NCBI GenBank assembly: GCA_020345765.1 | Contig: CP070770.1 | Span: 2,868,612 to 2,932,611 of the forward strand | Origin: Deltaproteobacteria bacterium | GTDB lineage: Bacteria > Desulfobacterota > G020345765 | Direction of reading: 5' to 3' | DNA: 64,000 nucleotides | Part shown: piece after piece, positions 1 to 64,000 of the stretch | How positions within the stretch are numbered: the first letter of the stretch is position 1 | How the letters are laid out: the number at the start of each line of letters is the position of its first letter | Position numbers and translations under genes: made by a program | The notes under the pieces: model-generated | Told to the model about the DNA's origin: nothing | Databases searched by the model: none | What the model saw: only the letters and a program-made list of their open reading frames with translations

Positions 1-934
1 CCAGGCGGGACATATGGACGGGCATTGCGTCATTAACCCTACGGGCCAGGGCGATCAGGTCGGTTTCCGTATTCTCCAGGCCGTATTCGGACAGCCCGTA
101 ACGCAAAAGCCAGGTGTCCTTGGGCAGGCAGTGTCCTCCCACCCCGGCCCCGGGCAGGTGCATATGGCGATCGTGGCGGGAATTGATGATCTCCCGGAGT
201 TTGAAGACATCCACTCCCATATTCTCGCAGACCAGGGCCATCTCGTTGGAAAAGGCGATATTTACATCCCGGTAGGCATTCTCCACGGTCTTGGCTAACT
301 CGGCGGTGAGGCATCCGGTAGGGGTAATTTCCGCTTTCACGATACGGCGGTAGAGCCCAACTGCCAACTCGGTGCTTTTCTCATCGATACCTCCCACCAC
401 CCGGGGCATGTTGACGATATATTCGATGAGCTTCCCGGGCATCACCCGCTCATAGGAGAAGGCGAGATGGAAGTCATTTCCGACCTTGAGCCCGGAATTC
501 TCCTCCAGGATGGGGCGGACGATGTTTTGCGTGGTTCCCGGGGCAACCGTGGATTCGATTATCACCAAGGCACCCTTTTTCATGTGTTCGCCCACTCCGG
601 CGGAGGTCTGGCGAAGCGAGATATATTGGGGGATGCGATTTTCATCGGTAGGGGTCTGCACATCGATGAGGATGGTATCGGCCTCCCGGCAAACCGAGAT
701 ATCGTCGGTAACCCGGAAGTTCCCTTTCTTTACCACCCGGGAAATGAGTTCACTTAAACCGGGCTCTTCCCCCTCGAAGGGATTCTTACCGCTGTTTAAA
801 CACTCGATCTTCCAGCCGGAGCGCTCCGAACGGCGCTGCACCCCAGTAACATCAAAGCCTTCCACATCGGCCAGGAGAACGGCACAGGGGATACCCACAT
901 AGCCCATCCCGATTACTACGATTTTCTTTTCCAT
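1..934 (-). CDS. nucleotide-sugar dehydrogenase (UDP-ManNAc/UDP-Glc dehydrogenase family), 3' end cut by window edge
   Basis: Absent from the ORF track because it runs off the window. The reverse complement from the ATG at 934-932 reads MEKKIVVIGMGYVGIPCAVLLADVEGFDVTGVQRRSERSGWKIECLNSGKNPFEGEEPGL... This is the Rossmann GxGYVG N-terminus typical of the family. The frame stays open to position 1. Confidence 0.8.
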   Translation of the reverse strand, partial: MEKKIVVIGMGYVGIPCAVLLADVEGFDVTGVQRRSERSGWKIECLNSGKNPFEGEEPGLSELISRVVKKGNFRVTDDISVCREADTILIDVQTPTDENRIPQYISLRQTSAGVGEHMKKGALVIIESTVAPGTTQNIVRPILEENSGLKVGNDFHLAFSYERVMPGKLIEYIVNMPRVVGGIDEKSTELAVGLYRRIVKAEITPTGCLTAELAKTVENAYRDVNIAFSNEMALVCENMGVDVFKLREIINSRHDRHMHLPGAGVGGHCLPKDTWLLRYGLSEYGLENTETDLIALARRVNDAMPVHMSRL

Positions 935-1080
935 TTAGAGATCCTCACTTCCTTGTAACAATTCGCTTTTTCTCTATTATAGCCTTTTCTTTTGTCCCTG
1001 TCTAATTTTAGGCACAATACCTGTTTTCTTTGTCGGCTGTGCTTCCTTCGCATATCTTTCGCCTTTAAGAGCATGGACAA

Positions 1081-1109
1081 TTGAAAAATCCTTCCCGCGC
1101 TGTTATATT
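1081..1109 (+). promoter_or_regulatory. sigma-70-like promoter (TTGAAA-N17-TATATT)
   Basis: The -35 TTGAAA is at 1081-1086, followed by a 17-nt spacer and the -10 TATATT at 1104-1109. It lies about 38 nt upstream of the small-ORF start. Confidence 0.5.
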
Positions 1110-1146
1110 AGGAAATACCAAAGAATAACCAAAGGAGGTAAAACTA

Positions 1147-1308
1147 ATGAGAGAGGTAAGTTGCCCGATATGTCATGCCAGTATCCTCCTGGATACGGAG
1201 GACAAGAAGGGAGATACCGTTTACTGCACCTATTGCGGCTCCCCGCTTAAATTGGCCGTTAAAGAGGTAGATGATGAAGAGGAGTTTATCGCGGAAGAAG
1301 AGGATTAA
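1147..1308 (+). CDS. 53-aa zinc-ribbon protein with acidic C-terminal tail (LysW/amino-group-carrier-like)
   Basis: ATG at 1147 is preceded by AAGGAGG (GGAGG at 1134-1138). Translation is MREVSCPICHASILLDTEDKKGDTVYCTYCGSPLKLAVKEVDDEEEFIAEEED, with stop TAA at 1306-1308. It carries two CxxC pairs and an acidic tail. It is below the ORF-track length cutoff. Confidence 0.6.
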   Translation: MREVSCPICHASILLDTEDKKGDTVYCTYCGSPLKLAVKEVDDEEEFIAEEED

Positions 1309-1317
1309 AGATACGAG

Positions 1318-3597
1318 ATGAAACCATCCCGGTATGTCTTTACCCTCCTGGGCTTTATCTCCATCATCAGCCAGATAATCCTGATGCGCCGGCTGATGGT
1401 GATCTTTTCCGGCAACGAGCTCAGCGTGGGGGTTGTCCTTGCCAGTTGGATGCTCTGGACCGGGGTGGGAAGCATCCTCTTTAGCCGGCTGACCGAGGGC
1501 CTGGAAAGGGTACACCTTGTCCTCGCACTTACCTTGATAGGCATGGTTATCCTCCTCCCGCTGACCCTTCTTTTTACCTTCTGCATCAAGCCGATTCTGG
1601 GAATACCGCTTTCACAGATAGTAGATCTTCCAACGATCGTTATCTCCACCACCATTGTCCTGAGTCCCCTGTGTATCCTCTTGGGTTTCTCCTTTGTCCT
1701 CTGCTGCCGCCTGTTTTCCGGAGAGAGCTCATTAAATATTGGCCGGGTATATCTCTGGGAGGCGCTGGGCTCGGCCCTGGGGGGACTGAGCTTTAACTGG
1801 GTGGCCATCCCTCTGCTTTCTCCCTTTCAATCTGTGCTTATCCTCGATCTGATCATCTCGATAACGATCTGGTGGCTGCTTAAGCAGGGATTCAGGACTG
1901 AGGGGGCGAGACTGGTCCGGCGGGCAGTAGTGTGGTTGCCTCTTGCCCTGGCCGGGGCTTCCCTCATCTTGCTGGTTCTGCCCCAGCAGGTCTTGGACCT
2001 CGATCTTATTGCCCAGAATATCCGCTGGCGCGGCTTCAATCCGATCTATACTACCGAATCTCGCTATGGAAGCATCACCTTGAGCCGCACGGGCGGAGAA
2101 TATACCCTTTTTTATAACGGGTTTCCCGTCTTTACCTATCCCGATCCGATGCACGCGGAGGAGATTGCCCACCTGGCGATGCTGGAGCATCCCCGCCCAC
2201 GGGAGGTTCTCCTGGTGGGAGGGGGGCTTAATGGGGTGGTGGATGAGCTGCTGAAGTATCCCCTCACCCGACTCGACTATGTTCAGTTGGATCCGGAGAT
2301 AAACGAGATAGAGAAGGAAAAGATACCTCATACCCGGGAACTTCTCCGGGACAAACGGATACAGATATTCAATCTCGACGGCCGTTATTTCATTAACCAT
2401 CGGCCGCCCGGGAGCTATGATCTGGTTATTATCAACCTCTCCGGACCCGATACCGCCCAGCTGAACCGCTTCTATAGCCTTGAATTCTTTGAAGAGGTAA
2501 AGACGATTCTAAAAGAGGGAGGCGTCCTCGTTACCAGCGCCGGTGAGCCCGCTAATTATATCAGCGACGCCCAAGCCCGCTTCTTGGCCTGCATCTATGA
2601 AACACTAAGAAAGACTGTGGAGGAAGCAGTTATCCTTCCCCTGAGCCGAAACTACCTGATTGCCGCCGAGGCAAAGGGATACCTTACTTCTGACTATCAG
2701 CAGGTCGTCGAGCGCCTTCACACGAGGGGCATTAAAACCAGGTTTTTCCGGGATTACTATCTCCGCTACAACCTTGCTCCCGAAAGGATTAATTACACCC
2801 GCAAACGGGTAGAATCGGAACTGGGCAGGGGCTTTACCCTTAATCAGGACCTTAAGCCGATAGCTTACCTATACAATACCCTGCATTGGGAAACTTATTT
2901 TAATCTTGAGTGGGCCAAGCTCCTTAAGTGGCTTGACCGGATAAAGTTCCATCACTGTCTGGCTGCCCTGATTCTCTTGGTCCTTCCGGTTCTTATCTGG
3001 CTCAGGAACCGGCCGGGGAGAGGGATGATCGGGGTGATCTCTGCTATTGGTGTGATGGGCTTTGTCAGTATCAGCGCCGAGATCGTTATCCTGCTCAGCT
3101 TCCAGATATTTTACGGCTATATGTTCTATCAATTGGGATTGGTCATTACTGCCTTTATGGTGGGATTGAGTCTCGGGGCAATTCTGGCCCGGAGATTTTT
3201 AGACAGGGGGGTTGATTCCTCCCGGGCATTCCTTGTTCTACTTTTTTTTCTTGCCCTATATCCCCTGCTGTTATGGGCAGTCCTAAGCCTTCCCTTAAGC
3301 AAATTAGCGGAATTCCCGGCTACCTTGGTTTTTATGCTTCTGACTCTGATGGGGGCGGTGATCTGCGGGTTAATCTTCCAGTTGGGGGCGGATATATTCA
3401 TCCGGAAGGGCGGAGGGGTGGGTTTTTCCGCGGGGTGGGTCAACGGTGCTGATCATCTTGGAGCGGCATCCGGGGCTCTTCTTACCAGCGCGTTCTTAAT
3501 CCCGATCTTCGGCTTGCCAAGCACCCTTGTTTTTATAACAATCTTAGTATTCCTATCCATAGTGGTATTCTTATTTGATAAGGGATTAGCCAGATAA
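1318..3597 (+). CDS. fused polytopic membrane / spermidine-synthase-like (polyamine aminopropyltransferase family) protein
   Basis: 759-aa ORF. Hydrophobic N- and C-terminal blocks flank a class-I methyltransferase-fold core (VLLVGGGLNGVVDELLKYP...DLVIINLSGPDTAQLNRFYSLEFFEEVKTILKEGGVLV) typical of SpeE-like fusions. Confidence 0.8.
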   Translation: MKPSRYVFTLLGFISIISQIILMRRLMVIFSGNELSVGVVLASWMLWTGVGSILFSRLTEGLERVHLVLALTLIGMVILLPLTLLFTFCIKPILGIPLSQIVDLPTIVISTTIVLSPLCILLGFSFVLCCRLFSGESSLNIGRVYLWEALGSALGGLSFNWVAIPLLSPFQSVLILDLIISITIWWLLKQGFRTEGARLVRRAVVWLPLALAGASLILLVLPQQVLDLDLIAQNIRWRGFNPIYTTESRYGSITLSRTGGEYTLFYNGFPVFTYPDPMHAEEIAHLAMLEHPRPREVLLVGGGLNGVVDELLKYPLTRLDYVQLDPEINEIEKEKIPHTRELLRDKRIQIFNLDGRYFINHRPPGSYDLVIINLSGPDTAQLNRFYSLEFFEEVKTILKEGGVLVTSAGEPANYISDAQARFLACIYETLRKTVEEAVILPLSRNYLIAAEAKGYLTSDYQQVVERLHTRGIKTRFFRDYYLRYNLAPERINYTRKRVESELGRGFTLNQDLKPIAYLYNTLHWETYFNLEWAKLLKWLDRIKFHHCLAALILLVLPVLIWLRNRPGRGMIGVISAIGVMGFVSISAEIVILLSFQIFYGYMFYQLGLVITAFMVGLSLGAILARRFLDRGVDSSRAFLVLLFFLALYPLLLWAVLSLPLSKLAEFPATLVFMLLTLMGAVICGLIFQLGADIFIRKGGGVGFSAGWVNGADHLGAASGALLTSAFLIPIFGLPSTLVFITILVFLSIVVFLFDKGLAR

Positions 3598-3604
3598 ATA
3601 ATGT

Positions 3605-3632
3605 TTGATTTTTGAAGGCTTAGAGGTATAAT
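3605..3632 (+). promoter_or_regulatory. sigma-70-like promoter (TTGATT-N16-TATAAT)
   Basis: TTGATT is at 3605-3610 and TATAAT at 3627-3632, about 40 nt upstream of the sigma-factor start codon. Confidence 0.45.
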
Positions 3633-3672
3633 CAATTAAGACTGGATTTTATTCCGAATTAAGGTTATCAAG

Positions 3673-4524
3673 ATGTCGGGTAAGAAAAAGGATTCACTGG
3701 TAGTAACTGATCCTCTCCAGAGATATCTACAGGAAGTAAGCCGCTTCCCACTCCTTTCCCGGGAAGAGGAGAATGAACTGGTGAAGAGACTCCGGGAGCA
3801 GGAAGATATCGAGGCGGCGAAAAAACTGGTAACCTCCAATCTCCGTTTGGTTGTTAAGATTGCAATGGAATATCGCACAACCTATCATAACATTCTTGAT
3901 CTTATTCAGGAGGGGAATATCGGTCTGATGAAGGCCGTGAGTAAATACGACCCGGATAAAGGCACCCGATTGTCATACTATGCTTCCTGGTGGATCCGGG
4001 CCTATATCCTTAAGTATATTCTGGATAATTTCAGGTTGATTAAGATCGGAACTACCCAGGTGCAGAGGAAGTTGTTCTACAACCTGATGAAGGAAAAGAA
4101 AAAGATCGAGGCGATGGGTTGTTATCCCGATCGCAAACTTCTGGCAGAGAGCTTAGGGGTTAAAGAGGAGGAAGTGGATGAAATGAGCTTAAGGCTCGGC
4201 AGCAGTGAGTTCTCTTTGGACCAGCCGGATGATCGTTACTCAGGAGGTATTCAACTGGAATTCCTCCAGAATCATGAAGCCCCCCCTGATGAGAAGCTCT
4301 CCGATGCCGAGTTTAAGGACATTTTGTTTGAAAGGTTTGATGAGTTCTCAAAGACCCTCGATGAACGTGAGTTGAGCATATTCAAGGAGCGGCTATTGGC
4401 AGAGGTTCCGGTAACTCTCCAGGAGATTGCTGATAGATACGGAATCAGTAAGGAATGGGCACGCCAACTCGAAGACAGGATTATCAAGAAACTCCGGACT
4501 TTCCTCCAAGGAGAGTTAGAGTAG
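3673..4524 (+). CDS. rpoH: RNA polymerase sigma factor, RpoH (sigma-32)-like
   Basis: 283 aa. It has sigma-70 region 2 (NLRLVVKIAMEYR, DLIQEGNIGLMKAVSKYD), an RpoH-box-like QVQRKLFYNLMK, and a region 4 HTH (TLQEIADRYGISKEWARQLE). Confidence 0.8.
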   Translation: MSGKKKDSLVVTDPLQRYLQEVSRFPLLSREEENELVKRLREQEDIEAAKKLVTSNLRLVVKIAMEYRTTYHNILDLIQEGNIGLMKAVSKYDPDKGTRLSYYASWWIRAYILKYILDNFRLIKIGTTQVQRKLFYNLMKEKKKIEAMGCYPDRKLLAESLGVKEEEVDEMSLRLGSSEFSLDQPDDRYSGGIQLEFLQNHEAPPDEKLSDAEFKDILFERFDEFSKTLDERELSIFKERLLAEVPVTLQEIADRYGISKEWARQLEDRIIKKLRTFLQGELE

Positions 4525-4526
4525 GT

Positions 4527-5387
4527 CTAACTGCTCCGTTTTCCCCCTCCTCTTTTTTTCTTCTCCGATTCTTCCTTGGCAGTCTTCTTTACTCCTTCCG
4601 GCTTCAGGGCCTTCTTGTAAAGATAGAAGAACAAATAAAGGGAGACGATCGCAACCAGGATGCTGGTGAACTGGGAGGTGGAAAGGGAAAAACCGGTAAA
4701 ATAGGGAAGGCTTCCTGGGGGGATGATGTAATCCCACTGTTTTCGGAAGACCGCGATAATTGAGCGGGTTACAGCGTAGAGGAAGAAGAAGCTGATCGTA
4801 ATCTGGCCATCGAATTTTTTAAACCTGCGCATAACCAAAAGGATCAAGAACAGTAATAACCCGTTCAGGGAGGAGTAGAGCTGGGTGGGATGCAAAGAAA
4901 CGTTTAGGGTTGCCAGGCTTGCCGGATTCTTGAAGGTTACCGCCCAGGGAAAATCAGTTGGTTTTCCGTAGCAGCAACCAGCGAGGAAACAACCAAGCCT
5001 TCCGAAGAACAGCCCCAGGGCGATTCCGGGAGATACGATATCGCTTACCTTCCAGGGATTGAGCTTATGCCGGCGCATGAAAACGGCGGCAGCGATAACC
5101 GAGAGGACGACGCCTCCGTAAAAGATCAGTCCACCCCTCCAGATCTTTATGACTTCAGCCGGGTATTTGATATATTCCTTGATATTAAGCAGGATGAACA
5201 TCAACCGCGACCCTACGATGGCGGCGATCAAGATCCAGAAGCAGAGATCCAGAACCTTCTCTGGATCCTCACCGACCCTCCGGGCCTCGCGCAGGGCAAA
5301 GCTGATACCCGCCAGGAAGCCCAGGGCTACGAAGACCCCGTAGGAATATAGGGTAAAATCCGCAATCTTAAACAGTATTGGATACAT
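4527..5387 (-). CDS. lgt: prolipoprotein diacylglyceryl transferase
   Basis: 286 aa. N-terminus MYPILFKIADFTLYSYGVFVALGFLAG, with polytopic Lgt-like motifs (GGLIFYGG, GRLGCFLAGCCYGKPT). It has a Lys-rich C-terminal tail. Confidence 0.9.
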   Translation of the reverse strand: MYPILFKIADFTLYSYGVFVALGFLAGISFALREARRVGEDPEKVLDLCFWILIAAIVGSRLMFILLNIKEYIKYPAEVIKIWRGGLIFYGGVVLSVIAAAVFMRRHKLNPWKVSDIVSPGIALGLFFGRLGCFLAGCCYGKPTDFPWAVTFKNPASLATLNVSLHPTQLYSSLNGLLLFLILLVMRRFKKFDGQITISFFFLYAVTRSIIAVFRKQWDYIIPPGSLPYFTGFSLSTSQFTSILVAIVSLYLFFYLYKKALKPEGVKKTAKEESEKKKRGGGKRSS

Positions 5388-5396
5388 TAAACTCTT

Positions 5397-5948
5397 TTAT
5401 CCTTCGCTAAGCCCTTGAGGATCTTCGTCTGAATGGGACGAAATTTGGTCACTACCACTGTCTCGTTCTTCTTTATAACCGGTTATTATCTCCAGTAAGA
5501 GTAGGATAACCCCAACTGTTATTGCCGTATCCGCGATATTGAAGGCGGGCCAGTGATAATAATCATACCAGTGAATATCCAAAAAATCAATTACGTATCC
5601 CAGACGGATCCGGTCAATGAAGTTGCCGAGTGCCCCTCCCAGGATCAGGGAGAAGGAAAAGCTCAGGAGGCGTTGGCGATCTTCGAGCTTGATAAAGAAG
5701 GAAAGGATCATCAGTATTGCTAGGATGGATATACTTATGAACAGCGGCCCCCGGAGTTCGGAGCTCAGGTTAGAGAACAGGCCGAAGGCAGCCCCAATGT
5801 TTCTAATATAGTTAATCTGAAAGAAGTTATTGAGGATCGCCACCGGCCGGTGGGGGAGAAAATGGCTGTCGATGTAATATTTACTAAACTGATCAATCAG
5901 GAGAATTACCGGAGCAACTCCAGTTAGGATGAGATATTTCTTTTTCAT
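5397..5948 (-). CDS. lspA: lipoprotein signal peptidase II
   Basis: 183 aa. LspA motifs are present (NxGAAFG as NIGAAFGLF; [11 protein letters not shown]). It overlaps the ileS stop by 4 nt, the classic ileS-lspA arrangement. Confidence 0.9.
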
Positions 5949-8728
5949 TTGGTCTTAAGCACCCGGAGGCACCTTTCACAAATAAGGGGATGATCCTTGT
6001 CGGTGCCTACCGAGGAGGAATAGTTCCAGCAGCGCTCACATTTCTGGCCCTCGGCGGGGAGAACCTGGATCTTTAGCCCTTCGATTTCCTGGCTTACATA
6101 TCCTTCCTTGTCGGAATCATCCGCAAGAGTTACCTGAGAGACAATGAACAAGGCCGGTAGTTCCTGAAGATACTCTTTCAGAAAGGGAAGGAGCTTCTTG
6201 GGGGATTGGATATTTATCTTAGCTTCAAGCGAGGAACCAATGAGCTTTTGCTGACGGGCCTGCTCCAGTGCCTTGAGTGCTTCGTTACGAACCTGGAGTA
6301 GTCGCTCCCATCTCTCGGTCAGATGATCGTCGAGGTGATCCTTTCTTGCTTCGGGGAATCCGGCTCCATGAACACTCTCCTCCTGGATTCCGGGGAGGTA
6401 GCTCCAGACATCCTCGGCAGTAAAGGAGAGGATAGGAGCAAGCAGCTTTGCCAAAGCCAGGGCAATCTCCCGGATGACGGTCTGGGCGGAGCGCCGTGCG
6501 GGAGAGCTGGCCGGGAAGGTATAAAGCCGATCCTTAAGGATATCCAGATAAAACGAGCTCAGGTCAACTACGCAGAAGTTATGCAGGGAGTGGTAGATAA
6601 CGTGGAATTCAAACTCGTCATATGCCTGGCGCACCCGGGTAATAAGCCGGTTCAATCGATAGAGAAGGAACCGGTCGATCTCGAGGAGTTCCTGGTAATC
6701 TACGCTGTCCTTCTCCGGATCGAAATCATAAAGGTTACCGAGGAGGAAGCGGAAAGTATTGCGGATCCGGCGATAGGCTTCCGTCAGCCGCTTAAGGATT
6801 TCCACTGAAAGCCGGATATCCTCGCGGTAGTCCTCGGCCGCTACCCAGAGACGAAGAAGGTCGGCCCCGTATTTATTGATTATCTCCTCCGGAGGGATAA
6901 AATTCCCCTTGGACTTGGACATCTTCTCTCCCTTGCCATCAACAACAAAGCCGTGGGTAAGGACTATCCGGAAGGGGGGAGTCCCCCGGGTTCCCACCGA
7001 GGCCAGAAGGGAGCTTTGAAACCAGCCCCGGTGTTGGTCGCTTCCCTCCAGATATAGATCCGCCGGCCAGTAAAGGGAATCGTTCGTCTCGAGGACGGCG
7101 GCATGGCTTACTCCGGATTCGAACCAGACATCAAGGATGTCCTCTTCCTTTTTAAAATCCTTTCCGCCACATTGGGAACACTTGGCATTTTTGAGGAGAA
7201 GCTCGGATACGGGAAGGGAAAACCAGCTGTCCGCTCCTTCCTTCTCGAAGCGCCGGGCAATATTGTCGATAGTGTCCTTATCCCCCAGGACGGAACTACA
7301 GGCGGAGCAGTAGAAGACCGTTATCGGAACCCCCCAGGAGCGCTGACGGGAGATGCACCAGTCAGGCCGGCTTTCCACCATGCCGTAGATCCTCTCTCTA
7401 CCCCAGCGGGGCACCCACTCCACCTCATCGATGCCTTTCAGGGCCTGATTGCGTAGCTCGTTGTGGTTCATCGAGATAAACCACTGTTCGGTAGCTCGAA
7501 ATATCACCGGTTCTTTGCATCTCCAGCAGTGAGGATAGGAATGCTCGATCATATCCTCCTTTAATAGGGCTCCGATTTCCTTTAGTTTCCGGTTAATTAG
7601 GCTATTTGCCTCAAATACATTAATACCCGGAAAGGGGATTGCCTCCTTGACGAACCGTCCCTCATCGTCCACCGGGGAATAGACCTCCAGACCGTATTTC
7701 AGGCCGATCTCGTAGTCCTCATGGCCGTGGCCCGGGGCGATGTGGACGCAGCCGGTTCCGGCCTCCAGGGTGACCAGTTCCCCGGTTATGATCAGGGAAT
7801 CCCGTTCAATGAAGGGATGGCGACAGACGGTGCCATCGAGCTTCTGGCCGGGGAAGCTTTCCAGGGTTTGGTAAGTCTTGAGATTTAGCTCCATTACCAC
7901 CTGTCCAAGGAGCCCTTCGGCCACAATGAGGACCTCTCCTTCAACCTCAACTGCCATATAGGTGAACCGGGGATGAAGGGCAATGGCCAGGTTGGCCATC
8001 AGGGTCCAGGGAGTGGTCGTCCAGATGAGCACCGAGACCTTTTTCCCTTTCAGGGAGGGGAAAAGCTTGCTCAGGTCGGATACTACCGGAAACTTGACGT
8101 AGATCGATGGTGAACGGTGAGCCTCATACTCCACCTCGGCCTCGGCTAGGGCGGTTTGACAGGAGGTACACCAATATACCGGCTTCTTTCTTCGATAAAG
8201 GGAGCCCTTATCGGCAAACTTCGCCAGTTCCCGGACAATAGTTGCCTCGTACTCGTGGTTCATCGTCAGGTAAGGCTCCTGCCAGATGCCGAAGACACCC
8301 AAGCGCTTGAACTCTTCCTGCTGGATATTAATATATTTCCGGGCATACTGCCGGCATCTCTCCCGGAACTCCACCTTGCTCAGCCCTTTTTTCTTTTCGC
8401 CCAACTCTTTATCCACCTGGAGTTCAATGGGAAGGCCGTGGCAGTCCCAGCCGGGAACGTAGATGCTCAGGAGACCCGCCATATTCTTGGATTTGACTAT
8501 GATATCCTTAAGGATCTTATTCAATGCAGTTCCGTTATGGATGTGACCGTTGGCATAGGGCGGGCCGTCGTGGAGGAGAAAGCTCTTTTTGCCCTGATTG
8601 GCTTTCAGGATCTTTTCGTAAATCCTTTTCTCCTCCCATGATTTAAGGATCTCCGGCTCCCTTTCGGCAAGATTCGCCTTCATTGGAAAGCGGGTTTGGG
8701 GAAGATTCAATGTGTCCCGATAATCCAT
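5945..8728 (-). CDS. ileS: isoleucine--tRNA ligase
   Basis: 927 aa. It has a class-I HIGH motif ([12 protein letters not shown]), KMSKS ([10 protein letters not shown]) and a C-terminal Zn-finger (CERCWNY...CERC). Confidence 0.95.
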
Positions 8729-8865
8729 GACTTACAAACCTTTATGCATGTTTTTGTGATTATCCAGTATTTCCGATAGTTTGTCAAGAATTTCAGCAGG
8801 TGGAGACTAGAGTTGAAATGATCAGATAAAGGTGGTATAGATGGGCTTGGAGGACTTGATAAACG

Positions 8866-10377
8866 ATGGATGATATTCTGCTCAAGGTAGAACTCCAAGG
8901 CCTAGGCGCCAAGGTGAAGGATCTGCCACCGGGTGTACGGCAAGGAGGGGCAGGACCGGCCGAAGGGACAGTCATTTCCTTTGGCGGCCGCCAAGCCAGC
9001 GTTCCCCTACATAGTCCCTTTGTGGCCCGATCCCCTTACTACCTAAAGAAGCAAACGGATCGATATTGGTTAAGTAGGGGCAGAAAAAAGATAAGGGAGA
9101 TACGGTTCCCCGAGACTCCGGTTTTTTACGGCAAACGGACATGGGATGGTGTTCCCTATTCCCAGATCGCACTGCTCCACGGTGAGGATTGTCTTGGATC
9201 AACCGTGGTTCAGTCCTGTATTTATCAGGAGGCAGGAAAAGGGTGCGGGTTCTGCGGGATAAACGAGTCACTGAAGAATAAAAAGACCATCGTCCGAAAG
9301 ACTCCCTCCCATCTGGCCGAGGTGGCGGCGGCAGCCGAATCGGAAGGGGTAAGGCATGCAGTGCTTACCAGTGGCTGCTGGGGTGACGACTCTTCGGTCA
9401 TTCACTACTTGGCCGAGTGCACCAGGGCGATCAAACAAAGAACCAGTCTTAAGGTACAAGCTCAATTTAACCCTCCGGCGAATCCGGAGCTGCTCAATGT
9501 GCTAAAGGATGCCGGGGTGGATACGGTAGGGATACATATCGAGTCCTTCGATTCCCCCGTACTTAAACAGGTCTCCCCGCATAAGGCCAGGGTGGGCCGG
9601 AAAGGCTACCGGCGTTGCTGGCAGGAGGCGGTAGGGATTTTCGGGAGGAATCAGGTGATAAGCTTCCTAATCGCCGGGTTGGGGGAGTCTAAACAATCCT
9701 TGATAAAGGGATGTGAGGAGTTGGCCAAATTGGGAGTATACCCGCATGTGGTCCCCTTGCGACCGATCCCCGGGACTAAAATGGCCAACCGCCGGCCCCC
9801 GGCTCCGGCAAGGATGAGGGGGATATACGAGAAGGCAGCTTTCGCAGTGAGGAATGCGGGTCTGTCCTGGAGGACGATTACGGCCGGTTGCGGGCGCTGC
9901 CCGGCCTGCTCGGCCCTAGGCGAGTTTGAGGATTATCTTGCCGAGAAAGAGGTTGCCTGCCAGATTGCCCGAACCGATGATGAACTCGATACCTGCTACC
10001 GGATCCGCCATCAGGTCTTTGTCGAGGAGCAGGGGATCTTCAAAGGCTCCGATCGGGATGAGATGGATGCGGAGGCGATTCATATCATTGCCAAGGCAGG
10101 AGATGTGGTGCAGGGCACGGTCAGACTCAATCGGAAGTATGACGGGCAGTGGTGGGGTAGCCGGCTGGCAGTAATCCCAAAGTACCGGGGGATAGCCGGG
10201 AGGTCTCTGGTACGCAAAGCCGAGGAGACAGTAAGGGAAAAAAAGGGAAAGGTGCTACGGGCCTATATCCAGGAGAACAGGGTTGATTTTTTTAAGCAAC
10301 TGGGGTGGAAGGATATTGGTGGTCCTACTCAGTACTGTGGGCTTCCCCATCAGCTCATGGAGGCTGATTTATATTAA
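8866..10377 (+). CDS. radical-SAM-like domain fused to a C-terminal GNAT acetyltransferase (MSMEG_0568/MSMEG_0567-like fusion)
   Basis: 503 aa. The N-terminal ~365 aa carry a Cys cluster QSCIYQEAGKGCGFCG and a TIM-barrel-like core. The C-terminal ~135 aa (nt ~9961-10374) have a GNAT signature (YRIRHQVFVEEQG...GRSLVRKAEE). The gene order with the next gene mirrors sll0785-sll0786-sll0787. Confidence 0.7.
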   Translation: MDDILLKVELQGLGAKVKDLPPGVRQGGAGPAEGTVISFGGRQASVPLHSPFVARSPYYLKKQTDRYWLSRGRKKIREIRFPETPVFYGKRTWDGVPYSQIALLHGEDCLGSTVVQSCIYQEAGKGCGFCGINESLKNKKTIVRKTPSHLAEVAAAAESEGVRHAVLTSGCWGDDSSVIHYLAECTRAIKQRTSLKVQAQFNPPANPELLNVLKDAGVDTVGIHIESFDSPVLKQVSPHKARVGRKGYRRCWQEAVGIFGRNQVISFLIAGLGESKQSLIKGCEELAKLGVYPHVVPLRPIPGTKMANRRPPAPARMRGIYEKAAFAVRNAGLSWRTITAGCGRCPACSALGEFEDYLAEKEVACQIARTDDELDTCYRIRHQVFVEEQGIFKGSDRDEMDAEAIHIIAKAGDVVQGTVRLNRKYDGQWWGSRLAVIPKYRGIAGRSLVRKAEETVREKKGKVLRAYIQENRVDFFKQLGWKDIGGPTQYCGLPHQLMEADLY

Positions 10378-10407
10378 AAGTCATGAAATAGTAATCAATA
10401 TCGAACA

Positions 10408-11367
10408 ATGCTTGAGAAGATTGTAAGCGAGATTCGCGGCTACGAGGGGATAACCCGGAAGCAAAGGATATCCGAGGTGGTGGAGACGCTCCGGACGGTA
10501 GCTGATTTTGGCTCCACGGTGCTCGGGCCGGGTGACGACAGTGGGGCGTTGAAGGACGGGGACGGTTATCTCCTACTGGCTGCCGACGGGATCTGGCCCA
10601 AATTTCTGAGAAAGGAGCCTTATGCCGCGGGGAAGGCGGCGGTGGTAGTGGGGGCAAACGATATCTACGCAATGGGAGGCAGACCCCTGGCAATGGTGAA
10701 TGTCGTAGCGGGGGGAGAAAAAGACTGGCTGAAAGAGGTTCTCCGGGGAATGGAGGAGGGATGTCAACGGTTACGGGTTCCCATGGTGGGCGGCCATTTC
10801 CATCCGGAGGCCGACGAGTGCTCCCTTTCGGTAGCAACCCTCGGTCGGGCGACGAATCTGCTGAAAAGCATCTCCGCTGAGGTAGGTGAAGAATTGATCC
10901 TTGCCCTTGACCTACGAGGGAAGCCGGGAGGATCAAGGGCAGTAAAGAGCTGGGACGCCTTTTCCGACACTTCTCCCGGTGAGCTTCGGTACCGTTTGGA
11001 GGCCTTAGTAAGTATTGCGGAAAACAAACTCGCCCGGGCGGCCAAGGATGTCAGTAACCCGGGGATTTTAGGCTCTATTAGCACTCTACTTGAGTCCTCA
11101 AAGAAGGGAGGATATATTGAGATTGAGAGAATTCCTCGGCCAAAAGGAGTTACACTCCGCGAGTGGCTTAAGGTATTCCCAAGTTACGGATTTGTCCTCA
11201 GCGCGAGAAGCCAGGATAGCTCGAGATGTCTTCAGATCTTCCGGGAGCGGGGAGTTGCCGCCGAGGTAGTCGGAACGGTAACCGATGCTCAAAAGATTGA
11301 GTTGAGCTATCAGAGCAAAAAGGCAGTCCTTTTCGATCTTTCCCGGGAGGGAATTATCGGAATATAA
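10408..11367 (+). CDS. AIR-synthase-related (PurM/ThiL/HypE superfamily) protein, sll0787-like
   Basis: 319 aa. It has the PurM-superfamily N-domain motif GPGDDSGALKDGDGYLLLAADGI...GANDIYAMGGRPLAMV. It lies directly downstream of the rSAM-GNAT gene. Confidence 0.7.
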   Translation: MLEKIVSEIRGYEGITRKQRISEVVETLRTVADFGSTVLGPGDDSGALKDGDGYLLLAADGIWPKFLRKEPYAAGKAAVVVGANDIYAMGGRPLAMVNVVAGGEKDWLKEVLRGMEEGCQRLRVPMVGGHFHPEADECSLSVATLGRATNLLKSISAEVGEELILALDLRGKPGGSRAVKSWDAFSDTSPGELRYRLEALVSIAENKLARAAKDVSNPGILGSISTLLESSKKGGYIEIERIPRPKGVTLREWLKVFPSYGFVLSARSQDSSRCLQIFRERGVAAEVVGTVTDAQKIELSYQSKKAVLFDLSREGIIGI

Positions 11368-11526
11368 TCATACCAAATAAATCTGTAGACACCAATGGGC
11401 TTTGAGGATATACTTATATAGTGCAATTAAATAGAAATGATATTATAAATACAGACAGATAGACAAATCATAAGCACTAAATCCTAATCCGCAAAAGGCG
11501 GATTCAAATGATCTAAATTCAAAGTA

Positions 11527-11572
11527 CAAAACCCTGTCCTGAGTTTATCTAAGGGCCCAGGATAAGGTTTTG
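11527..11572. repeat. imperfect 17-bp-arm palindrome carrying the CCTGTCCTGAG repeat motif
   Basis: CAAAACCCTGTCCTGAG (11527-11543) pairs with CCCAGGATAAGGTTTTG (11556-11572). It is intergenic. Confidence 0.5.
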
Positions 11573-11702
11573 AACATTAGATATTGGGATTTGGAATTAG
11601 AATTTTAATAATGATGGATAGAATACTATCCGCAAGTATTTTAGATGATTCAGATAAGTAATACGTGGAGCATATTCCAGGACTAAAGAAGGAGGCTTGA
11701 AG

Positions 11703-13040
11703 ATGGAATATCAGGCCTGGTTCCAGTGTATTGGGGAGTGCGGTGAGAAGCACAGGCTCGACGAAGTTGTCTATAAATGCAACAGCTGCGGTGGATTGCT
11801 TGAGGTCAGACACGATATCAAGATGCTGAAGCAGCAGAAACCTTATTACTGGATGAAGCTTTTTGACGACCGCTATCTCCGCACCGAATGGCCCTACGGA
11901 AGCGGGGTCTGGGGGAAAAAAGAGATAGTCTGCCCGGTGGTAGACAACGATAATGTGGTTTCGTTGTACGAGGGAGGAACAAATCTTTTCTGGGCGGAGC
12001 GCTTGGGCAGTGAGATCGGCCTGGAAGATCTCTGGATCAAGCAGTGCGGAAACAGCCATTCCGGCTCCTTTAAGGATCTGGGGATGACCGTGCTGGTCTC
12101 CATGGTCAAGCAGATACGGGTCACCGGCAATTGGATCCCCGCGGTAGCCTGTGCCTCTACCGGGGATACCTCGGCATCACTGGCCGCTTACTGCTCGGCG
12201 GCCAGCATTCCGGCGATAGTGTTTCTCCCGAAAAACAAGGTCTCCAGTTCCCAGTTGGTCCAACCCATTGCCAATGGTGCCCTGACCATTTCCCTGGACA
12301 CCGACTTCGATGGCTGTATGAAGATAGTCCAAGAGGTCTGCGCCAAGAATAACATTTATCTGGCAAACTCCATGAACTCCCTGCGGATCGAAGGGCAGAA
12401 GACAGTGGGTATTGAGATCGTACAGCAGTTTGACTGGGAAATACCGGATGTCGTGATCATCCCCGGAGGAAACCTGGGAAATGTTACCGCCCTGGGGAAA
12501 GGATTCCTCCTGATGAAGGAACTGGGTATAGTTAATAATCTACCCCGGATCGTTTGTGCCCAATCGGCCCGGGCAAATCCCCTTTATCAGAGCTATCTTA
12601 CCGGTTTTAAAGAATACCATCCGATCAAAGCGAAGAAAACTATCGCCAGCGCGATCCAGATCGGAAATCCGGTAAGTATAAACAAGGCGATAAATATCAT
12701 GAAGAAGTTCGATGGCATTGTTGAGCAGGCAACCGAGGACGAGCTAGCTAACGCGGCCGCCCGGGCCGATCGGACCGGGCTGTTTTGCTGTCCCCACACC
12801 GGGGTTGCCCTGGCCGCTTTGTTTAAGTTGATCGAAGGGAAGGAGATTGGGCCTAAGGAACGGGTAGTGGTAATCTCAACTGCCGATGGGCTGAAGTTCC
12901 CTGACTTCAAGATAAAGTATCACGAGAAAAAACTGAAGGGGGTTGAGTCCCGTTATGCCAACCTGCCGGTGGAAGTCCCGGCAAAATACGATATCGTCAG
13001 GGATACTATTTTTAAAATATTGGATAAGCAGTTACCCTGA
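11703..13040 (+). CDS. thrC: threonine synthase
   Basis: The ORF track starts at TTG 11697. ATG 11703 sits 7 nt after AAGGAGG. It has an N-terminal Zn-ribbon (CIGECGEKH...CNSCGG) and a PLP lysine context ([13 protein letters not shown]). Confidence 0.9.
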
Positions 13041-13069
13041 ATTAAGCATAAAAGAACTGAGGTAATTCA

Positions 13070-14263
13070 ATGAAGAAAAAGGTTAAAAAAAGCTCCCCCG
13101 GGATTTATACCAAAGCGGTTCATTCCGGTGAGGAGAGGAAGAAATATGCCGATTCCCTGATCACTCCGATAGTGCAAACCTCGACCTTCGTCTTCCATAA
13201 TACGAAGGACATCCATGATTACACCTCCAAAAGAAAGACGAGGTTTGAATACGGCCGGTACGGGAATCCGACCCAGAGAGTAGTGGAGATGAAACTGGCG
13301 AAGCTCGAAGGGGCGGAGGACTGCCAGCTTTTCTCCTCGGGGATGATTGCCATTACTACCACCCTGCTGGCTTTGCTCTCCAACGGTCAGCATATTATCA
13401 TCACCGATGATCTCTACAAGAAAACCTTGCAGCTCTGCCGGGATGAGCTACCCCGCTTCGGGATCAGTTGCAGTATTGTCCGGGTCGGGGATTACCAGGA
13501 GTTAAGGCAGGCAATTAATGATCGAACCGCCCTAATCTTTACCGAATCCCCGACTAATCCCTATCTGTATGTGCTGGATCTGAAAAGGCTTACCCAGATT
13601 TCCCGGAAGGCAGGGATAATGCTCCTTCTTGACTCTACCCTTGCTACCCCTTTCAACCAGCGCCCTCTGGAGTTTGGGGCGGATCTGGTCATACACAGTG
13701 CCACCAAATATCTGAGCGGACACAACGATATCCTGGCCGGTGCGGTCCTGGGCTCGAAGAAACTAATCAATGAGATCCGGGCTCTCCACAAAACCATAGG
13801 AGGTATGATTGAACCTCAATGCTGTTATATGCTGCTCCGGGGGCTGAAGACCTTTCCCCTCAGGATGGAGAAGCACAACCGAAGCGCTGAGCAGGTTGCC
13901 ACCTTTCTGGAAGGTCATGCTAAAGTTAAGAGGGTCTATTACCCAGGCCTGAAGACCCATCCTCAACACTGCTTGGCCCGGGAGCAGATGGATGGTTTCG
14001 GAGGGGTAGTAAGTTTCGAGATCAAAGGAGGTCTACGGTCCGCCAACCGATTTCTGAATAAGCTCAGACTCTGCTACATTGCTCCCAGTTTCGGGGGAGT
14101 GGAGACCCTGATCTCCCATCCGGCGAGTATTACCTACTACGATCTTAGCCTAAAAGAAAGGTTGAAGATAGGGATAAAGGATGAGCTGATTAGATTAGCT
14201 GTAGGGATCGAGGATGCCGAAGATATTATTGCCGACCTGGAACAAGCCCTAAAAACCGGTTAG
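13070..14263 (+). CDS. Cys/Met-metabolism PLP enzyme (cystathionine gamma-synthase / beta-lyase family)
   Basis: 397 aa, with the PLP-lysine motif SATKYLSGHNDILAG. The length and flanking motifs are typical of the MetB/MetC/MetZ family. Confidence 0.85.
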   Translation: MKKKVKKSSPGIYTKAVHSGEERKKYADSLITPIVQTSTFVFHNTKDIHDYTSKRKTRFEYGRYGNPTQRVVEMKLAKLEGAEDCQLFSSGMIAITTTLLALLSNGQHIIITDDLYKKTLQLCRDELPRFGISCSIVRVGDYQELRQAINDRTALIFTESPTNPYLYVLDLKRLTQISRKAGIMLLLDSTLATPFNQRPLEFGADLVIHSATKYLSGHNDILAGAVLGSKKLINEIRALHKTIGGMIEPQCCYMLLRGLKTFPLRMEKHNRSAEQVATFLEGHAKVKRVYYPGLKTHPQHCLAREQMDGFGGVVSFEIKGGLRSANRFLNKLRLCYIAPSFGGVETLISHPASITYYDLSLKERLKIGIKDELIRLAVGIEDAEDIIADLEQALKTG

Positions 14264-14314
14264 TACCTGCTCGTGCTCGACTTCCTCGTTCTCCCGAAGG
14301 GATATGGAAGTGCC

Positions 14315-16507
14315 ATGCGAAGGCTATTGATGGTTTCGAACCGGCTGCCGTTCAGCATCGAGAAAAGAAAAGATAGTCTGCAATTCCGCCCCAGCGTCGG
14401 CGGCCTGGCCACCGGGTTAGAATCATTCTATAAATCATACCAGAGCCTATGGGTCGGATGGCCGGGAATTGCGCTGGATAAGATAAAGGAAGAGAGCGAG
14501 GCGATCAAGACAAAGCTGAATTCCGAGTTCAACTGCCACCCGGTATTCCTTACCCAAAGTGATATTGAAAATTACTACTACGGTTTCTGTAACCGGACCA
14601 TCTGGCCCCTTTTCCATTACTTTAACCAATACGTGATTTATGACGAAAGATTATGGAGATCTTATAAGAGAGTCAATGAATTCTATTGTGATGTAGTTAT
14701 GGAGGTGGTAAGGGACGATGATTTAATTTGGATCCATGATTATCACCTAACCTTACTTCCCCGGCTCATCAGGGAGAGAAGGCCTGATGCCACCATCGGC
14801 TTTTTCCTCCATATTCCCTTCCCCTCATACGAGATATTCCGCTTGCTCCCCTGGCGAAAGGAGATACTGGAAGGGCTCTTGGGAGTGGATGTTATCGGCT
14901 TTCATACCTACGATTATGTCCAGCATTTTGTCAATAATGTCCATCGCATATTAGGCTACGAATACAAAATGGGTCGCATTGTTGCCGGGAATTGCGTTGT
15001 GATGCCGGATGCATTTCCCATGGGAATAGATTACCAGCGATTCTCCGAGGCTGCACAGGAACCAGAGGTGCGAAAGGAGATGATCAGGTTTCAAAAAAAA
15101 TTGGGAGAATGTAAGGTTGTTCTTTCGATAGACCGCCTGGACTATTCTAAAGGAATTCCGCAACGTTTAGAGGCCTTTGATACTTTTTTAGAGAGAAATC
15201 CAGAATATCGGGAAAAGGTAGTTATTATCCTGGTGGCAGTGCCTTCCCGCACTCAGGTAGAGCATTACCGGATGCTGAAGAAGCAGGTGGATGAACTTGT
15301 TGGCCGGATTAACGGAAAATATGGAACAATCGGCTGGGTACCGATCTTGTATCTCTATCATGCGGTATCCTTTCCCAGCCTCGCGGCCCTGTACCGGATC
15401 TCCGATGTTGCCTTTCTCACCCCTCTCCGGGATGGGATGAATCTCATCGCCAAGGAGTATATTGCGTCAAAGACCGAGGGGAGAGGGGTCTTGGTATTGA
15501 GCGAGATGGCGGGAGCATCAAGGGAGTTGGGAGAGGCGATCATAGTAAATCCCCAGGACACCGAGGAGTTGGTAGAAGCTTTGGGAAGGGCATTAAAAAT
15601 GTCGGAACAGGAACAGGAGGAACGCAATCGGGCAATGCAAGAGCGCTTGCAGCGATACGATATTGCACGGTGGGTAGAGGAGTTCATTGATCGGTTACTC
15701 TATGCCAAAAAGCTCCAAAGAGAAACAAATGTGAAGATACTGACTTCCAAAACGAATAGCAGGTTGGTCGGCGAATATCGCAAGAGCAAGAAGAGGCTCT
15801 TGCTCTTGGATTATGATGGCACCCTCATTCCCTTTTTTGGGAAACCGGAAGAGGCAAGACCGGATGATGAGCTTCTGAGGCTACTGGAGAAGCTCACGGA
15901 AGACCCGAAAAATCAAGTAGTGCTTATAAGTGGTCGGGACAAGGATACCATGGAGAGATGGTTCGGTAAACTAAAACTGAATTTATTGGCGGAACACGGC
16001 ATATGGATAAAAGAAAAAGGAAAAGAAAAGAAATGGGAGATGATAGAACCTTTAACCGACGAGTGGAAAAAGGATATTCATCCGGTCCTGGAACTGTACA
16101 TGGATAGAACCCCCGGCTCCTTTATCGAGGAGAAGGGTTTTTCCTTGGTCTGGCACTACCGGAAAGCCGATCCCGACTTAGGCACAAAAAGGGCCAGGGA
16201 GTTGATAGAGGTTCTCGAGAATCTTACCGTTAACCTTAATCTGCGGGTTTCGGGTGGGAATAAAGTGGTTGAAATAAGGAGTACCAGGACAGATAAGGGT
16301 CGGGCGGCAATGCGTTGGACTTCACAAAAAAAGTGGGACTTCCTTTTAGCCGCCGGGGATGATTTAACCGACGAGGACCTTTTTGCCGTTATTCCCGAGA
16401 CCGGTTACTCGATAAAAGTCGGCATCAGTCCCTCGAAAGCGAGGCTAAATCTGTATCTCCCGAATGATCTACGCTCGCTCCTGAAAGAATTGATTGGAGG
16501 AGGTTAG
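14315..16507 (+). CDS. bifunctional trehalose-6-phosphate synthase / phosphatase (OtsA-OtsB fusion)
   Basis: The GT20 N-terminal domain shows LLMVSNRLPF, WVGWPG and IWIHDYHL. The C-terminal HAD phosphatase domain shows LLLLDYDGTL. The ORF track uses GTG 14273; ATG 14315 is in frame and more plausible. Confidence 0.85.
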   Translation: MRRLLMVSNRLPFSIEKRKDSLQFRPSVGGLATGLESFYKSYQSLWVGWPGIALDKIKEESEAIKTKLNSEFNCHPVFLTQSDIENYYYGFCNRTIWPLFHYFNQYVIYDERLWRSYKRVNEFYCDVVMEVVRDDDLIWIHDYHLTLLPRLIRERRPDATIGFFLHIPFPSYEIFRLLPWRKEILEGLLGVDVIGFHTYDYVQHFVNNVHRILGYEYKMGRIVAGNCVVMPDAFPMGIDYQRFSEAAQEPEVRKEMIRFQKKLGECKVVLSIDRLDYSKGIPQRLEAFDTFLERNPEYREKVVIILVAVPSRTQVEHYRMLKKQVDELVGRINGKYGTIGWVPILYLYHAVSFPSLAALYRISDVAFLTPLRDGMNLIAKEYIASKTEGRGVLVLSEMAGASRELGEAIIVNPQDTEELVEALGRALKMSEQEQEERNRAMQERLQRYDIARWVEEFIDRLLYAKKLQRETNVKILTSKTNSRLVGEYRKSKKRLLLLDYDGTLIPFFGKPEEARPDDELLRLLEKLTEDPKNQVVLISGRDKDTMERWFGKLKLNLLAEHGIWIKEKGKEKKWEMIEPLTDEWKKDIHPVLELYMDRTPGSFIEEKGFSLVWHYRKADPDLGTKRARELIEVLENLTVNLNLRVSGGNKVVEIRSTRTDKGRAAMRWTSQKKWDFLLAAGDDLTDEDLFAVIPETGYSIKVGISPSKARLNLYLPNDLRSLLKELIGGG

Positions 16508-16511
16508 GATA

Positions 16512-17729
16512 ATGCGAAGTTTAGAAGATTATCGAAAGGTTGTCGGAGACGAGGTTATCGAGGGGATATGCCGACGGGTAAGAAAGCTTTACGGAAAGCA
16601 TATTTTAAACATCAATTCTACCTATCAGGGTGGCGGGGTTGCCGAGATCTTAAACAGTCTCATACCCCTAATGAACGGGATCGGGCTTGATGCGGGTTGG
16701 AGAATACTCCATGGCACCCCGGATTTTTTTACCGTAACCAAGAAGTTCCATAACGCCCTTCAGGGGGAACCAATTAGGTTTACTGATATGAAGAGGCGGC
16801 TCTATATTCAGGCAAACGAAGATTTCTCCACATATACGCACATCGACCATGATTGTGTAATTATCCACGACCCCCAGCCCCTCCCGCTCATAGAATTTTA
16901 CAAAAAAAGGCAGCCGTGGGTTTGGAGGTGCCATATTGACGTATCGAGTCCGAACGAAGAGGCCTGGGAATTCCTTAAACCATTCATCCTTAGATATGAC
17001 TTGGTTATTTTCTCTAACGAGGGATATAAAAAGAAGGATATTCCGGTAGAACAGAGGATCATTTGTCCTGCTATCGATCCTCTCTCCCCCAAGAATATAG
17101 AGATTTCCGAGAGACTGATGGCAAAATATCTCAAAAAATTTGGGGTGGACACGGATAAACCATTGGTAACCCAGATATCGAGGTTTGATAAGTGGAAGGA
17201 CCCGGAGGGAGTGCTGGAAGTATTCAAGCTGGTTAGGGAAAAAGTTGATTGTCGGTTGATTCTGTGCGGTAATATGGCAACGGACGATCCGGAAGGAATG
17301 GAAATCTACGAAAAAACCGCAAAGGAGGCACAATCTCTAATTAAAAATGGGGATGCGATGTTGGTAAGGGAACCTGCCAGTTCTAACTTCATTTTCATTA
17401 ATGCCTTGCAGCGGAAATCCTCCGTTATTATGCAGAAGTCTACCAGGGAAGGCTTTGCTCTCACGGTAACGGAATCGATGTGGAAGGAGACCCCGGTTGT
17501 GGGTTCTAATGTAGGCGGCATCCCGCTACAAATAGAAGACGGGAAAAACGGTTTTTTGGTTGAGCCCTCTGACCTAAAGGGAGCTGCCGATAGGGTGATA
17601 AAGATTTTGCGGGAGCCTAAATTGTCAAAGGAGATGGGCAGACAGGCCAAAGAGACAGTGAAAGAGAAGTTCCTTATAACAAGATTGCTGACCGATTATT
17701 TAGATTTACTTAATATGCTATTAAGATAA
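16512..17729 (+). CDS. GT4 glycosyltransferase, trehalose glycosyl-transferring synthase (TreT)-like
   Basis: ATG 16512 follows GGAGGAGG. The N-terminus LEDYRKVVGDEVIEGI...INSTYQGGGVAEIL and a GT-B C-terminal domain (REGFALTVTESMWKETPVV) resemble TreT-type trehalose synthases. Confidence 0.65.
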   Translation: MRSLEDYRKVVGDEVIEGICRRVRKLYGKHILNINSTYQGGGVAEILNSLIPLMNGIGLDAGWRILHGTPDFFTVTKKFHNALQGEPIRFTDMKRRLYIQANEDFSTYTHIDHDCVIIHDPQPLPLIEFYKKRQPWVWRCHIDVSSPNEEAWEFLKPFILRYDLVIFSNEGYKKKDIPVEQRIICPAIDPLSPKNIEISERLMAKYLKKFGVDTDKPLVTQISRFDKWKDPEGVLEVFKLVREKVDCRLILCGNMATDDPEGMEIYEKTAKEAQSLIKNGDAMLVREPASSNFIFINALQRKSSVIMQKSTREGFALTVTESMWKETPVVGSNVGGIPLQIEDGKNGFLVEPSDLKGAADRVIKILREPKLSKEMGRQAKETVKEKFLITRLLTDYLDLLNMLLR

Positions 17730-18118
17730 AGCTCGTTTTTACCTGAAAGCCATTTGACTTGTTTTTGTATAATTCCGGCATGATACTTATTTCTTGCCAT
17801 TAGCAGACCCACTTAGATTTTCATCTATCATTTTATCTTATCAATGTGTACCCTAGTCTTCTTATAAATTGAATCCCTATTCTTTTGACCCCACCAAAGG
17901 CAGGGCTCAGGACAGGATTCACGCATTATTTGGGTTAAATACCACCTATATATTCCTTTAACGAGATATAAAAGTAGTATTGCCATTATTTTGTTTAAAT
18001 TAATGCCACCCATAGACTGTCTTGTCAAGAAAATAATACAGTTTTACGGTTGTGTTATTTAGGTTTTTTACATTGTATACTGTGAACTTATTAACAGAAG
18101 AAGATAACGGGAGGATAC

Positions 18119-18451
18119 ATGAGAAGCAATCCAGGATGGGGCGGGAAACTCAGGGAATTAAGAAAGATGAGGGGAATGACCCAGGAAGAGCTCGCCGAAA
18201 AGGCAGGCCTTCATTGGAAATTCATCGGGGAGGTGGAAAGAGGCGATTCCGATATAAAACTGGGCAATATTGCCCGGATAGCTAATGGCCTGGGAATGGA
18301 GCTAAATGAATTACTGGAATACTGCTTCCCGAAAGTGGTACGCTCTAGGGAAGAAGAGGAAGTAGTAGGGCTATTAATGAAACTGGTAGGGAACAATGAT
18401 AAAAAGAAGATTCAGAAGTTGAAGATCTTCATAGAAGAGATATTGGAGTAA
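18119..18451 (+). CDS. XRE-family helix-turn-helix protein (paralog 1)
   Basis: 110 aa. The HTH is LRELRKMRGMTQEELAEKAGLHWKFIGEVERGDSDIKLGNIARIANGL. RBS GGGAGG precedes the ATG. Confidence 0.8.
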   Translation: MRSNPGWGGKLRELRKMRGMTQEELAEKAGLHWKFIGEVERGDSDIKLGNIARIANGLGMELNELLEYCFPKVVRSREEEEVVGLLMKLVGNNDKKKIQKLKIFIEEILE

Positions 18452-18565
18452 AGCCATCTAGGATAAAGTTGCGGGGAGGGACTTCGACCCTGTATATTCA
18501 CTTTCCGGGGATAAATGATTATATCTCCCACTGATCCTTTATCCCACTCTGTCTCATATACTAAA

Positions 18566-18587
18566 TGTCTCATCTGTTAATGAGACA
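18566..18587. promoter_or_regulatory. perfect inverted repeat TGTCTCAT-N6-ATGAGACA (candidate UAS/operator)
   Basis: TGTCTCAT is at 18566-18573 and ATGAGACA at 18580-18587. Extra TGTCTCAT half-sites lie at 18550-18557 and 18689-18696 (the latter partnered with ATGAAACA at 18722-18729). Confidence 0.5.
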
Positions 18588-18818
18588 CTATCTTTCTCAC
18601 CAGCATATCCGCAATTATCCTCAGAATAGGCATTAATATTGTAGATTATAGCAATAGTCCAGATCTTACTAGGTTGTAGGGTAGTCCGTGTCTCATTACT
18701 GTATTATTCAAATTTATAAAAATGAAACATGTTACGGTTTTTTATTGTCGGCAGTTTATTTTACTAAATATCTTTATTTTCAATTAGTTAGAAGCATTTG
18801 CTACGGTCAAGGCAGACC

Positions 18819-18834
18819 TGGCATAATCTTTGCT
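18819..18834 (+). promoter_or_regulatory. sigma-54-type promoter TGGCAT-N5-TTGCT
   Basis: GG is at 18820-18821 and GC at 18832-18833, with canonical 12-nt G-to-G spacing. It is preceded at a fixed 25-nt gap by the AT-rich block ATATCTTTATTTTCAATTAGTTAGAA (18768-18793, IHF-site-like). It lies 70 nt upstream of the XRE paralog 2 ATG. Confidence 0.65.
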
Positions 18835-18903
18835 AATAAATATTAAATAGATAGACCAGATCGATAATATTATCATCTCAACAATACTTTACAAGGGGGA
18901 CAT

Positions 18904-19236
18904 ATGAGAAGTAATCCAGGATGGGGCGGGAAAATAAGGGAATTAAGGAAGATGAGGGGACTAACCCAGGAGAAGCTTTCGGAAAAGGCAGACCTTCACT
19001 GGAAGTTCATCGGGGAGGTGGAAAGGGGCGATTCCGATATAAAGCTGGGCAATATTGCCCGAATAGCCAAGGGTTTGGGAATTGAACTAAATGAATTACT
19101 TGAATACTGCTTCCCGAAGACGGCCCGCTCCGAGGAGGAAGAAGAAGTAGCAGGGCTATTAATGAAACTGGTATGGAAAAGGGATAAAAAGAAGATCCAA
19201 AAGTTGAAGATCTTCATAAAAGAAATATTGGAATAA
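18904..19236 (+). CDS. XRE-family helix-turn-helix protein (paralog 2)
   Basis: 110 aa, differing from paralog 1 at 15 of 110 residues by my alignment. Similarity continues past the stop codon (shared GGACTTCGACCC). Confidence 0.8.
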   Translation: MRSNPGWGGKIRELRKMRGLTQEKLSEKADLHWKFIGEVERGDSDIKLGNIARIAKGLGIELNELLEYCFPKTARSEEEEEVAGLLMKLVWKRDKKKIQKLKIFIKEILE

Positions 19237-19277
19237 GTCCGCCAAGAGTAGAGTTGAAATGCGAGTCTGGACTTCGA

Positions 19278-19294
19278 CCCCGCCAAAGGCGGGG
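19278..19294. terminator. GC hairpin CCCCGCC-AAA-GGCGGGG between convergent genes
   Basis: This is a perfect 7-bp stem with a 3-nt loop. It sits between the XRE paralog 2 stop and the hisB stop (19296). There is no clear U-tract. Confidence 0.45.
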
Positions 19295-19295
19295 C

Positions 19296-19886
19296 TTAAG
19301 TTAAGGTCCCCTTGGTGGACATCAGCCCTTTTATTCTCTCATCCAGACTGGTGGCTTGGTCCATGGCCTGGGCAAAGGCCTTGAATATTGCCTCGATGAT
19401 GTGGTGGTAATTACTCCCGTAGGCTAAATTTATGTGGAGATTAGTCCCACTGTGGAGGGAAAAGGCCGAGAAGAAAACCTCGATTAGTTCAACTTCAAAG
19501 TCTCCTACCTTTCCCCGGGGAATCTTTGCGTTATAGACCAGGAAGGCTCTTCCCCCAAAATCAACATTTACCTGGGCAAGCGACTCATCCATGGGCACCG
19601 AGGAAAAACCGTAGCGGGTGATCCCTTTCTTGTCGCTGACAGCTTTTTTGAATGCCTCACCCAGGCAGATGCCTAGGTCTTCGACCGTATGGTGGTAGTC
19701 AACCTCGGTATCTCCCACGGCACTGATCTTCAGGTTAAACAGACCGTGCCGGGCCAGTAATTCCAACATGTGGTCCATAAAAGGGACGGTGGTGGCAATC
19801 TCGTATTTGCCGGTTCCGTCTAGCTTGAGCTCGACAGTAATTTCTGTCTCTTTTGTCTTCCGCTTAATCTGGGCACTTCGCTTCAT
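19296..19886 (-). CDS. hisB: imidazoleglycerol-phosphate dehydratase
   Basis: 196 aa. Motifs [21 protein letters not shown] and HHTVEDLGI are typical of IGPD. Confidence 0.9.
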
Positions 19887-19904
19887 TTGTATTTTCCTCT
19901 CATT

Positions 19905-20774
19905 TTAATAAATGACCTTATTCAGCGGATACTCCACAATCCCGGTGGCCCCGGCCTCTTTCAGTCGTGGGATCAGATCCCTGATGATCTTCTCATCAGC
20001 CACTACCTCTACTGCCACCCAATTGGTATCGGTTAGGTTGGAGATCGTGGGGGTATGCAAGGCAGGCAGGACGGAAAGCGCCTTTTTCAGGTTTTTCCGG
20101 CTAACATTCATCTTAAGCCCTACCTTCTCCTCAGCTAATAGTGCCCCCGCAAACAGGCAGGATAAATCTTCTATCTTCTTCCGCTTCCCGGGAACCTTCC
20201 AGGATTTTTTATTCGCAATAAATAAGGTGGTTGATTCCAGCAGGGTTTCTATCACCTTCAGTTTGTTTGCCCGCAGCGAATCACCGGTCTCCGTCAGCTC
20301 CACGATAGCATCTGCCAGAAAGGGAGGCTTGACCTCGGTTGCCCCCCAGGAGAACTCCACCTTAACCCTAATCTTCTTTTTACGGAAGTAATCCCGGGTA
20401 TAATTAACAAGTTCAGTGGCGATCTTCTTACCTTCCAGATCTCGGCTGCTTCTTATCTTGGAGTTTTCCGGCACCGCCAATACCCAGCGAACCGGCCGGA
20501 GCCCTCCCTTGGCATACTTAAGCTCGGCCACTTCCACTACCTTAGCTCCCTGTTCCATAATCCAGTCCCTTCCGGTCAGCCCCGCATCCAAGATCCCTTC
20601 TTCCACATAGCGCGGTATCTCCTGAGCGCGGATCAACATACCCTCCAGTTCGGGATCATCGATGTAAGGAAAATAGGACCGGTCATTTAAGCCGATCTGG
20701 TAACCGGCTTTCCGGAAGATCCGGAAGGTTGCCTCCTGTAAACTTCCTTTGGGAATCCCAATTTTTAACTTCAT
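19905..20774 (-). CDS. hisG: ATP phosphoribosyltransferase (long form)
   Basis: The ORF-track start (20888) would overlap hisD. ATG 20774 ([13 protein letters not shown]...) follows GGAG and gives about 289 aa, including the C-terminal regulatory domain. Confidence 0.85.
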
Positions 20775-20796
20775 TTTTTTCTCCATGTCATATTTA

Positions 20797-22104
20797 TTAA
20801 ATTGCTCTTTTTCTTCTAACTCCCATCCTGATCTCAACTGCCTTGGCATGACCTTCCAGGCCTTCCAGGTTGGCAAGCCTGATAACATCCTTGCTTAATT
20901 CCCGCAATTGCTTTTTCTTAAAGAAGATTACGTTCGACCTCTTCAAGAAGTCCTCGACTCCCAAGGGAGAAGAGAATCGGGATGTTCCTCCGGTTGGAAG
21001 GACATGGTTGGGACCTGCCAGGTAATCGCCAACAGCTTCCGGGGTGTAATGTCCGAGAAAGATCGCCCCGGCATTCTTTATCTGTTTAAGGACTGTCCGG
21101 CTGTTCCTGGTTGCCAGCTCAAGGTGCTCCGGGGCAAATTGATTGGCCAGATCCACTGCCTCAGAAAGATCCCGGGTCACGATTATTGCTCCGTTGTTCT
21201 TGATGGCAACTTCGGCTATCTCCCTCCGCTTGAGCTCACGCAACTGGGAAATTAAAATGTTCTTTACCTTGTTGGCGAAAGCAATTGAGGTAGTGATCAG
21301 AATGGAGATTGCCTGTTCATCGTGTTCTGCCTGAGAAAGCAGGTCCGCCGCGATGAAAGCGGGTTCTCCGCTTCCGTCGGAAAGCACCAAGATCTCGCTG
21401 GGGCCGGCAATAATATCAATTCCCACCTGGTGAAAGATCTGCCTTTTGGCGGTAGCGACATAGATGTTCCCCGGACCGACAATCTTATCGACCCGGGGGA
21501 TAGTCTCGGTGCCGTAGGCCAGAGCACCGATGGCCTGGGCACCTCCGATCTTGAAGATCCGATCCGTTCTGGTTAATTCCGCCGCCACCAGAACATAGGG
21601 ACTAATCTCCCCCCGGACCGCCGGGGTGGCCATTATCAGTTCTTTTACCCCGGCCACCCGGGCCGGTATGGCATTCATCAGGACCGTGGATGGATAAGCG
21701 GCCCTTCCCCCGGGAACATATATCCCCACTCTTTCCAGGGGCTTGATTACCTGCCCCAAGGTAATTCCCTCCTCGTCGGAGATGCTCCAGGAAGAAGGAA
21801 GTTTTTTCCGGTGAAAGCTCTCTATCCTTTTTACCGCCAGCTTTAGGGACCGAAGCTCCTGGGAGGTTACCCGGCGGCGGGCTTCCTCGATTTCCTTTCT
21901 GCTTACCTCCAGGCTCCCGGAGGTTAATTTGAAGCTATCCCATTTTTTTGTGAGGGAGAGCAGGGCCTCGTCCCCACCCTCTCTCACTCTGGCAAGGATG
22001 GAGCGGACAACATCCTCAACTTCGCTTGCCTCCCCGTTATTTCGGGAGACAATCTTTTTAAATTCCTCCCTGAAATGGGCCTGGTTTGTCCTTAAGAATT
22101 TCAT
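20797..22104 (-). CDS. hisD: histidinol dehydrogenase
   Basis: 435 aa. HisD motifs are present ([37 protein letters not shown]). Confidence 0.95.
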
Positions 22105-22594
22105 TAGGATTTAGCCGGAATAAGATTTAGAATTATAACTATAATATATATAAAGTAGTTGTCAACTTAAATCTTGAAAACGTGCCTAAATTTCATTTCT
22201 CTATTTTTTTCAAATATTTATCCCCTAAAATTAGTTGGCCTTCACTTGGGGTCACACCCCCTTTTTTAAGTGGTATTACAGGAGGGAGACTTCATGAATA
22301 TAGCTGTATATATGGTAATTGTACAAAATAGATATACAATATAATGTATTATTTTAGAATTTAAAATGATTTCCTAGGGGGAAAATATTGACATAAATTA
22401 ATTTAATATGTTAAATATCCCTATGAATCAAGAAAAGGGGTCAATATACTCTTTCTCCCCTGATTGGCCTGTTTTAAGGCTACTGCCATTCCAATCATCC
22501 TTCGATATATAGAAAAGGCAATACTTACCAGACTAATCTTAACATATGATTTTGTTGGAGGTATTTGGTCAAATTATCGCAGATAAAAATATTA

Positions 22595-22623
22595 TTGACA
22601 TTTCAATTTAATTTGATTAAATT
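22595..22623 (+). promoter_or_regulatory. sigma-70-like promoter (TTGACA-N17-TAAATT)
   Basis: TTGACA is at 22595-22600 and TAAATT at 22618-22623, 30 nt upstream of the inositol-phosphate synthase ATG. A second TTGACA-N17-TTAAAT lies at 22388-22416. Confidence 0.5.
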
Positions 22624-22652
22624 AGCGTAGGTGGATACAGGGAGACTGAAAT

Positions 22653-23765
22653 ATGAGAGATATTAAAATAGCTATCGCCGGAGTAGGGAACTGCGCCAGC
22701 TCCCTGGTCCAGGGGATTGAATATTACCGCAATAACGGGTCGAAAGATACCATGGGGCTTATGCACTGGGATTTCGGGGGATATCTCCCTACCGATATCA
22801 AAGTAGTTGCTGCATTCGACATTGACCAACGGAAGGTTCGGCAGCCGCTTAACCAGGCGTTGTTCTCGCCTCCTAATTGTACCAAGACAATCTGGAAAGA
22901 TATGCCCGAAAGCGAGGTTATCGTTCAGATGGGCCCGGTTCTGGATGGGGTTTCCGAGCACATGAGCAGTTACGCCCCGGACAAGTCCTTCGTGGTGGCC
23001 GACGAATCCCCGGTTGACGTGGCCAAGATACTCAAGGAGAGCAGGGCGGAGATACTCCTGTCCTATCTCCCGGTAGGGTCAGAGAAGGCGGTCCAATACT
23101 ATGCCGATTGTTGTCTTAAAACAGGCGTAAGTTTAGTAAACTGCGTGCCGGTCTTTATCGCTTCCAATCCAGTTTGGGAGCAGAAATTTAAAAAGAGAGG
23201 AATCCCGGTAGCGGGGGATGATATCAAGTCCCAATTAGGTGCTACCGTCGTCCACCGAAATCTGACCAGGCTCTTTGCTGACCGCGGGGTAAAGCTGGAT
23301 CGGACCTACCAGTTGAATACCGGGGGGAATACCGATTTTCTCAATATGCTTAACCGGGAGAGATTGATATCGAAGAAGATCTCCAAGACCGAAGCGGTGC
23401 AGTCCCAGTTGGAAAACCCCCTGGAAGAGGACAATATCCACATCGGCCCCAGCGATTATATCCCCTGGCAGAAGGACAATAAGGTATGTTTCCTGCGCAT
23501 GGAAGGGAGAGGTTTTGCCGGAATACCATTATCTTTAGAGCTACGATTGTCGGTTGAGGATTCCCCCAACAGCGCCGGGGTGGCCATTGATGTGATAAGA
23601 TACTGCCGGCTGGCCCGAGACCGAGGGGAGGGCGGCGCTCTCTTACCCATTTCCGCCTATTGTATGAAACATCCTCCCCAGCAGATGAACGAAGCCGAGG
23701 CCCGGGCATTAATCGAGGAATTTATCCGGCAGAGCAAAGTCACCTCCGCAACCGCCCGGTTTTAA
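22653..23765 (+). CDS. myo-inositol-1-phosphate (inositol-3-phosphate) synthase
   Basis: 370 aa. The N-terminus IAIAGVGNCASSLVQGIEYY matches the bacterial/actinobacterial Ino1 NAD-binding motif. Confidence 0.8.
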   Translation: MRDIKIAIAGVGNCASSLVQGIEYYRNNGSKDTMGLMHWDFGGYLPTDIKVVAAFDIDQRKVRQPLNQALFSPPNCTKTIWKDMPESEVIVQMGPVLDGVSEHMSSYAPDKSFVVADESPVDVAKILKESRAEILLSYLPVGSEKAVQYYADCCLKTGVSLVNCVPVFIASNPVWEQKFKKRGIPVAGDDIKSQLGATVVHRNLTRLFADRGVKLDRTYQLNTGGNTDFLNMLNRERLISKKISKTEAVQSQLENPLEEDNIHIGPSDYIPWQKDNKVCFLRMEGRGFAGIPLSLELRLSVEDSPNSAGVAIDVIRYCRLARDRGEGGALLPISAYCMKHPPQQMNEAEARALIEEFIRQSKVTSATARF

Positions 23766-23913
23766 TAATAAGCCGGGACTTTTCTACTGAGATAAATAGA
23801 CTTCCTGAAGATTTCATTCCCCTATTGTTCCCTTAAAGCCCCCATATTTTCTTTCGGGATAATTGCTAAAGATATGGGGGTATGTTATTTTAATGAAAAA
23901 TCTCGGAGGTCAG

Positions 23914-25065
23914 ATGGGTAGTTACCTGAGGACAGTTCCGATCCTGGGAATGATTATTCTTAGCAGTTGCTCGAATAATATGTTGGTCGAGAGATCTCCT
24001 CTGGTTTATTCATTTGACGGAAAAGAGTATCAGCTTGAGGCCGAGCTCTACCCCGGCGCCCGGTTCGAAGCCGGGGAAAGGACTGATTATATAATGCTTG
24101 GGCAGCTGAGCCCGGTAAATGACGAATATCGGTTGAGGATCGTCAGCGGACCGACAAAGAACTATGTTAACGAACTGAAACTCCTGATCGTGGATCGTCC
24201 TGCGGGGATGGAACTTCTTCCCGGAGAGGACGGCCGGCTTTACACACTGAGCAGTCCCGCTGAGCCTCGGATTGCCCTGGATAAGAAACTCAACGATCTT
24301 CTGTCCCTGGTAAGACAAAGTGATGATAAAAGCTGGGGAGAGCCTTCCCACCCGCTTTCCCTTTTGACTAAAAGCCCTGATTGGGATTGGATGGACCTGA
24401 GCTTCGAGAGACCCAGGAGTTTGCCGCGGGTTAAGTTAATCATTGAGGCGGTGAATACGCTCCGGGCCTCCCTGATGGAAAGAGATTATTTGGCGGAAAG
24501 GGGATATCGCTCGGAGAAAGAGCTGAAAAAGATGGGGGAACTCCCCGGAGAGTTCGAAGACTTCCAGAAGTGGAGGGAGGAGAACCTGACTCTTCAGATC
24601 ATGCTCTGGAACGGTGACACCTGGGAGCTTATGGCAAAAGCCCAGCCGGTCGGCTCCCGGGCGGTCAGGAAGTTGGTCTTTCCCTTAAATGCCGGGGAAG
24701 CCGGGGGAGAATATATTAAGCTTCGGCTGAAAACTACATCCCTGGTATGGAGAATTGACCGGGTAGCGATTGACTATTCCCCGCAGAGGGATATTGCGGT
24801 TAGGGAGGCCAGACTAATAGAGGCTCGGAGTTCCTCCGGTAACAGGCTCGAAGGGCTTCTCCGAAGGAAGGACACTAAGTATTATGTTGCCACGGAAGGG
24901 GAGAGCGCCGAGCTTGTTTTTAGGGCCGTTCCCGAGAAAAAAGGCTCCGAAAGGTCCTGTCTGATAAAGATAAATGGGTATTATCAGGCTCGATTTCCGG
25001 GGCCCGGGGAAGATATCCGGGATGAGCTTGACCAGTTACTGAAGAAATTCTTTGACCAGGGCTGA
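23914..25065 (+). CDS. hypothetical lipoprotein
   Basis: ATG 23914 lies 4 nt after GGAGGT. The signal peptide has a lipobox (ILGMIILSSC). I recognised no domain. The ORF-track start 23863 lies inside a 9-bp inverted repeat. Confidence 0.55.
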   Translation: MGSYLRTVPILGMIILSSCSNNMLVERSPLVYSFDGKEYQLEAELYPGARFEAGERTDYIMLGQLSPVNDEYRLRIVSGPTKNYVNELKLLIVDRPAGMELLPGEDGRLYTLSSPAEPRIALDKKLNDLLSLVRQSDDKSWGEPSHPLSLLTKSPDWDWMDLSFERPRSLPRVKLIIEAVNTLRASLMERDYLAERGYRSEKELKKMGELPGEFEDFQKWREENLTLQIMLWNGDTWELMAKAQPVGSRAVRKLVFPLNAGEAGGEYIKLRLKTTSLVWRIDRVAIDYSPQRDIAVREARLIEARSSSGNRLEGLLRRKDTKYYVATEGESAELVFRAVPEKKGSERSCLIKINGYYQARFPGPGEDIRDELDQLLKKFFDQG

Positions 25066-25074
25066 TTTGTCATA

Positions 25075-25923
25075 ATGAATCAAATGTTAGAGCTTGGGAC
25101 ACTTTACATTGTATCCACTCCCATAGGCAACCTTGAGGATATCACACTGAGGGCGCTCCGAATATTGAGAGAGGTTGATGTGGTTGCCGCCGAGGATACC
25201 CGGCATACCCGGAAGCTACTCAGCCATTATAAGATTTCTACTCCTCTGACCAGCTACTTTGAGCACAATAAATTTCGGAAAGGGAGTTATCTGCTTAAAA
25301 AATTGAAGGAGGGGAAGGATATTGCCCTGGTATCAGATGCCGGCACCCCGGGGATCTCCGATCCCGGTTACCATCTTATCCAGCTGGCGCGGAAGAATTC
25401 CATCCGGACAGTTCCGATCCCCGGCTCCTCGGCGGTCATCGCGGCCCTGAGCGTCTCCGGGCTGCCGACTGACAGCTTCGTATTCGAGGGCTTTCTCCCG
25501 GCCCCGAGAGGTAAAAGGAAGAGATATTTGGAGGCTCTCAAGGACGAGAGAAGAACCGTGGTTTTATACGAGTCTCCCCGACGGTTACTGGCTACCCTGG
25601 AAGATATAAAGTCGGTTTTTGGGAGCCGGGATATTGTGGTAGGTCGTGAGCTCACCAAGATTCACGAGGATGTCCTAAGAGGAACGGTGGATGAGGTGAT
25701 CGGGGAATTAAAGGGGAAAAAGATTAAAGGTGAGATTACCCTGATAGTAGCGGGGAGAAAAGATTCTCGGGCCTGTCGGGAGCCTTTGCGGGAAGAACTG
25801 AAAATACATCTGAAGGAATCGGGACTACCACTAAAGGAGATTGTTGGACTCGTCGCGAAAAGGAGAGGTATCCCCCGAAAAGAGGTTTATCAGGAGAGCC
25901 TGAAATTGAAGGGGACGAAGTAG
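25075..25923 (+). CDS. rsmI: 16S rRNA (cytidine1402-2'-O)-methyltransferase
   Basis: 282 aa. LYIVSTPIGNLEDITLRALRILREVDVVAAEDTRHTRKLL is a canonical RsmI N-terminus. Confidence 0.9.
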   Translation: MNQMLELGTLYIVSTPIGNLEDITLRALRILREVDVVAAEDTRHTRKLLSHYKISTPLTSYFEHNKFRKGSYLLKKLKEGKDIALVSDAGTPGISDPGYHLIQLARKNSIRTVPIPGSSAVIAALSVSGLPTDSFVFEGFLPAPRGKRKRYLEALKDERRTVVLYESPRRLLATLEDIKSVFGSRDIVVGRELTKIHEDVLRGTVDEVIGELKGKKIKGEITLIVAGRKDSRACREPLREELKIHLKESGLPLKEIVGLVAKRRGIPRKEVYQESLKLKGTK

Positions 25924-25994
25924 GTCGCTTTTTCTTGACAGGTGGTTAAATTTTCAGTATTCATAAGGAAAAGGTTTAGGATGGGAGGTGTCTG

Positions 25995-26189
25995 ATGAAG
26001 AAATTTTTTCTCGGGTTTGTCGTGGGGATTGTCATTAGCTTTATCTTTGTCTACTTTGGAGGGGGAAGACTGATTGAGGATGTCGGAAAGAAGACGCAAA
26101 AGGTGGAAAAAAGAATAAAGCGGGAAATCAAGCAGACTATCGAAGGGGCTGATGAAGTCAAGGAGGGGGCCAAGAAGATCAGTGAGTAG
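25995..26189 (+). CDS. small membrane-anchored hypothetical protein
   Basis: 64 aa. RBS GGGAGG precedes the start. It has one N-terminal TM helix and a Lys/Glu-rich tail. Confidence 0.45.
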   Translation: MKKFFLGFVVGIVISFIFVYFGGGRLIEDVGKKTQKVEKRIKREIKQTIEGADEVKEGAKKISE

Positions 26190-26201
26190 AAAGGAGTATT
26201 T

Positions 26202-27848
26202 ATTAAGAAGATTTACGGAACAATCAGCGGACTAAAGGCCAATCAACAGAAGAAGATACAGAATATCTACCGCCGTAAAATACCCCCCCATATGCTGATC
26301 TCCGGTGAGCTTGCCCGGTATCTTGCCGAAATTTCCCAGCAGACCGGTCGTCAGCTGGGACTCCTAATTAATCGCAAGGGCGTGGTTGAATATGTAATCG
26401 CCGGTGATGCAAAAAAAATCATTATACCCGAATTGGAAAGAATGCGAAGCGGTCCGGGCCGGCTGCGCGGATTGCGTTTCGTTCATACCCACCTTAACGG
26501 TGAGGGACTGACCCACGATGATCTTACCGACCTCGCCCTGCTCAGGCTTGACCTGATTGCCGCAGTCGAGGCACGGCTAGAAGGGGCCGGGAAGCTTCAT
26601 ATTGCCCACCTCCTGCCGGATAATACCGAGGGGAAAACCTGGGAGATTCTTCCCCCAATCTGGCTACAGCAACTGGATCTGAATTTTCTGGATCTGGTCA
26701 ACTCCCTGGAGGAGGAGCTTGCCGACCGGATCACGGTGAAAGAGGTTGACCGCTCCCGGGAGCGGGCTATCCTGGTAAGCGTCTATACTGGACCGAAGTA
26801 TCGGGCCGAGGATTCAATGGAGGAATTGAAGGAACTGGTCAGATCCAGTGGGGCTACCATCCTGGATATAGTGTTTCAGCACCGTCCCCAGATCCATCCC
26901 CGGTACCTGATGGGGAAAGGGAAGCTGGAGGAGTTTATTATCAGATGTATGCAGTTAGGGGCCGATGTTATCATCTTCGACCAGAATCTCACTCCGGTCC
27001 AGGAGAAGACGATATCCGAAAATATCGAGGTTAAGATCGTCGATCGCACCCAGCTTATCCTCGATATATTTGCCCAGCGTGCCCAGAGCCAGGACGGTAA
27101 GATCCAAGTCGAGCTTGCGCAGCTAAAATACCTTCTTCCCCGGCTGGCTACCAAGAATACCGCCATGTCCCGACTCACCGGGGGTATCGGGGCGAGGGGA
27201 CCGGGGGAGACCAAGCTGGAGATCAATCGGCGCCGGTTGAACGACCGGATCACTACCCTGGAAAAAAAGATCGATGAGCTCAGCAAGAGCCGTGCCCAAC
27301 AAAGGGCGAAGAGGAAGGCCGCGGGGCTGCCGATCATTTCCATTATCGGTTATACCAATGCTGGTAAGTCCACTCTCCTCAATTCATTGACCGAAAGCGA
27401 GGTGGTTACCCGGGACCAGCTCTTTGCCACCCTTGACCCAACCAGCCGGAGGCTGCGCTTTCCCGAGGAGAGAGAGGTAATCATCACCGATACCGTCGGC
27501 TTCATTAAGGATCTTCCTCCGGACTTGATCGCCGCCTTCCGGCCCACCCTGGAGGAGCTGAAGGAAGCCAACCTCCTCCTGCTGATTGTGGACATCAGCA
27601 ATCCCCGGTGGGAGGACCATATCCAATCGGTTAACCAGATTCTGACCGGTCTGACACTCGACCATATTCCCCAACTATTGGTATTCAACAAACAGGACAA
27701 GGTTTCCCCGGAACTAACCGCTAATGTCTGCCGTCAATATCAGGGCATCTCCATCTCCGCCCTCCAGCAGGAGACTCTTCCGACCCTGGTTGAGGCGGTC
27801 AAGGATAAAATATGGGGCGGGAAGGACAATGGAAGTTTATCCGATTGA
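26202..27848 (+). CDS. hflX: GTPase HflX (start probably upstream of the first ATG)
   Basis: The G-domain shows GYTNAGKSTLLN, DTVGF and NKQD. The conserved HflX N-terminal sequence IKKIYGTISGLKANQQKKIQNIYRRKIPPH is encoded in frame upstream of ATG 26292. The frame opens after TAG 26187-26189. AAGGAG (26191-26196) precedes ATT 26202. Confidence 0.8.
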   Translation: MKKIYGTISGLKANQQKKIQNIYRRKIPPHMLISGELARYLAEISQQTGRQLGLLINRKGVVEYVIAGDAKKIIIPELERMRSGPGRLRGLRFVHTHLNGEGLTHDDLTDLALLRLDLIAAVEARLEGAGKLHIAHLLPDNTEGKTWEILPPIWLQQLDLNFLDLVNSLEEELADRITVKEVDRSRERAILVSVYTGPKYRAEDSMEELKELVRSSGATILDIVFQHRPQIHPRYLMGKGKLEEFIIRCMQLGADVIIFDQNLTPVQEKTISENIEVKIVDRTQLILDIFAQRAQSQDGKIQVELAQLKYLLPRLATKNTAMSRLTGGIGARGPGETKLEINRRRLNDRITTLEKKIDELSKSRAQQRAKRKAAGLPIISIIGYTNAGKSTLLNSLTESEVVTRDQLFATLDPTSRRLRFPEEREVIITDTVGFIKDLPPDLIAAFRPTLEELKEANLLLLIVDISNPRWEDHIQSVNQILTGLTLDHIPQLLVFNKQDKVSPELTANVCRQYQGISISALQQETLPTLVEAVKDKIWGGKDNGSLSD

Positions 27849-28080
27849 GCATAAGGGGCTTATTCTGAATATAATTACCGATTATGACCTCACTTTTAAG
27901 GAGCTGCGCTTACTCCTCGATAAATTGATGGAAGAAGAGGCCTTCGGTCCGGGAGGAAGTGAGCCGGGAGACGGATGCTTCTATGATATCGTAATTGATG
28001 AATGGAAATATATAGTAGATGTTCAGGGTTATGAGGTCGTTGTCTACCGGAAGATCCCCGAGGAGGAGGAAATATCTTAA
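27829..28080 (+). CDS. small hypothetical protein
   Basis: Internal ATG of the 27724..28080 ORF (MEVYPIEHKG...). It overlaps the hflX 3' end by 20 nt. I recognised no domain. Confidence 0.3.
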   Translation: MEVYPIEHKGLILNIITDYDLTFKELRLLLDKLMEEEAFGPGGSEPGDGCFYDIVIDEWKYIVDVQGYEVVVYRKIPEEEEIS

Positions 28081-29657
28081 GTCCGGGTGAGTATCCTTCC
28101 TCCCCTTTCCCCGGTATGCTTCCCTTCTTCCACCGTTATTTTCCCGTTAACGATCACATATTCAATTCCCCGGGGATATTGACGGGGCTCGAGATAGCTT
28201 GCCCGGTCCTCTATCTTTAAGGGATCGAAAATAACGATATCGGCAAAGTTCCCCGCTTTCAGTTCTCCCCTCTCCCTGATCCCCAGCTTTCGGCAGGGAT
28301 CGAGGGTCATTTTTCTTATCGCGGTACCGAGATCCAGAATCCCCTCTTCCCGCACATACTTACTCAAGACCCGGGGGAAGGTACCGTAGGCCCGGGGATG
28401 GGGCCGTCCCTGGCTTAATACCCCGTGGTCAGCCCGGAGAGCGGCGTCACTGCCCACCATACAATAGGGTCTGCGGATTATTCTTTTCAGGTTTTCTTCG
28501 GACATATTAAAATAGATGGCGGTCACCCGACCCTCTTCCCGGCAGAGGAGGTCAAGGGTAAAATTCAGGGTTTCCTTGCCCTCCGAGCTTGCTGCCTGAG
28601 AGAGTTTCTGGCCTTCGTATTTTCTGTTCTCCTCCCAGAAGACCTGGGAGATGACTACGCTCTCCCAATAGTCAGCAGGGTGCTGCCGGGAGATATCCTC
28701 CTTTATTTTTTCTCTCTCCTCGGGTTTTTTGAGCCGGCTGAGCATCTTTTCCCGGCCCCCCTCGACCGCCCACTTCGGCAGAATGGAGGTCAAGACGGTG
28801 TGGGAGGCCGGATAGGGGTAGCAGTCGCAGCTAACCCTGATCCCCTCGGCTTGCGCCCCTTCAATCAGCGAGAAGACGGCATCGATTTTATCCCAATTCT
28901 CTCTTTCCGCAAGCTTCAGATGGGAGATCTGAAGCGGGATATCGGCCTCCTTCCCGACCTTCAGGGCTTCCCCGAGTGCCTCGATTATTTCCTTACCCTC
29001 GCTCCGGAGATGGAAGGCAAAGATACCATAGTATTGCCTTGCCACTTTACCCAAGGCGACCAATTCCGGCAAACCGGTAAAACATCCCGGGGGATAGAAC
29101 AGGCCGGCGGAGATACCGAACGCCCCCTCCTTCATCCCGGCTTCCGCTTCCCGGGTCATCTGGTGAAGCTCTTCCTCGGCAGGTGCACTGTCCTTCCCTC
29201 CCATAACCGAGCTCCGGAGGTTGCCCTGGCCGATTAATGAGCCGAAATTAATCGAGATTCCTTCTTTGATAAGCTCCTGGTGATATTCTCGCAGGGTTTT
29301 CCAATGTGGTTCCAGGCCGAAGATTTTTTTAGCGGATTTCTTCCTTTCCTCGGCGGCCTCGCCCCAGATGGGAGCGGCAGATGAGCCGCAGTTCCCTGCG
29401 ATCTCCGTAGTTACTCCCTGACGGACTTTACTTTCGGCCTGGGGATTGATGATAATCTGGTAATCGGAATGGCCGTGAATATCAACGAATCCCGGACAGA
29501 CGGCCAGGCCGTTACCTTTAATGGTCCTTTTTGCTTTCCCGGAAGCTTTACCGCTTACCGTCGCTATCCTTTCTCCCTGTACCGCCAGGTGTCCCGGGAG
29601 ACCTGGCCCACCGTTCCCGTCATAAATAACGGTATCTTTTATCAATAGGTCGTACAT
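28077..29657 (-). CDS. N-acyl-D-amino-acid deacylase (D-aminoacylase) family amidohydrolase
   Basis: 526 aa. MYDLLIKDTVIYDG...PGFVDIHGHSD is the metal-binding HxH motif. The length is typical of D-aminoacylases. Confidence 0.8.
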   Translation of the reverse strand: MYDLLIKDTVIYDGNGGPGLPGHLAVQGERIATVSGKASGKAKRTIKGNGLAVCPGFVDIHGHSDYQIIINPQAESKVRQGVTTEIAGNCGSSAAPIWGEAAEERKKSAKKIFGLEPHWKTLREYHQELIKEGISINFGSLIGQGNLRSSVMGGKDSAPAEEELHQMTREAEAGMKEGAFGISAGLFYPPGCFTGLPELVALGKVARQYYGIFAFHLRSEGKEIIEALGEALKVGKEADIPLQISHLKLAERENWDKIDAVFSLIEGAQAEGIRVSCDCYPYPASHTVLTSILPKWAVEGGREKMLSRLKKPEEREKIKEDISRQHPADYWESVVISQVFWEENRKYEGQKLSQAASSEGKETLNFTLDLLCREEGRVTAIYFNMSEENLKRIIRRPYCMVGSDAALRADHGVLSQGRPHPRAYGTFPRVLSKYVREEGILDLGTAIRKMTLDPCRKLGIRERGELKAGNFADIVIFDPLKIEDRASYLEPRQYPRGIEYVIVNGKITVEEGKHTGERGGRILTRT

Positions 29658-29664
29658 GTTAACT

Positions 29665-29697
29665 CAAATCCCAATGACCAAATCCCAAATCCCAATT
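29665..29697. repeat. three tandem AAATCCCAA(T) units (ATTGGGATTTG family)
   Basis: CAAATCCCAATGACCAAATCCCAAATCCCAATT lies immediately upstream of the D-aminoacylase start. Related copies are at 11582-11594 and 42102-42116. Confidence 0.5.
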
Positions 29698-29791
29698 ATT
29701 TTGTAATTTATTTAGTGGATAGGCGGGGCTTTCCAGCCCCGCTGACAGCACAGGAAAGCGCCGTCTATCTGGAATTATTCACTGTTATTAC

Positions 29792-30721
29792 TTACAGGAA
29801 CTTCTCCAGAATGGCCTTCTGGAGATGGAGGCGGTTTTCTGCCTGGTCAAAAACAATTGATTGCTTCCCCTCCAGAACATCCTCGGTAATCTCTTCCCCC
29901 CGGTGAGCCGGCAGACAGTGCATGACCACTGCTTCGGGAGGGGCAGAGCTCAGTAGTTCGTGGTTTACCTGAAAGCCCTGGAAGTCGCTCAACCTCTGCT
30001 CCTGCTCGGCCTCCTGGCCCATGCTCGTCCAGACATCGGTGTTGATCACCTCAACATCCTTTACCGCCTCCCGGGGGTCGTGAAGGATGTTTATTTTGGA
30101 GGAAGCGATCTTGAGGGACTCGTCAAGGATACCTCCATCGGGCTGGTACTTCGGTGGGCAGGCAATATTGAGATCGAAGCCAAGCAGGGCCGCCGCCTGG
30201 ATCCAGGTATTGGCAACGTTGTTGCCGTCACCGATGTGGGCCACCTTCAGCCCCTGGTAAGATCCCCTCCTTTCTACAATGGTATAGATGTCACTCAGGA
30301 TCTGACAGGGATGGAGCAGGTCGGTAAGCCCGTTGATTACTGGCACATCGGCATATCGGGCGAGATCCACTACATCATCCTGGGAATAGGTCCGGATCAG
30401 GATTCCGTCCACATAGCGGGAAAGGGTGCGGGCAGTATCGGCAAGGGGCTCCCCCCGCCCGAGCTGGATATCCCCGGGGGTGAGGAAAATCGCCTGCCCT
30501 CCCAACTGAGACATCCCCACTTCAAAAGAGACCCGGGTCCGGGTAGAGGACTTGCTGAAGATCATGGCCAGGGTCTTCCCTTTCAGGGGCTGGTAGGGAA
30601 TTGACTTCTTAAGCTTTTTCTTGAGCTTCGCGGTATGCTCCAGGAGCTCGTCAACTTCGTCCCGGGTGAGATCGTTGATGGAAAGCAAGTCCCTTTTGTC
30701 TTTCTGTTTCTTTACCGGCAT
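29792..30721 (-). CDS. argF: ornithine carbamoyltransferase
   Basis: 309 aa. It has STRTRVSFE, HPCQILSD and HCLPAHRGEE motifs. Confidence 0.9.
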   Translation of the reverse strand: MPVKKQKDKRDLLSINDLTRDEVDELLEHTAKLKKKLKKSIPYQPLKGKTLAMIFSKSSTRTRVSFEVGMSQLGGQAIFLTPGDIQLGRGEPLADTARTLSRYVDGILIRTYSQDDVVDLARYADVPVINGLTDLLHPCQILSDIYTIVERRGSYQGLKVAHIGDGNNVANTWIQAAALLGFDLNIACPPKYQPDGGILDESLKIASSKINILHDPREAVKDVEVINTDVWTSMGQEAEQEQRLSDFQGFQVNHELLSSAPPEAVVMHCLPAHRGEEITEDVLEGKQSIVFDQAENRLHLQKAILEKFL

Positions 30722-30730
30722 GGTCGTCCT

Positions 30731-31210
30731 TTATTGGCGGACATAAAATGAGCTTTCGAACCGGGATTTTTCGTAATCCCAGCGGGAATTTCCTTTATCG
30801 TCCCGATAAGCATAGTAATAGCCGACCTCGATCCGGACCCAGTTTTCACCCGGCTTGAATTGATCTCCGATAGTGAGCGGGATGGACTTCGAATCATAGG
30901 TATAATCGTATTTACTTACCCGCTCTCCGTCCATTGTCTCTCCGGAGGGTCCGATGGTATCGTCGGAGTATATTACCTCTTTCCGGGGAGAGAGGAGCTC
31001 TACCGTTTTGATGCTTAAGCTCCTTCCCGGCCGTTTGACCGTTACCTGAAGTCTTGCCTGCTCCCCGGTCTTAATCCGATGGGGAACAATCTTCAAGCCT
31101 TCCCGGATAAATACCCGCTCCGGGCAGAAGCCGAAGAGGATGCTGGAAAACAGGAACAGGATGCTGACCATCCCCATAAGCAGATGATGAATTTTCATTT
31201 TTCCAAACAT
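30731..31210 (-). CDS. hypothetical membrane-anchored/lipoprotein
   Basis: 159 aa with a hydrophobic N-terminus ending LFGFC. It lies 9 nt upstream of argF on the same strand. Confidence 0.5.
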   Translation of the reverse strand: MFGKMKIHHLLMGMVSILFLFSSILFGFCPERVFIREGLKIVPHRIKTGEQARLQVTVKRPGRSLSIKTVELLSPRKEVIYSDDTIGPSGETMDGERVSKYDYTYDSKSIPLTIGDQFKPGENWVRIEVGYYYAYRDDKGNSRWDYEKSRFESSFYVRQ

Positions 31211-31397
31211 GGCTTTTAACCTTTAATTTACAATACTTTAAAAATCACTTTGAGTCAATACTAAGGGCTCTCCTGCCAATCGTCCTGGTTGCCGTCAAAC
31301 GACACGGAATTATATGCAAAGGGGCGAGGTATATGGTAGAATAGCGAAGCGAGGCGATGAATGGCAGGTTCGATCAGGGTAGCCGGGTATTGTCATT

Positions 31398-31601
31398 ATG
31401 AAGAGACCGATGTTGAAATATACCTGCTCCCGGTGTGGTTATGAGCTGTATTTCACCTTCAGGCTCGTAGGCGGGATGGCCGGGGTCAGGTGCCCGGGAT
31501 GTCAGAACCCGAAAAGGCCTTTCGGAAATAAGCTAAGGAGGTTCCGTTATTCAGTAAAGAGGTTGATCATGAGGAAAGGAGGAATCCATGGTCCAGGTTG
31601 A
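31398..31601 (+). CDS. possible small zinc-ribbon protein
   Basis: 67 aa with CSRCG...CPGC. There is no convincing RBS. It overlaps the next gene by 14 nt. Confidence 0.3.
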   Translation: MKRPMLKYTCSRCGYELYFTFRLVGGMAGVRCPGCQNPKRPFGNKLRRFRYSVKRLIMRKGGIHGPG

Positions 31602-32394
31602 CATTTTTTGGAGTTTCGCAATCGGGGCGGGGTTTGCGGCGAGTGCGGCCAAGCAGCTCGAGAAGGAAGAGAAGCCTTTCGAGAGCAAGGCGTTTATCAA
31701 GAACCTGCTCTGGCTCTCGATCTTCTTCGTCCCTTCCGGGGCTACCCTTCTCTGGGGATTTCCCGCCTGGGAGACCATGCAGGTGGGGACATACGAAAAT
31801 ATCCCGGCCTGGCTGGTTGCTCTCTTCTGTGGGACCAATATTACCCAGGGAATCCTGGGTTTCTGGGTGACCTACCGGCTGATCCGGGCGCGTAAGATTT
31901 ATGCGGCGAACCTCATGTGGATGCTCGGATACTTCTGCATGTTTTTTATCCTCGTTCACGGGTGGGACGGGACCGGATACCAGCGCTTCTTATACAGCGC
32001 CAAGGATTGGTCAGGCAACTATGTGCCGTGGACTCCCGGCAGCTACTCGATCCGATGGGTTTACAGCCCGGTTGCCGTTACCCTGTATGTTATGGGCGTG
32101 ATTATGATGCCGTTTCTCTTCCGCTGGATGTTCGCGCTGATGAAAGAAGATTACGAGCTGATCCGGGCGGAAGAGCCGGAAGTGGAGAGCCCCATTCGGT
32201 TAAGGCCGAATATAGGGCTTCTGGTATTCGGTTACACCTTGGGCCCGGTGATCGTGGCGAGCCTCCTGATCCATTGGCTGGGGTGGATATTCGGAAGCGG
32301 GATCTTCGTGGTGATAGCGTATTTCGCACTTATCAGGAGGGGAGGGCTTGTCCACGCCGAGATCAGCAAGTTCGCCCCGGAATACGCAAAATAA
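31588..32394 (+). CDS. hypothetical polytopic membrane protein
   Basis: 268 aa. A strong RBS AAAGGAGG lies 5 nt upstream of the ATG. It has multiple hydrophobic segments. Confidence 0.6.
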   Translation: MVQVDIFWSFAIGAGFAASAAKQLEKEEKPFESKAFIKNLLWLSIFFVPSGATLLWGFPAWETMQVGTYENIPAWLVALFCGTNITQGILGFWVTYRLIRARKIYAANLMWMLGYFCMFFILVHGWDGTGYQRFLYSAKDWSGNYVPWTPGSYSIRWVYSPVAVTLYVMGVIMMPFLFRWMFALMKEDYELIRAEEPEVESPIRLRPNIGLLVFGYTLGPVIVASLLIHWLGWIFGSGIFVVIAYFALIRRGGLVHAEISKFAPEYAK

Positions 32395-32432
32395 TATACC
32401 GACGACCGGGATCAGATATTACTGTTTTCCCT

Positions 32433-35400
32433 CTAATTCTCACTTGAGAGAGGGTATACCTTTATGCTGACCGGGCCGAGCAGGCCGGAAGGCATGAGGT
32501 TTTTTCTCCCCCGGAACTGCCGGTAGCGCTTATCCCCGCTTGCACCCCAGCGGGCCAGGCGGTTATAGAGAGTAGGGGTTACCAGGACCTCGATCCGGTT
32601 GGCCCCGGGCTTTAGCTGCCTGGTTAGATCGCAGGAGAAGGGCGGCACGATCAGGGTGGCCATATCTTTGTCATTAACCCTCACCTCGGCGGCATCGCGC
32701 ACATCTCCCAAGTCCAACATGATCCGGCGGTCCTTGAGCAATACCTGGTCCAGGTTAACAGTCGTCCGGTAGCGGCCCGGGCTCGAGCATCCAGACAATT
32801 CCCTGAGTTCCCGCCAGTCCTTTAGATCCTCCATATCCAGGGTAACCGGCTTTTTCGAGCCATTGGTGCCAACCAGTTCGGTCTCGAGATGCCAGCGTTC
32901 GATGCTCAGGGTCGAAATTGGCCCGGATGTGATCGATTCCATTGGTGGTGCGGCGATCTGCTCCGGGGTGCGCTCAAAACGGAGGAGGAGCGAGCCATAA
33001 GGGCCGAGTTCTATATTCATTGCGACCCGGTCATTTTCCCTCCGGTATCCCGAGGCAGGTGTGACCTCGCCGGTCCAGGGGTCCCAGAACTCCGGGGACC
33101 TCCCCGCAGCGGGAAACTTCACTTCCGCCCGGACGGTTTCCCGGGTTGAGTTCCGGAGGAAGAAATAATCTCCCGTGCCTGTCCGTCGGTGGATATAGTC
33201 CAGGCTCGGCTGGGTCCGATCGAATATGACATCAGGCTCGATCCCGAGTTGGCTGCGGATCCGCTCCGCTAGTTCCGCGGAACCCGTCAGGATCACCTTG
33301 TTCTCGGTATCCTTTAGGTTACGGACAATCTGTCTTATTAAAGCGTCATTTTTTATGTAATCCTTGAACTCGGGCTGGCCTTTGGGCAGGGTATCCACGA
33401 AGACAATGGCTGCACCCTCGTGCGCCAGCGACTCGAGCTTCTTCGCCAGGGCGAGCGAGAGGTACTCGATCCGGTTAAGGATAAGAACCCGGTAGCTCGC
33501 TGTGCGGATTAGAATCATGCCGTCCTGGACCCGGGCATTGAGGATGCTCTCTTCGTTGACGTGGTCATAGTTAAAGCCGTAGGCCATCAACTGATCGGCT
33601 ACCGCGATATTTTCCTTCACCCATTCGTTCTCGGGCCCGATGGCCTTTTCCTGGTAAACGATACCCCGGAGCCCACCGCCGAGCGGGGCGTCGGTCCGGT
33701 CGAGCAGACCGCTGGTCAATTCCTCCGTGACCGGGTTCCGGTGGGGATAACCGAATAGGGGGAAATACAGGGCCACATCAGCGACATTCTCGCCCTGCCT
33801 CAGGACATACTGGCACCGGGAGATGTAGTTATTGAGGACGGGGAGGTATTTGAAGAAGGGGTTTTCCTCGTTTAGGTTGGAGGAGAAGGTGGCAAGCGAC
33901 ATGAACGGCGAGCTGAAGGGGGCCCAGGCAGGGGAGCCGAAGCCGGACTCCCGGTAAGTATAGGGAAAACCGTGGAAGACCACGCCGTTGATGCCGGCGA
34001 TAAAGAGCTTGTCGACTGCGGCCTTTATCTTGAGGGGGGTGGTCATGTAATCACGGTTGCCCCAGACCACGGCTTCCGCGGTGATGAGGTCCCGGCCATA
34101 CAGGTGTCCCCCGGAGGAGGCCAGCTTGAGGAAATCCGTATTCCCGCCGGCATATAGCTGTTCGGTCTCCGGGATGTGGGCCTCCCCGTAGTTCTGGATG
34201 ATATCGGTCCGCATACCGTGTGCCTGGAGGCGGGATTTAAGCCCGAGGGTTTCCGCGTGTTTGCTCAGGGGAAGAACGAACCTCTCATAATAGAGCTCCG
34301 CGAGGGTGAGATCAACATCGTAACGGACCTTATTGCCGCCCTCAAAGTCGAACTCCGGTGCCGGGGAGAACCCCGCCACATTTGTTATCATGTTATGTTT
34401 CATCGGAACGGGGACCGCGGGAAGATAGGGGGTGAGCTCATAGCCGCGGCGGCGGGCGAACTCCGCAAGAAAGTCCTCGGTCCAGCAATGCTCGGCCTTC
34501 AGCTCGAGGCTGTCGGTGAAGAAGCCCCGCAGGGCCTTACCGTAATAGGGAGATAGAAGCCGGTGCCCGGGGACAAGCACGCGAGCGATATGGGCCTCCA
34601 GCGCTTCCCGGCTGAAATGGTCCATGGTCAGGCCCGGCTTTTTCTCCGCCAGCAGGGTGGGTGAGCTCCCGTTCGGGCCGAGATAGAAGATAATCACCTT
34701 CCATTTCCCCTCGGGCACCTCCCACTTAAGCCTGCCGTCCGGACCGATCCGGTCGGAGAGATCGACGAGGGAATCGGAATCCAGCATTACGGTATCGTGG
34801 AAGTTCCATGGTATCCACGAATGTTTCGCATCGTCGAGGGGGCGGGCCGCCACTGCGGCGATCGGGTGGAAATCTTTCCGGTAATAGGTGGCGATTTGCA
34901 TCCCGAAGAACTTGAACAGAGGCGCCGTCTTATAAAAAAGCGGCTTTTTCGGAGACGGTAGCTTCTTTGAGAGCTTTTTCGGCCCTTTTACATCGATTTC
35001 ATTCCAGAGCAGGGTCTTAAGGGAGAGCTCCTTGTCGATATGGGTGCCCCCGAAGGGCCAGCCCGATCCCAGGGTCAGATCGATCTGCAGTCCGAGCCGG
35101 TCGGCCTCTTCCACGGCGGCCAGGACGTGTTCAAAGTAGGAGGGTGAGGCGAAACTGAACACCCGCTCCGCCGCCGCGGCCGGCATCTTTTTATTAAGGC
35201 CCATGGTGAATGCCTGGATCTCGGCGCCGCCGAAGCCGGCCTCGTCCAGTACTCTTAATTCTCGGCGGAGTTCCTCGGCCGCGACATCGTTTCCCGGCCA
35301 CCACCAGCGCACCCAGGGGCGGTAGATCTTGGGAGGATTTTTAAATCCCGCACGGTCAATTGGCTGGTCCTGGGGCAGGGCGGCAAAAACCGTGCTCCCG

Positions 35401-35462
35401 CCTAAGATAATCAGGGCCGCGAACAGAAAGCATTTTTTAAAAGGTTCATTCACAGTTTCCAC
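32433..35462 (-). CDS. large secreted glycoside-hydrolase-like protein (GH106 / rhamnosidase-like architecture)
   Basis: 1009 aa with a signal peptide. YRPWVRWWWPGNDV...LDEAGFGGAEIQAF is a motif I associate with GH106-type enzymes. The family assignment needs an HMM search. Confidence 0.55.
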   Translation of the reverse strand: METVNEPFKKCFLFAALIILGGSTVFAALPQDQPIDRAGFKNPPKIYRPWVRWWWPGNDVAAEELRRELRVLDEAGFGGAEIQAFTMGLNKKMPAAAAERVFSFASPSYFEHVLAAVEEADRLGLQIDLTLGSGWPFGGTHIDKELSLKTLLWNEIDVKGPKKLSKKLPSPKKPLFYKTAPLFKFFGMQIATYYRKDFHPIAAVAARPLDDAKHSWIPWNFHDTVMLDSDSLVDLSDRIGPDGRLKWEVPEGKWKVIIFYLGPNGSSPTLLAEKKPGLTMDHFSREALEAHIARVLVPGHRLLSPYYGKALRGFFTDSLELKAEHCWTEDFLAEFARRRGYELTPYLPAVPVPMKHNMITNVAGFSPAPEFDFEGGNKVRYDVDLTLAELYYERFVLPLSKHAETLGLKSRLQAHGMRTDIIQNYGEAHIPETEQLYAGGNTDFLKLASSGGHLYGRDLITAEAVVWGNRDYMTTPLKIKAAVDKLFIAGINGVVFHGFPYTYRESGFGSPAWAPFSSPFMSLATFSSNLNEENPFFKYLPVLNNYISRCQYVLRQGENVADVALYFPLFGYPHRNPVTEELTSGLLDRTDAPLGGGLRGIVYQEKAIGPENEWVKENIAVADQLMAYGFNYDHVNEESILNARVQDGMILIRTASYRVLILNRIEYLSLALAKKLESLAHEGAAIVFVDTLPKGQPEFKDYIKNDALIRQIVRNLKDTENKVILTGSAELAERIRSQLGIEPDVIFDRTQPSLDYIHRRTGTGDYFFLRNSTRETVRAEVKFPAAGRSPEFWDPWTGEVTPASGYRRENDRVAMNIELGPYGSLLLRFERTPEQIAAPPMESITSGPISTLSIERWHLETELVGTNGSKKPVTLDMEDLKDWRELRELSGCSSPGRYRTTVNLDQVLLKDRRIMLDLGDVRDAAEVRVNDKDMATLIVPPFSCDLTRQLKPGANRIEVLVTPTLYNRLARWGASGDKRYRQFRGRKNLMPSGLLGPVSIKVYPLSSEN

Positions 35463-35847
35463 TGCATAGACCCCTGTAAATAACGGTGTCTATTTTCCCT
35501 ATAGTATAGAATAAAACAAAATTATATCAAACCCAATAATGCATTATTGCCAGGATTCAATTTATTTCCCTCTCCTGTCCTGAGGAGCCCCTATGCCCAT
35601 CGGGACATCTCGAAGGATTGAACTGTGTACTCTGAACCTTGAACTTGCTATCAAAGTGGGATAAGATAAAGCAAACTGGGGAATGGGGAAAGCCACGTCT
35701 TGATTTACATAATCCAGTATTAAAACGTTACCTCTAAGTTATCTAGAAAGGATTAAAAAGACGATTGTCGAAATGAAAGATTTGACTCCATTCCCTGACC
35801 TAATCCGGATGCTGTCCCTATTTTCTCCGAAATTTAGTTGAATAAAG

Positions 35848-36270
35848 ATGCAGACAAAAGAAAAAGATAATTTGATTTTAATAAGACTTTTTCCCGACGA
35901 AGATATTTATGAAAAATTGGAAGAGGCGGTTAAGAAATATAATGTCGAGACAGCTATTGTATTATCAGGTATTGGACAACTAAAGAATTTTGAATTGGGT
36001 TACTTTAAGGAAAAGGGTAACTATACACCGCAATTATTTACTAAGCCTCATGAATTACTTTCTTTATCAGGTAATATCTCTAAACAAAATAATAAATATA
36101 ATTTTCATTTGCACTCTGTTTTAGGAAATGAGGAAAAAGCACTTGTGGGAGGACACTTAATCAAAGGATCGGTAGCGGTAACAAATGAAATTATATTGTT
36201 GAAGACAAATTTGAAAATGAGAAGAAAGTTAGATGAGGAAGCCGGCCTGGAGGGGATGTTCCTGGAATGA
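35848..36270 (+). CDS. PPC (DUF296) domain protein
   Basis: 140 aa. LIRLFPDEDIYEKLEEAVKKYNVETAIVLSGIGQLKNFELGYF...HLHSVLG...GGHLIKG fits the PPC/DUF296 pattern. The coding DNA is strongly AT-rich. Confidence 0.65.
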   Translation: MQTKEKDNLILIRLFPDEDIYEKLEEAVKKYNVETAIVLSGIGQLKNFELGYFKEKGNYTPQLFTKPHELLSLSGNISKQNNKYNFHLHSVLGNEEKALVGGHLIKGSVAVTNEIILLKTNLKMRRKLDEEAGLEGMFLE

Positions 36271-36359
36271 ATAAAAAGATGATGGTTCTATTTTTGATAA
36301 AAAGGGCGTTGTTTCTATTTTCCACCAAAAGGTGCAATAGAATTATATAAAATAAACTT

Positions 36360-37100
36360 ATGGGATTTTACGAGGATTTTGTAGAAAAATACGACTTATT
36401 AGTTTCTTGGGAAAATCGTTTTAAGAGAGAGCATAAATTTTTCAATACTTTGCTCTCGAAATACCAGATTAAATCGATCCTGGATTGTGCCTGCGGAACA
36501 GGTCAGCATGTTGTTATGTTTCATCAAATGGGGATAATAGCAAAAGGCTCTGATTTGTCACCTGCGATGGTTAAGAAAGCGAAAATAAACGCAAGAAAAT
36601 ATAAAGTGAAGGCGGATTTCAAGGTTGCGGATTTTAGAAATTTGTCTAAAGTCTTTAAGGAAAAATTTGATGCGGTCGTTTGTGTCGGGAATTCACTCCC
36701 CCATCTATTGAGCGACCGCGACCTTAAAAAAGCTATCCATGAAATGGGGAAGGTCCTCAATCCAAAGGGACTTCTAATTCTCCAACAACGCAATTACGAC
36801 ATGCTAATAGGTTCTAAGAAACGGTTTTTCAATATGGCTACTCGAGAAAATGAGGCATTTTTCTATGTGTTAGACTATTTGCCCAACAAAATAGTATTTA
36901 ACATTGTTAATCTTGATACAAAGTCCAAAAAATTTAAGGTGTATACAACAGATTATAATCCTCTTAAAAAGGCAAAATTAGTTAGGTTGCTTAAAGAATG
37001 TGGATTCAATAGATTTGAATTTTACGGTGATTATGATTTTAATAAGTTTGATCTAAAAAAAGGAAATGATTTGATTATGATTTGTAAAAAATCAAGTTAA
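36360..37100 (+). CDS. class I SAM-dependent methyltransferase
   Basis: 246 aa. Motif I is ILDCACGTGQHVVMF, and post-I/II motifs are present. It is AT-rich like its upstream neighbour. Confidence 0.8.
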   Translation: MGFYEDFVEKYDLLVSWENRFKREHKFFNTLLSKYQIKSILDCACGTGQHVVMFHQMGIIAKGSDLSPAMVKKAKINARKYKVKADFKVADFRNLSKVFKEKFDAVVCVGNSLPHLLSDRDLKKAIHEMGKVLNPKGLLILQQRNYDMLIGSKKRFFNMATRENEAFFYVLDYLPNKIVFNIVNLDTKSKKFKVYTTDYNPLKKAKLVRLLKECGFNRFEFYGDYDFNKFDLKKGNDLIMICKKSS

Positions 37101-37208
37101 GTGAACTGATCCGCCTCTCAAATTACAGTAGATAACAATTTGGAAACAGAGAGAAGTTATTGAGATATTGACTTTTTGAAGATAAACGGATGCTGCCTTT
37201 ATTTTCCC

Positions 37209-38036
37209 ATGGGAATTTTTAAAGACAAAATTGATATTATTACGGGAGGGGCTTCGGGGATCGGCCGGGCACTCGGGGAGGAACTATCCCGCCGCGGTGC
37301 ACTGGTGATCCTGGTCGATATGAATACTAAACTGCTCGAGGAAGTTGCCAACTCAATAACGGAAGCAGGGGGGCGGGCGAAAGCGGCAACGCTAGATGTC
37401 TCCGATTACGAAGTGGTTAAAAAGTTGGTTGACGATACCATGACCCAATACGGCCGGTTGGATTATATCTTTAACAATGCGGGCATCGGTGTTGCTGGCG
37501 AGGCTCGAGACTATTCCTACGAGGACTGGCGCAAGGTCATCGATGTGAATCTCTATGGTGTCGTCAATGGTGTTGCCGCAGCCTACCCGATTATGGTAAA
37601 GCAGGATTTCGGACACATCATAAACACCGCATCTTTAGCGGGGCTGCTCCCTTCGGCGGGGGTAATTTCCTATGTTGCAAGCAAGTACGCCATAGTAGGG
37701 CTCTCCAATGCACTGCGGGTGGAGGGCGCGGATCTTGGTGTGAAGGTCAGTGTAGTTTGCCCCGGATTGATTAGGACGCCGATCCTTAATACCACTAAGT
37801 TTGTTAAAATTGACCGCGAAAAATCGCTCAAGATGGCGCCTGAAGCCATAAGCATAACTCCCGAGAAATGCGCCCGGATAATTTTGCGCGGGGTCGAACG
37901 TAATAAGGCGACCATCGTAGTAACGCTTACGGCCAAGTTATCTTGGCTGATACAACGAATCAGCCCAGGATTAGTGCTCTGGATGGGGAGACAATCTGTA
38001 AAGATAATGCGTAAAGTGGTACGGGTTGATGATTAA
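37209..38036 (+). CDS. short-chain dehydrogenase/reductase (SDR)
   Basis: From ATG 37209: MGIFKDKIDIITGGASGIGRA (TGxxxGxG), NNAG, and the YVASK catalytic Tyr-Lys. Confidence 0.85.
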   Translation: MGIFKDKIDIITGGASGIGRALGEELSRRGALVILVDMNTKLLEEVANSITEAGGRAKAATLDVSDYEVVKKLVDDTMTQYGRLDYIFNNAGIGVAGEARDYSYEDWRKVIDVNLYGVVNGVAAAYPIMVKQDFGHIINTASLAGLLPSAGVISYVASKYAIVGLSNALRVEGADLGVKVSVVCPGLIRTPILNTTKFVKIDREKSLKMAPEAISITPEKCARIILRGVERNKATIVVTLTAKLSWLIQRISPGLVLWMGRQSVKIMRKVVRVDD

Positions 38037-38194
38037 TCTCCAACCGACAATTCTACCAGGAAAAAACGGGCGCGGTCCCTATTTTGGGGGCTTTATTTTA
38101 AGGCTGAGCCCTAGATTTTAATAAAAAAAGGCGGTTGAAGAAGTCCTCCAACCACCTTTTAATCATTTAACTAAAAACGGGTGCTGGGCCTATT

Positions 38195-39286
38195 TTATAC
38201 CCCCAGGGCGACGATGGATTTGTCTATTTTGGGGGGCTTTTTATCCGACCGGCGCACCATGATCATGCACTCCTCCGGGCAAACCGACTTGCAATTGCCG
38301 CAACCGATGCAAAGCTCGGGATTCACGGTTGCCACATCGTCCTCTAGGGAAAGGGCTTCCATCGGGCAGCGATCAATGCAGGTTTCGCAGCCCGTGCACT
38401 CCTCGGCATTGATCTGAACCATAAAGTTGGAATAGGCCACCATGGCATCGGTGTTAAACCTCTTTATCGATTGAAGAAACCCGCAGCAGCAGCCACAGCA
38501 GTTACACAGGAATACCAGGCCGCCCGAGAAGTTATTTACATTATGCACCAGGCCGGCCTCGGCGCACTGCCTGGTAATCTCCAGCGCCTCCTCTTTGGTA
38601 ATGCGTTTGCCGAATCCCCGCTCCACCACATAATCAGCCGTCTTGCCAAACATCAGGCAGGAATATTCGGGTATTCCCTTAACCTGGCATGGCCGGTTAA
38701 CCAGATAGGCGTGATGGCGGCAGTAACATTTGGCCGCCCCGAACGATTCCTCCTGATCAAAAAGCTCGGATACTTTCTCGAAGGGAAAGATCTCTGAATC
38801 CGCGGGAAGTTCTTTCTCGACGGTGACGGTCCGGGCCGGGGCATTCGGGATCATTTGCTTAGCCGTTTCCTTATCCTGAAGTGCTGCCCGCATCAGCTCG
38901 CCCATTTCTCCCTCCATGAGTTCCTCGAAAGCTGCGGCCATGCGCCGGTCGCGGGGGGTGTCGGTAGCCCGCATCAGCTGAAACTCAACAACCCCGGGGA
39001 CAAAGGGGGTAAGGGCGTAACGGATTACTTCACCATCCCGGGTAGTAAACATGGTGCCCTGGTTCGCCATTTTCTCCAGCAGCGGTTCCAGCTCCTTTTC
39101 ATCCCGGCCTAAAAGCTCAGAAGCCTCTTTTAGCGTATGGGGACCGGCAGGATATTCAGCCCCCAATCTGGCCTCCTCTTCGGAATAAATCTCCCGCAAG
39201 ACCTTAAAGAAAGGTTCCACCAATAGCATTTTAACCTGGTATTCGTTAAGTCTTTCTCCGAGTTTGTAGTACACATCTTCGCTCAT
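38195..39286 (-). CDS. 4Fe-4S dicluster domain protein with Cys-rich middle region
   Basis: 363 aa. The C-terminus has CTGCETCIDRCP and CIGCGNCKSVCP ferredoxin motifs. Upstream of these is CNCCGCCCGF. Confidence 0.7.
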   Translation of the reverse strand: MSEDVYYKLGERLNEYQVKMLLVEPFFKVLREIYSEEEARLGAEYPAGPHTLKEASELLGRDEKELEPLLEKMANQGTMFTTRDGEVIRYALTPFVPGVVEFQLMRATDTPRDRRMAAAFEELMEGEMGELMRAALQDKETAKQMIPNAPARTVTVEKELPADSEIFPFEKVSELFDQEESFGAAKCYCRHHAYLVNRPCQVKGIPEYSCLMFGKTADYVVERGFGKRITKEEALEITRQCAEAGLVHNVNNFSGGLVFLCNCCGCCCGFLQSIKRFNTDAMVAYSNFMVQINAEECTGCETCIDRCPMEALSLEDDVATVNPELCIGCGNCKSVCPEECMIMVRRSDKKPPKIDKSIVALGV

Positions 39287-39333
39287 CTCGATACTCCTTG
39301 AAAAAAGTTGCGAAACATAAAAAGTATCTTTGC

Positions 39334-39362
39334 ATTATACTTTCATCCGGTGCGGTTGTCAA
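39334..39362 (-). promoter_or_regulatory. perfect consensus sigma-70 promoter TTGACA-N17-TATAAT
   Basis: On the minus strand, TTGACA is the complement of 39357-39362 and TATAAT the complement of 39334-39339. The spacer is exactly 17 nt. It lies about 48 nt upstream of the Fe-S protein ATG (39286). Confidence 0.6.
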
Positions 39363-39806
39363 AAGAATTATTAGGACGGTGATTGGAGGATGGATAGTTG
39401 AGTCGCGAATAATGACCGTTTCCCTCGTAATTAATCCTGTCCATCGGTAAAGGGCTATTTACAGACATTACTTTTTTACATCTTATATATAACTTTTTGT
39501 AATATGGAATCCGAGGCGTGGTTGTAGAATAGGTGGATATCAAGAAATACTTTAATTTCAAGCAGTTAAAGAATTTATAAGTGTAGAAATAATATCTAAA
39601 TGCGCTCTCCCAGTAATACACTATCAACAGGAGAAACAGGGGCGGTATCCCCGAATTTACCGGAGGCGCTGTAAATAGTAATAGAGTCATTCGAAGGTAG
39701 CAGTGTCTAAGTTGTTGTTATAATTATTCTTTTTCTATTATCCGGAGATTGGGTCAAATACACTCTGCCTACCCCGCTAAAGAAACTTTTTATTCCCGGA
39801 CATTTT

Positions 39807-39822
39807 TGGCATGTAGTTTGCT
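39807..39822 (+). promoter_or_regulatory. sigma-54-type promoter TGGCAT-N5-TTGCT
   Basis: GG is at 39808-39809 and GC at 39820-39821, with canonical spacing. It lies 76 nt upstream of the SPOR-protein ATG. Confidence 0.55.
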
Positions 39823-39897
39823 AAATATATAGCAACAGTTGTTAAGGGCAAAATTGAGAGGATCATAAATTTATTAGAGCTGAAGGAGGATTGATAA

Positions 39898-40863
39898 ATG
39901 TTTGACCAGGAATCAGAGGAAAAAACCCAGGAGGGGAAAAATCTGTTTGAACAATTGATTGAAGACGATTTTTTCAAGCCGGCTGATGACGATATCTCGC
40001 CTCCGGAAAAAGACCAGAACGTTGAGGAGGCTAAACCTCGGGCAAAGTCATTCTTAGAGGAGGAAGCCCCGGTTGAACTGTTCGAAGAGGACTCCAAGAA
40101 ATTAATACCAGACGAGGAAATTCCAGTAAGAGCCTATTCCGGCAGAAAGGAGAGGAAAGGGATCGATCGGAATAAAATCGCTTTGGTTGGCGGGGGAAGC
40201 CTTGTGGTATTGTTTTGCTTGATCACCTTTGGCACCAAATACCTCGGGGCCGGGGAAGGGCAAGGCCTCGTTGAACTCCCGGGGGAACAGCACCTGATTA
40301 AACCACATGCCTCAACCGAGCTGGTTGTCCCTACACCACTACCGAAAAAGGCTGATGTAAAACCGACTGCTCCTCAAACCGTTGCGGCCAGGACAGTCTC
40401 CCAGCAGGTTCCTGAATTTACCCTGGAGGTCGGCCGGTACAGCAAGGATGAACTCGCCAGTTCCCAAAAAAAACTTATTCGGCTGGGACTATCGACTTCT
40501 ACCGTCAGAGAGAATAAGACCACCGAGGTCAAGTATGTGACAATAGACCAGAAGTTTAACAAGGACCAGGCCCGGGCGGCCTCGATAAAGCTTGATTTTG
40601 TCGGGGGAGTTAAGAACAGGATTGTAAATCAGAAAGAAGGAACATTTACCGTCCAGTCGGGGCCCTTTAGCTCAATGGGTAAGGCGGTTGAGGCCAAAAA
40701 CAAGATCTCTCAATTGGGCTTTGCTGCCCGGATAGATTTTCGATCCGCCACCAGCACAGTCTACCGCTTAAGGGCGGGGGAATTCGTTACCCGTTCCGAT
40801 ACCGAAAAAACCTCTGAGCTCTTACGGCAGAACGGCTTTGCGCCCAAAGTAATAAAGCTATAA
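39898..40863 (+). CDS. SPOR-domain (septal peptidoglycan-binding) protein
   Basis: 321 aa. It has an acidic N-terminus, one TM segment (IALVGGGSLVVLFCLITFG) and two SPOR-like repeats (FTLEVGRYS...; FTVQSGPFSSMGKAVEAKNKISQLGF). Confidence 0.75.
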   Translation: MFDQESEEKTQEGKNLFEQLIEDDFFKPADDDISPPEKDQNVEEAKPRAKSFLEEEAPVELFEEDSKKLIPDEEIPVRAYSGRKERKGIDRNKIALVGGGSLVVLFCLITFGTKYLGAGEGQGLVELPGEQHLIKPHASTELVVPTPLPKKADVKPTAPQTVAARTVSQQVPEFTLEVGRYSKDELASSQKKLIRLGLSTSTVRENKTTEVKYVTIDQKFNKDQARAASIKLDFVGGVKNRIVNQKEGTFTVQSGPFSSMGKAVEAKNKISQLGFAARIDFRSATSTVYRLRAGEFVTRSDTEKTSELLRQNGFAPKVIKL

Positions 40864-40893
40864 TGATCACATGAAGGTTGGGGCCGAGGATGT

Positions 40894-42087
40894 TTAGGTC
40901 CGGTAGGCGGCGTTAATCTTTACGTAATCAGGGGTGAGGTCGCAGGTGGAGATCTCCGCCTTGGCTTTACCCAGGTTCAGGTCAACGGTAATCCGCAGCC
41001 GCTTATTTTTAAGAACCCGGCCCGCTTTCTTTTCCGCCTCCTCGCCACTGCTTACTCCCTTCCTTACTAACTGAAGATTATCGAAGTAGATATCGATCCT
41101 TTCCGGGTTGAGGGAGACCCCCGCGGAACCTGCCGCTGCCAGGATCCTTCCCCAATTGGGATCCTCCCCGAAAATAGCGGTCTTGACCAAGGGGGAATTA
41201 GCCACTTTGAAGGCAACCGCCCGGGCATCGGCCTGACTCCGGGCACGCTTGACCAGGATCCTCACAAACTTGGTGGCTCCCTCTCCGTCCCTAACAATCG
41301 CCTCCGCCAACTCAGCCATGACCTCTTTCAGCAGTGCCTGAAAGCTCTTGAAGTCCCGGGTACCGGAAGCTATTGTCCGGTTCCCCGCGGTACCGTTTGC
41401 CAGGATCAGGGCGGTATCGTTGGTACTCATATCGCCATCAATGGTTATCCGGTTAAAGGAGTTTTCCACTCCCCAGCGGAATGCACTCCTGAGCGACCTT
41501 CTATCAATGGCGGCATCAGTGACCAGAAAGGCGAGCATCGTTGCCATCCGGGGCTGGATCATCCCCGCTCCTTTGGTGATCCCGCCGAGGGTAATCTCTT
41601 GCCCCCCGATCCGGGTTTTCCGGGAGCTGATCTTGGAAAAGGTATCGGTGGTCATTATCGCTTCGGCTGCCTGCCGGAGATTGCCGGAGGACAGGGAACC
41701 GGTCAGTCGGGGTATTGCCCTGGTGATCCGGTCCATCGGCAGGGGTCGGCCGATTACCCCGGTAGAGGCAACCATAACCAGTCTTTCGTCAATCCGGAGC
41801 AGCCTGGCGGTCTCCCGGGCCATCCGGGCGGCATCGCTTATTCCCCGCTTACCGGTACCGGCATTGGCATTACCGCTGTTGATAATGATCGCCTGGCAGC
41901 GATTTCGCCTGAGCCTCTCCTGATCCAGAATAACGGAGGCACTCTTTACCCGGTTGGTAGTGAAAGTCCCGGCGGCTTGCGCCGGGACGGTAGAGTAGAT
42001 AAGGGCAAGGTCTTTTTTGCCGTTCTTTTTTATCCCGGCTGAGATCCCGGCAAATTTAAAGGAAGGTAAACGGAAGCTTTTTTTCAT
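40894..42087 (-). CDS. argJ: bifunctional ornithine acetyltransferase / N-acetylglutamate synthase
   Basis: 397 aa. The autoprocessing/active-site region is GITKGAGMIQPRMATMLAFLVTDA. Confidence 0.9.
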   Translation of the reverse strand: MKKSFRLPSFKFAGISAGIKKNGKKDLALIYSTVPAQAAGTFTTNRVKSASVILDQERLRRNRCQAIIINSGNANAGTGKRGISDAARMARETARLLRIDERLVMVASTGVIGRPLPMDRITRAIPRLTGSLSSGNLRQAAEAIMTTDTFSKISSRKTRIGGQEITLGGITKGAGMIQPRMATMLAFLVTDAAIDRRSLRSAFRWGVENSFNRITIDGDMSTNDTALILANGTAGNRTIASGTRDFKSFQALLKEVMAELAEAIVRDGEGATKFVRILVKRARSQADARAVAFKVANSPLVKTAIFGEDPNWGRILAAAGSAGVSLNPERIDIYFDNLQLVRKGVSSGEEAEKKAGRVLKNKRLRITVDLNLGKAKAEISTCDLTPDYVKINAAYRT

Positions 42088-42124
42088 CGGTAAACTCTAA
42101 TGTCATTGGGATTTGATTATATAC

Positions 42125-45100
42125 CTATCCCGGACGTGCTGTCGCTTCGTTGGCAACCAGGCAACATTTTTTATATTTCTTCCCGCTCCCACAGGGACAG
42201 GGGTCATTCCTGCCAACCTTGGGTCCCTCCCTTCTTACCGGGGTTCTCTTGACCTCGGGTTCTGGAGTGTTGGCGACCAGATCGGCTGACTCCGGTTGGG
42301 GGAGCATCTGCCCGATATCCTGTCCAGACCGCGCCCGGACTGCGCGAACTACCTTCCGGTCTTCTTCCGCCCGGCGTAACCTGAAGGCGAAGATACTCCG
42401 GACGAACTCATCGTTTATCCTCGCCATCATTTCGGAAAAGATCTCGAATCCTTCCTTCTGATATTCCCGCAGGGGGTCACGTTGACCGTATCCCCGGAGA
42501 TGCACTCCCTCCTTGAGGTCGTCCATGGCATCCAGTACCTCCATCCAGTTGCGATCGATGATCTGGAGCATAACCCCCTTTACTATATGCCGATCCCAGT
42601 AGTCCTCTTCCCCGGTTATCGCGGCAATTTCTTTACTCTTTGCCTCGTATTCATCCTCGAAACACTTTAGCAGGATTTCTCTTAACTCCTCCCGGTCAAC
42701 ATCCTTCAGGGGATTAAAGACTGAGAACTGCGTCAGTTCCCGCTCGATCCTCCCGTAATCCCATTCTTCCGGTCGGCGATCGGCAGGAGCGCAAACCTCC
42801 AGTAGATCATCGATAAAATAATCAACCGATTCGAAAAGCCTCTCCCTCAGATTTTCCCCGGAAAGAAAATCCCGGCGCAGACGGTAAATTGTTTTCCTCT
42901 GCTCATTATTAACATCGTCGAACTCCAGCAGCCTTTTTCTGATGTTGAAGTTCCTCTCCACCACTTTCTTCTGGGCGTTATCAATGGCCCGGGTGACCAG
43001 CTTGTGCTCAATGATGGCATCGTTTTCTTCAATCCCCATCCGGTCCATTAACGAAGAGATCCGATCGGAACCGAATATCCGCATCAGGTCATCTTCCAGG
43101 GAAAGGAGGAATCGGGAGGAGCCGGGATCCCCCTGGCGCCCGGACCTTCCCCGCAGTTGGTCATCGATCCGGCGGGCCTCGTGCCGCTCGGTGCCGAGAA
43201 TATGCAGACCCCCTGACTTCAGAACCTCCTCCCTTTCCCGGGTACACTGATCCCGAAGGGTCTTCATGATCTTCTCGGCCTCCTCGGGAGGGGTATCCTG
43301 CTTGATCTTTACCTTGGAGAGCATCTCCGGATTTCCCCCAAGGATGATATCGGTTCCCCGGCCGGCCATATTGGTGGAGATGGTTAATGCTCCCTTCCTC
43401 CCGGCCTGGGCCACGATCTCCGCCTCGCGCTCATGATGCTTGGCATTGAGCACTTCGTGTTTGACCCCGGTCCGCTTCAATGTGCGACTCAGCCTCTCCG
43501 ATTTATCCACCGAGACTGTTCCTACGAGAATAGGTTGGCCGGTGTCGTGGATTCGCTTGATCTCCTCGACCACCGCCTTGAATTTCTGGTCTTCGGTTTT
43601 GTAGATTATGTCGGGATAATCGTTTCTTACCATCGGCTCATTGGTGGGTATTACCACCACCTTCAGTCCGTAAGTCTTGTCGAACTCCGGGGCCTCGGTA
43701 TAGGCGGTGCCGGTCATCCCCGCCAGTTTCCGATACATCCGGAAATAGTTCTGGAGGGTAATGGTGGCCACGGTCTGGCTGGCCTTGGCAATCCTGACTC
43801 CTTCCTTGGCTTCGATCGCCTGGTGAAGGCCCTCGCTGTATCTTCTTCCGGGCATCATCCGACCGGTAAATTCGTCAACGATGACCACTTCGTTGTTATG
43901 AATTACGTACTCGGTGTCTTTCTCGAAGAGGGTATAGGCCCGAAGAAGCTGATTGATATTGTGCTGCTTCCGGTTCTTCTCTTCGAGCTCCTCGTAGAGT
44001 TTCCTTTTTGCCTGTTCCTTCTCGGAAGGGGAGAGGCTTTCGTCTTCTTCGATCTCCTGTTCCTTCACCGAAAGCTCGGGGGTATCGTAGATATCCTCCT
44101 TAATCAGCCGGACCAATTCGTTCTGCCCGTCCTCGGTCAACTCGATTATATTTTCCCGCTCGCTCTTGGCATAAAGGAGTCCTTCTTCCAGATTTTTCAA
44201 TGACTTGTTTATCCGGAGGTTGTCTTCAACCCTCTCCATCTGCTTCTTGGTCTCCTTCTTTTCCGAGATGAGGTTCAAAAGGCGCTTATTCTTGGGGTCA
44301 CCCTTTTCTACCTGAAGGAGCTTGAAATATTTTTCATAACTGTCGGGATCCTCGCGGTCGTATTCCTTAGCCTCATTGAACAGCTTATCTACTATGCTTT
44401 TCTGTTTCCGGACCAGGGTTTCGATCGGGCCTTTAAATTCGTGGTAGCTGTGGGTATCCTTTTCTACCTCACCGGAGATGATCAGGGGAGTGCGGGCCTC
44501 GTCAATCAGGATGCTGTCCACCTCGTCAACGATTGCATAATGGAATTCCCTCTGGACATAGTTTTTAAGATCTTGCTTATGGTTGTCGCGGAGATAGTCA
44601 AATCCGAACTCGCTATTGGTCCCGTAAGTAATGTCACAGTTGTAGGCCTGCTGGCGTTCTTTATCGTCCATATCGTGCTGGATGACCCCGACCGAGAGTC
44701 CCAGGAACTCGTAGATTTCCCCCATCCAATGACGATCACGTCTGGCCAGATAGTCATTAACCGTGACTACGTGAACCCCCTCTCCGGTCAGGGCATTGAG
44801 GTAGACCGGCAGGGTGGCGGCAAGGGTTTTCCCCTCCCCGGTCTTCATTTCCGCGATCTTCCCCTGGTGAAGCACGATACCGCCCATGAGCTGGACATCG
44901 AAATGTCGCTGCCCAATTGTGCGGACGGCTGCCTCCCGAACTACCGCGAATGCCTCCGGCAGAAGATCGTCAAGGGTTTCTCCCTCCTTGAACCTATCCT
45001 TGAACTCCGTGGTTTTATCCTTGAGCTCGAGGTCACTTAGTTTCTGCATCCGGGGCTCAAGCTCGTTAATGATCTTGACTATCGAAGCAAACTTCCTCAG

Positions 45101-45145
45101 TTCCCGCTCGTTCTTGTTGATAATCTTTGTTAACCCACCGAACAT
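42125..45145 (-). CDS. secA: preprotein translocase ATPase SecA
   Basis: 1006 aa. It has the DEAD-like motor ([29 protein letters not shown]) and the C-terminal Zn-binding [13 protein letters not shown]. Confidence 0.95.
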
Positions 45146-45176
45146 CGCTAAACCTCAGTCTTTGACATTTTTATTG

Positions 45177-45205
45177 ATTTTAACAGTTCCGGTGGAAATC
45201 TTCAA
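45177..45205 (-). promoter_or_regulatory. sigma-70-like promoter (TTGAAG-N17-TAAAAT) for secA
   Basis: On the minus strand, the -35 is the complement of 45200-45205 and the -10 the complement of 45177-45182. RBS GAGG precedes the secA ATG. Confidence 0.5.
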
Positions 45206-45214
45206 CCTTTTAAA

Positions 45215-45256
45215 GAAAATAAAAAGCCCTGGTAAGGTCTCTCACCCTACCAGGGC
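45215..45256 (-). terminator. Rho-independent terminator after the M23 peptidase gene
   Basis: The hairpin GCCCTGGTAAGG...CCCTACCAGGGC spans 45226-45256. On the minus strand it is followed by CTTTTTATTTTC (complement of 45215-45226). Confidence 0.6.
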
Positions 45257-45284
45257 AGTTTGATACCAATAAGTATTTATGCGC

Positions 45285-46193
45285 TTAATTTAAAAGATAA
45301 TTTTCAGGATTGACCGGAACCCCATTCACCCGAACCTCGTAATGGAGGTGGGGGCCGGTGCTGATTCCGGTATTGCCGACGTTTGCGATCTCTTCACCCC
45401 TTACTACCTTCTGTCCCGGCTTAACAAAGATCTTGGAGCAGTGTCCGTAGCAGGTTGATAGTCCGTAACCGTGGTTGATAAGTAACATCTTCCCGTAGGT
45501 TCCCTCGGTTCCGACATAGGTCACAATTCCATCGGCTGGGGCAATAATGGGGGTACCGATCGCGGTAGCAATATCTAATCCATCATGCATCTTCTTTTCG
45601 CCGGTAAAGGGATAGACTCGATAACCGAATCCGGAGGTGATCCATCCCCGGGTAGGCCAGATAGAAGGGGTGGAGGCCAGAAGGGAGTGCTGGTTTTCTA
45701 AGAACTCACGCAGCTCGATGGACCTCTGTTCCTGGACATTAGCCTCGTTTTTCAGTCGGTCCAACTCGTAGTGCATCCGGCTGACCAGCAGTTCCTCTTT
45801 GATCCACGGGGAGATAAGGGAGCGCTCCGTTTCGCTTGAGGAGCCTCCGATCCCCATCGCCTTGGCTCCTTTCGTTGGTTGTTCCAGGTTCGTTATTATT
45901 CTAAGTTTGGTATCGAACTGACGGAGCCGGGCCATTTCCCTTTCCAGATCCTCGATCTTGCTGGCGAACTGCATGATCTGAATTTTCTGATTTTTAGCCT
46001 GGGCGCGAAGATTCCCCAGTTCCACTATCTTTTTCTTGGCGCCGATATAATCGACCATCAAGTAGATGGAAAGGACAAAAATAGCGGTTACAAGGACTCC
46101 CCCAATCTGGAGAGACCTTCTGGGTAATTTGTATCTCCTGACCCGGGCTACCTTTTCAGGCACAATAAGAATAGTGAAAAACTTATTGTCCAC
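45285..46193 (-). CDS. M23 family metallopeptidase with coiled-coil N-terminal region
   Basis: 302 aa. It has an N-terminal TM, and the LytM domain motifs HDGLDIA and GPHLHYEV. Confidence 0.85.
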   Translation of the reverse strand: MDNKFFTILIVPEKVARVRRYKLPRRSLQIGGVLVTAIFVLSIYLMVDYIGAKKKIVELGNLRAQAKNQKIQIMQFASKIEDLEREMARLRQFDTKLRIITNLEQPTKGAKAMGIGGSSSETERSLISPWIKEELLVSRMHYELDRLKNEANVQEQRSIELREFLENQHSLLASTPSIWPTRGWITSGFGYRVYPFTGEKKMHDGLDIATAIGTPIIAPADGIVTYVGTEGTYGKMLLINHGYGLSTCYGHCSKIFVKPGQKVVRGEEIANVGNTGISTGPHLHYEVRVNGVPVNPENYLLN

Positions 46194-46411
46194 GGTTCAC
46201 TCTCCTGATGCCAGTAATATATTATTCTTTTGTTCCCAATAGTATTAAATAAACTTAAAACCTGTTTTTGTCAAGTATTTTTGATTCCTAAAAAAATATT
46301 GCAAATATAAATCCAAGATATTGTATGTTGATAAAAAAAATATCTATATATAGATGGTCTTATTTTATCCCCAATAATGCGTAAATGTGAAGTGCGATGT
46401 TTTTTAAATGG

Positions 46412-47827
46412 TTAAAACCCTTTACCAATCTGGGCGCTGAGCAAAGGCTGGTTGTCTACTTTGTTTTCCCCGATAATCAGCTTGAGGGGATGGTCGATAT
46501 AGTTTAAATACGGGACCTCATCTCCCAGTTGGTAATTGGGGGGATGGGAGAACTCTAAATAGAATCGATAATCACCCACAAATCCTTTTGCGCTGGTTAG
46601 ATCCCAGTCCTGCCACATATACCCGATATTTCCGGGTGATTGTTCGGGAGGATCCTTATCTTTTTGGTCGTCGATTAGTCCCATTTTAACTTCAAATCCT
46701 TCGATCGGGTCAGGGAACAGGGAACGGGTCATGAAAGTCCCGCAGGACCCGGTTAGTACCCTCCAGGTGTCGGGGGCCGGGTTAAAATCTTCCTCTCCGT
46801 CGTCCATTTTGCCATCAACGACGAAGCCCTGGAGATTGTTAGAATTATAGGTCATGGATCCGAGGGCATTCGGACCGTAGTCGGTTCCGAAGCGGATCAC
46901 TGCCTCTTTAAGAACAAGTTTTTGGAAGGAGCCGGGTATGTGGACGGTAACCGGGACCGTGGTTGTATTTCGGTACTGGCAGACATCAGAGAATGTTCGC
47001 ATAAGCTTAACATTAAAGAACATTCCCGCCCACTGTTCCACTCTCCTTACTACCCTGATCGGACCTCTCTTATAGGCAAGGACATCAGAGGATAGATTCT
47101 CTTCATTAAGCCTGATGGTAGGGAGGAAACGGATCTTATACCTTGGCCTTATTTTGAGCCGATCAACATAATTCTTGCCACATCCACCTGCCGAGGGTGG
47201 CATAATTTCGTATTCATAATAAGAGGAATGCAAGCCATCTTTAGTGATAATATATTTACTTTGGAAGTAATCGGTTTGAATAGATTCATTTTCGTGATCA
47301 TAATGAACATAAGGAGATTGCGAAGACAGGGAGGGTGGATTGGTCGGAAAATGAAGGAAATAGCACCATCCCTTTCCCCCGGTCAGTGGATCCACCACTT
47401 CGATCTCGATCCCGCCGGCAAATCCTTCCAGCCATTTTTCTTTCTCTGCCCGATCCCCAGTATCGGAGACCATAAATAAGAGCACATCTTGAGGGTCAAG
47501 GATCCCGTTTCCCAGATTCGCATTATTCTTCTTTCCTTCCGGCAGGACCCAATCTCCCTCTTCGGTCATCTCATCTATCTGGAAAAGGATAGGGGCAAAT
47601 TTTCCATCTCGATAGGCGTAAAGTCTCAGGTTTGAGATAAGACTGCCTAATAGTTCTTTGGGCAGTACCTCTGCCTTCATAACCACCGGGTCGGGCCAAC
47701 GGGTAATGGTTTTTACCCCATCGGTGGCGGGCTGCTCTTCTTGGGCCCAGAGGCTCTCCCCGCTTCGGGAAATGAATATCAGGAGGGAAGCAACTGCGAA
47801 GACAGCAATTTTTTTACCTGAACTCAT
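46412..47827 (-). CDS. hypothetical secreted protein
   Basis: 471 aa with a signal peptide (KKIAVFAVASLLIFISRSGESLWA). I recognised no domain. Confidence 0.55.
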   Translation of the reverse strand: MSSGKKIAVFAVASLLIFISRSGESLWAQEEQPATDGVKTITRWPDPVVMKAEVLPKELLGSLISNLRLYAYRDGKFAPILFQIDEMTEEGDWVLPEGKKNNANLGNGILDPQDVLLFMVSDTGDRAEKEKWLEGFAGGIEIEVVDPLTGGKGWCYFLHFPTNPPSLSSQSPYVHYDHENESIQTDYFQSKYIITKDGLHSSYYEYEIMPPSAGGCGKNYVDRLKIRPRYKIRFLPTIRLNEENLSSDVLAYKRGPIRVVRRVEQWAGMFFNVKLMRTFSDVCQYRNTTTVPVTVHIPGSFQKLVLKEAVIRFGTDYGPNALGSMTYNSNNLQGFVVDGKMDDGEEDFNPAPDTWRVLTGSCGTFMTRSLFPDPIEGFEVKMGLIDDQKDKDPPEQSPGNIGYMWQDWDLTSAKGFVGDYRFYLEFSHPPNYQLGDEVPYLNYIDHPLKLIIGENKVDNQPLLSAQIGKGF

Positions 47828-48074
47828 AATGCCTCCTTGTTTTACTTAGAAGCCTATAATAACTGAGTAGGCAGTTTACCCTTTTATCCAAAAGATGTCA
47901 AATAATTATCCTGGCTGGATACATGGATAAAACCAAGTGGCAAAGCGGATCTGGCAAGTTGTTGAGAGCAAATACGATAGACGATAAAGTCCGGAAGAGA
48001 GTTATAAGGGAGTTCCGGGTGGTTGACGATTTATCTGTTCTGTGTTAACTAAATGCTTGGATAAAGATAATCAG

Positions 48075-49061
48075 ATGAATTCTTTATTGAAGGAAATTGA
48101 AGAAAAGGTTTTAAATGAGATCCCTTTAGGCTCCCAGGAAGTAAGTAGCCTGACGAGCCTGGACGGGTCCGATCTTTTCGAACTTTTTGCCTTAGCTAAC
48201 CGGTTGAGGGAAAGATACCATGGTAATGAGATCAGGCTTTGTTCGATCATCAATGCCAAATCAGGACTCTGTCCGGAGGATTGTGCCTTCTGCGCCCAGT
48301 CACTTCATTCCCGGACCGATATCGATACTTACCCCTTGGTGGAGGCAAGGGAGATAATGACAGCGGCTCAGGAAGCCCAGGGGAATGGAGCGGTGGAATT
48401 TTCCATTGTAACCAGCGGCTACGGGATCAAGGATGAAAAAGAGATGAGCAATATTTGCCGCGCTCTCAGGGAATTGAAGGAGGGAGCTTCCTTGGAGCGC
48501 TGTGCCTCCTTAGGGGTGTTGGATCGGGCCGCCCTCAGGAGGCTGAAGGAAGCCGGTCTCCAGCGCTTTCACCATAATCTGGAGACCGCGCGCAGCTTCT
48601 TCAGTAAAATCTGCACCACCCACGAATATGAAGAGGATATAGAGACGGTAAGGGTTGCCAAAAAGGTCGGGCTTAAGGTTTGCTGTGGCGGGATCTTCGG
48701 GTTAGGTGAATCCTGGGAACAAAGGATAGAGCTGGCCCTCACTCTGCGGGAACTGGGGGTGGATTCGGTTCCCCTGAACTTCCTGAACCCGATCAAGGGA
48801 ACTAAATTGGAATCGGCGAATAACTTGACTCCGAGAGAATGTCTGGAGATTATTGCCCTCTACCGACTTCTCCTCCCGGAGAAGGATGTCCTTGTTTGCG
48901 GAGGGAGAGAGGTGAATCTGCGCGACCTGCAATCGCTGATGTTCTTTGCCGGGGCCAATGGGACGATGACCGGAAACTATTTAACCACTCCCGGAAGGTC
49001 ACCCCGGGAGGATCGGCAGTTGATCGAGGATTTGGGGCTGAGGATAAAAAAAATTATTTAG
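48075..49061 (+). CDS. bioB: biotin synthase
   Basis: From ATG 48075. The radical-SAM motif is CPEDCAFCAQS. Downstream are YNHNLET-like HHNLETA and GLGES. Confidence 0.9.
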   Translation: MNSLLKEIEEKVLNEIPLGSQEVSSLTSLDGSDLFELFALANRLRERYHGNEIRLCSIINAKSGLCPEDCAFCAQSLHSRTDIDTYPLVEAREIMTAAQEAQGNGAVEFSIVTSGYGIKDEKEMSNICRALRELKEGASLERCASLGVLDRAALRRLKEAGLQRFHHNLETARSFFSKICTTHEYEEDIETVRVAKKVGLKVCCGGIFGLGESWEQRIELALTLRELGVDSVPLNFLNPIKGTKLESANNLTPRECLEIIALYRLLLPEKDVLVCGGREVNLRDLQSLMFFAGANGTMTGNYLTTPGRSPREDRQLIEDLGLRIKKII

Positions 49062-49070
49062 GGAATGGCA

Positions 49071-49143
49071 TCCTTCTACGCCAAGGCTTCGGAGGACACG
49101 GAGGAGCAGCCCTATCCGCCATAGCTTTAGCGACGGCGGAAGG
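49071..49143. repeat. GC-rich imperfect palindromic intergenic element (REP-like)
   Basis: TCCTTCTACGCC...GGCGGAAGG arms lie between bioB and bioF. The sequence CTACGCCAAGGCTTCGGAGGACA resembles a class of intergenic repeats I recall from uncultivated-lineage genomes. Confidence 0.4.
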
Positions 49144-49194
49144 GACTTGAATCATCGAATCCTTGCCCCTTTGGATCCTATCTATTGTGAATAT

Positions 49195-50463
49195 ATGGAT
49201 TTTGTTAAAGAGGAATTGGAAGAGATAAAGAAAAAAGGGCTTTACCGGAGCCTGCGGTTAATCGAAGGGGAACAGGGGCCGGAGGTCAGCTTTAATGGCA
49301 GGCGGATAGTGATGCTTTGCTCCAATAACTATCTGGGCCTGGCTAATCATCCCCGGGTGAAAGAGGCGGCGATCGAAGCGGTGAGAAAATATGGCTGTGG
49401 CTCCGGGAGCTCGCGGCTCATTTCGGGGAATATGGAGCTGCATCAGGAATTGGAGAGAAAGATCGCCAGTTTCAAACACGCGGAGGCTGCTTTAGTCTTT
49501 GGCTCCGGTTATCTGTGTAATTTAGGAGTTATCGATTCATTAATGGGAGAAGATGATGTTATCTTGAGCGATGAGCTTAACCATGCCAGCATTATTGACG
49601 GAGCCCGACTCTCCCGGGCCCGGGTAAAGATTTATCCCCACAAGGACTTGAATGTCCTGGAAAAGGAACTGAAACAGCTAAAGGGTTATCGTCGGAAATT
49701 GGTCGTCACCGATGGGGTCTTCAGTATGGATGGCGATATCGCACCGCTTCCGGGGATAGTGGAACTGGCAAAAAAATATAAGGCAATGACCATGGTGGAT
49801 GAGGCTCATGCCACCGGGGTAATGGGGCAGAATGGGAGGGGATGCGTAGAGCACTTTGACCTTGAAGGAAAGGTAGATATCCAGATGGGGACTCTGGGAA
49901 AGGCTCTGGGAAGCCTGGGTGCCTATGTTGCCGGGGAAAAGAAGCTAATCGATTTCTTGATTAATCGGGCCCGGGGTTTTATCTATACCACCGCCCTCCC
50001 TCCCCCGTTATGTGCCGCGGCGATAACTGCTATCGAGATTATTACCCAGGATCGTCAGCTACGCAATAGACTATGGGAGAATGCAAAGTTTTTAAAAGAG
50101 GGACTTCAAAAAATAGAACTCCCGGTAGGTAACCCGGAGACGCCAATAATCCCTATTGTTATCGGAGAATCATCAACTACAATGAGGATGTGCGAGATTC
50201 TTCTGCAATCCGGGGTTTATGCCCAGGGAATTCGTCCCCCCACGGTCCCGGAAGGAAGCTCCCGCATCCGCACCACGGTGATGGCCACCCATAATCAGGA
50301 ACATCTAATCAAAGCTTTGGAGGCATTCAAGGCGGTGCGGGGGGGACTAATTCAGGGAAGAGCAGGGAGTGGCAGGGGGGAGCAGGAAAAGCAGGGATTT
50401 GAGCAGTTTAATCCTTTCATCTGTCTCATGGGGGATTTTTTATGGTTTCAGCAGATAAGTTAA
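49195..50463 (+). CDS. bioF: 8-amino-7-oxononanoate synthase
   Basis: From ATG 49195 (MDFVKEELEEIKKKGLYR). The PLP lysine context is MGTLGKALG. About 35 extra C-terminal residues overlap the bioA start. Confidence 0.85.
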   Translation: MDFVKEELEEIKKKGLYRSLRLIEGEQGPEVSFNGRRIVMLCSNNYLGLANHPRVKEAAIEAVRKYGCGSGSSRLISGNMELHQELERKIASFKHAEAALVFGSGYLCNLGVIDSLMGEDDVILSDELNHASIIDGARLSRARVKIYPHKDLNVLEKELKQLKGYRRKLVVTDGVFSMDGDIAPLPGIVELAKKYKAMTMVDEAHATGVMGQNGRGCVEHFDLEGKVDIQMGTLGKALGSLGAYVAGEKKLIDFLINRARGFIYTTALPPPLCAAAITAIEIITQDRQLRNRLWENAKFLKEGLQKIELPVGNPETPIIPIVIGESSTTMRMCEILLQSGVYAQGIRPPTVPEGSSRIRTTVMATHNQEHLIKALEAFKAVRGGLIQGRAGSGRGEQEKQGFEQFNPFICLMGDFLWFQQIS

Positions 50464-51821
50464 AAGAGCGGAACCAAAGACTGGAAGAGGAAGATAAGAC
50501 CTATATCTGGCATCCCTTTACCCAGATGAAGGATTGGATCGAGGAACAGCCTCTGATCATCGAGAAGGGAAAGGGATGCTACCTGATCGATATTTACGGA
50601 AATCGCTACCTTGATGGGGTTTCTTCCATTTGGGTGAACATTCATGGACACCGTCGCCCCGAGATCGACCGTGCGATCAGCGATCAGCTGAAGAAGATAT
50701 CCCACTCCACCTTATTGGGCCTCTCCAGCACTCCGGCTATCCGGTTGGGCAGGAAACTTGTGGAGATTGCCCCGAAGGGTCTGAAAAAAGTTTTTTATTC
50801 GGATAACGGTTCGACCGCGGTAGAGATAGGCCTGAAGATTGCCTTACAGTACTGGCAGCAGAAGGGGGAGAAATTTAAGGGGAAAACAAAATTTATCTCC
50901 TTTACTAATGCCTATCACGGGGATACCCTGGGCTCGGTCAGCGTCGGTGGCATTGACCTTTTCCATCAGATCTTTGAACCCCTTCTCTTTCCAACATTCA
51001 AGGCGGAATACCCTTACTGTTACCGTTGTTCCCAGGGAAAGGGATACCCTTTGTGTGATCTTGCTTGCCTCGAGCAGGCAAGAGAGATGATCAAGGCTCA
51101 CCACGAGGAGATTGCCGCCCTGATCATCGAGCCTCTGGTTCAGGGGGCAGCCGGGATGATTGTCTCGCCCCCCGACTTTCTAAGAAGGCTCCGGGAGATC
51201 TGCACCGAAAATAATATTTTGATGATTGCCGATGAAGTTGCTACCGGCTTCGGCCGCACCGGCAAAATGTTTGCCTGTGAACATGAAGGGGTAAGCCCGG
51301 ATATAATGGCAGTAGCCAAGGGGATTACCGGGGGGTATCTGCCCCTGGCGGCTACCCTGACTACCGATGAAATCTACCAAGGATTCTTGGGAGAGTACCG
51401 GGAGAAGAAAACCTTCTTCCACGGCCACAGTTATACCGGGAACTCACTTTCATGTGCGGCCGCCCTTGCCAGTCTGGAAATATTCGTCAAGGAAAAGGTT
51501 TTGGAAAAACTGGCGGATAAGATTGTCTTCCTTACCGAGAGATTAAAAAAGTTCAATCAGCTCTCTCGGGTAGGCGAGGTTCGCCAGAAAGGATTCATGG
51601 TGGGGATTGAATTGGTTAGGGATAAAGTAACCAGGCAGGAGTATGAGTTCGAAGAGAAGATAGGGATCAGGGTTACCGGTGAGGCCCGAAAAAGAGGCCT
51701 GATTATTCGTCCCCTGGGGAATGTCATCGTCCTGATGCCTCCGTTAAGCATCAGTTTAAGGGAATTGGGTGAGGTTGTTGATATTACTTATGAGTCGATA
51801 AAAAGTATCACGGAACAGTAG
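50442..51821 (+). CDS. bioA: adenosylmethionine-8-amino-7-oxononanoate aminotransferase
   Basis: 459 aa. It is a class-III aminotransferase with IADEVATGFGRTGKMFA and MAVAKGITGGYLPL motifs. Confidence 0.9.
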   Translation: MVSADKLKERNQRLEEEDKTYIWHPFTQMKDWIEEQPLIIEKGKGCYLIDIYGNRYLDGVSSIWVNIHGHRRPEIDRAISDQLKKISHSTLLGLSSTPAIRLGRKLVEIAPKGLKKVFYSDNGSTAVEIGLKIALQYWQQKGEKFKGKTKFISFTNAYHGDTLGSVSVGGIDLFHQIFEPLLFPTFKAEYPYCYRCSQGKGYPLCDLACLEQAREMIKAHHEEIAALIIEPLVQGAAGMIVSPPDFLRRLREICTENNILMIADEVATGFGRTGKMFACEHEGVSPDIMAVAKGITGGYLPLAATLTTDEIYQGFLGEYREKKTFFHGHSYTGNSLSCAAALASLEIFVKEKVLEKLADKIVFLTERLKKFNQLSRVGEVRQKGFMVGIELVRDKVTRQEYEFEEKIGIRVTGEARKRGLIIRPLGNVIVLMPPLSISLRELGEVVDITYESIKSITEQ

Positions 51822-52562
51822 ATGAAACATGGATTGTTCATAACCGGAACCGATACCGGAGTAGGGAAAACCCTGGTCACCGCCGCACTCGCTTCCCTAC
51901 TTCGGGCGGAAGGAATAGATGTAGGAGTAATGAAGCCGGTCGAAAGCGGTTGCCCGCGGCAGAAAGGGAAGCTTGTGCCCCAGGACGCCCTTTTTTTGCG
52001 GGAGGCAGCCGGGAGCGAGGATGACCTGGAGCTGATCAATCCCTGCCGACTCGAAGCCCCTTTAGCTCCCAGCCTGGCGGCGGAAAGAGAGGGGGTGGAG
52101 ATTAACCTGGGAAAACTGATTGAGTGCTTTCAGACATTGAAAGAAAGACATGATTTTATTTTAGTTGAAGGGGCCGGGGGGCTGCTGGTTCCACTCAAGG
52201 AAAGGTATCTGGTTTCCGATCTTGTTCAGCTATTCCAGCTTCCCCTCCTGATAGTCGCTGCCTCCCGGCTGGGGGCAGTCAACCATACCCTGTTGACAAC
52301 AAGATGCGCCCAGTCCCTTAAGATCGAGATAGTCGGAGTAATCCTCAATAATCTGGAGGAGGAAGGAGATACAGCATCCCGGAGTAATCCCCATCTGCTC
52401 CCGCATTTACTGGAAGTTCCCCTCCTTTGTGTGATCCCCTTTATTCCCCGGATTCACGAATTGAAGAAAGAAAAGCTGGCGGGTCTAATTAAAGAAAGGA
52501 TCAGTCTTTCTGTGCTCGTGGGAGGTCCAGAGCAATCAAACCCTGATCCCGGAATTTCTTGA
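51822..52562 (+). CDS. bioD: dethiobiotin synthase
   Basis: 246 aa. P-loop FITGTDTGVGKT. The start abuts the bioA stop. Confidence 0.85.
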   Translation: MKHGLFITGTDTGVGKTLVTAALASLLRAEGIDVGVMKPVESGCPRQKGKLVPQDALFLREAAGSEDDLELINPCRLEAPLAPSLAAEREGVEINLGKLIECFQTLKERHDFILVEGAGGLLVPLKERYLVSDLVQLFQLPLLIVAASRLGAVNHTLLTTRCAQSLKIEIVGVILNNLEEEGDTASRSNPHLLPHLLEVPLLCVIPFIPRIHELKKEKLAGLIKERISLSVLVGGPEQSNPDPGIS

Positions 52563-53535
52563 TGATCTTGATCACCTGGGATGACTTAATCGGGCTGATG
52601 GCAACGATTGCCTTGATACTCTTAGCACCGTCAATCCGGGAGATTATAAAGCCGGCCTGGGAAGGAAAGCTCTTTTGCTCGAGTTCCTTTTTGGCAATAA
52701 TCAGATGGGGAACCAATTTGATATCGATCCCCTCGATCTCCGGTGGGTAAACATTTGCTTCCAAAGACTGCGGATCAAGGGCGGTTATTTTAGTAATTAC
52801 ATCTTCATCCGGGGCAAAACAATATTCGTCTTCCACGATGTGGCTTGTATCGATCCAGCCATTGTTGTAAAGCTCATAGAGTTGAGAATAAAAGGGAAAC
52901 GGGAGAATATGAAGCCGGTAGATCATCTCCCCGATAGTCTTGCCTTCCATAATTAGTTCCTCAATGGCTTTTCCCTTTAGAAGACCGGAGGGCAGTTCAG
53001 CGTCATCCCTTTTAAGCTTGAGTACGGTCTCATCGGAGGTGAAGATTTGTCGGAACCGCTTCCATTCATCACTGCGATACGTACCCTCCATCGCGATGCT
53101 GTCTGGGTTGATAGAGACCCGGATTTTTAGATCCGGGGGGAGCTCGTCTTCAAGGAAGATGAAATAGCCGTCATCCCAGACAAAGATGTCGTAGATAGTT
53201 TCCACCACCTTAATCGAGAGGACATCGCTTATCTGGCGCTCATTCATCAGGCCGGTCATTACCAGAATGTCACCAATATGAGCCTTGGTTTCCGTCTGGG
53301 TTTCCAGGGCCAGGATCAGGTCAATCTCCCCCATTCTTCCGTAGCTGAGCAGAAATTGTCCCAGGTACTCCCGGGGATTATTGGAGTTGGATGAGATGAT
53401 CGTTCCTTCCTGGAAATAGACCCATTTGATCCATTCTTGCCACTGGATGACCATGGTGCCCGTCTTTCTGGATGCCCCTATCCACTGGATAAGGTCAGCG
53501 AGACTCATGGTAGATAATGTTCCTTCTAAGGCCAT
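52501..53535 (-). CDS. DUF4388-domain protein with C-terminal GFxxSRxDG module
   Basis: 344 aa. The N-terminus LEGTLSTMSLADLIQWIGASRKTGTMVI...VYFQEGTII fits the DUF4388 pattern. The C-terminus is QAGFIISRIDGAKSIKAIVAISP...IKKFRDQGLIAL. Confidence 0.7.
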   Translation of the reverse strand: MALEGTLSTMSLADLIQWIGASRKTGTMVIQWQEWIKWVYFQEGTIISSNSNNPREYLGQFLLSYGRMGEIDLILALETQTETKAHIGDILVMTGLMNERQISDVLSIKVVETIYDIFVWDDGYFIFLEDELPPDLKIRVSINPDSIAMEGTYRSDEWKRFRQIFTSDETVLKLKRDDAELPSGLLKGKAIEELIMEGKTIGEMIYRLHILPFPFYSQLYELYNNGWIDTSHIVEDEYCFAPDEDVITKITALDPQSLEANVYPPEIEGIDIKLVPHLIIAKKELEQKSFPSQAGFIISRIDGAKSIKAIVAISPIKSSQVIKIIKKFRDQGLIALDLPRAQKD

Positions 53536-53545
53536 TTTCCTTACA

Positions 53546-54301
53546 CTAACCGGCGGGGTTTCGGGTTAACTCCTGGCTGATAAAGGTAGGCGGTCGGGCC
53601 TCAATCTCCCTCTTTACCGTCTCATACTTATCCTTGGTGCCCAGATCTACCCAGTATCCTTCCATTTGGTATCCATAGACTCTTTTGCCCTTCCGGATCA
53701 ACTCGATATAGGTATCATTTATTGAGGAGAAGATGTCGGCAGGGATGTATTGAAAGATCTCGGGCTCGAAGATATGGATCCCGGTAAACATGAATTGTTT
53801 CAGATCCTGCCCGGATTCATCAGGAATTTTGTCCAGGAATTGCCGAATTCTACCCTCCCGATCGATCTCGATGACACCATAGGAATCTTTGTTTTCCTCA
53901 CTGCGTAGTACCATCGTAGCTAATGCTTTCTTTTTCTGGTGAAAATCCATTGCCCCGTTCAAGTCGAAGTCAACCAGAATGTCACAGTTAATAACCAAAA
54001 ATGTATTTTTTGGGAAAAATCCCTCCACTTTTTTAATTCCACCTCCGGTGCCGAGGATCTCCGGTTCGTCAGAGTAGCTTATCTGGAGTCCGAGCTGGGA
54101 GCCGTCTCCTAGTTCTTCTTTAATGGACTGGGGATGATGGTGGAGATTAATAATGATCTCATTGAACCCCCATTTCTTTAAGAAAGCAAGGGTGTAGTTT
54201 ATTTAGGGACGGCCGGAAAGGGGAAGGAGAGCCTTGGGAATCCCTTTGGTCAGCGGAAGCAAACGGGTACCATAACCGGCAGCCAGGATCATTGCCTTCA
54301 T
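53546..54301 (-). pseudogene. MurU-like sugar-1-phosphate nucleotidyltransferase interrupted by an in-frame TAA at codon 33
   Basis: From ATG 54301: [32 protein letters not shown], then TAA (complement of 54203-54205), then INYTLAFLKKWGFNEIIINLHHH...GTGGGIKKVEGFF... in the same frame, running into the 53546..54028 ORF. Homologs have Leu at the stop position (GxPLI). Confidence 0.6.
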
Positions 54302-54322
54302 ACTTTCTCTCCGCACTGACTT

Positions 54323-55435
54323 TTACCTAAATTCTTCCACATATTTCTCCAATACCTGTTTCAACTCTTTTAGATAGTCATACTTATCTAAATTCTTCTT
54401 GACATAACCTAAGGTGGGAGCAATGTACTTGAGATAACGGTCGTTGTTTTTAGCCAGGTTGATATACCCAAACCTACCGGCGGCCTTCAGGTTCCGCTGA
54501 ATACTGGTTAGATCAAAGAGTTCCCGGAACTCGGTGCGGTCGATCCGGATCCCCTCGATGTCTTCCTTTCCGTCCAGGTAATAGTGGATCATTTCATCGA
54601 TAAAACTCTCCTCTAGGGTCAGGTAGGAATCCCTGAGCAGAGAGGCGAGATCATACTGACAGGGCCCCAAAAGGGCATCCTGAAAATCAAGGATTTTAAT
54701 CTGTTCGTTCTGAACGATCAGGTTACGACTGTGATAATCACGATGGGTGAAATAACGGGGCTGGCTCGATAGCCTCTCAGAGATCTGCTTAAAACTTCTT
54801 TGGATTATTTTTCGGTCCCTATTGGGAACCTCTATGCCGTGAAGTTTCTCAATTCCATATTCAAGGAAGTGCTCAAACTCCCACATAAAAAGTTGGGTAT
54901 TAAAGGCCTGACGAAAGGCAAAGCAATGGGCGTCCTTCCTTTCAGTCCCCCGGAACTGAAGCTTGATCAGCTCATCAACGGCCTTCCGATAATACTTTCT
55001 CTGGATTTTCCGTTCCTTTCCCTTAACCTTTTCCTCCAAAAGGGTTTCGCCTAGGTCCTCCAGAAACAGGAGGCCCCGGCCTTCATCGTAATGATAGAGC
55101 CGGGGGACATTGAGCCCGCAGAGATGGAGATGCCTTAAGATATTAATGAAGGGGAGCTCGTCAAAGGTTTGGGATATGGTCGATATTTCCTCGGAGACAA
55201 TTTGAGGATCAGGTTGATTAAGTTTCATCAGGATTATAGAGTTCTGCCCACAACCCGCTACCGCATCCCGGAGCCTGACCCGATAGTAGCTCCGATTAGA
55301 GGCATCCCCGGCCAGCCTTTCCAGCTCTATATCCTTTACCGAGGGAACTAAGGATTCCCTGATTGATTGGATTACTATGCGCTTCATTTGATTGAGATTA
55401 TCAAAAATTTTACTACCCAACCTAATCTCTGTCAA
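54323..55435 (-). CDS. aminoglycoside-phosphotransferase-fold kinase, AmgK (anomeric MurNAc/GlcNAc kinase)-like
   Basis: 370 aa. It has the Brenner motif HRDYHSRNLIV and ILDFQDALLGP. It lies directly upstream of the MurU-like gene, as in the AmgK-MurU pair. Confidence 0.65.
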   Translation of the reverse strand: MTEIRLGSKIFDNLNQMKRIVIQSIRESLVPSVKDIELERLAGDASNRSYYRVRLRDAVAGCGQNSIILMKLNQPDPQIVSEEISTISQTFDELPFINILRHLHLCGLNVPRLYHYDEGRGLLFLEDLGETLLEEKVKGKERKIQRKYYRKAVDELIKLQFRGTERKDAHCFAFRQAFNTQLFMWEFEHFLEYGIEKLHGIEVPNRDRKIIQRSFKQISERLSSQPRYFTHRDYHSRNLIVQNEQIKILDFQDALLGPCQYDLASLLRDSYLTLEESFIDEMIHYYLDGKEDIEGIRIDRTEFRELFDLTSIQRNLKAAGRFGYINLAKNNDRYLKYIAPTLGYVKKNLDKYDYLKELKQVLEKYVEEFR

Positions 55436-55490
55436 ATCCCAGATTCGTAGTCCATCGGAATACAGAAACTTACTGTTTCAATTAATATAA

Positions 55491-55515
55491 TGTCTCATTT
55501 ATATTTAATGAGACA
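55491..55515. promoter_or_regulatory. perfect inverted repeat TGTCTCAT-N9-ATGAGACA (second copy of the candidate UAS)
   Basis: TGTCTCAT is at 55491-55498 and ATGAGACA at 55508-55515. A further TGTCTCAT at 55626-55633 is partnered with ATGAGAAT at 55647-55654. Confidence 0.5.
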
Positions 55516-55741
55516 CTTTATGCCTATTAATTTATCTGGATCTATTATTCCCCCCATAATATACCATATTTCTTGGGGGTATTCAGCTTGTTCGGAAGTA
55601 TCTTTCTGGAGACTGTATATTAAACTGTCTCATTTAGAATAATTAAATGAGAATTGCCTGATTTTTTATTTACATAAATAAATTATATTAATATCTTTAT
55701 TTTCAAATAGTTAGAAAAAGCGATTAGGATTGTGACAGGTT

Positions 55742-55757
55742 TGGCATACTCTTTGCC
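55742..55757 (+). promoter_or_regulatory. sigma-54-type promoter TGGCAT-N5-TTGCC
   Basis: GG is at 55743-55744 and GC at 55755-55756. It is preceded at the same 25-nt gap by ATATCTTTATTTTCAAATAGTTAGAA (55691-55716). That block matches 18768-18793 at 25 of 26 positions. Confidence 0.6.
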
Positions 55758-55933
55758 AATAATAGAATTGAACGTTAAGAAAGGCAAGTTTTTCCGTAGA
55801 GTCATAAAGTTACATAAAATTACTCTAAGTAGGGTAAGAGAGCTTTTTCACCTATATCACTCTTCCTGAGCCAATCAAATGGGCTGATATAATTGAGTAT
55901 AAGTGGCAAGAGTAGAGCAAGGCGACTTTTTTC

Positions 55934-55962
55934 TTGACAAAAGACGCAAAATTTTATATAAA
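55934..55962 (+). promoter_or_regulatory. sigma-70-like promoter (TTGACA-N17-TATAAA)
   Basis: TTGACA is at 55934-55939 and TATAAA at 55957-55962, about 70 nt upstream of the J-protein ATG. Confidence 0.5.
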
Positions 55963-56030
55963 AAGTTGCACCCTTGTGTAATCAGTTAAAAAATTTGTTC
56001 TTCTATCCGATTCGGAAAAAGTATTAATAT

Positions 56031-57272
56031 ATGCAAGAGAAAGATCTTGTCATAGGGTCGGAAACCCTGAAGTATCGACCGAGAATCAACCAGTCTCTGG
56101 ATCTCCGCAAACTTAGCATTGATCCTAAGGAAGGATTTCTTCTTTCGAGGGTAGATGGTAACACCAGTGTGGAACAACTCCTGATGGTGAGCGGTATGGA
56201 TCGGGAGGAGACAATGCAATCCCTGTCTAAGCTTCTCAAACAGGGAATAATTTTCTTCGCAGAGAAACTGAAGGAAAAAACCGAGAGAAAAGAACAAGGA
56301 GCACCGTATAGTCAGGTAAAGGGCAAGAAAGCCGAGAAAGAGGAAGATTGGGTAGTAGATGAGGGGGTGGAGATTTCTGAGAAAGATAAGGAGAAGATCC
56401 ATTCCACTTACAAATCTCTGGGTAATCTTAATTATTATAAGATCCTGGGAATTGAAAAGGGTGCCGATCAGCGAAAAATCAAGAGTGCTTATTTCAGCCT
56501 TTCCCGGGAGTTTCACCCGGATCGCTACTTCCGTAAATCCATCGGTAGATATAAGAGCATGTTGGAGAATATTTTCAAGAAGGTTTCCGAAGCCTATGAG
56601 ATACTCTATGATCCCCATTCTCGGGAGGAGTATGATAAGAGCATCATATCCGATATATCCGAGGAGAAGATAATCGAGGCCCGGAAACAATCGGAGAAGC
56701 CGATCCGGAAAGGGCATCATCTGGACAAGGCACTCCAGCCAATTATAGAGAGAATGGGTAAGGCCAAAGGCTTTTATAAGACGGGGAAGAAAGATGTTCT
56801 CGATAAAAATTATAAGTCTGCTAGTGTAAACTTCAAGCTGGCCGTCGCTTACGATCCTTACAATGAGCAGTATAAGGAGAGCTTGGCCGAGGCTCAGGAG
56901 ATTGTTAAGAAGCAGGAGTCGGAGAAGCTGATAAGGAGGGCTGCCTTTGAGGAAGAGGTTGGCAGGTTCGCCGATGCCCTGAAACTTTTGGAGCAAGTGG
57001 TTCAGATCACCTCGGACAATCCCGAGCCCTATCACAAGATGGCACAGTTACTTCTTAATCATAACCGGGATCTCCGTCAGGCGAAGAACTACTGCCTTCG
57101 GGCAATAGACATGGATTCAGATAATACCGAGTATTATCTGACCCTCGGATCGATTTACGAAGCTGCCGGGCTTTTCCGCAATGCCGCCCGGGAGTTCCAG
57201 AAGGTATTAAATTTAGATAAGGGAAATTCTGAGGCCCAGGAAGGTTTGAAGAGGTTAAAGAAATTCCACTAA
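56031..57272 (+). CDS. J-domain protein with N-terminal GFxxSRxDG module and C-terminal TPR repeats
   Basis: 413 aa. It has KEGFLLSRVDGNTSVEQLL...LLKQGIIFF (aa ~33-76). The J domain is NYYKILGIEKGADQRKIKSAYFSLSREFHPDRY, with an intact HPD. The C-terminus has TPR-like repeats. Confidence 0.8.
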   Translation: MQEKDLVIGSETLKYRPRINQSLDLRKLSIDPKEGFLLSRVDGNTSVEQLLMVSGMDREETMQSLSKLLKQGIIFFAEKLKEKTERKEQGAPYSQVKGKKAEKEEDWVVDEGVEISEKDKEKIHSTYKSLGNLNYYKILGIEKGADQRKIKSAYFSLSREFHPDRYFRKSIGRYKSMLENIFKKVSEAYEILYDPHSREEYDKSIISDISEEKIIEARKQSEKPIRKGHHLDKALQPIIERMGKAKGFYKTGKKDVLDKNYKSASVNFKLAVAYDPYNEQYKESLAEAQEIVKKQESEKLIRRAAFEEEVGRFADALKLLEQVVQITSDNPEPYHKMAQLLLNHNRDLRQAKNYCLRAIDMDSDNTEYYLTLGSIYEAAGLFRNAAREFQKVLNLDKGNSEAQEGLKRLKKFH

Positions 57273-57298
57273 GGTCAAGTTAGAGAGGAAGAAAGGCA

Positions 57299-58873
57299 AT
57301 GGGAAAAGTTATCGGTATTGACTTAGGTACTACTAATTCCTGTGTTTCCGCAATGGATGACGGGCGTCCGATCGTTATTCCCAGCAAGGCGGGATACCGA
57401 ACCACCCCCTCGGTATTTGCGGTAACCGAAAAGGACAAGAAACTGGTCGGTCATCTTGCCAAGCGGCAGGCAATTACCAATCCTAAAAACACCATATATT
57501 CGGCGAAAAGACTCATTGGCCGCCGCTTTAGTTCACCCGAGGTAAAGAAGGCAACCAAGACCTATTCCTACCAGATTACGAAAGGTCCCCACGATGATGT
57601 GCGCGTTATCAGCGGAGGTAAAGAGTACAGCCTTCCCGAGATCTCGGCAATGATTCTCCTGGAGATGAAGAGAATCGCGGAGGAGTATCTGAGAGAAAAG
57701 GTTACCGAGGCAGTAATTACCGTTCCTGCTTACTTCAATGACAATCAGCGTCAGGCTACCAAGGACGCCGGAATTGTGGCCGGTCTGGAGGTTCTGCGTA
57801 TTATCAATGAGCCGACGGCAGCTGCCCTGGCCTACGGGATGATTAAGAAGAGGCGGGAGGAGAGGATAGCCGTTTATGACCTGGGCGGAGGTACCTTCGA
57901 TATCTCCATTCTGGAGCTGGGGGCCGGTGTCTTCGAGGTAATCTCGACTGCTGGCGATACTTATCTCGGGGGGGAAGATTTTGATACGGGGATAATGGAT
58001 TACCTGGTTGAGGAGTTCTCCGGGTCAACGGGAATCAATCTGAGCGACGACCGGATGGCCCTTCAGCGACTCTCGGACGCCGCCGAGAAGGCCAAATGTG
58101 AGCTTTCCGCGGTGAAGGAAGCACAAATTAATCTGCCGTTTATTGCCTCGGATACCCGGGGTCCCAAGCACCTTGACCTAAGGTTGACCAGAGAGAAGCT
58201 TGCGGAATTGACCAAGGATATCGTGGAGAGAACGATCAAGATCTGTGAGGAGACAATTCAGCAGGCAAAGCTAAACAAGAAAGACATTAATGAAGTAATC
58301 CTGGTGGGAGGACAGACCCGCAGCCCACTGGTCCAGGAGATGGTAAGGAATTTCTTCGGCAAACAGCCGCACAAGGGAGTCCATCCTGATGAGGTGGTGG
58401 CCATAGGGGCGGCAGTGCAGGCCGCCGCACTCACCGAGGAGAAAACGGAGCTACTGCTTTTAGATGTTACCCCACTATCCCTGGGGATCGCCACCCACGG
58501 GGGATTCTTTACCCCACTGATTGAACGGAATACTACCGTCCCCGTCCGCAAGAGTCATATATTCACCACTGCCCGGGATGATCAAACCACGGTTAAGATC
58601 CGGGTGCTTCAAGGGGAAAGTGACCGGGCGGATGATAACGAGCTTTTAGGAGAGTTTATGCTGAGCGGTATCCGCAAGGCCAAAAAGGGAGAGCCGGAGA
58701 TCGATGTTAGCTTCGATATCAATGCCGACGGGATAGTGAATGTTTCCGCGAAGGACTTGGAAACAAAGAAGGAGCAATCCATAACGGTTACCGCTTCGAG
58801 CGGCCTTACCGAGGATGAGGTTCGCCAGATGGCGGAAGAGGCTCAAATGTACGAACTGGAACTGAAGCAATAA
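57299..58873 (+). CDS. atypical short Hsp70 (DnaK paralog lacking the helical lid)
   Basis: 524 aa. NBD motifs [22 protein letters not shown] and VILVGGQTR are present. The SBD-beta region is present. The protein ends (…[25 protein letters not shown]) where the canonical DnaK lid begins. Confidence 0.85.
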
Positions 58874-58884
58874 GAGAGCGGATT

Positions 58885-59697
58885 ATGCACAGCAACTCTG
58901 AAGTCAATAAGTATCTGGAAGAGGGGCTCAATTTTTACGGGCTGGGCAAATTCAAACAAGCGATCGAGTGTTGGAAAAAGGTTCTGGAGATAGATCCCAA
59001 TAATTCGCTGGCAAAGGACTATATTGAGTCTGCCGGGGGAACGGTAGATAGGGAAACAGCAAAGCCTCCAAGTAGATTAGAGGTGCCTCCTGTCCGTACA
59101 ACAAAGCCACCGCCGCCTTCCCCACCTCCTCCGCCGCCGGAGCCCGATCGGAGGACAAAAGTCACTGCTCCACCGACAGAGCCCGATCGGGAAGCCAAAG
59201 TTATCTCTCCGCCGCCGAAGCCTGAGCGGGAAGACAGGTTTAGGCGGGAAATGCCTTTTTCTAAGGAGATTCCGGAAGAACCACTCCCTCACGTCAGGGA
59301 TGTTCCTCCTCTGCCCGAGCCTGATCTGGAGGATAAACTTGGCCTTGCTAAGAGCTTCTTTGCGGAAAACCAGTTTGAACAGGCGATGGAGATATTTGAA
59401 TCCATCCTCCAGGAAGAGCCTGACAATCTTGATGTTCAGGGGTACTATGAGATGGCCCGGAGTCAACAGCTAAAGAAGTATAAATCCGAAGTAGGTGACC
59501 TGTCTCAGATTCCCCGGGTGAGCAAATCCCAATCGGAAATCTTGCAGCAAGATTTAGACCACGAGGAGGGTTTCATCCTCTCTCTTGTTGATGGTAGTCT
59601 GGAATATAACGATTTATTTTCCCTGAGTAATATGGATGACTTTAAGACCTACCGGATCATCTGTAGACTTCTTCGCCAGGGGATAATCGAGGTCTGA
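58885..59697 (+). CDS. TPR / proline-rich repeat protein with C-terminal GFxxSxxDG module
   Basis: 270 aa. It has an N-terminal TPR (YGLGKFKQAIECWKKVLEIDPNN), a PPPPSPPPPPPEPDR... repeat region, a second TPR, and the C-terminus EEGFILSLVDGSLEYNDLF...LLRQGIIEV. Confidence 0.7.
   Translation: MHSNSEVNKYLEEGLNFYGLGKFKQAIECWKKVLEIDPNNSLAKDYIESAGGTVDRETAKPPSRLEVPPVRTTKPPPPSPPPPPPEPDRRTKVTAPPTEPDREAKVISPPPKPEREDRFRREMPFSKEIPEEPLPHVRDVPPLPEPDLEDKLGLAKSFFAENQFEQAMEIFESILQEEPDNLDVQGYYEMARSQQLKKYKSEVGDLSQIPRVSKSQSEILQQDLDHEEGFILSLVDGSLEYNDLFSLSNMDDFKTYRIICRLLRQGIIEV
59140..59256 (+). repeat. three imperfect 39-nt tandem repeats inside the TPR/Pro-rich gene
   Basis: GAGCCCGATCGG is at 59140 and at 59179. 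A diverged AAGCCTGAGCGG is at 59218, giving a 39-nt period. The repeats encode P(E/K)P(D/E)R-x-x-KV-x-x-PP units. Confidence 0.6.
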
Positions 59698-59708
59698 AAG
59701 GATACCTG

Positions 59709-60746
59709 ATGCTGAATAAGATGAAGACTATACTGACCTATTTAGACACTCCGATAATTATCGGGGATGCCAATAACAAGCTTATTTATCTTAATCCGGC
59801 CGGGGAGGAGGTATTTCAGAGGAAGGTAATGGAACTCGTAGGCAAGGAGGTTAGAGAATTATTCAGCGGCGATAGTTGGGAGGGCATTCTGGAAACCATT
59901 ACCCAGGTGAGGAAACAAAACCGCCCTTCCCGGATCAGCGTTGAGGCAGGTTCCCGTAACTTCAGGGCCAGTATCTCGCCGATTATCGGTGATGAAGAAG
60001 GCTTTATTGGATATGTAATAAATTTACTGGATATCGCCGAGGGTAAAGTGGCCGACCAATTGAAAGCCGATGCCTTAATAATTGTAAACCAAATACGCGA
60101 TCCTCTTCTGGATATCGCTGACACCTTGAATGAGTTGAAAAAAAAGGTTTCTTCCGGGCTCAAGAAGGAAGCAAGTAGGTTAATTGAAAAGGGATTGGAA
60201 GATTCTCAAAAGGTGATAAGATTGGTAGACGAGCTTCTCGGTTTCCCGGATGCTGAATCCAAAAAGCCAGAGGTTAAGCAGGAGGAACTGGACATCTCCA
60301 AGATAATCAAAAATACGATCAGTGATATGGAACCCTTTGCCAAAAAAGAGGGAGTGGCGCTGGAGTGGACGATTCCGGCCAATCTCCCGAAGATGTTAGG
60401 GGATCAGGAAAAATTAACCTATGCCCTGAACAGCCTTTTAGGGTTCTCGCTTAATCATACTCCGGCGAAGGGAGTAATCACGGTCTCAGGAAAAACCGGT
60501 CAGAAAAAGGATGGGCGGCGCCCTCTTATTATTACGGTAAGCGATACCGGTGAGGGTATTGACCAGGCTGAACTGCCTCATCTATTCGACGGCAATTCTC
60601 CGAAGGCTCACTCAGAGGAAGACGAACCCTCAGTGCGGTTAGGCGCGGTTAAGGATATCATTGAGGCACACCAGGGAAGGATCTCAGTGGTCAGTGAGAA
60701 GGGGATCGGGACTACTTTCTCAATTGTCCTCCCTGCGGTAAATTAG
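59709..60746 (+). CDS. PAS-domain histidine-kinase-like ATPase lacking the phospho-acceptor His
   Basis: 345 aa. It has a PAS-like N-terminus. The DHp-like helix is IIVNQIRDPLLDI, where the H-box SHELRTPL aligns with VNQIRDPL (Asn codon at 60087-60089). N, G1 (DTGEGI) and G2 (GIGTTF) boxes are intact. Confidence 0.7.
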   Translation: MLNKMKTILTYLDTPIIIGDANNKLIYLNPAGEEVFQRKVMELVGKEVRELFSGDSWEGILETITQVRKQNRPSRISVEAGSRNFRASISPIIGDEEGFIGYVINLLDIAEGKVADQLKADALIIVNQIRDPLLDIADTLNELKKKVSSGLKKEASRLIEKGLEDSQKVIRLVDELLGFPDAESKKPEVKQEELDISKIIKNTISDMEPFAKKEGVALEWTIPANLPKMLGDQEKLTYALNSLLGFSLNHTPAKGVITVSGKTGQKKDGRRPLIITVSDTGEGIDQAELPHLFDGNSPKAHSEEDEPSVRLGAVKDIIEAHQGRISVVSEKGIGTTFSIVLPAVN

Positions 60747-60770
60747 CATTTAAACAATAGCGGAAGATGA

Positions 60771-61970
60771 GTGAAGAAGATTGTTCTGGCATATTCTGGG
60801 GGTCTGGATACCTCGGTATGCATCCCCTGGCTGAAACAGAGGTATGGTGGTGAGATTATAGCCTTCCTGGCCGATCTAGGACAGGAGGAAGAATTAGAGG
60901 GCTTAAAGGAGAGGGCACTCGCAATTGGAGCCAGCAAGGTTTTCCTCGAGGATCTCCGGGAGGAGTTTGCGAGGGACTTTGTTTTTCCCATGCTACGGGC
61001 CAATGCCCATTATGAGGGTAGCTACCTTCTGGGAACCTCCATTGCCCGACCCCTGATCGCCAGAAAGCAGATCGAGATCGCTGCCCAAGAAGGTGCCGAT
61101 GCGGTTGCCCACGGTGCTACCGGAAAGGGTAATGATCAGGTTCGCTTTGAACTTACCTACCTTGCGCTTAACCCCGAGATAGAGATCATTGCTCCCTGGC
61201 GGGAATGGGAATTCAAGTCACGCCGGGCTCTTATCGATTATGCGGCAAAAGAAAAGATACCAATTACCGCCACCCGGGAGAAGCCTTACTCCTCTGACCG
61301 TAACCTTTTCCATATCAGCTTCGAGGGAGGAATCCTGGAGGACCCCTGGGTCGAGCCCCCGAAAGATATGTTTGTTCTCACCCGTTCTCCCCAAGAGGCA
61401 CCGGACAAAGAGACCGATATTGAGATTGAGTACCGGGAGGGGAATCCGGTGGCCCTTAATGGGGAACAACTCTTGCCGTCCGAGCTTCTGAGTAAACTGA
61501 ATGGCATTGGAGGGGAGAATGGAATTGGAAGGGTGGATCTGGTGGAGAATCGTTTCGTGGGAATGAAATCCCGGGGGGTCTACGAAACCCCGGGAGGCAC
61601 TATCCTCCATATTGCCCATCGGGCAGTGGAGTCTCTCACCATGGACCGGGAGGTGCTGCACCTTCGGGATTCCCTGATCCCCAAATATTCCGAGCTGATT
61701 TACTACGGGTTCTGGTTCTCTCCGGAGCGGGAGCTGCTGCAGGCTACTATTGATGAATCTCAAAAAAATGTGACCGGGACCGTTCGGTTGAGATTATATA
61801 AAGGGAACTGCCAGGTTATCGGCCGGAGGTCGGATAGAGCCCTTTATCACCCGGGATTAGCTACCTTTGAAGAGGATAAGGTCTACAATCAAAAGGATGC
61901 CGAGGGATTTATCCGCCTTAATGCCCTCCGGCTCATGCTCAGGAAAATAACGGATAAGGGGAATAAATAG
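60771..61970 (+). CDS. argG: argininosuccinate synthase
   Basis: 399 aa with a GTG start. Motifs: AYSGGLDTS, and [12 protein letters not shown] within [15 protein letters not shown]. Confidence 0.95.
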
Positions 61971-61978
61971 GAGGCTGT

Positions 61979-63124
61979 ATGCGCAAGAAATATATTCTGG
62001 CACCGGGCCCTACCCCGGTTCTCACCGAGGCACTCGGAGCAATGGGGAGCCCGATTATTCACCATCGTTCCCCGGAGTTTACTCCGATACTGAAAGATGT
62101 TCGGGAGGGGTTGAAGTGGCTCTTCCAGACGAAAAACGAGGTGCTATTCTTTGCCTCTTCCGGAACTGGGGCAATGGAGGGGGCGGTGACCAACCTTCTC
62201 TCTCACGGCGATAAGGCTCTGGTAGTGGAAGGGGGTAAATTCGGGGAGCGCTGGACGGAGATCTGCCGGGCCTACGGGGTAGAACCGGTAGTCATCAAAG
62301 TAACCTGGGGAGAGGCAGTAGAGCCTGCCCGGATTGAAAGCGCTCTGAAGGATGATCCATCCATTAAGGCGGTTTTCACCCAGGCCACCGAGACCTCTAC
62401 CGGAGTAGTGCACCCAATTAAGGAGATAGCCGCGATCGTCAGCAGGTATGAAGACACTTTGATAATTATCGATGCCATAAGTGCCCTAGGAGCCTCGGAG
62501 ATACTTACCGATAAATGGGAACTAGATGTGGTAGTCTCCGGTTCCCAGAAGGCACTGATGCTTCCTCCGGGACTCGCTTTTGCGAGCGTGAGCGAAAAGG
62601 CCTGGAGGTTTGCCGAGAGAGCAAACCTGCCCAAGTATTACTTTAATTTCAAAAAAGAGCTTAAAAGCCTTACCGAAACTAACCAGAGTGCATATACCCC
62701 GGCCATCTCCCTCCTGATGGGGCTCCGGGAATCCATCAAGATAATGCAGGAAGAGGGCCTGGATAACATCTTTGCCCGCCACGATACCCTTGCCCGGGCT
62801 ACCCGGGCCGGGGTATTAGCTATGGGTTTAGAGCTATTTGCCCCTAAGGCTCCCAGTAACTCACTCACGGCGGTTAAGGCCCCTCCGGGGATTGATGGAG
62901 GAAAGGTGGTCAAAACCCTGAGGGAGAAATACGGGATAACCATTGCGGGAGGTCAAGCCGAGCTTAAGGGAAAGATCTTCCGGATCGCCCACCTGGGCTA
63001 CTTTGACCGATTTGACATTATTACTGCCCTCTCCGCATTGGAGATGACACTCAACGAGCTGGGTTTTAAAGTAGAGAGAGGACGGGGGGTAAAGGCGGCC
63101 GAAGAGATTCTGGAAAAAATGTAA
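61979..63124 (+). CDS. class-V aminotransferase (phosphoserine / serine-glyoxylate aminotransferase type)
   Basis: 381 aa. The PLP lysine is SGSQKALMLPPG. It lies immediately upstream of serA, which suggests a phosphoserine aminotransferase role. Confidence 0.75.
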   Translation: MRKKYILAPGPTPVLTEALGAMGSPIIHHRSPEFTPILKDVREGLKWLFQTKNEVLFFASSGTGAMEGAVTNLLSHGDKALVVEGGKFGERWTEICRAYGVEPVVIKVTWGEAVEPARIESALKDDPSIKAVFTQATETSTGVVHPIKEIAAIVSRYEDTLIIIDAISALGASEILTDKWELDVVVSGSQKALMLPPGLAFASVSEKAWRFAERANLPKYYFNFKKELKSLTETNQSAYTPAISLLMGLRESIKIMQEEGLDNIFARHDTLARATRAGVLAMGLELFAPKAPSNSLTAVKAPPGIDGGKVVKTLREKYGITIAGGQAELKGKIFRIAHLGYFDRFDIITALSALEMTLNELGFKVERGRGVKAAEEILEKM

Positions 63125-63140
63125 TTGGATATAAAAGCCG

Positions 63141-64000
63141 ATGAAGGTTCTGATTAGTGACAATCTGGCAAAAGAGGGTGTTGAGATCCTTGAGCAGGCT
63201 GAGGGGATCGAGGTCGATGTCAAGGTCGGCCTTTCTCCTCAGGAGCTAAAGGAAATAATTCGGGATTACCACGGCCTGGTGATCCGGAGCGCTACCAAGG
63301 TTACCGCTGAGATAATTGCTGCCGCTGATAACCTGAAGGTGATCGGAAGGGCCGGGAGCGGTCTCGATAATGTGGATATACCGGCGGCCACTAAAAGGAA
63401 TATCGCAGTAATGAACACCCCCGGGGGTAATACCATCTCGGTCGCCGAGCATACCATCTCCCTTATGCTCTCCCTGGCCCGGCATGTTCCCCAATCAACC
63501 TCCTCGGTAAAGGCGGGGAAATGGGAAAAAAAGAAATTTATGGGGATGGAGCTCAACCGGAAGACCCTGGGGATAATCGGGATTGGCAATGTCGGGGCGG
63601 TGGTGGCCGACCGCGCCCAGGGCCTGAAGATGAAGGTTATTGCCCATGATCCCCTTGTCTCCGAAGAAAAGGCCCGCGAGATGGGGGTGGAGCTTATTTC
63701 GCTCGATGAGCTCTTTAAGCGGGCTGATATCATTACTATTCATGCACCCCTCACCGATGAGACCCGGGGGCTGATTAACGCTGCCGCCTTCGAGAAGATG
63801 AAGGACGGGGTATTGATCGTCAACTGTGCCCGGGGGGGGATTGTTATCGAGGAGGACCTTTGTCAGGCAATCCAGAGAGGGAAAGTCCGGGGAGCGGCGC
63901 TGGATGTTTTCGAGAAGGAGCCGCCGGGCTCATGTTCCCTGCTCGAACGGGAGGAGGTAATCTGCACTTCCCACCTCGGAGCCTCTACCGAAGATGCCCA
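63141..64000 (+). CDS. serA: D-3-phosphoglycerate dehydrogenase, 3' end cut by window edge
   Basis: Not in the ORF track because it runs off the window. From ATG 63141: MKVLISDNLAKEGVEILE...GIIGIGNVGAVVADRA (NAD motif)...NCARGGIV...HLGAST. Confidence 0.9.
   Translation, partial: MKVLISDNLAKEGVEILEQAEGIEVDVKVGLSPQELKEIIRDYHGLVIRSATKVTAEIIAAADNLKVIGRAGSGLDNVDIPAATKRNIAVMNTPGGNTISVAEHTISLMLSLARHVPQSTSSVKAGKWEKKKFMGMELNRKTLGIIGIGNVGAVVADRAQGLKMKVIAHDPLVSEEKAREMGVELISLDELFKRADIITIHAPLTDETRGLINAAAFEKMKDGVLIVNCARGGIVIEEDLCQAIQRGKVRGAALDVFEKEPPGSCSLLEREEVICTSHLGASTEDA

Follow-up and report, generated by a model that had tools for sequence, protein, structure and literature searches.

The gene cluster known as Nit1C, recognised since 2005, has at its core NitD, NitE and NitF, which correspond to Sll0785, Sll0786 and Sll0787 and to MSMEG_0568 and MSMEG_0567, and it was defined with a subfamily-1 (sll0784-type) nitrilase encoded directly upstream of the radical SAM (rSAM) gene; it also includes ORF1 (Sll0783/MSMEG_0572, DsrE/YchN-like), a flavoprotein of the MSMEG_0569 family and ORF6, a conserved hypothetical protein some 100 residues long (Podar et al. 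2005, PMC1199592). Phenotypes have been published for Synechocystis, M. smegmatis and Pseudomonas only, and relate to nitrogen starvation, cyanide and redox balance; nitrogen starvation strongly induces Nit1C in cyanobacteria and mycobacteria, and cyanide assimilation by Pseudomonas requires it. MSMEG_0567 has been described as selenophosphate-synthetase-like (PMC6039565), and the names of two NCBIfam models, TIGR04045 ('MSMEG_0567_GNAT') and TIGR04050 ('MSMEG_0567_Cter'), imply that this protein fuses a GNAT domain to a PurM-like domain; a GNAT-PurM fusion was sought in 240 fetched loci and none was found. A search of the literature on Sll0785-0787, MSMEG_0567/0568 and methanogenesis marker 2 returned neither a characterised function nor a demonstrated reaction.

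The window, which here means the whole 64-kb stretch of DNA that was analysed, carries a related pair of genes (Table 1). The first-pass annotation had read these as a 503-aa rSAM-GNAT fusion followed, 30 nt downstream, by a PurM-superfamily gene, the two flanked by ileS and thrC, and the open reading frames, domain models and flanking-gene matches confirmed this layout.

Table 1. Features of the rSAM-GNAT/PurM-like gene pair and its flanks, in window coordinates.
Feature	Position	Strand	Description or basis
ileS	5945..8728	-	TIGR00392, 975 bits
Divergent intergenic region, ileS (-) / rSAM-GNAT gene (+)	8729..8865	.	Sequence reading
rSAM-GNAT fusion gene, 503 aa	8866..10377	+	N-terminal beta-rich domain and radical-SAM barrel (residues 1-356), GNAT acyltransferase (364-503)
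MSMEG_0568-family radical-SAM part	8866..9933	+	TIGR04043, NF045502, invariant columns
Variant SAM-cluster motif C118-x8-C127-x2-C130	9217..9255	+	Cys invariant in 108/108 homologues
C342-x2-C345-x2-C348, presumed auxiliary Fe-S site	9889..9909	+	Cys invariant in 108/108; ligand role inferred
MSMEG_0567/Sll0786-family GNAT domain	9955..10374	+	TIGR04045, PDB profile search
Spacer between fusion gene and PurM-like gene, 30 nt	10378..10407	+	Sequence reading
PurM-superfamily gene, predicted ATP-utilising, 319 aa	10408..11367	+	TIGR03267/TIGR04049 scores, fold, invariant residues
Signature D85-x4-G-G-x-P93 of PurM-like protein	10660-10686	+	Invariant residues
thrC	11697..13040	+	TIGR00260, 220 bits vs cut-off 167

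The fusion gene has a ribosome-binding site, GGAGG, at 8849-8853, 12 nt 5' of its first ATG. The sole strong sigma-70-like match in the divergent region upstream faces ileS, and no promoter was identified there on the + strand. Co-transcription of the two genes is likely, since the spacer between them contains no terminator with a T-tract; in relatives the genes abut or overlap, by 23 nt in one case (L158). The pair is separated from thrC by a 330-nt spacer, the + strand of which (11368-11696) has no ORF of at least 80 aa, and Rfam gave zero matches across the 64-kb window, this spacer included. A cystathionine-gamma-synthase-family (Cys_Met_Meta_PP) gene also lies 3' of the pair.

The fusion protein matched Radical_SAM PF04055 with 45.7 bits (cut-off 29.5) and GNAT PF00583 with 29.5 bits (cut-off 20.7); the former score, together with three candidate SAM-cluster cysteines in a non-canonical spacing, assigns the N-terminal part to the radical SAM superfamily. 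At the level of family, TIGR04043 (MSMEG_0568 rSAM; cut-off 303.7) gave 346.8 bits and aligned residues 9-355 with positions 2-354 of its 354, TIGR04045 (MSMEG_0567/Sll0786 GNAT; cut-off 68.45) gave 109.4 bits over residues 364-502, and NF045502 ('variant_rSAM') gave 190.7 bits; weak NCBIfam matches of the rSAM part were to LipS2, HmdB, BioB and PylB. The AlphaFold2 model of the fusion was confident (pLDDT 91.7, pTM 0.85). When it was submitted to Foldseek, the rSAM barrel was closest to HydE, BioB, PylB and ThiH, with HydE the best, and the C-terminal domain was closest to SACOL1063, YjcF and ElaA, the first of which was also recovered by a PDB profile search of the GNAT domain (E 1e-21).

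The cysteine triad, which the first-pass annotation had given as C-x8-C-x2-C instead of the canonical C-x3-C-x2-C, does read that way (QSC-IYQEAGKG-C-GF-CG, C118 to C130), and its three cysteines and those of the C-terminal C-x2-C-x2-C motif are invariant in all 108 distinct homologues; C109, a possible fourth ligand of an auxiliary cluster, is kept in only 89 of the 108. Classical Nit1C members have C-x9-C-x2-C, and the combination of C-x8/9-C-x2-C with a C-terminal C-x2-C-x2-C is a trait of the whole MSMEG_0568 rSAM family, to which the fusion conforms. Radical-SAM megaclusters with such spacings have been catalogued (PMC9477430). An N-terminal R-x-G-G-A-G-P-A motif (residues 25-32) is likewise invariant in the homologue alignment.

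The downstream protein contains AIRS (82.3 bits) and AIRS_C (53.8 bits) domains, and its D85-IYAM-G90-G91-R-P93 segment fits the D-x4-G-[AG]-x-P nucleotide-site motif and is invariant, as are the Asp/His residues in the alignments; with a confidently modelled fold (pLDDT 92.1), these features place it in the PurM (AIR synthase-related) superfamily. Its family is less simply stated. The protein scored 301.2 bits on TIGR04049 (sll0787), under the cut-off of 321.3, and 317.5 bits on TIGR03267 (methanogenesis marker 2), which was the top-scoring model although its cut-off is 365. Other proteins passed one model or the other: a classical Nit1C protein (L049, 408.7 bits) and a Firmicute one (L076, 380.7 bits) on TIGR04049, and archaeal proteins from L108 (405.7 bits) and L115 (389.2 bits) on TIGR03267; true marker 2 proteins came nearly as high on the sll0787 model, with 306-312 bits. 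By these scores the PurM-like protein falls between the sll0787 and marker 2 families, as do its Desulfobacterota counterparts, with which it shares 47% identity (42% with archaeal marker 2 of Methanofastidiosum, 37% with classical Nit1C). The expectation that the locus would match the MSMEG_0568, MSMEG_0567 and sll0787 families was therefore borne out for the rSAM and GNAT domains, both above their cut-offs, but not for the PurM-like protein, which misses the sll0787 threshold and does slightly better on marker 2.

The order of rSAM, acetyltransferase and AIR-synthase-like genes on one strand is that of Nit1C, as had been proposed, both in the literature and at a classical locus (L049). The remaining Nit1C genes, noted earlier as missing, are indeed not nearby: in tblastn searches of the 64-kb window, queries from a nitrilase, the Sll0783 family, the MSMEG_0569-type flavoprotein and a further 20 accessory families matched nothing but the three core domains. 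The L049 nitrilase as query found nothing, the gene upstream of the rSAM gene being ileS on the opposite strand; ORF1 and the flavoprotein gave no profile match either. Two downstream glycosyltransferases are OtsA/B and TreT, and were rejected as MSMEG_0565-type enzymes because they reached only 44 and 28 bits on that model against a cut-off of 260.

The fusion and the missing nitrilase had both been regarded as unusual, but neither is. A homology search returned 986 homologues of the fusion at E<=1e-10, and virtually all of the best 120 were fused proteins about 500 aa long; such fusions number in the hundreds, mainly in Desulfobacterota. Among 115 distinct bacterial rSAM homologues whose loci were fetched, a set skewed to relatives of the query, 66 are fused, 108 are accompanied by a GNAT, and 79 have a PurM-like gene directly 3', whereas just 8 have a nitrilase homologue in the vicinity. 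The earlier suggestion that the nitrilase is accessory thus holds, in that the three-domain core dispenses with it. The core order was found in more than 100 independent loci, and because the arrangement recurs, the idea that generic rSAM, GNAT and ThiL genes lie together by chance was rejected. The fused, nitrilase-free layout is the standard form in Desulfobacterota and sulfate-reducer-type anaerobes, and the locus is an ordinary member of a functionally uncharacterised family that databases already name ('MSMEG_0568 family radical SAM protein' at NCBI, 'TIGR04043/TIGR04045' at JGI).

In neighbour-joining trees, built without bootstrap, three genomes including that of the window form their own branch; the named relatives are CSMAG_2661 and GCA_975963415.1. 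Relatives keep the synteny of ileS, fusion and PurM-like gene at 73-83% identity, and the GC and GC3 of the pair match those of neighbouring genes; with composition unremarkable and synteny kept, recent horizontal transfer was rejected. The lineage lacks the usual neighbours of the pair, namely an SsuA-type ABC transporter, HdrD/NarI-like redox genes and a DsrE-like protein.

From these observations we conclude that the pair is probably a vertically inherited two-gene operon, and that it belongs to the branch of the MSMEG_0568/Sll0785-0786-0787 system found in anaerobes, mainly Desulfobacterota. This system would carry out three reactions on a small metabolite that probably bears an amine. By analogy with the respective enzyme superfamilies, the rSAM domain would bind a [4Fe-4S] cluster on C118, C127 and C130 and convert SAM to the 5'-deoxyadenosyl radical in a barrel of the HydE/BioB/PylB/ThiH type; a second cluster on C342, C345 and C348 would leave one iron site free, for substrate binding or sulfur chemistry. 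The GNAT domain would then N-acylate an amine from an acyl-CoA. The PurM-like enzyme would spend ATP on phosphorylating a carbonyl oxygen, for which the newly formed amide is the most plausible source, and the activated carbonyl could undergo cyclisation, amidine formation or dehydration, as in PurM, PurL and HypE. Which step follows which, and what kind of substrate is used, is inference only; acylation was placed in the middle because the GNAT gene is the middle one, and because it is fused to the rSAM gene here and, by implication, to a PurM-like domain in MSMEG_0567. Nitrilase, flavoprotein, DsrE-like protein and transporters would be lineage-specific additions, none of which accompanies the window pair.

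An alternative that we consider unlikely is that the chemistry of the system concerns sulfur, whether it forms C-S bonds or handles a thiol or sulfonate metabolite, with a BioB/LipS2/HydE-like rSAM enzyme tied here to thrC and the cystathionine-gamma-synthase-family gene 3' of the pair. HydE, BioB and LipS2 are indeed among the fold and HMM neighbours of the rSAM domain, the three-Cys auxiliary motif is invariant, and among the 115 bacterial loci DsrE-like proteins are found near 30, HdrD/DsrK-like CCG proteins near 48, NarI/DsrM-like proteins near 26 and SsuA-family (sulfonate-type) binding proteins, which pass TIGR01728, near 45; in 39 of 61 archaeal loci, the rSAM gene lies beside an HcyBio+CBS gene for homocysteine sulfur incorporation. 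All of this is circumstantial and drawn from context, however. The adjacency of thrC is limited to one small lineage, and even there 330 nt intervene; other loci suggest catabolism of nitrogen compounds (arginase-family, aldehyde dehydrogenase, carbamate kinase and FdrA-like genes), and the published phenotypes are those of nitrogen starvation, cyanide and redox balance.

It is rather improbable that the pair is a reduced Nit1C, its other genes lost or located elsewhere in the genome, and that it defines the minimal unit of Nit1C chemistry. The two systems have three domain families and their order in common, and the nearest relatives outside the clade retain, beside the fusion, a DsrE-like gene homologous to Sll0783/MSMEG_0572, which makes some loss of accessory genes in the window lineage plausible. 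Yet the classical proteins are the most distant of all (identity is 37-41% for rSAM and 37% for its PurM-like partner, whereas Desulfobacterota and archaeal homologues reach 45-51%), classical clusters group apart in the trees, with the Firmicute/Actinobacterial type, there are zero accessory genes within 64 kb, and of the 115 bacterial homologues just 8 have a nitrilase homologue in their neighbourhood. Since fusion and missing nitrilase are standard in Desulfobacterota, the pair is probably not a stripped-down Nit1C; instead, Nit1C appears to be one elaboration, among several, of a more widespread core of three domains. The term 'minimal catalytic unit' used in the first-pass annotation is also too strong: none of 61 archaeal rSAM homologues has a GNAT nearby and all but one are without a PurM-like gene, so the rSAM step is not strictly dependent on them.

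A role in maturing a metallocofactor, as HydE and HypE do, in place of making a free metabolite, would match the universal presence of marker 2 in methanogens, but we regard it as very improbable. In structure the rSAM barrel is nearest to HydE, HypE is the best PDB sequence match of the PurM-like protein (5e-10), and the marker 2 model scores highest for the latter; nevertheless, the folds of HypE, SelD, ThiL and PurL are equally distant from it in Foldseek (18-21% identity), the neighbourhoods show no recurrent gene for a scaffold or a target metalloenzyme, and marker 2 lies outside the published MCR activation complex. The C-terminus of the PurM-like protein (...REGIIGI) lacks the HypE-type Cys, and HypE-like self-carbamoylation was rejected on that account.

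Elp3 is a fusion of an N-terminal rSAM and a C-terminal GNAT domain that modifies tRNA. An Elp3-like reaction, in which acetyl-CoA bound by the GNAT domain would serve as radical substrate instead of acyl donor, the rSAM domain would abstract a hydrogen from its methyl group and a carboxymethyl group would be attached to the substrate, is equally far-fetched: domain order and size (one polypeptide of about 500 aa) are alike and the confident inter-domain packing of the model would permit a shared active site, but no Elp3 match was found in NCBIfam, in PDB profiles (E<=1) or in the Foldseek top 50, none of which spans both domains, so that a relationship was rejected, and in this family rSAM and GNAT are often separate genes (56 solo rSAM and 45 solo GNAT ORFs in the fetched loci), with a conserved PurM-like partner.

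These data bear on how the Nit1C core is studied. The three activities form a far wider unit than Nit1C, one that is mostly nitrilase-free, is common in sulfate-reducer-type anaerobes and is related to proteins of ANME and alkane-oxidising archaea and to methanogenesis marker 2. Nitriles need play no part in experiments on the core, and two-gene versions such as this pair suit anaerobic heterologous reconstitution. We would offer as no better than speculation that the core is an old anaerobic module common to Desulfobacterota and methane-/alkane-oxidising archaea, in which it would be split into a solo MSMEG_0568-family rSAM by the homocysteine sulfur-incorporation gene and a PurM-like protein surviving as marker 2, and that it handles a sulfur- and nitrogen-containing metabolite or cofactor. 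If so, this bare operon, with thrC and a cystathionine-synthase-like gene beside it, would offer the simplest way in among bacteria to both the Nit1C core and marker 2.

Set beside known systems, the pair resembles those of Desulfobacterota such as Desulfospira joergensenii DSM 10085, Desulfatitalea alkaliphila and Desulfosarcina cetonica, annotated as 'MSMEG_0568 family radical SAM protein' and 'AIR synthase related protein', which have the same fusion, downstream gene and motifs at 45-51% identity. Upstream of the pair, those loci generally have one of two gene sets, both missing from the window lineage: the first combines an SsuA-type ABC transporter with a flavoprotein and HdrD/NarI-like genes, and the second consists of URO-D-like, arginase-family and aldehyde dehydrogenase genes. 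The classical Nit1C core shares the three families, their order on one strand, the variant Cys spacing and the C-terminal C-x2-C-x2-C; the pair differs in its rSAM-GNAT fusion, in C-x8 for C-x9, in a PurM-like partner under the sll0787 cut-off and in having no nitrilase, DsrE-like ORF1, flavoprotein or Nit1C-type glycosyltransferase within the 64-kb window. In methane- and alkane-oxidising archaea, ANME included, the rSAM protein stands alone, usually by a homocysteine-biosynthesis gene, and archaeal marker 2 genes, unlike the window gene, are without an rSAM or GNAT gene within 8 kb. With HydE, BioB, PylB and ThiH, which all act on small molecules, the rSAM part shares its barrel fold (Foldseek E 7e-9 to 1e-6, 14-21% identity), but it is set apart by an extra N-terminal beta domain with the invariant GGAGPA, by C-x8-C-x2-C in place of C-x3-C-x2-C, and by a different auxiliary motif.

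The rSAM-GNAT fusion gene and the PurM-like gene lie 30 nt apart, and no T-tract terminator was seen in this 30-nt gap; a GGAGG stands 12 nt ahead of the start codon of the fusion gene. The ORFs, the gap and the C-x8-C-x2-C cysteine spacing described in the first-pass annotation were borne out in all details by the sequence. Upstream of the pair, on the opposite strand, are ileS (TIGR00392, 975 bits), lspA, lgt and an rpoH-like sigma factor gene; downstream, a spacer leads to thrC (TIGR00260, 220 bits against a cut-off of 167), followed in order by a cystathionine-gamma-synthase-family PLP enzyme, a bifunctional OtsA/OtsB, a TreT-like trehalose synthase and his genes. The GC and GC3 of the pair are those of its neighbouring genes. 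The spacer holds promoter-like matches and a small hairpin, and no Rfam family matched within it. The two adjacent trehalose routes, together with an inositol-3-phosphate synthase homologue, look like a compatible-solute region. A 759-aa protein, in which a spermidine-synthase domain is confined to the middle, scores far under the polyamine aminopropyltransferase cut-offs and keeps the same position in one relative (locus L082).

Coordinates of the pair and of surrounding features in the window
Feature	Position	Strand	Description
759-aa protein gene	1318-3597		spermidine-synthase domain at residues about 280-411
rSAM-GNAT fusion gene	8866..10377	+	ATG-initiated ORF, 503 aa
PurM-like gene	10408..11367	+	ORF, 319 aa
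PurM-like/thrC spacer	11368-11696		about 330 nt, AT-rich, gene-free
Trehalose genes	14273-17729		OtsA/OtsB (744 aa, 1032 bits) and TreT-like synthase (411 aa)
Inositol-3-phosphate synthase homologue	22653-23765		

The fusion passed the curated cut-offs of both the MSMEG_0568 rSAM model (346.8 bits against 303.7; residues 9-355) and the MSMEG_0567/Sll0786 GNAT model (109.4 bits against 68.45; residues 364-502), and also matched the NCBI 'variant_rSAM' domain model. A confident AlphaFold2 model (pLDDT 91.7, pTM 0.85) was used for structure searches; HydE was the nearest fold to the rSAM barrel, followed by BioB, PylB, ThiH and NifB, and the C-terminal domain superposed with the small GNATs SACOL1063, YjcF and ElaA (TM about 0.9), which are themselves of unknown function. 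No structure-search match spanned both domains, and no solved structure closely related in sequence was found. Residues C118, C127 and C130, together with C342, C345 and C348, were invariant across 108 distinct homologues, 89 of which also kept C109. Because these six cysteines are invariant, and because C-x8 and C-x9 radical-SAM megaclusters have been catalogued, as uncharacterised (PMC9477430), the spacing that the first-pass annotation had regarded as unusual is a trait of the family.

Neither the fusion nor the missing nitrilase, both likewise singled out as unusual, sets this locus apart. At E<=1e-10 a protein search gave the fusion 986 homologues; almost all of the top 120 are likewise fused and about 500 aa long (five at 73-83% identity, the others at 44-51%), and those that carry names come from Desulfatiglans, Desulfospira, Desulfobacula, Desulfatitalea and other Desulfobacterota. 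Such fusions already bear database names, 'MSMEG_0568 family radical SAM protein' at NCBI and 'TIGR04043 family/TIGR04045 family' at JGI, and among 1.84 billion cluster representatives 598, fused and rSAM-only mixed, matched a profile at E<=1e-30. Gene order was tallied over the distinct rSAM sequences (115 bacterial, 61 archaeal) of 240 loci from reference genomes, a sample skewed to relatives of the query, so that the counts describe the surrounding region of sequence space and not the entire family. The rSAM was fused to GNAT at 66 of the 115 bacterial loci; GNAT was present at 108, and a PurM-like gene lay directly downstream at 79. A DsrE/Sll0783-family protein was found in or near 30 of these loci, a nitrilase homologue in or near only 8 and an MSMEG_0569-type flavoprotein in or near 6, in keeping with the earlier view that the core does not include a nitrilase. 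Among the fetched loci, full Nit1C clusters occurred in Proteobacteria only, as in Vreelandella (regulator, Sll0783-family, nitrilase, rSAM, GNAT, PurM-like, flavoprotein; L049). At actinobacterial and some Bacillota loci (L034, L043, L048, L077 and L079), the PurM-like gene followed GNAT immediately on the opposite strand, a convergent orientation confined in the sample to loci of this type.

Desulfobacterota loci fell into two main neighbourhood types. Upstream, type A loci encode a protein of glutamine-amidotransferase fold (BPL_N-like), a membrane protein resembling NarI, a CCG iron-sulfur protein (HdrD/DsrK-like), an unknown protein of 241 aa and an SsuA-family binding protein accompanied by its permease and ATPase; a WrbA-like flavoprotein is often present as well. 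Type B combines a membrane protein with URO-D-like and arginase-family proteins and an aldehyde dehydrogenase. The 241-aa protein (cluster c20; L006, L010, L022-L024, L046 and others, e.g. L023 6493-7218) is conserved and has a Cys-rich C-terminus and no Pfam or NCBIfam match; at about 24 Desulfobacterota loci its gene lies upstream of the fusion, flanked on one side by the HdrD-like gene and on the other by the SsuA-type transporter. At Firmicute, Desulfovibrio and actinobacterial loci the genes added are those for Amidohydro_2, Sll0783-family, OsmC and FdrA-like proteins, a GlcD-like FAD oxidase and carbamate kinase. The nearest relatives outside the window clade carry one of two sets: BPL_N-like, a 139-aa protein and a small DsrE-like protein (homologous to Sll0783/MSMEG_0572 by profile search), or BPL_N-like, NarI-like and CCG proteins. 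None of these accessory families had a match in the 64-kb window, whose lineage formed a separate branch in neighbour-joining trees without bootstrap. The bare pair is a stable trait of that lineage, since both close relatives for which enough sequence is available likewise have ileS, next the fusion and the PurM-like gene, and after them an ORF of about 445 aa.

The PurM-like protein has both AIR-synthase domains and a confident model (pLDDT 92.1), and retains the D-x4-G-G-x-P motif and the conserved Asp/His residues. No equivalog model captured it; it scored 317.5 bits on the methanogenesis marker 2 model (TIGR03267, cut-off 365) and 301.2 bits on the sll0787 model (cut-off 321.3). This position between the two models is common to the entire clade, its Desulfobacterota counterparts scoring 285-325 and 296-303, respectively. 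Genuine marker 2 proteins of archaea passed TIGR03267 and scored 306-312 bits on the sll0787 model, which classical Nit1C and Firmicute proteins passed. Identity to the window protein was 47% for the Desulfobacterota group, 42% for marker 2, 37% for classical Nit1C and 35% for the Firmicute/Actinobacterial type.

The rSAM and AIRS genes of Nit1C were reported to have archaeal closest relatives (Podar et al. 2005, PMC1199592). Solo rSAMs of the MSMEG_0568 family, about 355 aa long, were found in ANME-1, Methanosarcinales MAGs, Alkanophaga, Syntrophoarchaeum, Methanolliviera, Methanoliparum and Bathyarchaeia (L033, L041, L052-L080, L163-L222, e.g. L073 7214-9801), and no classical cultured methanogen was among the retrieved loci. 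These proteins share 46-51% identity with the window rSAM domain and score above the window protein on the MSMEG_0568 rSAM model, TIGR04043 (351-373 bits). GNAT was found at none of the 61 distinct archaeal loci and a downstream PurM-like gene at one, and 39 carried an HcyBio (PF01837)+CBS homocysteine-biosynthesis gene, mostly directly upstream. Nor, in the fetched loci, did an rSAM lie near archaeal marker 2 genes; one genuine marker 2 gene (389 bits; Halobacteriota archaeon, L115 4495-9005) immediately follows genes for an SsuA-like binding protein, a permease and an ATPase, a transporter family that also precedes the fusion at many Desulfobacterota loci, as in type A. An HdrB-like gene is close to it. 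In a Bathyarchaeota contig (L229 5968-7776) a PurM-like gene comes immediately after the rSAM, without GNAT, and the contig ends inside the PurM-like gene; this arrangement would represent a form of the system with two activities. The archaeal solo rSAM and marker 2 observations indicate that the rSAM can work without the GNAT and PurM-like activities, and that it is the three-domain core, rather than the nitrilase cluster, that is widespread.

In the literature searched, no reaction was found assigned to these genes; reported phenotypes comprise nitrogen starvation, cyanide and NADPH/peroxide resistance. The pair's domain families, folds, invariant residues and conserved gene order are observed, and a scheme for its chemistry can be inferred from the enzyme superfamilies. 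The rSAM would bind a SAM-cleaving cluster through its C-x8-C-x2-C loop, with three further cysteines holding an auxiliary cluster, and would act on a small molecule; the GNAT would acylate an amine; and the PurM-like enzyme would activate a carbonyl oxygen at the cost of ATP. GNAT is placed in the middle because it is encoded by the middle gene, is fused to the rSAM here and, going by the NCBIfam model names and PMC6039565, is joined to a PurM-like domain in MSMEG_0567. Hypothetically, its acyl-amide product could well be activated in the manner of PurM, PurL or HypE and then undergo cyclisation, amidine formation or dehydration; a PurL/PurQ-like amidine route would suit the recurrent neighbour with an amidotransferase fold. 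Gene contexts give mixed hints, some of sulfur (DsrE-like, DsrK/HdrD-like, SsuA-type transporter, HcyBio) and others of nitrogen-compound catabolism (arginase-family, carbamate kinase, amidohydrolase).

Together these data identify the locus as a genuine yet ordinary member of an annotated system of unknown function. Its relationship to the Nit1C core had been correctly recognised from the rSAM and GNAT families and the gene order, and membership holds for these two domains by the curated models but not for the PurM-like protein, which lies under the sll0787 cut-off; to call the pair the minimal unit of Nit1C was too strong, given the archaeal rSAMs that occur without GNAT and the wider three-domain core. 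The value of the locus lies in a two-gene version useful for experiments and in its connection to archaeal rSAM and marker 2 proteins. Compared with known systems, the fusion has C-x8-C-x2-C where classical Nit1C members have C-x9-C-x2-C, and the PurM-like protein is equally far, by fold comparison, from HypE, SelD, ThiL and PurL (18-21% identity), and lacks the C-terminal cysteine of HypE.

Follow-up and report, generated by a model that had tools for sequence, protein, structure and literature searches.

A putative sigma-54-type promoter cassette upstream of an XRE regulator gene in an uncultured deltaproteobacterium, and an orphan copy of it

Introduction

Promoters of the sigma-54 class are known from such activator and target pairs as XylR-Pu (on the TOL plasmid), NifA-nifH, NtrC-glnAp2, GlrR-glmY and, in Desulfovibrio, OrpR-orp, and in these classical systems the gene for the activator need not be adjacent to the promoter that it serves. 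The controller proteins of restriction-modification (R-M) systems are small dimers that regulate their own genes and recognize inverted repeats. These repeats lie upstream of the controllers' own genes (PMC2094064, PMC2504287), and paired C-homologue genes are known (PMC2632904). IHF acts between enhancer and sigma-54 promoters in Deltaproteobacteria (PMC7962754), and putative mobile or reused promoters have been described by Nijveen, Matus-Garcia and van Passel (PMC3575422). In Cereibacter sphaeroides, expression of the small XRE-family regulator XrpA needs a sigma-54 promoter (RpoN3) and a dedicated bEBP, AprX; the xrpA promoter is conserved upstream of orthologues, an AprX homologue co-occurs with xrpA, and XrpA has known targets in ctrA and chpT (PMC11999139).

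Here we describe a compact and unusually clean control region, putatively a complete one of the sigma-54 class, in a 64,000-nt stretch of DNA (the window) from an uncultured sediment deltaproteobacterium. It precedes the second of two XRE paralogues, XRE1 and XRE2, and XrpA/AprX/RpoN3 appears by analogy to be its closest precedent, so that XRE2 would be a putative second case, after Cereibacter XrpA, of an XRE regulator under sigma-54 control. The XrpA module is alphaproteobacterial and the likeness is one of regulatory layout; in the present system, unlike that one, each genome has several XRE paralogues, one of them behind a different promoter, and there is an orphan cassette as well. Classical enhancer/IHF/sigma-54 promoters resemble the cassette in the -24 GG and -12 GC at fixed spacing, in the AT-rich bend site between promoter and enhancer, and in the repeated candidate activator sites 100-300 bp upstream, whereas the cassette departs from them in clusters of three half-sites (two direct, one inverted), in a distal dyad of varying spacing, and in a bend-site block that is near-invariant over 26-30 nt. 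The understanding of sigma-54 regulation is unchanged by it. Its interest is that two paralogous and several orthologous cassettes reveal the constrained bases, that the TGTCTCAT arrays offer a candidate enhancer motif for finding the cognate activator and its regulon, and that the orphan, which stands before a chaperone operon, allows promoter reuse to be put to the test.

Results and Discussion

Table 1. Features of the two cassettes and their surroundings in the window
Feature	Position	Strand	Description
XRE1-type upstream region	18004-18118	+	no -24/-12 element; alignment with L004
XRE1	18119-18451	+	ORF and translation; 110-aa HTH_3 regulator; two extra C-terminal helices
UAS1, distal cluster	18550-18587	+	TGTCTCAT at 18550 and 18566 (direct, 16-nt period); ATGAGACA at 18580-18587, inverted
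Stretch between the clusters, ACCAGCATATCCGCAATTATCCTCAGAATAG	18599-18633	+	32-33/35 bases identical in L001, L003b
UAS2, proximal cluster	18689-18729	+	TGTCTCAT at 18689-18696; degenerate TGTATTAT at 18700-18707; inverted ATGAAACA at 18722-18729
AT-rich 30-nt block, TAAATATCTTTATTTTCAATTAGTTAGAAG	18765-18794	+	IHF-like; centre near -65
Sigma-54-type -24/-12 element, TGGCATaatcTTTGCT	18819-18834	+	GG at 18820-18821, GC at 18832-18833
XRE2	18904-19236	+	110-aa paralogue of XRE1, downstream of cassette
Shared 3' flank, TGCGAGTCTGGACTTCGACCC into hairpin TTCGACCCCGCC-AAA-GGCGGGGCT	19260-19296	.	hairpin abuts hisB stop codon
Orphan cassette	55437-55922	+	486-nt insertion, TGTCAAA / CGACTTTTT, in APH / dnaJ-TPR intergenic region
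Orphan UAS1	55474-55515		
Orphan UAS2	55614-55654		
Orphan block	55691-55716		
Orphan -24/-12, TGGCATactcTTTGCC	55742-55757		
Possible decayed XRE start, GGGTAAGAGAGC	55832-55843		
XRE 3'-end remnant	55892-55917		26-nt match
dnaJ-TPR gene	56031-57272	+	Pfam DnaJ, TPR; hsp70 gene 57299-58873 next

The two XRE proteins differ at 15 of 110 residues, as an earlier note on this DNA had counted: BLASTP aligns them with 95/110 identities and zero gaps, and residues 31-55, recognition helix included, are identical. Of the 15 differences, 8 fall in the C-terminal helices. Both score above the cut-off of 23 bits for PF01381 (Pfam HTH_3), at 46.4 and 42.0 bits for the two XREs (E=4e-12 for XRE1), and XRE1 has the RBS GGGAGG 7 nt ahead of its ATG. 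An AlphaFold model of XRE, with a mean pLDDT of 80, places helices at 5-17, 22-29, 33-40, 48-57 and 62-69 in a five-helix fold, followed by two more at 77-91 and 95-109; in a profile search of 1.8 billion representatives, many proteins of ~105-120 aa match XRE over its full length. Identification as a type II antitoxin of the XRE/HipB type was rejected, a co-oriented partner ORF being absent and the TIGR03070 score (50 bits) falling below the cut-off of 71.65. In the window, the XRE genes lie next to treT and hisB; in relatives, their neighbours are toxin-antitoxin genes, hrcA or others. The same 3.4-Mb contig carries a third XRE paralogue at another place.

The DNA repeat (18110-18409 versus 18895-19194, 86% identical) has the period of 785 bp reported before. 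The genes themselves nevertheless contradict a simple, local tandem duplication in which a single copy was decorated later: they are an old pair of paralogues, 87% identical in DNA and 74% identical at third codon positions. The elaborate control region does stand before the second copy only, as had been observed, and XRE1 has a different upstream region, kept in three other contigs (L004, L025 and L026), with conserved sigma-70-like hexamers (TTGTCA at 18022-18027, 17 nt, TACGGT at 18045-18050) and a conserved TGTATACT at 18074-18081. A promoter consensus scan gave no flag at these hexamers. The proposed division into an ordinary promoter for XRE1 and an enhancer-dependent one for XRE2 is supported insofar as XRE1 is without the cassette, but the XRE1 promoter type is only putatively sigma-70-like.

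Upstream of XRE2, the -24/-12 element (TGGCATAATCTTTGCT, with GG-N10-GC spacing) is an exact fit to TGGCAY-N5-TTGCW, which bears out the consensus match claimed for TGGCAT-N5-TTGCT at 18819-18834. This pattern has 2 matches in the window against 0.06 expected, with a TTGCC variant additional at 55742, and all three elements are intergenic and aimed at the downstream gene. From the element, the XRE2 start is predicted near 18845, with a leader of ~58 nt. Six cassettes were aligned, comprising the two of the window (L1 at XRE2 and L2, the orphan) and those of L001, L003a, L003b and L015; YTGGCAT and CTTTGC are invariant in all six, with the 4 bases between them reading AATC, ACTC, GCCC or GTCC and the flanks varying as well. 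It is highly improbable that the match is used by another holoenzyme at an overlapping sigma-70-type promoter, or that the AT-rich block is the real promoter element: the consensus scan does list weak overlapping sigma-70-like pairs (TTGCTA-N18-CATAAT at 18798-18827 and TTGGCA-N16-TAGAAT at 55741-55768), but their register differs between the two window copies, they are no commoner than in shuffled sequence, and the invariant bases are precisely those of the sigma-54 consensus.

The 26-nt form of the AT-rich block (ATATCTTTATTTTCAATTAGTTAGAA, 18768-18793) contains TTTCAATTAGTTA at 18778-18790, which departs from the IHF consensus WATCAANNNNTTR in the single mismatch noted earlier (T for A at 18779) and is preceded by an A/T-rich tract, AAATATCTTTAT. 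The core WTTTCAANNNGTTA has 3 occurrences against 0.06 expected, and in sequence and position alike the block qualifies as a putative IHF site. Between 25 and 26 of the 26 bases are invariant across the six cassettes, and in every copy TGGCAT follows the block after 25 nt. A metagenome scan with the block returned solely the SDBV/SDBT lineage and one unrelated contig; in the unrelated, 56%-GC contig an exact 30-nt copy stands alone. Since the conservation of the block goes far beyond what a generic IHF site would require, and since it has this lone exact copy, it may bind something more specific.

Further upstream, UAS1 occupies ~ -295 to -258 relative to the predicted start, including the perfect palindrome TGTCTCAT-N6-ATGAGACA at 18566-18587, and UAS2 occupies ~ -156 to -116. 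The palindrome and the extra half-sites at 18550 and 18689 are all located where the earlier note had them; compared with its distances of about -125 and -250, the sites are slightly further upstream. There are 8 copies of the octamer TGTCTCAT in the window where 1.35 are expected, a count that 0/100 shuffles reach, and 7/8 of the copies fall in two clusters. Conservation of UAS1 extends to L001, L003b and window locus 2, and in the same three the UAS2 slot reads TGTCTCAT-N13-ATGAGA(CA). In both window cassettes, the repeated and inverted sites lie 100-300 bp upstream at positions conserved relative to the promoter. The dyad spacing of UAS2 is a constant N13, and that of UAS1 varies (N6, N8, N8, N9), a variation that is unusual for a rigid dimer site and is a point against the enhancer reading. 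The conserved ACCAGCATATCCGCAATTATCCTCAGAATAG stretch between the clusters is not conserved in the orphan cassette. The degenerate inverted partner ATGAAACA in UAS2 is an addition to the half-sites listed earlier.

That the palindrome at 18566-18587 is instead the intrinsic terminator of XRE1 is scarcely credible. A terminator scan lists it, as an 8-bp stem followed by CTATCTTTCT, but only 3/8 stem pairs are G-C, extra direct copies flank it, and in the 55.5-kb copy and L001 these half-sites appear where there is no co-oriented gene upstream; the half-site sequence, moreover, is conserved while the spacer length changes, where an intrinsic terminator would be a G+C-rich hairpin with its pairing conserved rather than its sequence. 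Other candidates for the region were likewise set aside: Rfam gives no match at gathering score in the window, and nothing relevant at E<=1 near either cassette, that would indicate an RNA gene or leader; the window has no tRNA to which tRNA fragments or att sites might belong; and the small ORFs from ATGTCTCAT (23 aa in L1, 50 aa in L2) are not conserved, L001 having CTG and an early stop.

A more serious question is posed by the XRE proteins themselves. The closest solved structures and sequences to the five-helix core are C.BclI, C.AhdI and C.Esp1396I (36-42% identity, rmsd ~0.9 A); phmmer finds C.BclI and C.AhdI at E=2e-8 and 3e-8, Foldseek superposes them with an rmsd of 0.9 A over 60-64 residues, and PADLOC reports Control_protein at 1e-17. 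Because the XRE HTH is thus most like autoregulatory R-M controller proteins, the palindromes could be the XREs' own operators, serving auto- or cross-regulation, with a bEBP activating from elsewhere or from solution, and the TGTCTCAT arrays do always accompany an XRE gene or remnant. We nonetheless regard this as unlikely. The sites are found 115-295 nt ahead of the promoter and not over it, XRE1-type promoters carry no TGTCTCAT sites, two three-half-site clusters at enhancer distance together with a bend site make up the classical bEBP layout, and an AAA+ activator would be required by a sigma-54 promoter regardless. The XREs also differ from R-M controllers in having no R-M genes nearby, in the additional C-terminal helices of residues 77-109, in repeats that stand at enhancer distance where C-boxes overlap the promoter, and in the putative sigma-54 class of the XRE2 promoter.

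We favor, as the probable though by no means assured interpretation of these sequences, that 18550-18834 is an enhancer-dependent promoter cassette of the sigma-54 class controlling XRE2. A bEBP encoded elsewhere would bind UAS1 and UAS2, which have their midpoints near -275 and -135 and each consist of two direct TGTCTCAT half-sites and an inverted one; the DNA would be bent at the AT-rich block near -65 by an architectural protein, for which IHF is the likeliest candidate; and the activator would remodel the sigma-54 holoenzyme at TGGCAT-N5-TTGCT, with transcription starting near 18845 and proceeding into XRE2. XRE1, with the same recognition helix, would be expressed from its other conserved upstream region, which is without -24/-12 elements, such that basal and signal-induced supplies of regulators expected to read the same operators would be available. 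A six-frame translation of the window contains no GAFTGA-type motif or RpoN box, and tblastn of the window with approximate queries finds no NtrC, RpoN or IHF homologues, in agreement with the earlier statement that no sigma-54 activator is encoded there; the other fetched loci likewise include no rpoN, bEBP or IHF genes. No connection of TGTCTCAT with a bEBP was found in the literature, nor does a TGTCTCAT-type motif appear in the text of the paper on the sigma-54 regulome of Desulfovibrio. Runs that contain the sequence are all DNA metagenomes, save for two metatranscriptomes with 4% of sampled words.

Three other metagenomic lineages (L001, L003 twice, and L015) also have the cassette ahead of XRE orthologues. 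The upstream regions of L1 and L001 are ~77% identical and their third codon positions 71%, so that the former are conserved no less than the latter. A canonical cassette was not found with the distant homologues of L016, L022 and L023 (35-56% identity), nor were further half-site clusters in the other fetched loci. Promoter type cuts across the XRE gene tree, and both promoter types are older than the split of the sampled lineages. The unit made up of cassette and gene is old, and several dispersed copies of it exist in this deltaproteobacterial lineage; the comparisons support a reading of the -24/-12 element, the block and the TGTCTCAT arrays as a single conserved functional unit.

A second complete cassette, at 55474-55757 and with a predicted start near 55768, had been overlooked. 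Its geometry closely follows that of the XRE2 cassette, with UAS1 at -294/-253 (-295/-258 at XRE2), UAS2 at -154/-114 (-156/-116) and the block centre at -65 in both, the spacers having diverged. The 486-nt insertion that carries it is missing from the equivalent intergenic region of L020, L017 and L019, and is present at at least 99% identity in independent sediment metagenome assemblies. An XRE pseudogene was sought here and rejected, as tblastn gives no significant coding remnant and there is only the 26-nt 3'-end match and a weak resemblance in the start region. The orphan would have lost its coding region and kept all of the promoter elements, and it may feed sigma-54-dependent transcription into the dnaJ-TPR/hsp70 operon. 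The dnaJ-TPR gene, for which read-through from the cassette is possible, has a promoter of its own, TTGACA (55934-55939)-N17-TATAAA (55957-55962), conserved in L017 and L020, and no terminator-like site is present on the + strand from 55757 to 56031. Folding of the 266 nt that follow the orphan promoter is no better than that of shuffles (z = -0.18), and this stretch lacks a terminator, so that an sRNA finds no support here.

Multiple copies in differing genomic contexts, a 55.5-kb copy that is a clean insertion relative to three related genomes, and modules bounded by a dispersed hairpin repeat might suggest that the cassette is a mobile or repeat element, MITE-like or promoter-carrying, with the repeats as recombinase or transposase sites and the resemblance to a promoter secondary. 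This is very unlikely: neither terminal inverted repeats nor a target duplication was found at 55437-55922, no transposase or integrase gene is nearby, copies are ~60-75% alike outside the motifs where a MITE or IS-type element would have near-identical ones, viral contigs and plasmid collections contain no match, and what is conserved is precisely what a sigma-54 promoter would be expected to keep. Like the putative mobile promoters of Nijveen and colleagues, the orphan is upstream of a non-homologous gene (dnaJ-TPR) with no IS element; unlike them, it looks like a decayed whole promoter-plus-gene module and not a lone promoter that moved. A further elaboration of the sigma-54 reading, which we consider speculative and rather improbable, is that the cassette unit duplicates and relocates with or without XRE, that the orphan is retained for dnaJ-TPR/hsp70 control or activator titration, and that the block is a site for a specific architectural protein.

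Similarity between the XRE1 and XRE2 regions reaches into the 3' flank, as the earlier note pointed out, and GGACTTCGACCC is present after both genes (18479-18490 and 19269-19280), at a spacing of 790 and not 785 because of a 5-nt indel in the flank. This flank with its hairpin also exists in truncated form at 18470-18490 and in decayed form at 17884-17907, and the same hairpin is found directly upstream of the L001 cassette, at 2600-2623. The element at 17880-17915 recurs elsewhere in the genome with other flanks.

The XRE gene pair and its products

The paralogous genes XRE1 and XRE2 encode proteins that both pass the Pfam HTH_3 threshold and are identical at 95 of 110 positions in an ungapped alignment. 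The DNA repeat, with a period of 785 nt and 86% identity across 300 nt, reaches only a few bases ahead of each ATG but extends into the 3' flank, where GGACTTCGACCC occurs at 18479-18490 and 19269-19280; this bears out the tandem repeat of the earlier note, all of whose coordinates were correct. As DNA identity between the genes is 87%, and 74% at third positions, the duplication is old.

The structure model (mean pLDDT 80) shows a five-helix XRE core followed by a C-terminal helical hairpin (residues 77-109). The R-M controllers C.BclI and C.AhdI come closest both in solved structure and in sequence (36-42% identity, core rmsd 0.9 Å), and PADLOC Control_protein models match at 1e-17; neither R-M genes nor a toxin partner adjoin the pair. 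Residues 31-55, recognition helix included, are identical, and the final 38 residues contain eight of the 15 differences; both proteins should therefore recognize the same DNA, with possible differences in partners or stability.

Two kinds of upstream region

The palindrome and half-sites, the AT-rich block and the TGGCAT-N5-TTGCT element, which the earlier note placed ahead of the second gene only, are all found there, as a cassette denoted L1. The octamer TGTCTCAT occurs eight times in the window against 1.35 expected, a count reached by no shuffle, TGGCAY-N5-TTGCW twice against 0.06, and the block core WTTTCAANNNGTTA three times against 0.06. Three of the eight octamers (55491, 55508 on the minus strand, and 55626) belong to a second cassette, an orphan copy that has no XRE gene and lies before dnaJ-TPR/hsp70. 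Measured from predicted starts set 12 nt past the GC (~18845 and ~55768), the geometry is the same: the distal cluster lies at -295/-258 in L1 and -294/-253 in the orphan copy, the proximal cluster at -156/-116 and -154/-114, and the block centre at -65 in both, with 25 nt from block to TGGCAT in each, while the stretches between the elements have diverged.

Features of the XRE pair and of the two cassettes in the window
Feature	Position	Strand	Remark
XRE1 ORF	18119-18451	+	110 aa
XRE2 ORF	18904-19236	+	110 aa
Half-site TGTCTCAT	18550, 18566, 18689	+	before XRE2 only
Complement of TGTCTCAT	18580-18587		before XRE2 only
26-nt block ATATCTTTATTTTCAATTAGTTAGAA	18768-18793		before XRE2 only
-24/-12 type element TGGCATAATCTTTGCT	18819-18834		before XRE2 only
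Orphan copy, half-sites	55474-55515 and 55614-55654		degenerate and perfect
Orphan copy, block	55691-55716		25/26 bases identical
Orphan copy, -24/-12 type element TGGCATACTCTTTGCC	55742-55757		

No -24/-12 element precedes XRE1. The 110 nt nearest the gene share homology with the XRE upstream regions of three fetched loci (L004, L025 and L026), with the conserved elements TTGTCA, 17 nt, T(A/G)CG(G/A)T, and also TGTA(T/A)A(C/T)T. Since these elements bear only a weak likeness to sigma-70 hexamers and are unflagged by a consensus scan, we do not claim a sigma-70 promoter as established, and regard this as a conserved region without sigma-54 elements.

The cassette in related genomes

A word-based search returned a small protein family of 15 hits, whose sources are sediment metagenomes and MAGs with a Deltaproteobacteria label. 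P0004, a third paralogue with 80% identity, lies beyond the window on the 3.417-Mb source contig. Locus L001 (GCA_004196275) has a complete cassette before an XRE gene of 82% identity, L003 (MAG CSMAG_2661) contains two cassette-plus-gene units at a distance of 1.7 kb with a PIN/AbrB-like pair between them, and L015, at the end of its contig, retains the half next to the promoter. In an alignment of six cassettes YTGGCAT, CTTTGC and the block do not vary and the four bases between -24 and -12 do (AATC, ACTC, GCCC or GTCC), the pattern that would be expected of a sigma-54 promoter. The whole control region is constrained, since upstream identity between L1 and L001 is ~77% against 71% at third codon positions; a further stretch (18599-18633) keeps 32-33 of 35 bases in L001 and the L003b unit and is not kept in the orphan copy. 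The cassette is missing from the more distant homologues L016, L022 and L023. A profile search of 1.8 billion representatives gave many full-length matches of 105-120 aa, so the protein architecture extends past this clade, whereas the cassette is confined to it.

In the XRE gene tree paralogues cluster lineage by lineage, the window's 110-aa GWGG forms making one group and the 112-aa GWGFGG forms from L001, L003, L004 and L015 the other. Both promoter types are present in each group, which suggests that the coding parts underwent gene conversion or that promoters were exchanged. In run X1 assembly word depth climbs from ~6 to 15-29 across the best-conserved portion of the XRE coding sequence (18240-18367), and short contigs with 1-3 mismatches are present there, which fits more paralogues in the same community or genome.

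Gene contexts also differ. The units of L001 (1493-4025) and L003 (509-1145 and 2398-2899) sit amid toxin-antitoxin genes, as against the treT-hisB gap in the window; in related lineages a PIN/AbrB-like pair converges on the XRE gene, a HicA/HicB pair adjoins, and units also lie amid G+C-rich GGGAGAGG-type repeats. At L021 (4935-4996; MAG CSMAG_2661) the contig ends 61 nt past treT within a different gene (MQMTKIEIQEMIGNGES...); what follows treT thus varies among relatives, and the XRE pair is no fixed neighbour of this gene.

An enhancer-dependent promoter as the best-supported reading

The arrangement is best read as a classical enhancer, bend and sigma-54 promoter, the half-site clusters most likely being the enhancer of a bacterial enhancer-binding protein (bEBP). 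Because no rpoN, bEBP or IHF gene was found in the window, in line with the earlier note's statement that it encodes no sigma-54 activator, or in any fetched locus, and no RNA run was found to cover the sequence appreciably, sigma-54 dependence, start site, IHF binding, activator and 'switch' are inferences. The main rival, that the clusters are operators of the XRE proteins themselves, draws on the likeness of these proteins to controllers, but the clusters lie far from the promoter and the XRE1-type promoters do without the sites. The perfect palindrome was also considered as a terminator and rejected, because the same sites are present where nothing is transcribed into them.

Architecturally the XRE2 cassette belongs with XylR-Pu, NifA-nifH and GlrR-glmY. 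Control of an XRE regulator by sigma-54 together with its own bEBP has been demonstrated in Cereibacter sphaeroides (XrpA/AprX/RpoN3; PMC11999139). For Deltaproteobacteria there is a documented case of IHF placed between enhancer and promoter (PMC7962754), and a survey has covered promoters reused without IS elements (PMC3575422). Particular to this case are the candidate enhancer motif TGTCTCAT, the clusters of three half-sites, the nearly invariant 30-nt block, the dispersed multi-copy module with two promoter types, and the orphan copy.

Origin and setting of the orphan copy

The orphan copy is absent from the orthologous APH/dnaJ-TPR intergenic regions of L017, L019 and L020; L020 has TGTCAAA-CGACTTTTT unbroken, and in the window 486 nt (55437-55922) are inserted between the halves. 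The insert ends in 26 nt (55892-55917) that match the final codons of XRE2 plus its 3' flank (19227-19253), weakly resembles the XRE start region, and contains no coding remnant by tblastn. Most simply, a whole module would have been copied and its coding region lost. That the cassette is a mobile element would explain its dispersal but leaves unexplained which bases are conserved; the insert has neither terminal inverted repeats nor a target duplication. Independent metagenome assemblies from three studies recover the orphan copy, and pieces of the XRE1-XRE2 locus are likewise found in independent assemblies.

Since no terminator, nor any structured RNA, was found downstream, transcripts from the predicted 55768 start could run into dnaJ-TPR (56031) and hsp70, an operon that retains its own conserved TTGACA-N17-TATAAA promoter. 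The surrounding cluster (52501-58873) is conserved and syntenic in three related lineages (window, L017, L020), with a DUF4388/PatA_N protein, an NTP_transferase and an APH-type kinase on the minus strand and dnaJ-TPR and an Hsp70/MreB-like protein on the plus strand. The APH ORF probably starts further in than the listed 55435, because a strong sigma-70-like site overlaps it (55435-55407, minus strand). At the TGTCAAA/CGACTTTTT point the SDBT/SDBV lineage (L017 3727-3865, against L020 3860-3870) carries a different insertion of ~130 nt, with GTCAAACGACTTTT duplicated; the point looks like an insertion hot spot.

Similar elements elsewhere

A third sigma-54-like element, TGGCATGTAGTTTGCT (39807-39822), lies 76 nt before a gene (39898-40863) for a 321-aa membrane protein with an FtsN/SPOR-like C-terminus. 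Some 250 nt further upstream the AT-rich-block-like AAATACTTTAATTTCAAGCAGTTAAAGAATTT (39545-39576) forms an 11-nt inverted repeat with a 10-nt spacer; the locus has no TGTCTCAT sites. An exact 30-nt block copy, TAAATATCTTTATTTTCAATTAGTTAGAAG, occurs on an unrelated 56%-GC metagenome contig (Ga0335081_10004440; L012 2417-2446, minus strand). The gene on one side of it encodes 444 aa and adjoins an ECF sigma gene, and the one on the other side encodes a zinc-ribbon membrane protein. The flanks of this copy show no similarity, neither a -24/-12 element nor half-sites accompany it, and a chance origin is very unlikely. Finally, a hairpin, TTCGACCCCGCC-loop-GGCGGGGCT, borders the XRE modules, decayed before XRE1 (17880-17915), truncated past XRE1 (18470-18490) and intact past XRE2 against the hisB stop (19260-19296), and again in L001 (2600-2623); as the 17880-17915 version has other flanks in metagenome contigs, it is a dispersed repeat.

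Follow-up and report, generated by a model that had tools for sequence, protein, structure and literature searches.

A domain shared by three neighboring proteins

The locus analyzed here raises the question of whether a short look-alike segment found in three neighboring but otherwise different proteins (a J-protein, a TPR/Pro-rich protein and a DUF4388, or PATAN, protein) is a real domain and, if so, what it does beside an Hsp70 gene. The window, i.e., the whole 64-kb stretch of DNA that was analyzed, contains the features collected in Table 1. A preliminary description had located the three segments correctly to within a few codons (the start given in the J-protein, nucleotide 56115, was five codons early). 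The segment EGFLLS...GIIFF of the J-protein spans residues 34 to 76 (nt 56130-56258), and its equivalents are found at residues 228 to 270 of the TPR/Pro-rich protein (nt 59566-59694) and 294 to 336 of the DUF4388 protein (nt 52528-52656, minus strand). By whole-protein BLASTP the three are homologous (J-protein versus TPR protein, E = 3e-9 with 39% identity over 59 aa; J-protein versus DUF4388 protein, E = 9e-6; TPR versus DUF4388 protein, E = 1e-5), and the alignments covered the module regions only, with otherwise nothing notable. The similarity reaches ca. 20 residues farther toward the N terminus, up to a conserved proline in a (V/I)P.(V/I) strand, and therefore the true module has about 65 to 70 aa, beginning with this conserved “VPxV” strand.

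Table 1. Genes and module copies of the locus, with positions in the window
Feature	Position (nt)	Strand	Description	Basis
PATAN/DUF4388 protein	52501-53535	-	344 aa	Pfam DUF4388, 90.7 bits
Module copy 3 (PATAN-type)	52525-52734	-	Residues 268-337 of the DUF4388 protein	BLASTP, HMM, AF2
Second, degenerate β-α-α-α-β unit of PATAN protein (predicted)	52837-53028	-	Residues 170-233	AF2, homologue alignments
murU-like nucleotidyltransferase	53546-54301	-		Pfam NTP_transferase
amgK-like kinase	54323-55435	-		Pfam APH
J-protein	56031-57272	+	413 aa; module, charged linker, J-domain, C-terminal TPR	Pfam
Module copy 1 (J-type)	56058-56258	+	Residues 10-76, extreme N terminus of J-protein	BLASTP, HMM, AF2
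Hsp70 paralogue	57299-58873	+	524 aa; without most of the helical lid and the C-terminal tail	Pfam
Third protein	58885-59697	+	270 aa; TPR, Pro-rich 13-aa repeats, TPR-like hairpin, C-terminal module	Pfam
Module copy 2 (third-protein type)	59491-59694	+	Residues 203-270, ends at C terminus	BLASTP, HMM
PAS + HATPase_c protein	59709-60746	+	Degenerate H-box; next operon gene	Pfam PAS, HATPase_c
argG	60771-61970	+	Argininosuccinate synthase; conserved neighbor downstream of chaperone genes	phmmer

These are the sole copies in the window, since an HMM of the three searched against the six-frame translation gave no fourth (next match, E = 2.2). With subfamily HMMs built without the window sequences they scored 87 to 90 bits (J-type, 87; third-protein type, 88; PATAN-type, 90), and scores across subfamilies were 33 to 70 bits. 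A family HMM of 155 sequences gave 94 bits for copy 2 and 62 bits for copy 3. An exhaustive profile search retrieved 3,679 representative protein clusters at E ≤ 1e-3 and 273 at E ≤ 1e-10. The source records name the members “hypothetical,” “CbpA,” “TPR” or “DUF4388,” and neither a Pfam family (149 members checked) nor an NCBIfam family (window proteins checked) covers the module. The three segments are thus copies of a real, unnamed domain, and their similarity is significant.

The module lies at the C terminus in 126 of 162 domain hits. Its partner domains among the 149 members include TPR (36), DUF4388 (13) and DnaJ (8), and the family also contains tandem module-module proteins and Ser/Thr-kinase-module-J-TPR proteins. 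Three members (P0007, P0073 and P0076) combine DUF4388, one or more modules, DnaJ and TPR in a single chain, and P0035 carries five modules along with the same partners. The modules fall into three ancient, distinct subfamilies (J-type, third-protein type and PATAN-type): the nearest neighbor of a J-type module was always J-type (46/46) and that of a PATAN-type module PATAN-type (16/16). J and third-protein modules were no more alike in one locus (29.5% identity) than when taken from different loci (29.7%), which indicates old, separately maintained copies. Conservation is highest in the third-protein module (mean identity of 48% versus 36% for the J-type), which keeps charged positions (DHRAGF..SR.DG, EE and PRLE).

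A conserved Hsp70 operon

Two of the module copies belong to proteins encoded on either side of an Hsp70 paralogue, whose gene is separated from the J gene by 26 nt and from that of the third protein by 11 nt. The J-protein, which matches the DnaJ model of Pfam (63.4 bits, cut-off 27.8) and several TPR models, has its J-domain at residues 134 to 203, with the HPD motif at residues 162 to 164 (nt 56514-56522), and TPR repeats at about residues 250 to 400; its 159 full-length homologues are automatically named CbpA, DnaJ-domain or TPR protein. The Hsp70 paralogue matches Pfam HSP70 with 722.9 bits over model positions 1 to 519 of 599, and aligns to residues 1 to 520 of Escherichia coli DnaK, stopping 8 residues further on. 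The third protein has TPR_1/TPR_2 matches at residues 10 to 40 and TPR_6/TPR_19 matches at residues 152 to 186, and carries Pro/Arg-rich repeats; its gene has a 39-nt tandem repeat at 59129-59236. In the following PAS/HATPase_c protein, the H-box (VNQIRDPL, nt 60084-60107) has a Gln at the position expected for His.

We retrieved 80 genome loci through the motif GFLLSR[VI]DG alone, and an Hsp70 gene was present in 59 of them. Wherever the sequence reached far enough (51 loci), a J gene was directly upstream of it, with 43 of these J-proteins starting with the module, and a module-ending protein with the architecture of the third protein was directly downstream in 46 loci; both module proteins occurred together in 30. 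The genes recur in the order module-J-TPR, Hsp70 and TPR/Pro-rich-module, and argG often comes next; in 26 loci it lay downstream of the Hsp70 block in the same orientation (phmmer E from 1e-159 to 1e-185). Homologues of the PAS/HATPase_c protein were found downstream of the Hsp70 or the third gene in 13 loci. The module therefore is not a generic motif devoid of neighborhood association, and it marks a conserved specialized Hsp70 chaperone operon in Myxococcota-like bacteria. The third module protein was absent in nine operons with enough downstream sequence, and the J-protein lacked the module in at least three complete ones (L012, L021 and L027), so an obligate pair of J-module and third-protein module is unlikely. 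No Hsp70 gene was found within 10 kb of many TPR-module genes (e.g., in Archangium and Cystobacter) or of most PATAN-module genes, including those on Acidobacteriota-like contigs; the partner of the module may be general and unrelated to Hsp70.

The PATAN protein and its neighbors

The third module copy is encoded on the opposite strand. Its protein consists of a PATAN domain (residues 1 to 164) with an MshEN-like helical insert, a degenerate winged-helix unit, a disordered linker and the C-terminal module; homologues with about 31% identity were found in Acidobacteriota and in 80 metagenome loci. The AF2 model of the full-length protein (pLDDT 84.8, pTM 0.83) places the elements of the module at E275-278, H292-300, H307-313, H318-330 and E334-337. 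The high pTM, despite a disordered linker of 24 residues, suggests that the C-terminal module and the remaining parts of the protein are packed together. The predicted degenerate unit (E170-174, H188-196, H201-208, H212-224 and E228-233) was missed by the module HMM in the window protein itself, and it aligns with a region detected by that HMM in the homologues P0034, P0108, P0125, P0132 and P0147.

The amgK-like and murU-like genes lie upstream of the PATAN gene and, given the intergenic gaps of only 10 to 21 nt, the three are probably co-transcribed. The preliminary description had tied this whole divergent operon to the chaperone cluster. Such a tie is supported between the PATAN protein and the J-protein, by the single-chain PATAN-module-J-TPR fusions and not by neighborhood, but nothing links the amgK-like and murU-like genes to the module, and they are outside the module system. 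The arrangement of the three genes beside the chaperone cluster was conserved in one close relative only (L081); the adjacency of PATAN and chaperone genes was absent from the next relative (L001) and from all the 79 more distant PATAN-module loci, where a PilZ gene is paired with the PATAN gene instead.

Predicted fold of the module

The module modeled alone (J-type segment, AF2 pLDDT of 86) has the layout β(8-11)-H(24-32)-H(39-45)-H(50-62)-β(66-69). The N-terminal strand, which contains the VPxV segment and in the prediction is buried at the edge of the fold, pairs with the C-terminal one. Foldseek matched winged-helix domains at TM 0.68 to 0.73, although with weak E-values (0.03 at best), including the protein-binding winged helices of Npr2/Nprl2-type subunits and of RPC39. 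A few family members also matched the Crp, MarR, TrmB or IclR HTH models at E < 1e-3. The models thus support a small winged-helix domain, β-α-α-α-β, in agreement with the winged-helix-like fold suggested before.

What the module may do

We infer protein binding by the module, its partner and the direction in which it would act on the Hsp70. The explanation that best accounts for the whole, to which we give an even chance, is that the module is a docking or assembly domain of a dedicated Hsp70 system, and not a DNA binder. It would be the common handle of three proteins: the J-protein, in which it would act as a targeting domain; the third protein, a putative operon-encoded scaffold or client; and the PATAN protein, with its winged-helix unit, as the probable signal input. 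Association between modules, or one partner bound by all three, would gather these proteins, and the J-domain would then activate the ATPase of the cognate Hsp70, with most of its lid missing, at the assembled complex. The preliminary description had proposed that the three proteins dock to one another or to one shared partner. The context supports this, with module-bearing proteins flanking the Hsp70 in most motif-retrieved loci and the fusions described above, but not in the form of an obligate J/third-protein pair.

The common partner might instead be the Hsp70 itself, with the module or its basic/hydrophobic VPxV strand as a handle recognized by the operon chaperone, on which each of the three proteins would dock or to which each would be delivered, in the way that HscB brings IscU to HscA. 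The Hsp70 is indeed the invariant neighbor (59/80 module-seeded loci) when either module protein can be missing, the strong conservation of the third-protein module with its charged positions would be expected for a conserved partner, and DnaK-type substrate-binding domains bind proline-rich peptides, such as might be offered by the Pro/Arg-rich repeats. We consider this unlikely, however, given the thousands of module proteins without an Hsp70 gene within 10 kb (among them the whole Acidobacteriota-like PATAN-module family and the TPR-module proteins of Archangium and Cystobacter) and a VPxV segment predicted as a buried strand rather than a free peptide. Less probable still is a nucleic-acid-binding wHTH that would make the J, TPR and PATAN proteins DNA- or RNA-associated regulators with a common target site. 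The fold is that of transcription factors (Lrp/AsnC and MarR are among the Foldseek and sequence matches, besides the HTH models already mentioned) and the divergent promoter region of the window contains two palindromes, TCTCATT-N7/N11-AATGAGA, but neither syntenic relative, L081 or L001, has them. The mostly acidic character of the family (mean net charge of -2.5, with 86% of the copies neutral or acidic and 98% of the third-protein type at or below zero) argues against DNA binding, and the usual wing hairpin has no room, as the domain ends at the protein C terminus straight after the last strand. The window copies remained below every Pfam HTH gathering score (HTH_28, 15.3 bits against 25), and J, TPR, PATAN and kinase partners are typical of protein-interaction networks. 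Still, two of the three window copies have a net positive charge (+2 for the J-type copy; +8, with a pI of 10.4, for the strongly basic PATAN-type copy), and these two may bind nucleic acids.

A peptide- or ligand-sensing winged helix like the RiPP recognition element (RRE, PqqD-like), binding an extended peptide by β-augmentation, would link the three proteins by a shared ligand at most. Two family members match Pfam PqqD, the RRE-containing enzymes TruD and TigE are in the Foldseek list, and the N- and C-terminal strands form an exposed two-strand sheet. Nevertheless, we regard it as quite improbable, since these matches are weak (PqqD E of 5.8e-5 for one member, Foldseek E > 1), the RRE has the order β-β-β-α-α-α instead of β-α-α-α-β, and RiPP or peptide-maturation genes are absent from the conserved neighborhood. 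Finally, the segments are not long, and hydrophobic patterns of the helix-turn-helix kind occur widely, but a chance resemblance or generic helical motif without common ancestry or function has a negligible probability and was refuted by the pairwise E-values (as low as 3e-9), the subfamily HMM scores (87 to 90 bits without window sequences), the thousands of full-length family members, the confident fold prediction and the strongly conserved gene order.

Comparison with known systems

HscA-HscB-IscU and HscC-DjlB/DjlC of E. coli are dedicated operon-encoded Hsp70/J-protein systems, and the window operon resembles them in having a non-housekeeping Hsp70 paralogue beside its own J-protein, with a special targeting domain, and a candidate client; both HscC and the window Hsp70 have an atypical substrate-binding-domain/lid region. 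However, Fe-S genes are absent here, the Hsp70 (547.9 bits against 708.55) and the J-protein (23.9 against 189) are below the HscA and HscB family cut-offs, and to our knowledge no winged-helix targeting module is found in those systems that also occurs on a downstream and a PATAN protein. With the wHTH families (MarR, Crp/Fnr, IclR, TrmB and Lrp/AsnC), the module shares the three-helix core, the small β-sheet and occasional weak Pfam matches; it differs in its mostly acidic character, the lack of a wing hairpin, the paired terminal strands, the window scores below every gathering threshold and the fusion to co-chaperone, TPR, PATAN and kinase domains instead of the ligand-binding or dimerization domains of transcription factors.

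Winged helices that serve assembly and not DNA binding, as proposed for the module, are those of PCI domains (helical repeats plus winged helix), ESCRT-II subunits and the Npr2/Nprl2 and Nprl3 subunits of SEA/GATOR1. The best Foldseek matches were chains of SEA/GATOR1-type complexes (TM 0.70 to 0.73, E at best 0.03), which we take to be Npr2/Nprl2 subunits. Immediately before the module, the third protein and PATAN-module proteins have a TPR-like hairpin, which may resemble the helical repeats before the winged helix of PCI domains; no PCI, ESCRT or GATOR sequence family was detected by Pfam in the window proteins or the 149 family members. J-domains are also combined with TPR repeats in the eukaryotic co-chaperones DNAJC3/p58IPK and DNAJC7, with a different domain order, the TPR following the J-domain in the window J-protein.

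PATAN (DUF4388) regulators, including PatA and response regulators of the PixG/PixH/TaxP type, are described as acting on the motor of the type IV pilus (bioRxiv 10.1101/2021.06.11.447907; Makarova et al. 2006, as cited in PMC12448109). Like them, the window protein (344 aa) has the complete PATAN domain, helical insertion included (Pfam, 90.7 bits), but it has two winged-helix units and no receiver domain, and among its relatives there are fusions to J-domains and pairings with PilZ genes. The literature searched contained no mention of DUF4388 together with DnaJ. Myxococcus xanthus has non-canonical Hsp70s, MXAN_2747 and MXAN_3016, with J-proteins MXAN_2745 and MXAN_3015; the consulted parts of these reports (PMC8265645, PMC11019930) make no mention of a shared N- or C-terminal module. 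According to the same reports, these paralogues have a shortened lid or no tail and genes near those of J-proteins, and their deletion lowers sporulation and oxidative resistance (PMC8265645, PMC11019930). The window operon likewise has a shortened Hsp70 near a J-protein gene; a possible orthology is a lead only.

A domain family common to three neighbouring proteins

The preliminary description had noticed a module common to the J-protein, the TPR/Pro-rich protein encoded directly downstream of the Hsp70 gene (here, the third protein) and the DUF4388 (PATAN) protein, and the resemblance is real. BLASTP of the whole proteins aligned just those segments, with E values of 3e-9 (J-protein and third protein, 39% identity over 59 aa), 9e-6 (J-protein and PATAN protein) and 1e-5 (third protein and PATAN protein). 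The coordinates proposed at that stage were correct to within a few codons. The alignments begin ~20 residues ahead of the EGF/AGF start noted then, at a conserved Pro, and therefore the unit is 65-70 aa long. An HMM of the three copies, run on the 64-kb window translated in all six frames, found no further copies. A profile search had also been called for, and the three-copy profile, scored against 1.84 billion representative proteins, retrieved 3,679 clusters at E ≤ 1e-3, of which 273 had E ≤ 1e-10. The best 150 of the 3,679 matches almost all span the whole profile, and the search gave one obvious false positive (P0005, a repeat protein). The module is mostly C-terminal (126 of 162 domain hits); it also occurs internally (17), alone (13) and at the N terminus (6). 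The family consensus reads lG.l..VPrV.vs..El.wl.LDHRAGFLLSrIDG..S.EDllDvSGMprfEtlRIL..LL.qGvI.

Coordinates of the genes and module copies (genes in nucleotides of the window, module copies in residues of each protein)
Feature	Position	Strand	Length	Basis
DUF4388/PATAN protein	52501-53535	-	344 aa	
murU-like nucleotidyltransferase	53546-54301	-		
amgK-like kinase	54323-55435	-		
J-protein	56031-57272	+	413 aa	
Hsp70	57299-58873	+	524 aa	
Third protein (TPR/Pro-rich)	58885-59697	+	270 aa	
PAS + HATPase_c protein	59709-60746	+		Pfam
argG	60771-61970	+		
Unidentified ORF	61979-63124	+	381 aa	
Module copy, J-protein	residues 10-76			BLASTP
Module copy, third protein	residues 203-270			BLASTP
Module copy, PATAN protein	residues 268-337			BLASTP

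The possibility that the module maps to an existing Pfam entry did not hold, since it falls outside all Pfam-A families, both in the window proteins and in 149 family members, and in the window proteins also outside all NCBIfam models. Database names of the proteins that carry it are "hypothetical protein," "curved DNA-binding protein CbpA," "TPR repeat protein" or "DUF4388 domain-containing protein." Among the papers searched, none mentions DUF4388 together with DnaJ, and those listed for PATAN with J-domain or DnaK contained nothing relevant. A word-indexed homologue search with the alignment of the three modules returned no matches, the index being unsuited to so short and divergent a module. 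The module profile gave only insignificant matches against PDB sequences (best E = 0.11, PilT), and exact-sequence look-up of the window third protein and PATAN protein returned no record. The module appears to represent a winged-helix family not described before, one that defines an Hsp70 operon both conserved and specialised. As it comprises thousands of clusters but has no model in Pfam or NCBIfam, it merits a family definition, which would improve the annotation of proteins now named "hypothetical," "CbpA" or "TPR protein."

The modules of J-proteins, third proteins and PATAN proteins form separate groups. The nearest neighbour of a J-protein module was always another of its kind (46/46), as was that of a PATAN-type module (16/16), while those of third-protein modules were other third-protein modules or unlinked C-terminal copies. 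With subfamily HMMs built without the window, its J copy scored 87 bits as J-type, its third-protein copy 88 bits as third-protein type and its PATAN copy 90 bits as PATAN-type, the last reaching 41 and 39 bits with the other two types. The third-protein type is the best conserved (mean identity, 48%). J and third-protein modules are 29.5% identical within a locus and 29.7% between loci, an equality that speaks against concerted evolution or recent duplication and gives no sign of gene conversion. The three subfamilies are old.

Predicted fold of the module

A winged-helix-like fold had been guessed from the helix-rich pattern, and this guess is supported by structure prediction, by Foldseek (with weak E values) and by a few matches to helix-turn-helix models. 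AlphaFold2, run on the J-protein copy with an alignment of 45 sequences (pLDDT, 86.1; pTM, 0.69), predicted a strand at 8-11, helices at 24-32, 39-45 and 50-62, and a strand at 66-69. The model resembles PDB winged-helix domains (Foldseek query-normalised TM, 0.68-0.73; probability, 0.99-1.00; E weak, 0.03-0.06), among them chains of SEA/GATOR1-type complexes, which we take to be Npr2/Nprl2-type subunits, the RPC39 winged helix, Lrp/AsnC regulators and the MetAP2 insert. These predictions support a winged-helix fold, i.e., a three-helix bundle with a helix-turn-helix on a small antiparallel β-sheet. In the predicted model the canonical wing hairpin is absent and the N-terminal strand pairs with the last one, straight after which the C-terminal copies end.

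A few family members match Crp, MarR, TrmB, IclR or PqqD models. Each model of the MarR, Crp, IclR, TrmB or HTH_28 type is matched by just 1 to 3 of the 149 members at E < 1e-3, and the window copies stay below the gathering thresholds of all five (best, HTH_28 with 15.3 bits versus 25). Judged by these profile scores, the module belongs to none of the named families.

A conserved chaperone operon

In the window, the plus-strand genes from the J-protein through the 381-aa ORF are tightly packed, with gaps of 8-26 nt. A divergent row of three minus-strand genes, with gaps of 10-21 nt, is separated from them by an AT-rich spacer of 595 nt (55436-56030). We fetched 80 genome loci through the module motif GFLLSR[VI]DG alone, and scanned them with HMMs for the module, J-domain, Hsp70 and PATAN. 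Most come from Myxococcota genomes and MAGs, and the rest from a few Acidobacteriota and Bdellovibrionota, one Spirochaetales MAG and one "Gammaproteobacteria" MAG. An Hsp70 gene lies on the same strand in 59 of the 80. Wherever there was enough upstream sequence, a J gene is found directly upstream of it (51/51), and the J-protein starts with the module in 43 of these 51 loci; its C-terminal TPR region is kept in 52 loci. A protein that ends with the module is encoded directly downstream of Hsp70 in 46 loci, and the two module proteins occur together in 30. The third protein is missing from nine operons for which enough downstream sequence was available, and in at least three complete operons (L012, L021 and L027) the J-protein has no module. 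Third proteins range from ~100 to 600 aa and are frequently Pro-rich, with a common TPR-like hairpin just before the module. The Hsp70 of the operon is either short (515-526 aa), as in the window, or longer (~608-620 aa). A PAS-HATPase-like gene follows the chaperone genes in 13 loci.

The synteny of the chaperone operon with the arginine biosynthesis gene argG was unexpectedly stable, this gene being found on the same strand after the J-Hsp70(-third protein) block in 26 of the 80 loci (among L011-L074). In Archangium, Cystobacter and Vitiosangium (L002-L010 and L014), we found proteins with the order TPR, Pro-rich repeats, TPR-like, module. No Hsp70 or J gene was present within 10 kb of these counterparts of the third protein, and therefore their gene is unlinked from the chaperone genes in that suborder.

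The J-protein and its Hsp70

The J-protein has a J-domain at residues 134-202 (PF00226, 63.4 bits versus 27.8), with the HPD tripeptide at residues 162-164. It is not a canonical (type I/II) DnaJ, as TIGR02349 gave 63.1 bits versus 377.2 and aligned with the J-domain only. Canonical DnaJ has a G/F region, a zinc finger and C-terminal client-binding domains; outside the J-domain, the window protein consists of the module and TPR repeats. Hsp70s such as DnaK are made of a nucleotide-binding domain, a β-sandwich substrate-binding domain and a helical lid. The window protein has the Hsp70 core (HSP70, 722.9 bits; PRK00290, 798.6 versus 648), but it aligns with E. coli DnaK along residues 1-520 and stops 8 residues later (at ~DnaK residue 528), with neither lid helices B-E nor the tail.

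As a dedicated Hsp70/J-protein pair, the system would work like HscA-HscB(-IscU) and HscC-DjlB/C. It is not a member of either, since the family cut-offs are not reached (HscA TIGR01991, 547.9 versus 708.55; HscB PRK05014, 23.9 versus 189). The arrangement of a TPR hairpin followed by a winged helix recalls PCI domains, although Pfam detected no PCI match among the window proteins or among the families matched by most of the 149 members, and none was present in the top 50 Foldseek matches.

Myxococcus xanthus has 15 Hsp70s and 15 J-proteins, and two of its non-canonical Hsp70s, MXAN_2747 and MXAN_3016, have a short lid or no tail; the J-protein genes MXAN_2745 and MXAN_3015 are numbered beside them, and deletion of MXAN_2747 or MXAN_3016 reduces sporulation and oxidative resistance (PMC8265645, PMC11019930). 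The StkA locus of the same species was considered as a counterpart and ruled out, because its neighbours are SCP2-like and PhaE-like proteins rather than J or TPR-module proteins (PMC4319316).

Fusions connect the PATAN protein with the J-protein

The partner domains found among the 149 family members were TPR (36), DUF4388 (13) and J-domain (8), exactly the three contexts of the window. Gene fusions are classical evidence that separate proteins act together, and several were found here. P0007, P0073 and P0076 have the order DUF4388, module(s), DnaJ, TPR, which corresponds to the PATAN protein and the J-protein of the window joined head to tail. P0035 has five modules between DUF4388 and DnaJ-TPR, P0008 has the order module, module, DUF4388, J, TPR, and in P0029 and P0100 two modules precede J and TPR. 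There are also small tandem module-module proteins (P0004, P0127, P0044 and P0053). In Acidobacteriota MAGs (L050, 8456-10978; L065, 8693-10936; and L076), a putative Ser/Thr protein kinase domain and a low-complexity linker share a single chain of 700-840 aa with the module, a J-like domain that has the HPD, and TPR repeats. In L050 and L065, the kinase and J-like domains were assigned by eye, the J-domain HMM giving no match. No Hsp70 gene was found within 10 kb of these three genes.

The link between PATAN and J-proteins comes from the PATAN-module-J-TPR fusions and not from neighbourhood. The preliminary description had tied the amgK/murU-like/DUF4388 operon to the chaperone cluster; for amgK and murU this found no support, as nothing ties them to the module. 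Among the 80 metagenome loci that we fetched with the PATAN-module protein, all with PATAN and a C-terminal module (80/80), chaperone genes are nearby only in L081, so the adjacency is lineage-specific. The PATAN protein of L081 is 82% identical to that of the window, and the locus is syntenic, including amgK, murU, bioD and argG. In L001, the genome of the nearest species (J-module 84% identical), the adjacency is absent. At the position of the PATAN gene, downstream of murU, L001 carries what looks like an inserted island, possibly defence-related (1247-7280), with DUF3800, DUF4062 plus HATPase_c_4, Schlafen/AlbA_2 plus HATPase_c_4, and radical-SAM genes.

PATAN-module proteins are a well-conserved family (~375 aa), and the named homologues belong to Acidobacteriota. 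Of the distant loci (L082-L160), 67 have enough sequence, and in 63 of these the PATAN-module gene is immediately preceded by a 117-aa PilZ gene in the same orientation (e.g., L093, 9624-9977; L111, 9427-9780). This conserved pair apparently comes from Acidobacteriota-like soil bacteria; no PilZ gene was found near the window's PATAN copy.

PATAN domains have a REC-like fold with a helical insertion, and that of the window protein (PF14332, 90.7 bits versus 25) covers residues 4-159. The AlphaFold2 model of the full protein (pLDDT, 84.8; pTM, 0.83) has PATAN at 1-164, a second β-α-α-α-β unit at 170-233, a disordered stretch at 244-267 and the module at 275-337. So high a pTM points to packing of the module against the other parts of the protein; Foldseek found no global match to the whole model. 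The β-strands of the predicted PATAN domain are interrupted by helices at residues 58-118. MshEN domains are made of tandem 24-residue motifs that bind c-di-GMP, and the helical insertion at residues 55-107 (53215-53373, minus strand; REYLGQFLLSYG... / HIGDILVMTG...) resembles such a tandem motif. NF053729 (MshEN) gave 32.9 bits at residues 58-107, below its cut-off of 38, and local Foldseek matches to the c-di-GMP-bound MshE-N and PilF GSPII domains had 33-35% identity and an rmsd of 0.8-1.2 Å over ~50 residues, but E > 1.

A putative docking domain

The module is most likely a protein-protein docking domain, a role known for other winged-helix domains and here well supported by context, i.e., the J, TPR, PATAN and kinase partners, the tandem arrays, the conserved operon, the acidity and the missing wing. 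The helix-turn-helix could also suggest nucleic-acid binding, for which DNA-binding winged helices use a basic recognition helix and the wing, and this is possible for the two basic copies of the window (net charge +2 in the J-type and +8 in the PATAN-type). For the family as a whole it seems unlikely, since the mean net charge is -2.5, and this acidity, together with the missing wing, fits protein docking instead; 86% of the copies are at or below zero. If the module is a docking domain, the main alternative concerns its partner, which might be Hsp70 itself: Hsp70 is the invariant neighbour, and either of the two module proteins can be absent.

In J-proteins, the part outside the J-domain normally provides targeting or client binding, and here this part would be the N-terminal module and the TPR repeats. 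With docking among the module proteins, the module would bring the J-protein together with the TPR/Pro-rich protein and PATAN proteins, through module-module contacts or a partner common to all, and the J-domain would then activate the Hsp70 of the operon at the assembled complex. A bolder version, which we consider improbable, is that of an unrecognised signal-controlled Hsp70 remodelling machine, in which the module would assemble a c-di-GMP-sensing PATAN protein, a TPR/Pro-rich scaffold and a J-TPR co-chaperone. The modules would join by contacts resembling those of the winged helices in PCI complexes, and the Pro-rich scaffold or a bound target would be presented to the lid-less Hsp70. Were this true, it would be a bacterial counterpart of the eukaryotic adaptor-guided Hsp70 systems, conserved across Myxococcota and with fused forms (PATAN-module-J-TPR and kinase-module-J-TPR) in other phyla. 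In bacteria with complex life cycles, Hsp70s and J-proteins have numerous paralogues, largely of obscure function, and the module provides a sequence signature for one specialised Hsp70 system. It predicts a set made up of a J-TPR co-chaperone, an Hsp70 (lid-less here) and a TPR/Pro-rich protein and, via the fusions, also PATAN proteins that may sense c-di-GMP. Docking through the module is a concrete hypothesis, open to simple binding assays.

Other features of the window

No RNA family reached its gathering score in an Rfam scan of the window, promoter and terminator scans gave no matches above chance, and a link to defence systems was ruled out as PADLOC gave no relevant matches. The divergent spacer contains two palindromes with identical 7-nt arms, 135 nt apart, TCTCATT-N7-AATGAGA (55493-55513) and TCTCATT-N11-AATGAGA (55628-55652); none is expected in the window by chance. 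A conserved operator was ruled out, as none of the 160 loci has them, not even the syntenic relatives.

The murU-like gene has an in-frame TAA at codon 33 (54203-54205; ...SGRP*INYT...), and may be a pseudogene or contain a sequence error. The codon is CTG (Leu) in L081 and L001, where both genes are intact (242+ aa), and the surrounding DNA varies at several bases (CCC TAA ATA AAC in the window versus CCT CTG ATC AGC). The PAS + HATPase_c protein may be a pseudo-histidine kinase, since its H-box (60084-60107) reads VNQIRDPL, with Gln in place of the expected phospho-accepting His, and Pfam detected no HisKA domain. Within the third-protein gene, a 39-nt tandem repeat (59129-59236; 2.8 copies, 74% matches) encodes the Pro-rich PPPEPDR(E/R)xKVxxP repeats of the protein. 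The Pro/Arg-rich repeats are longer in the Archangium/Vitiosangium counterparts (L003 and L009).
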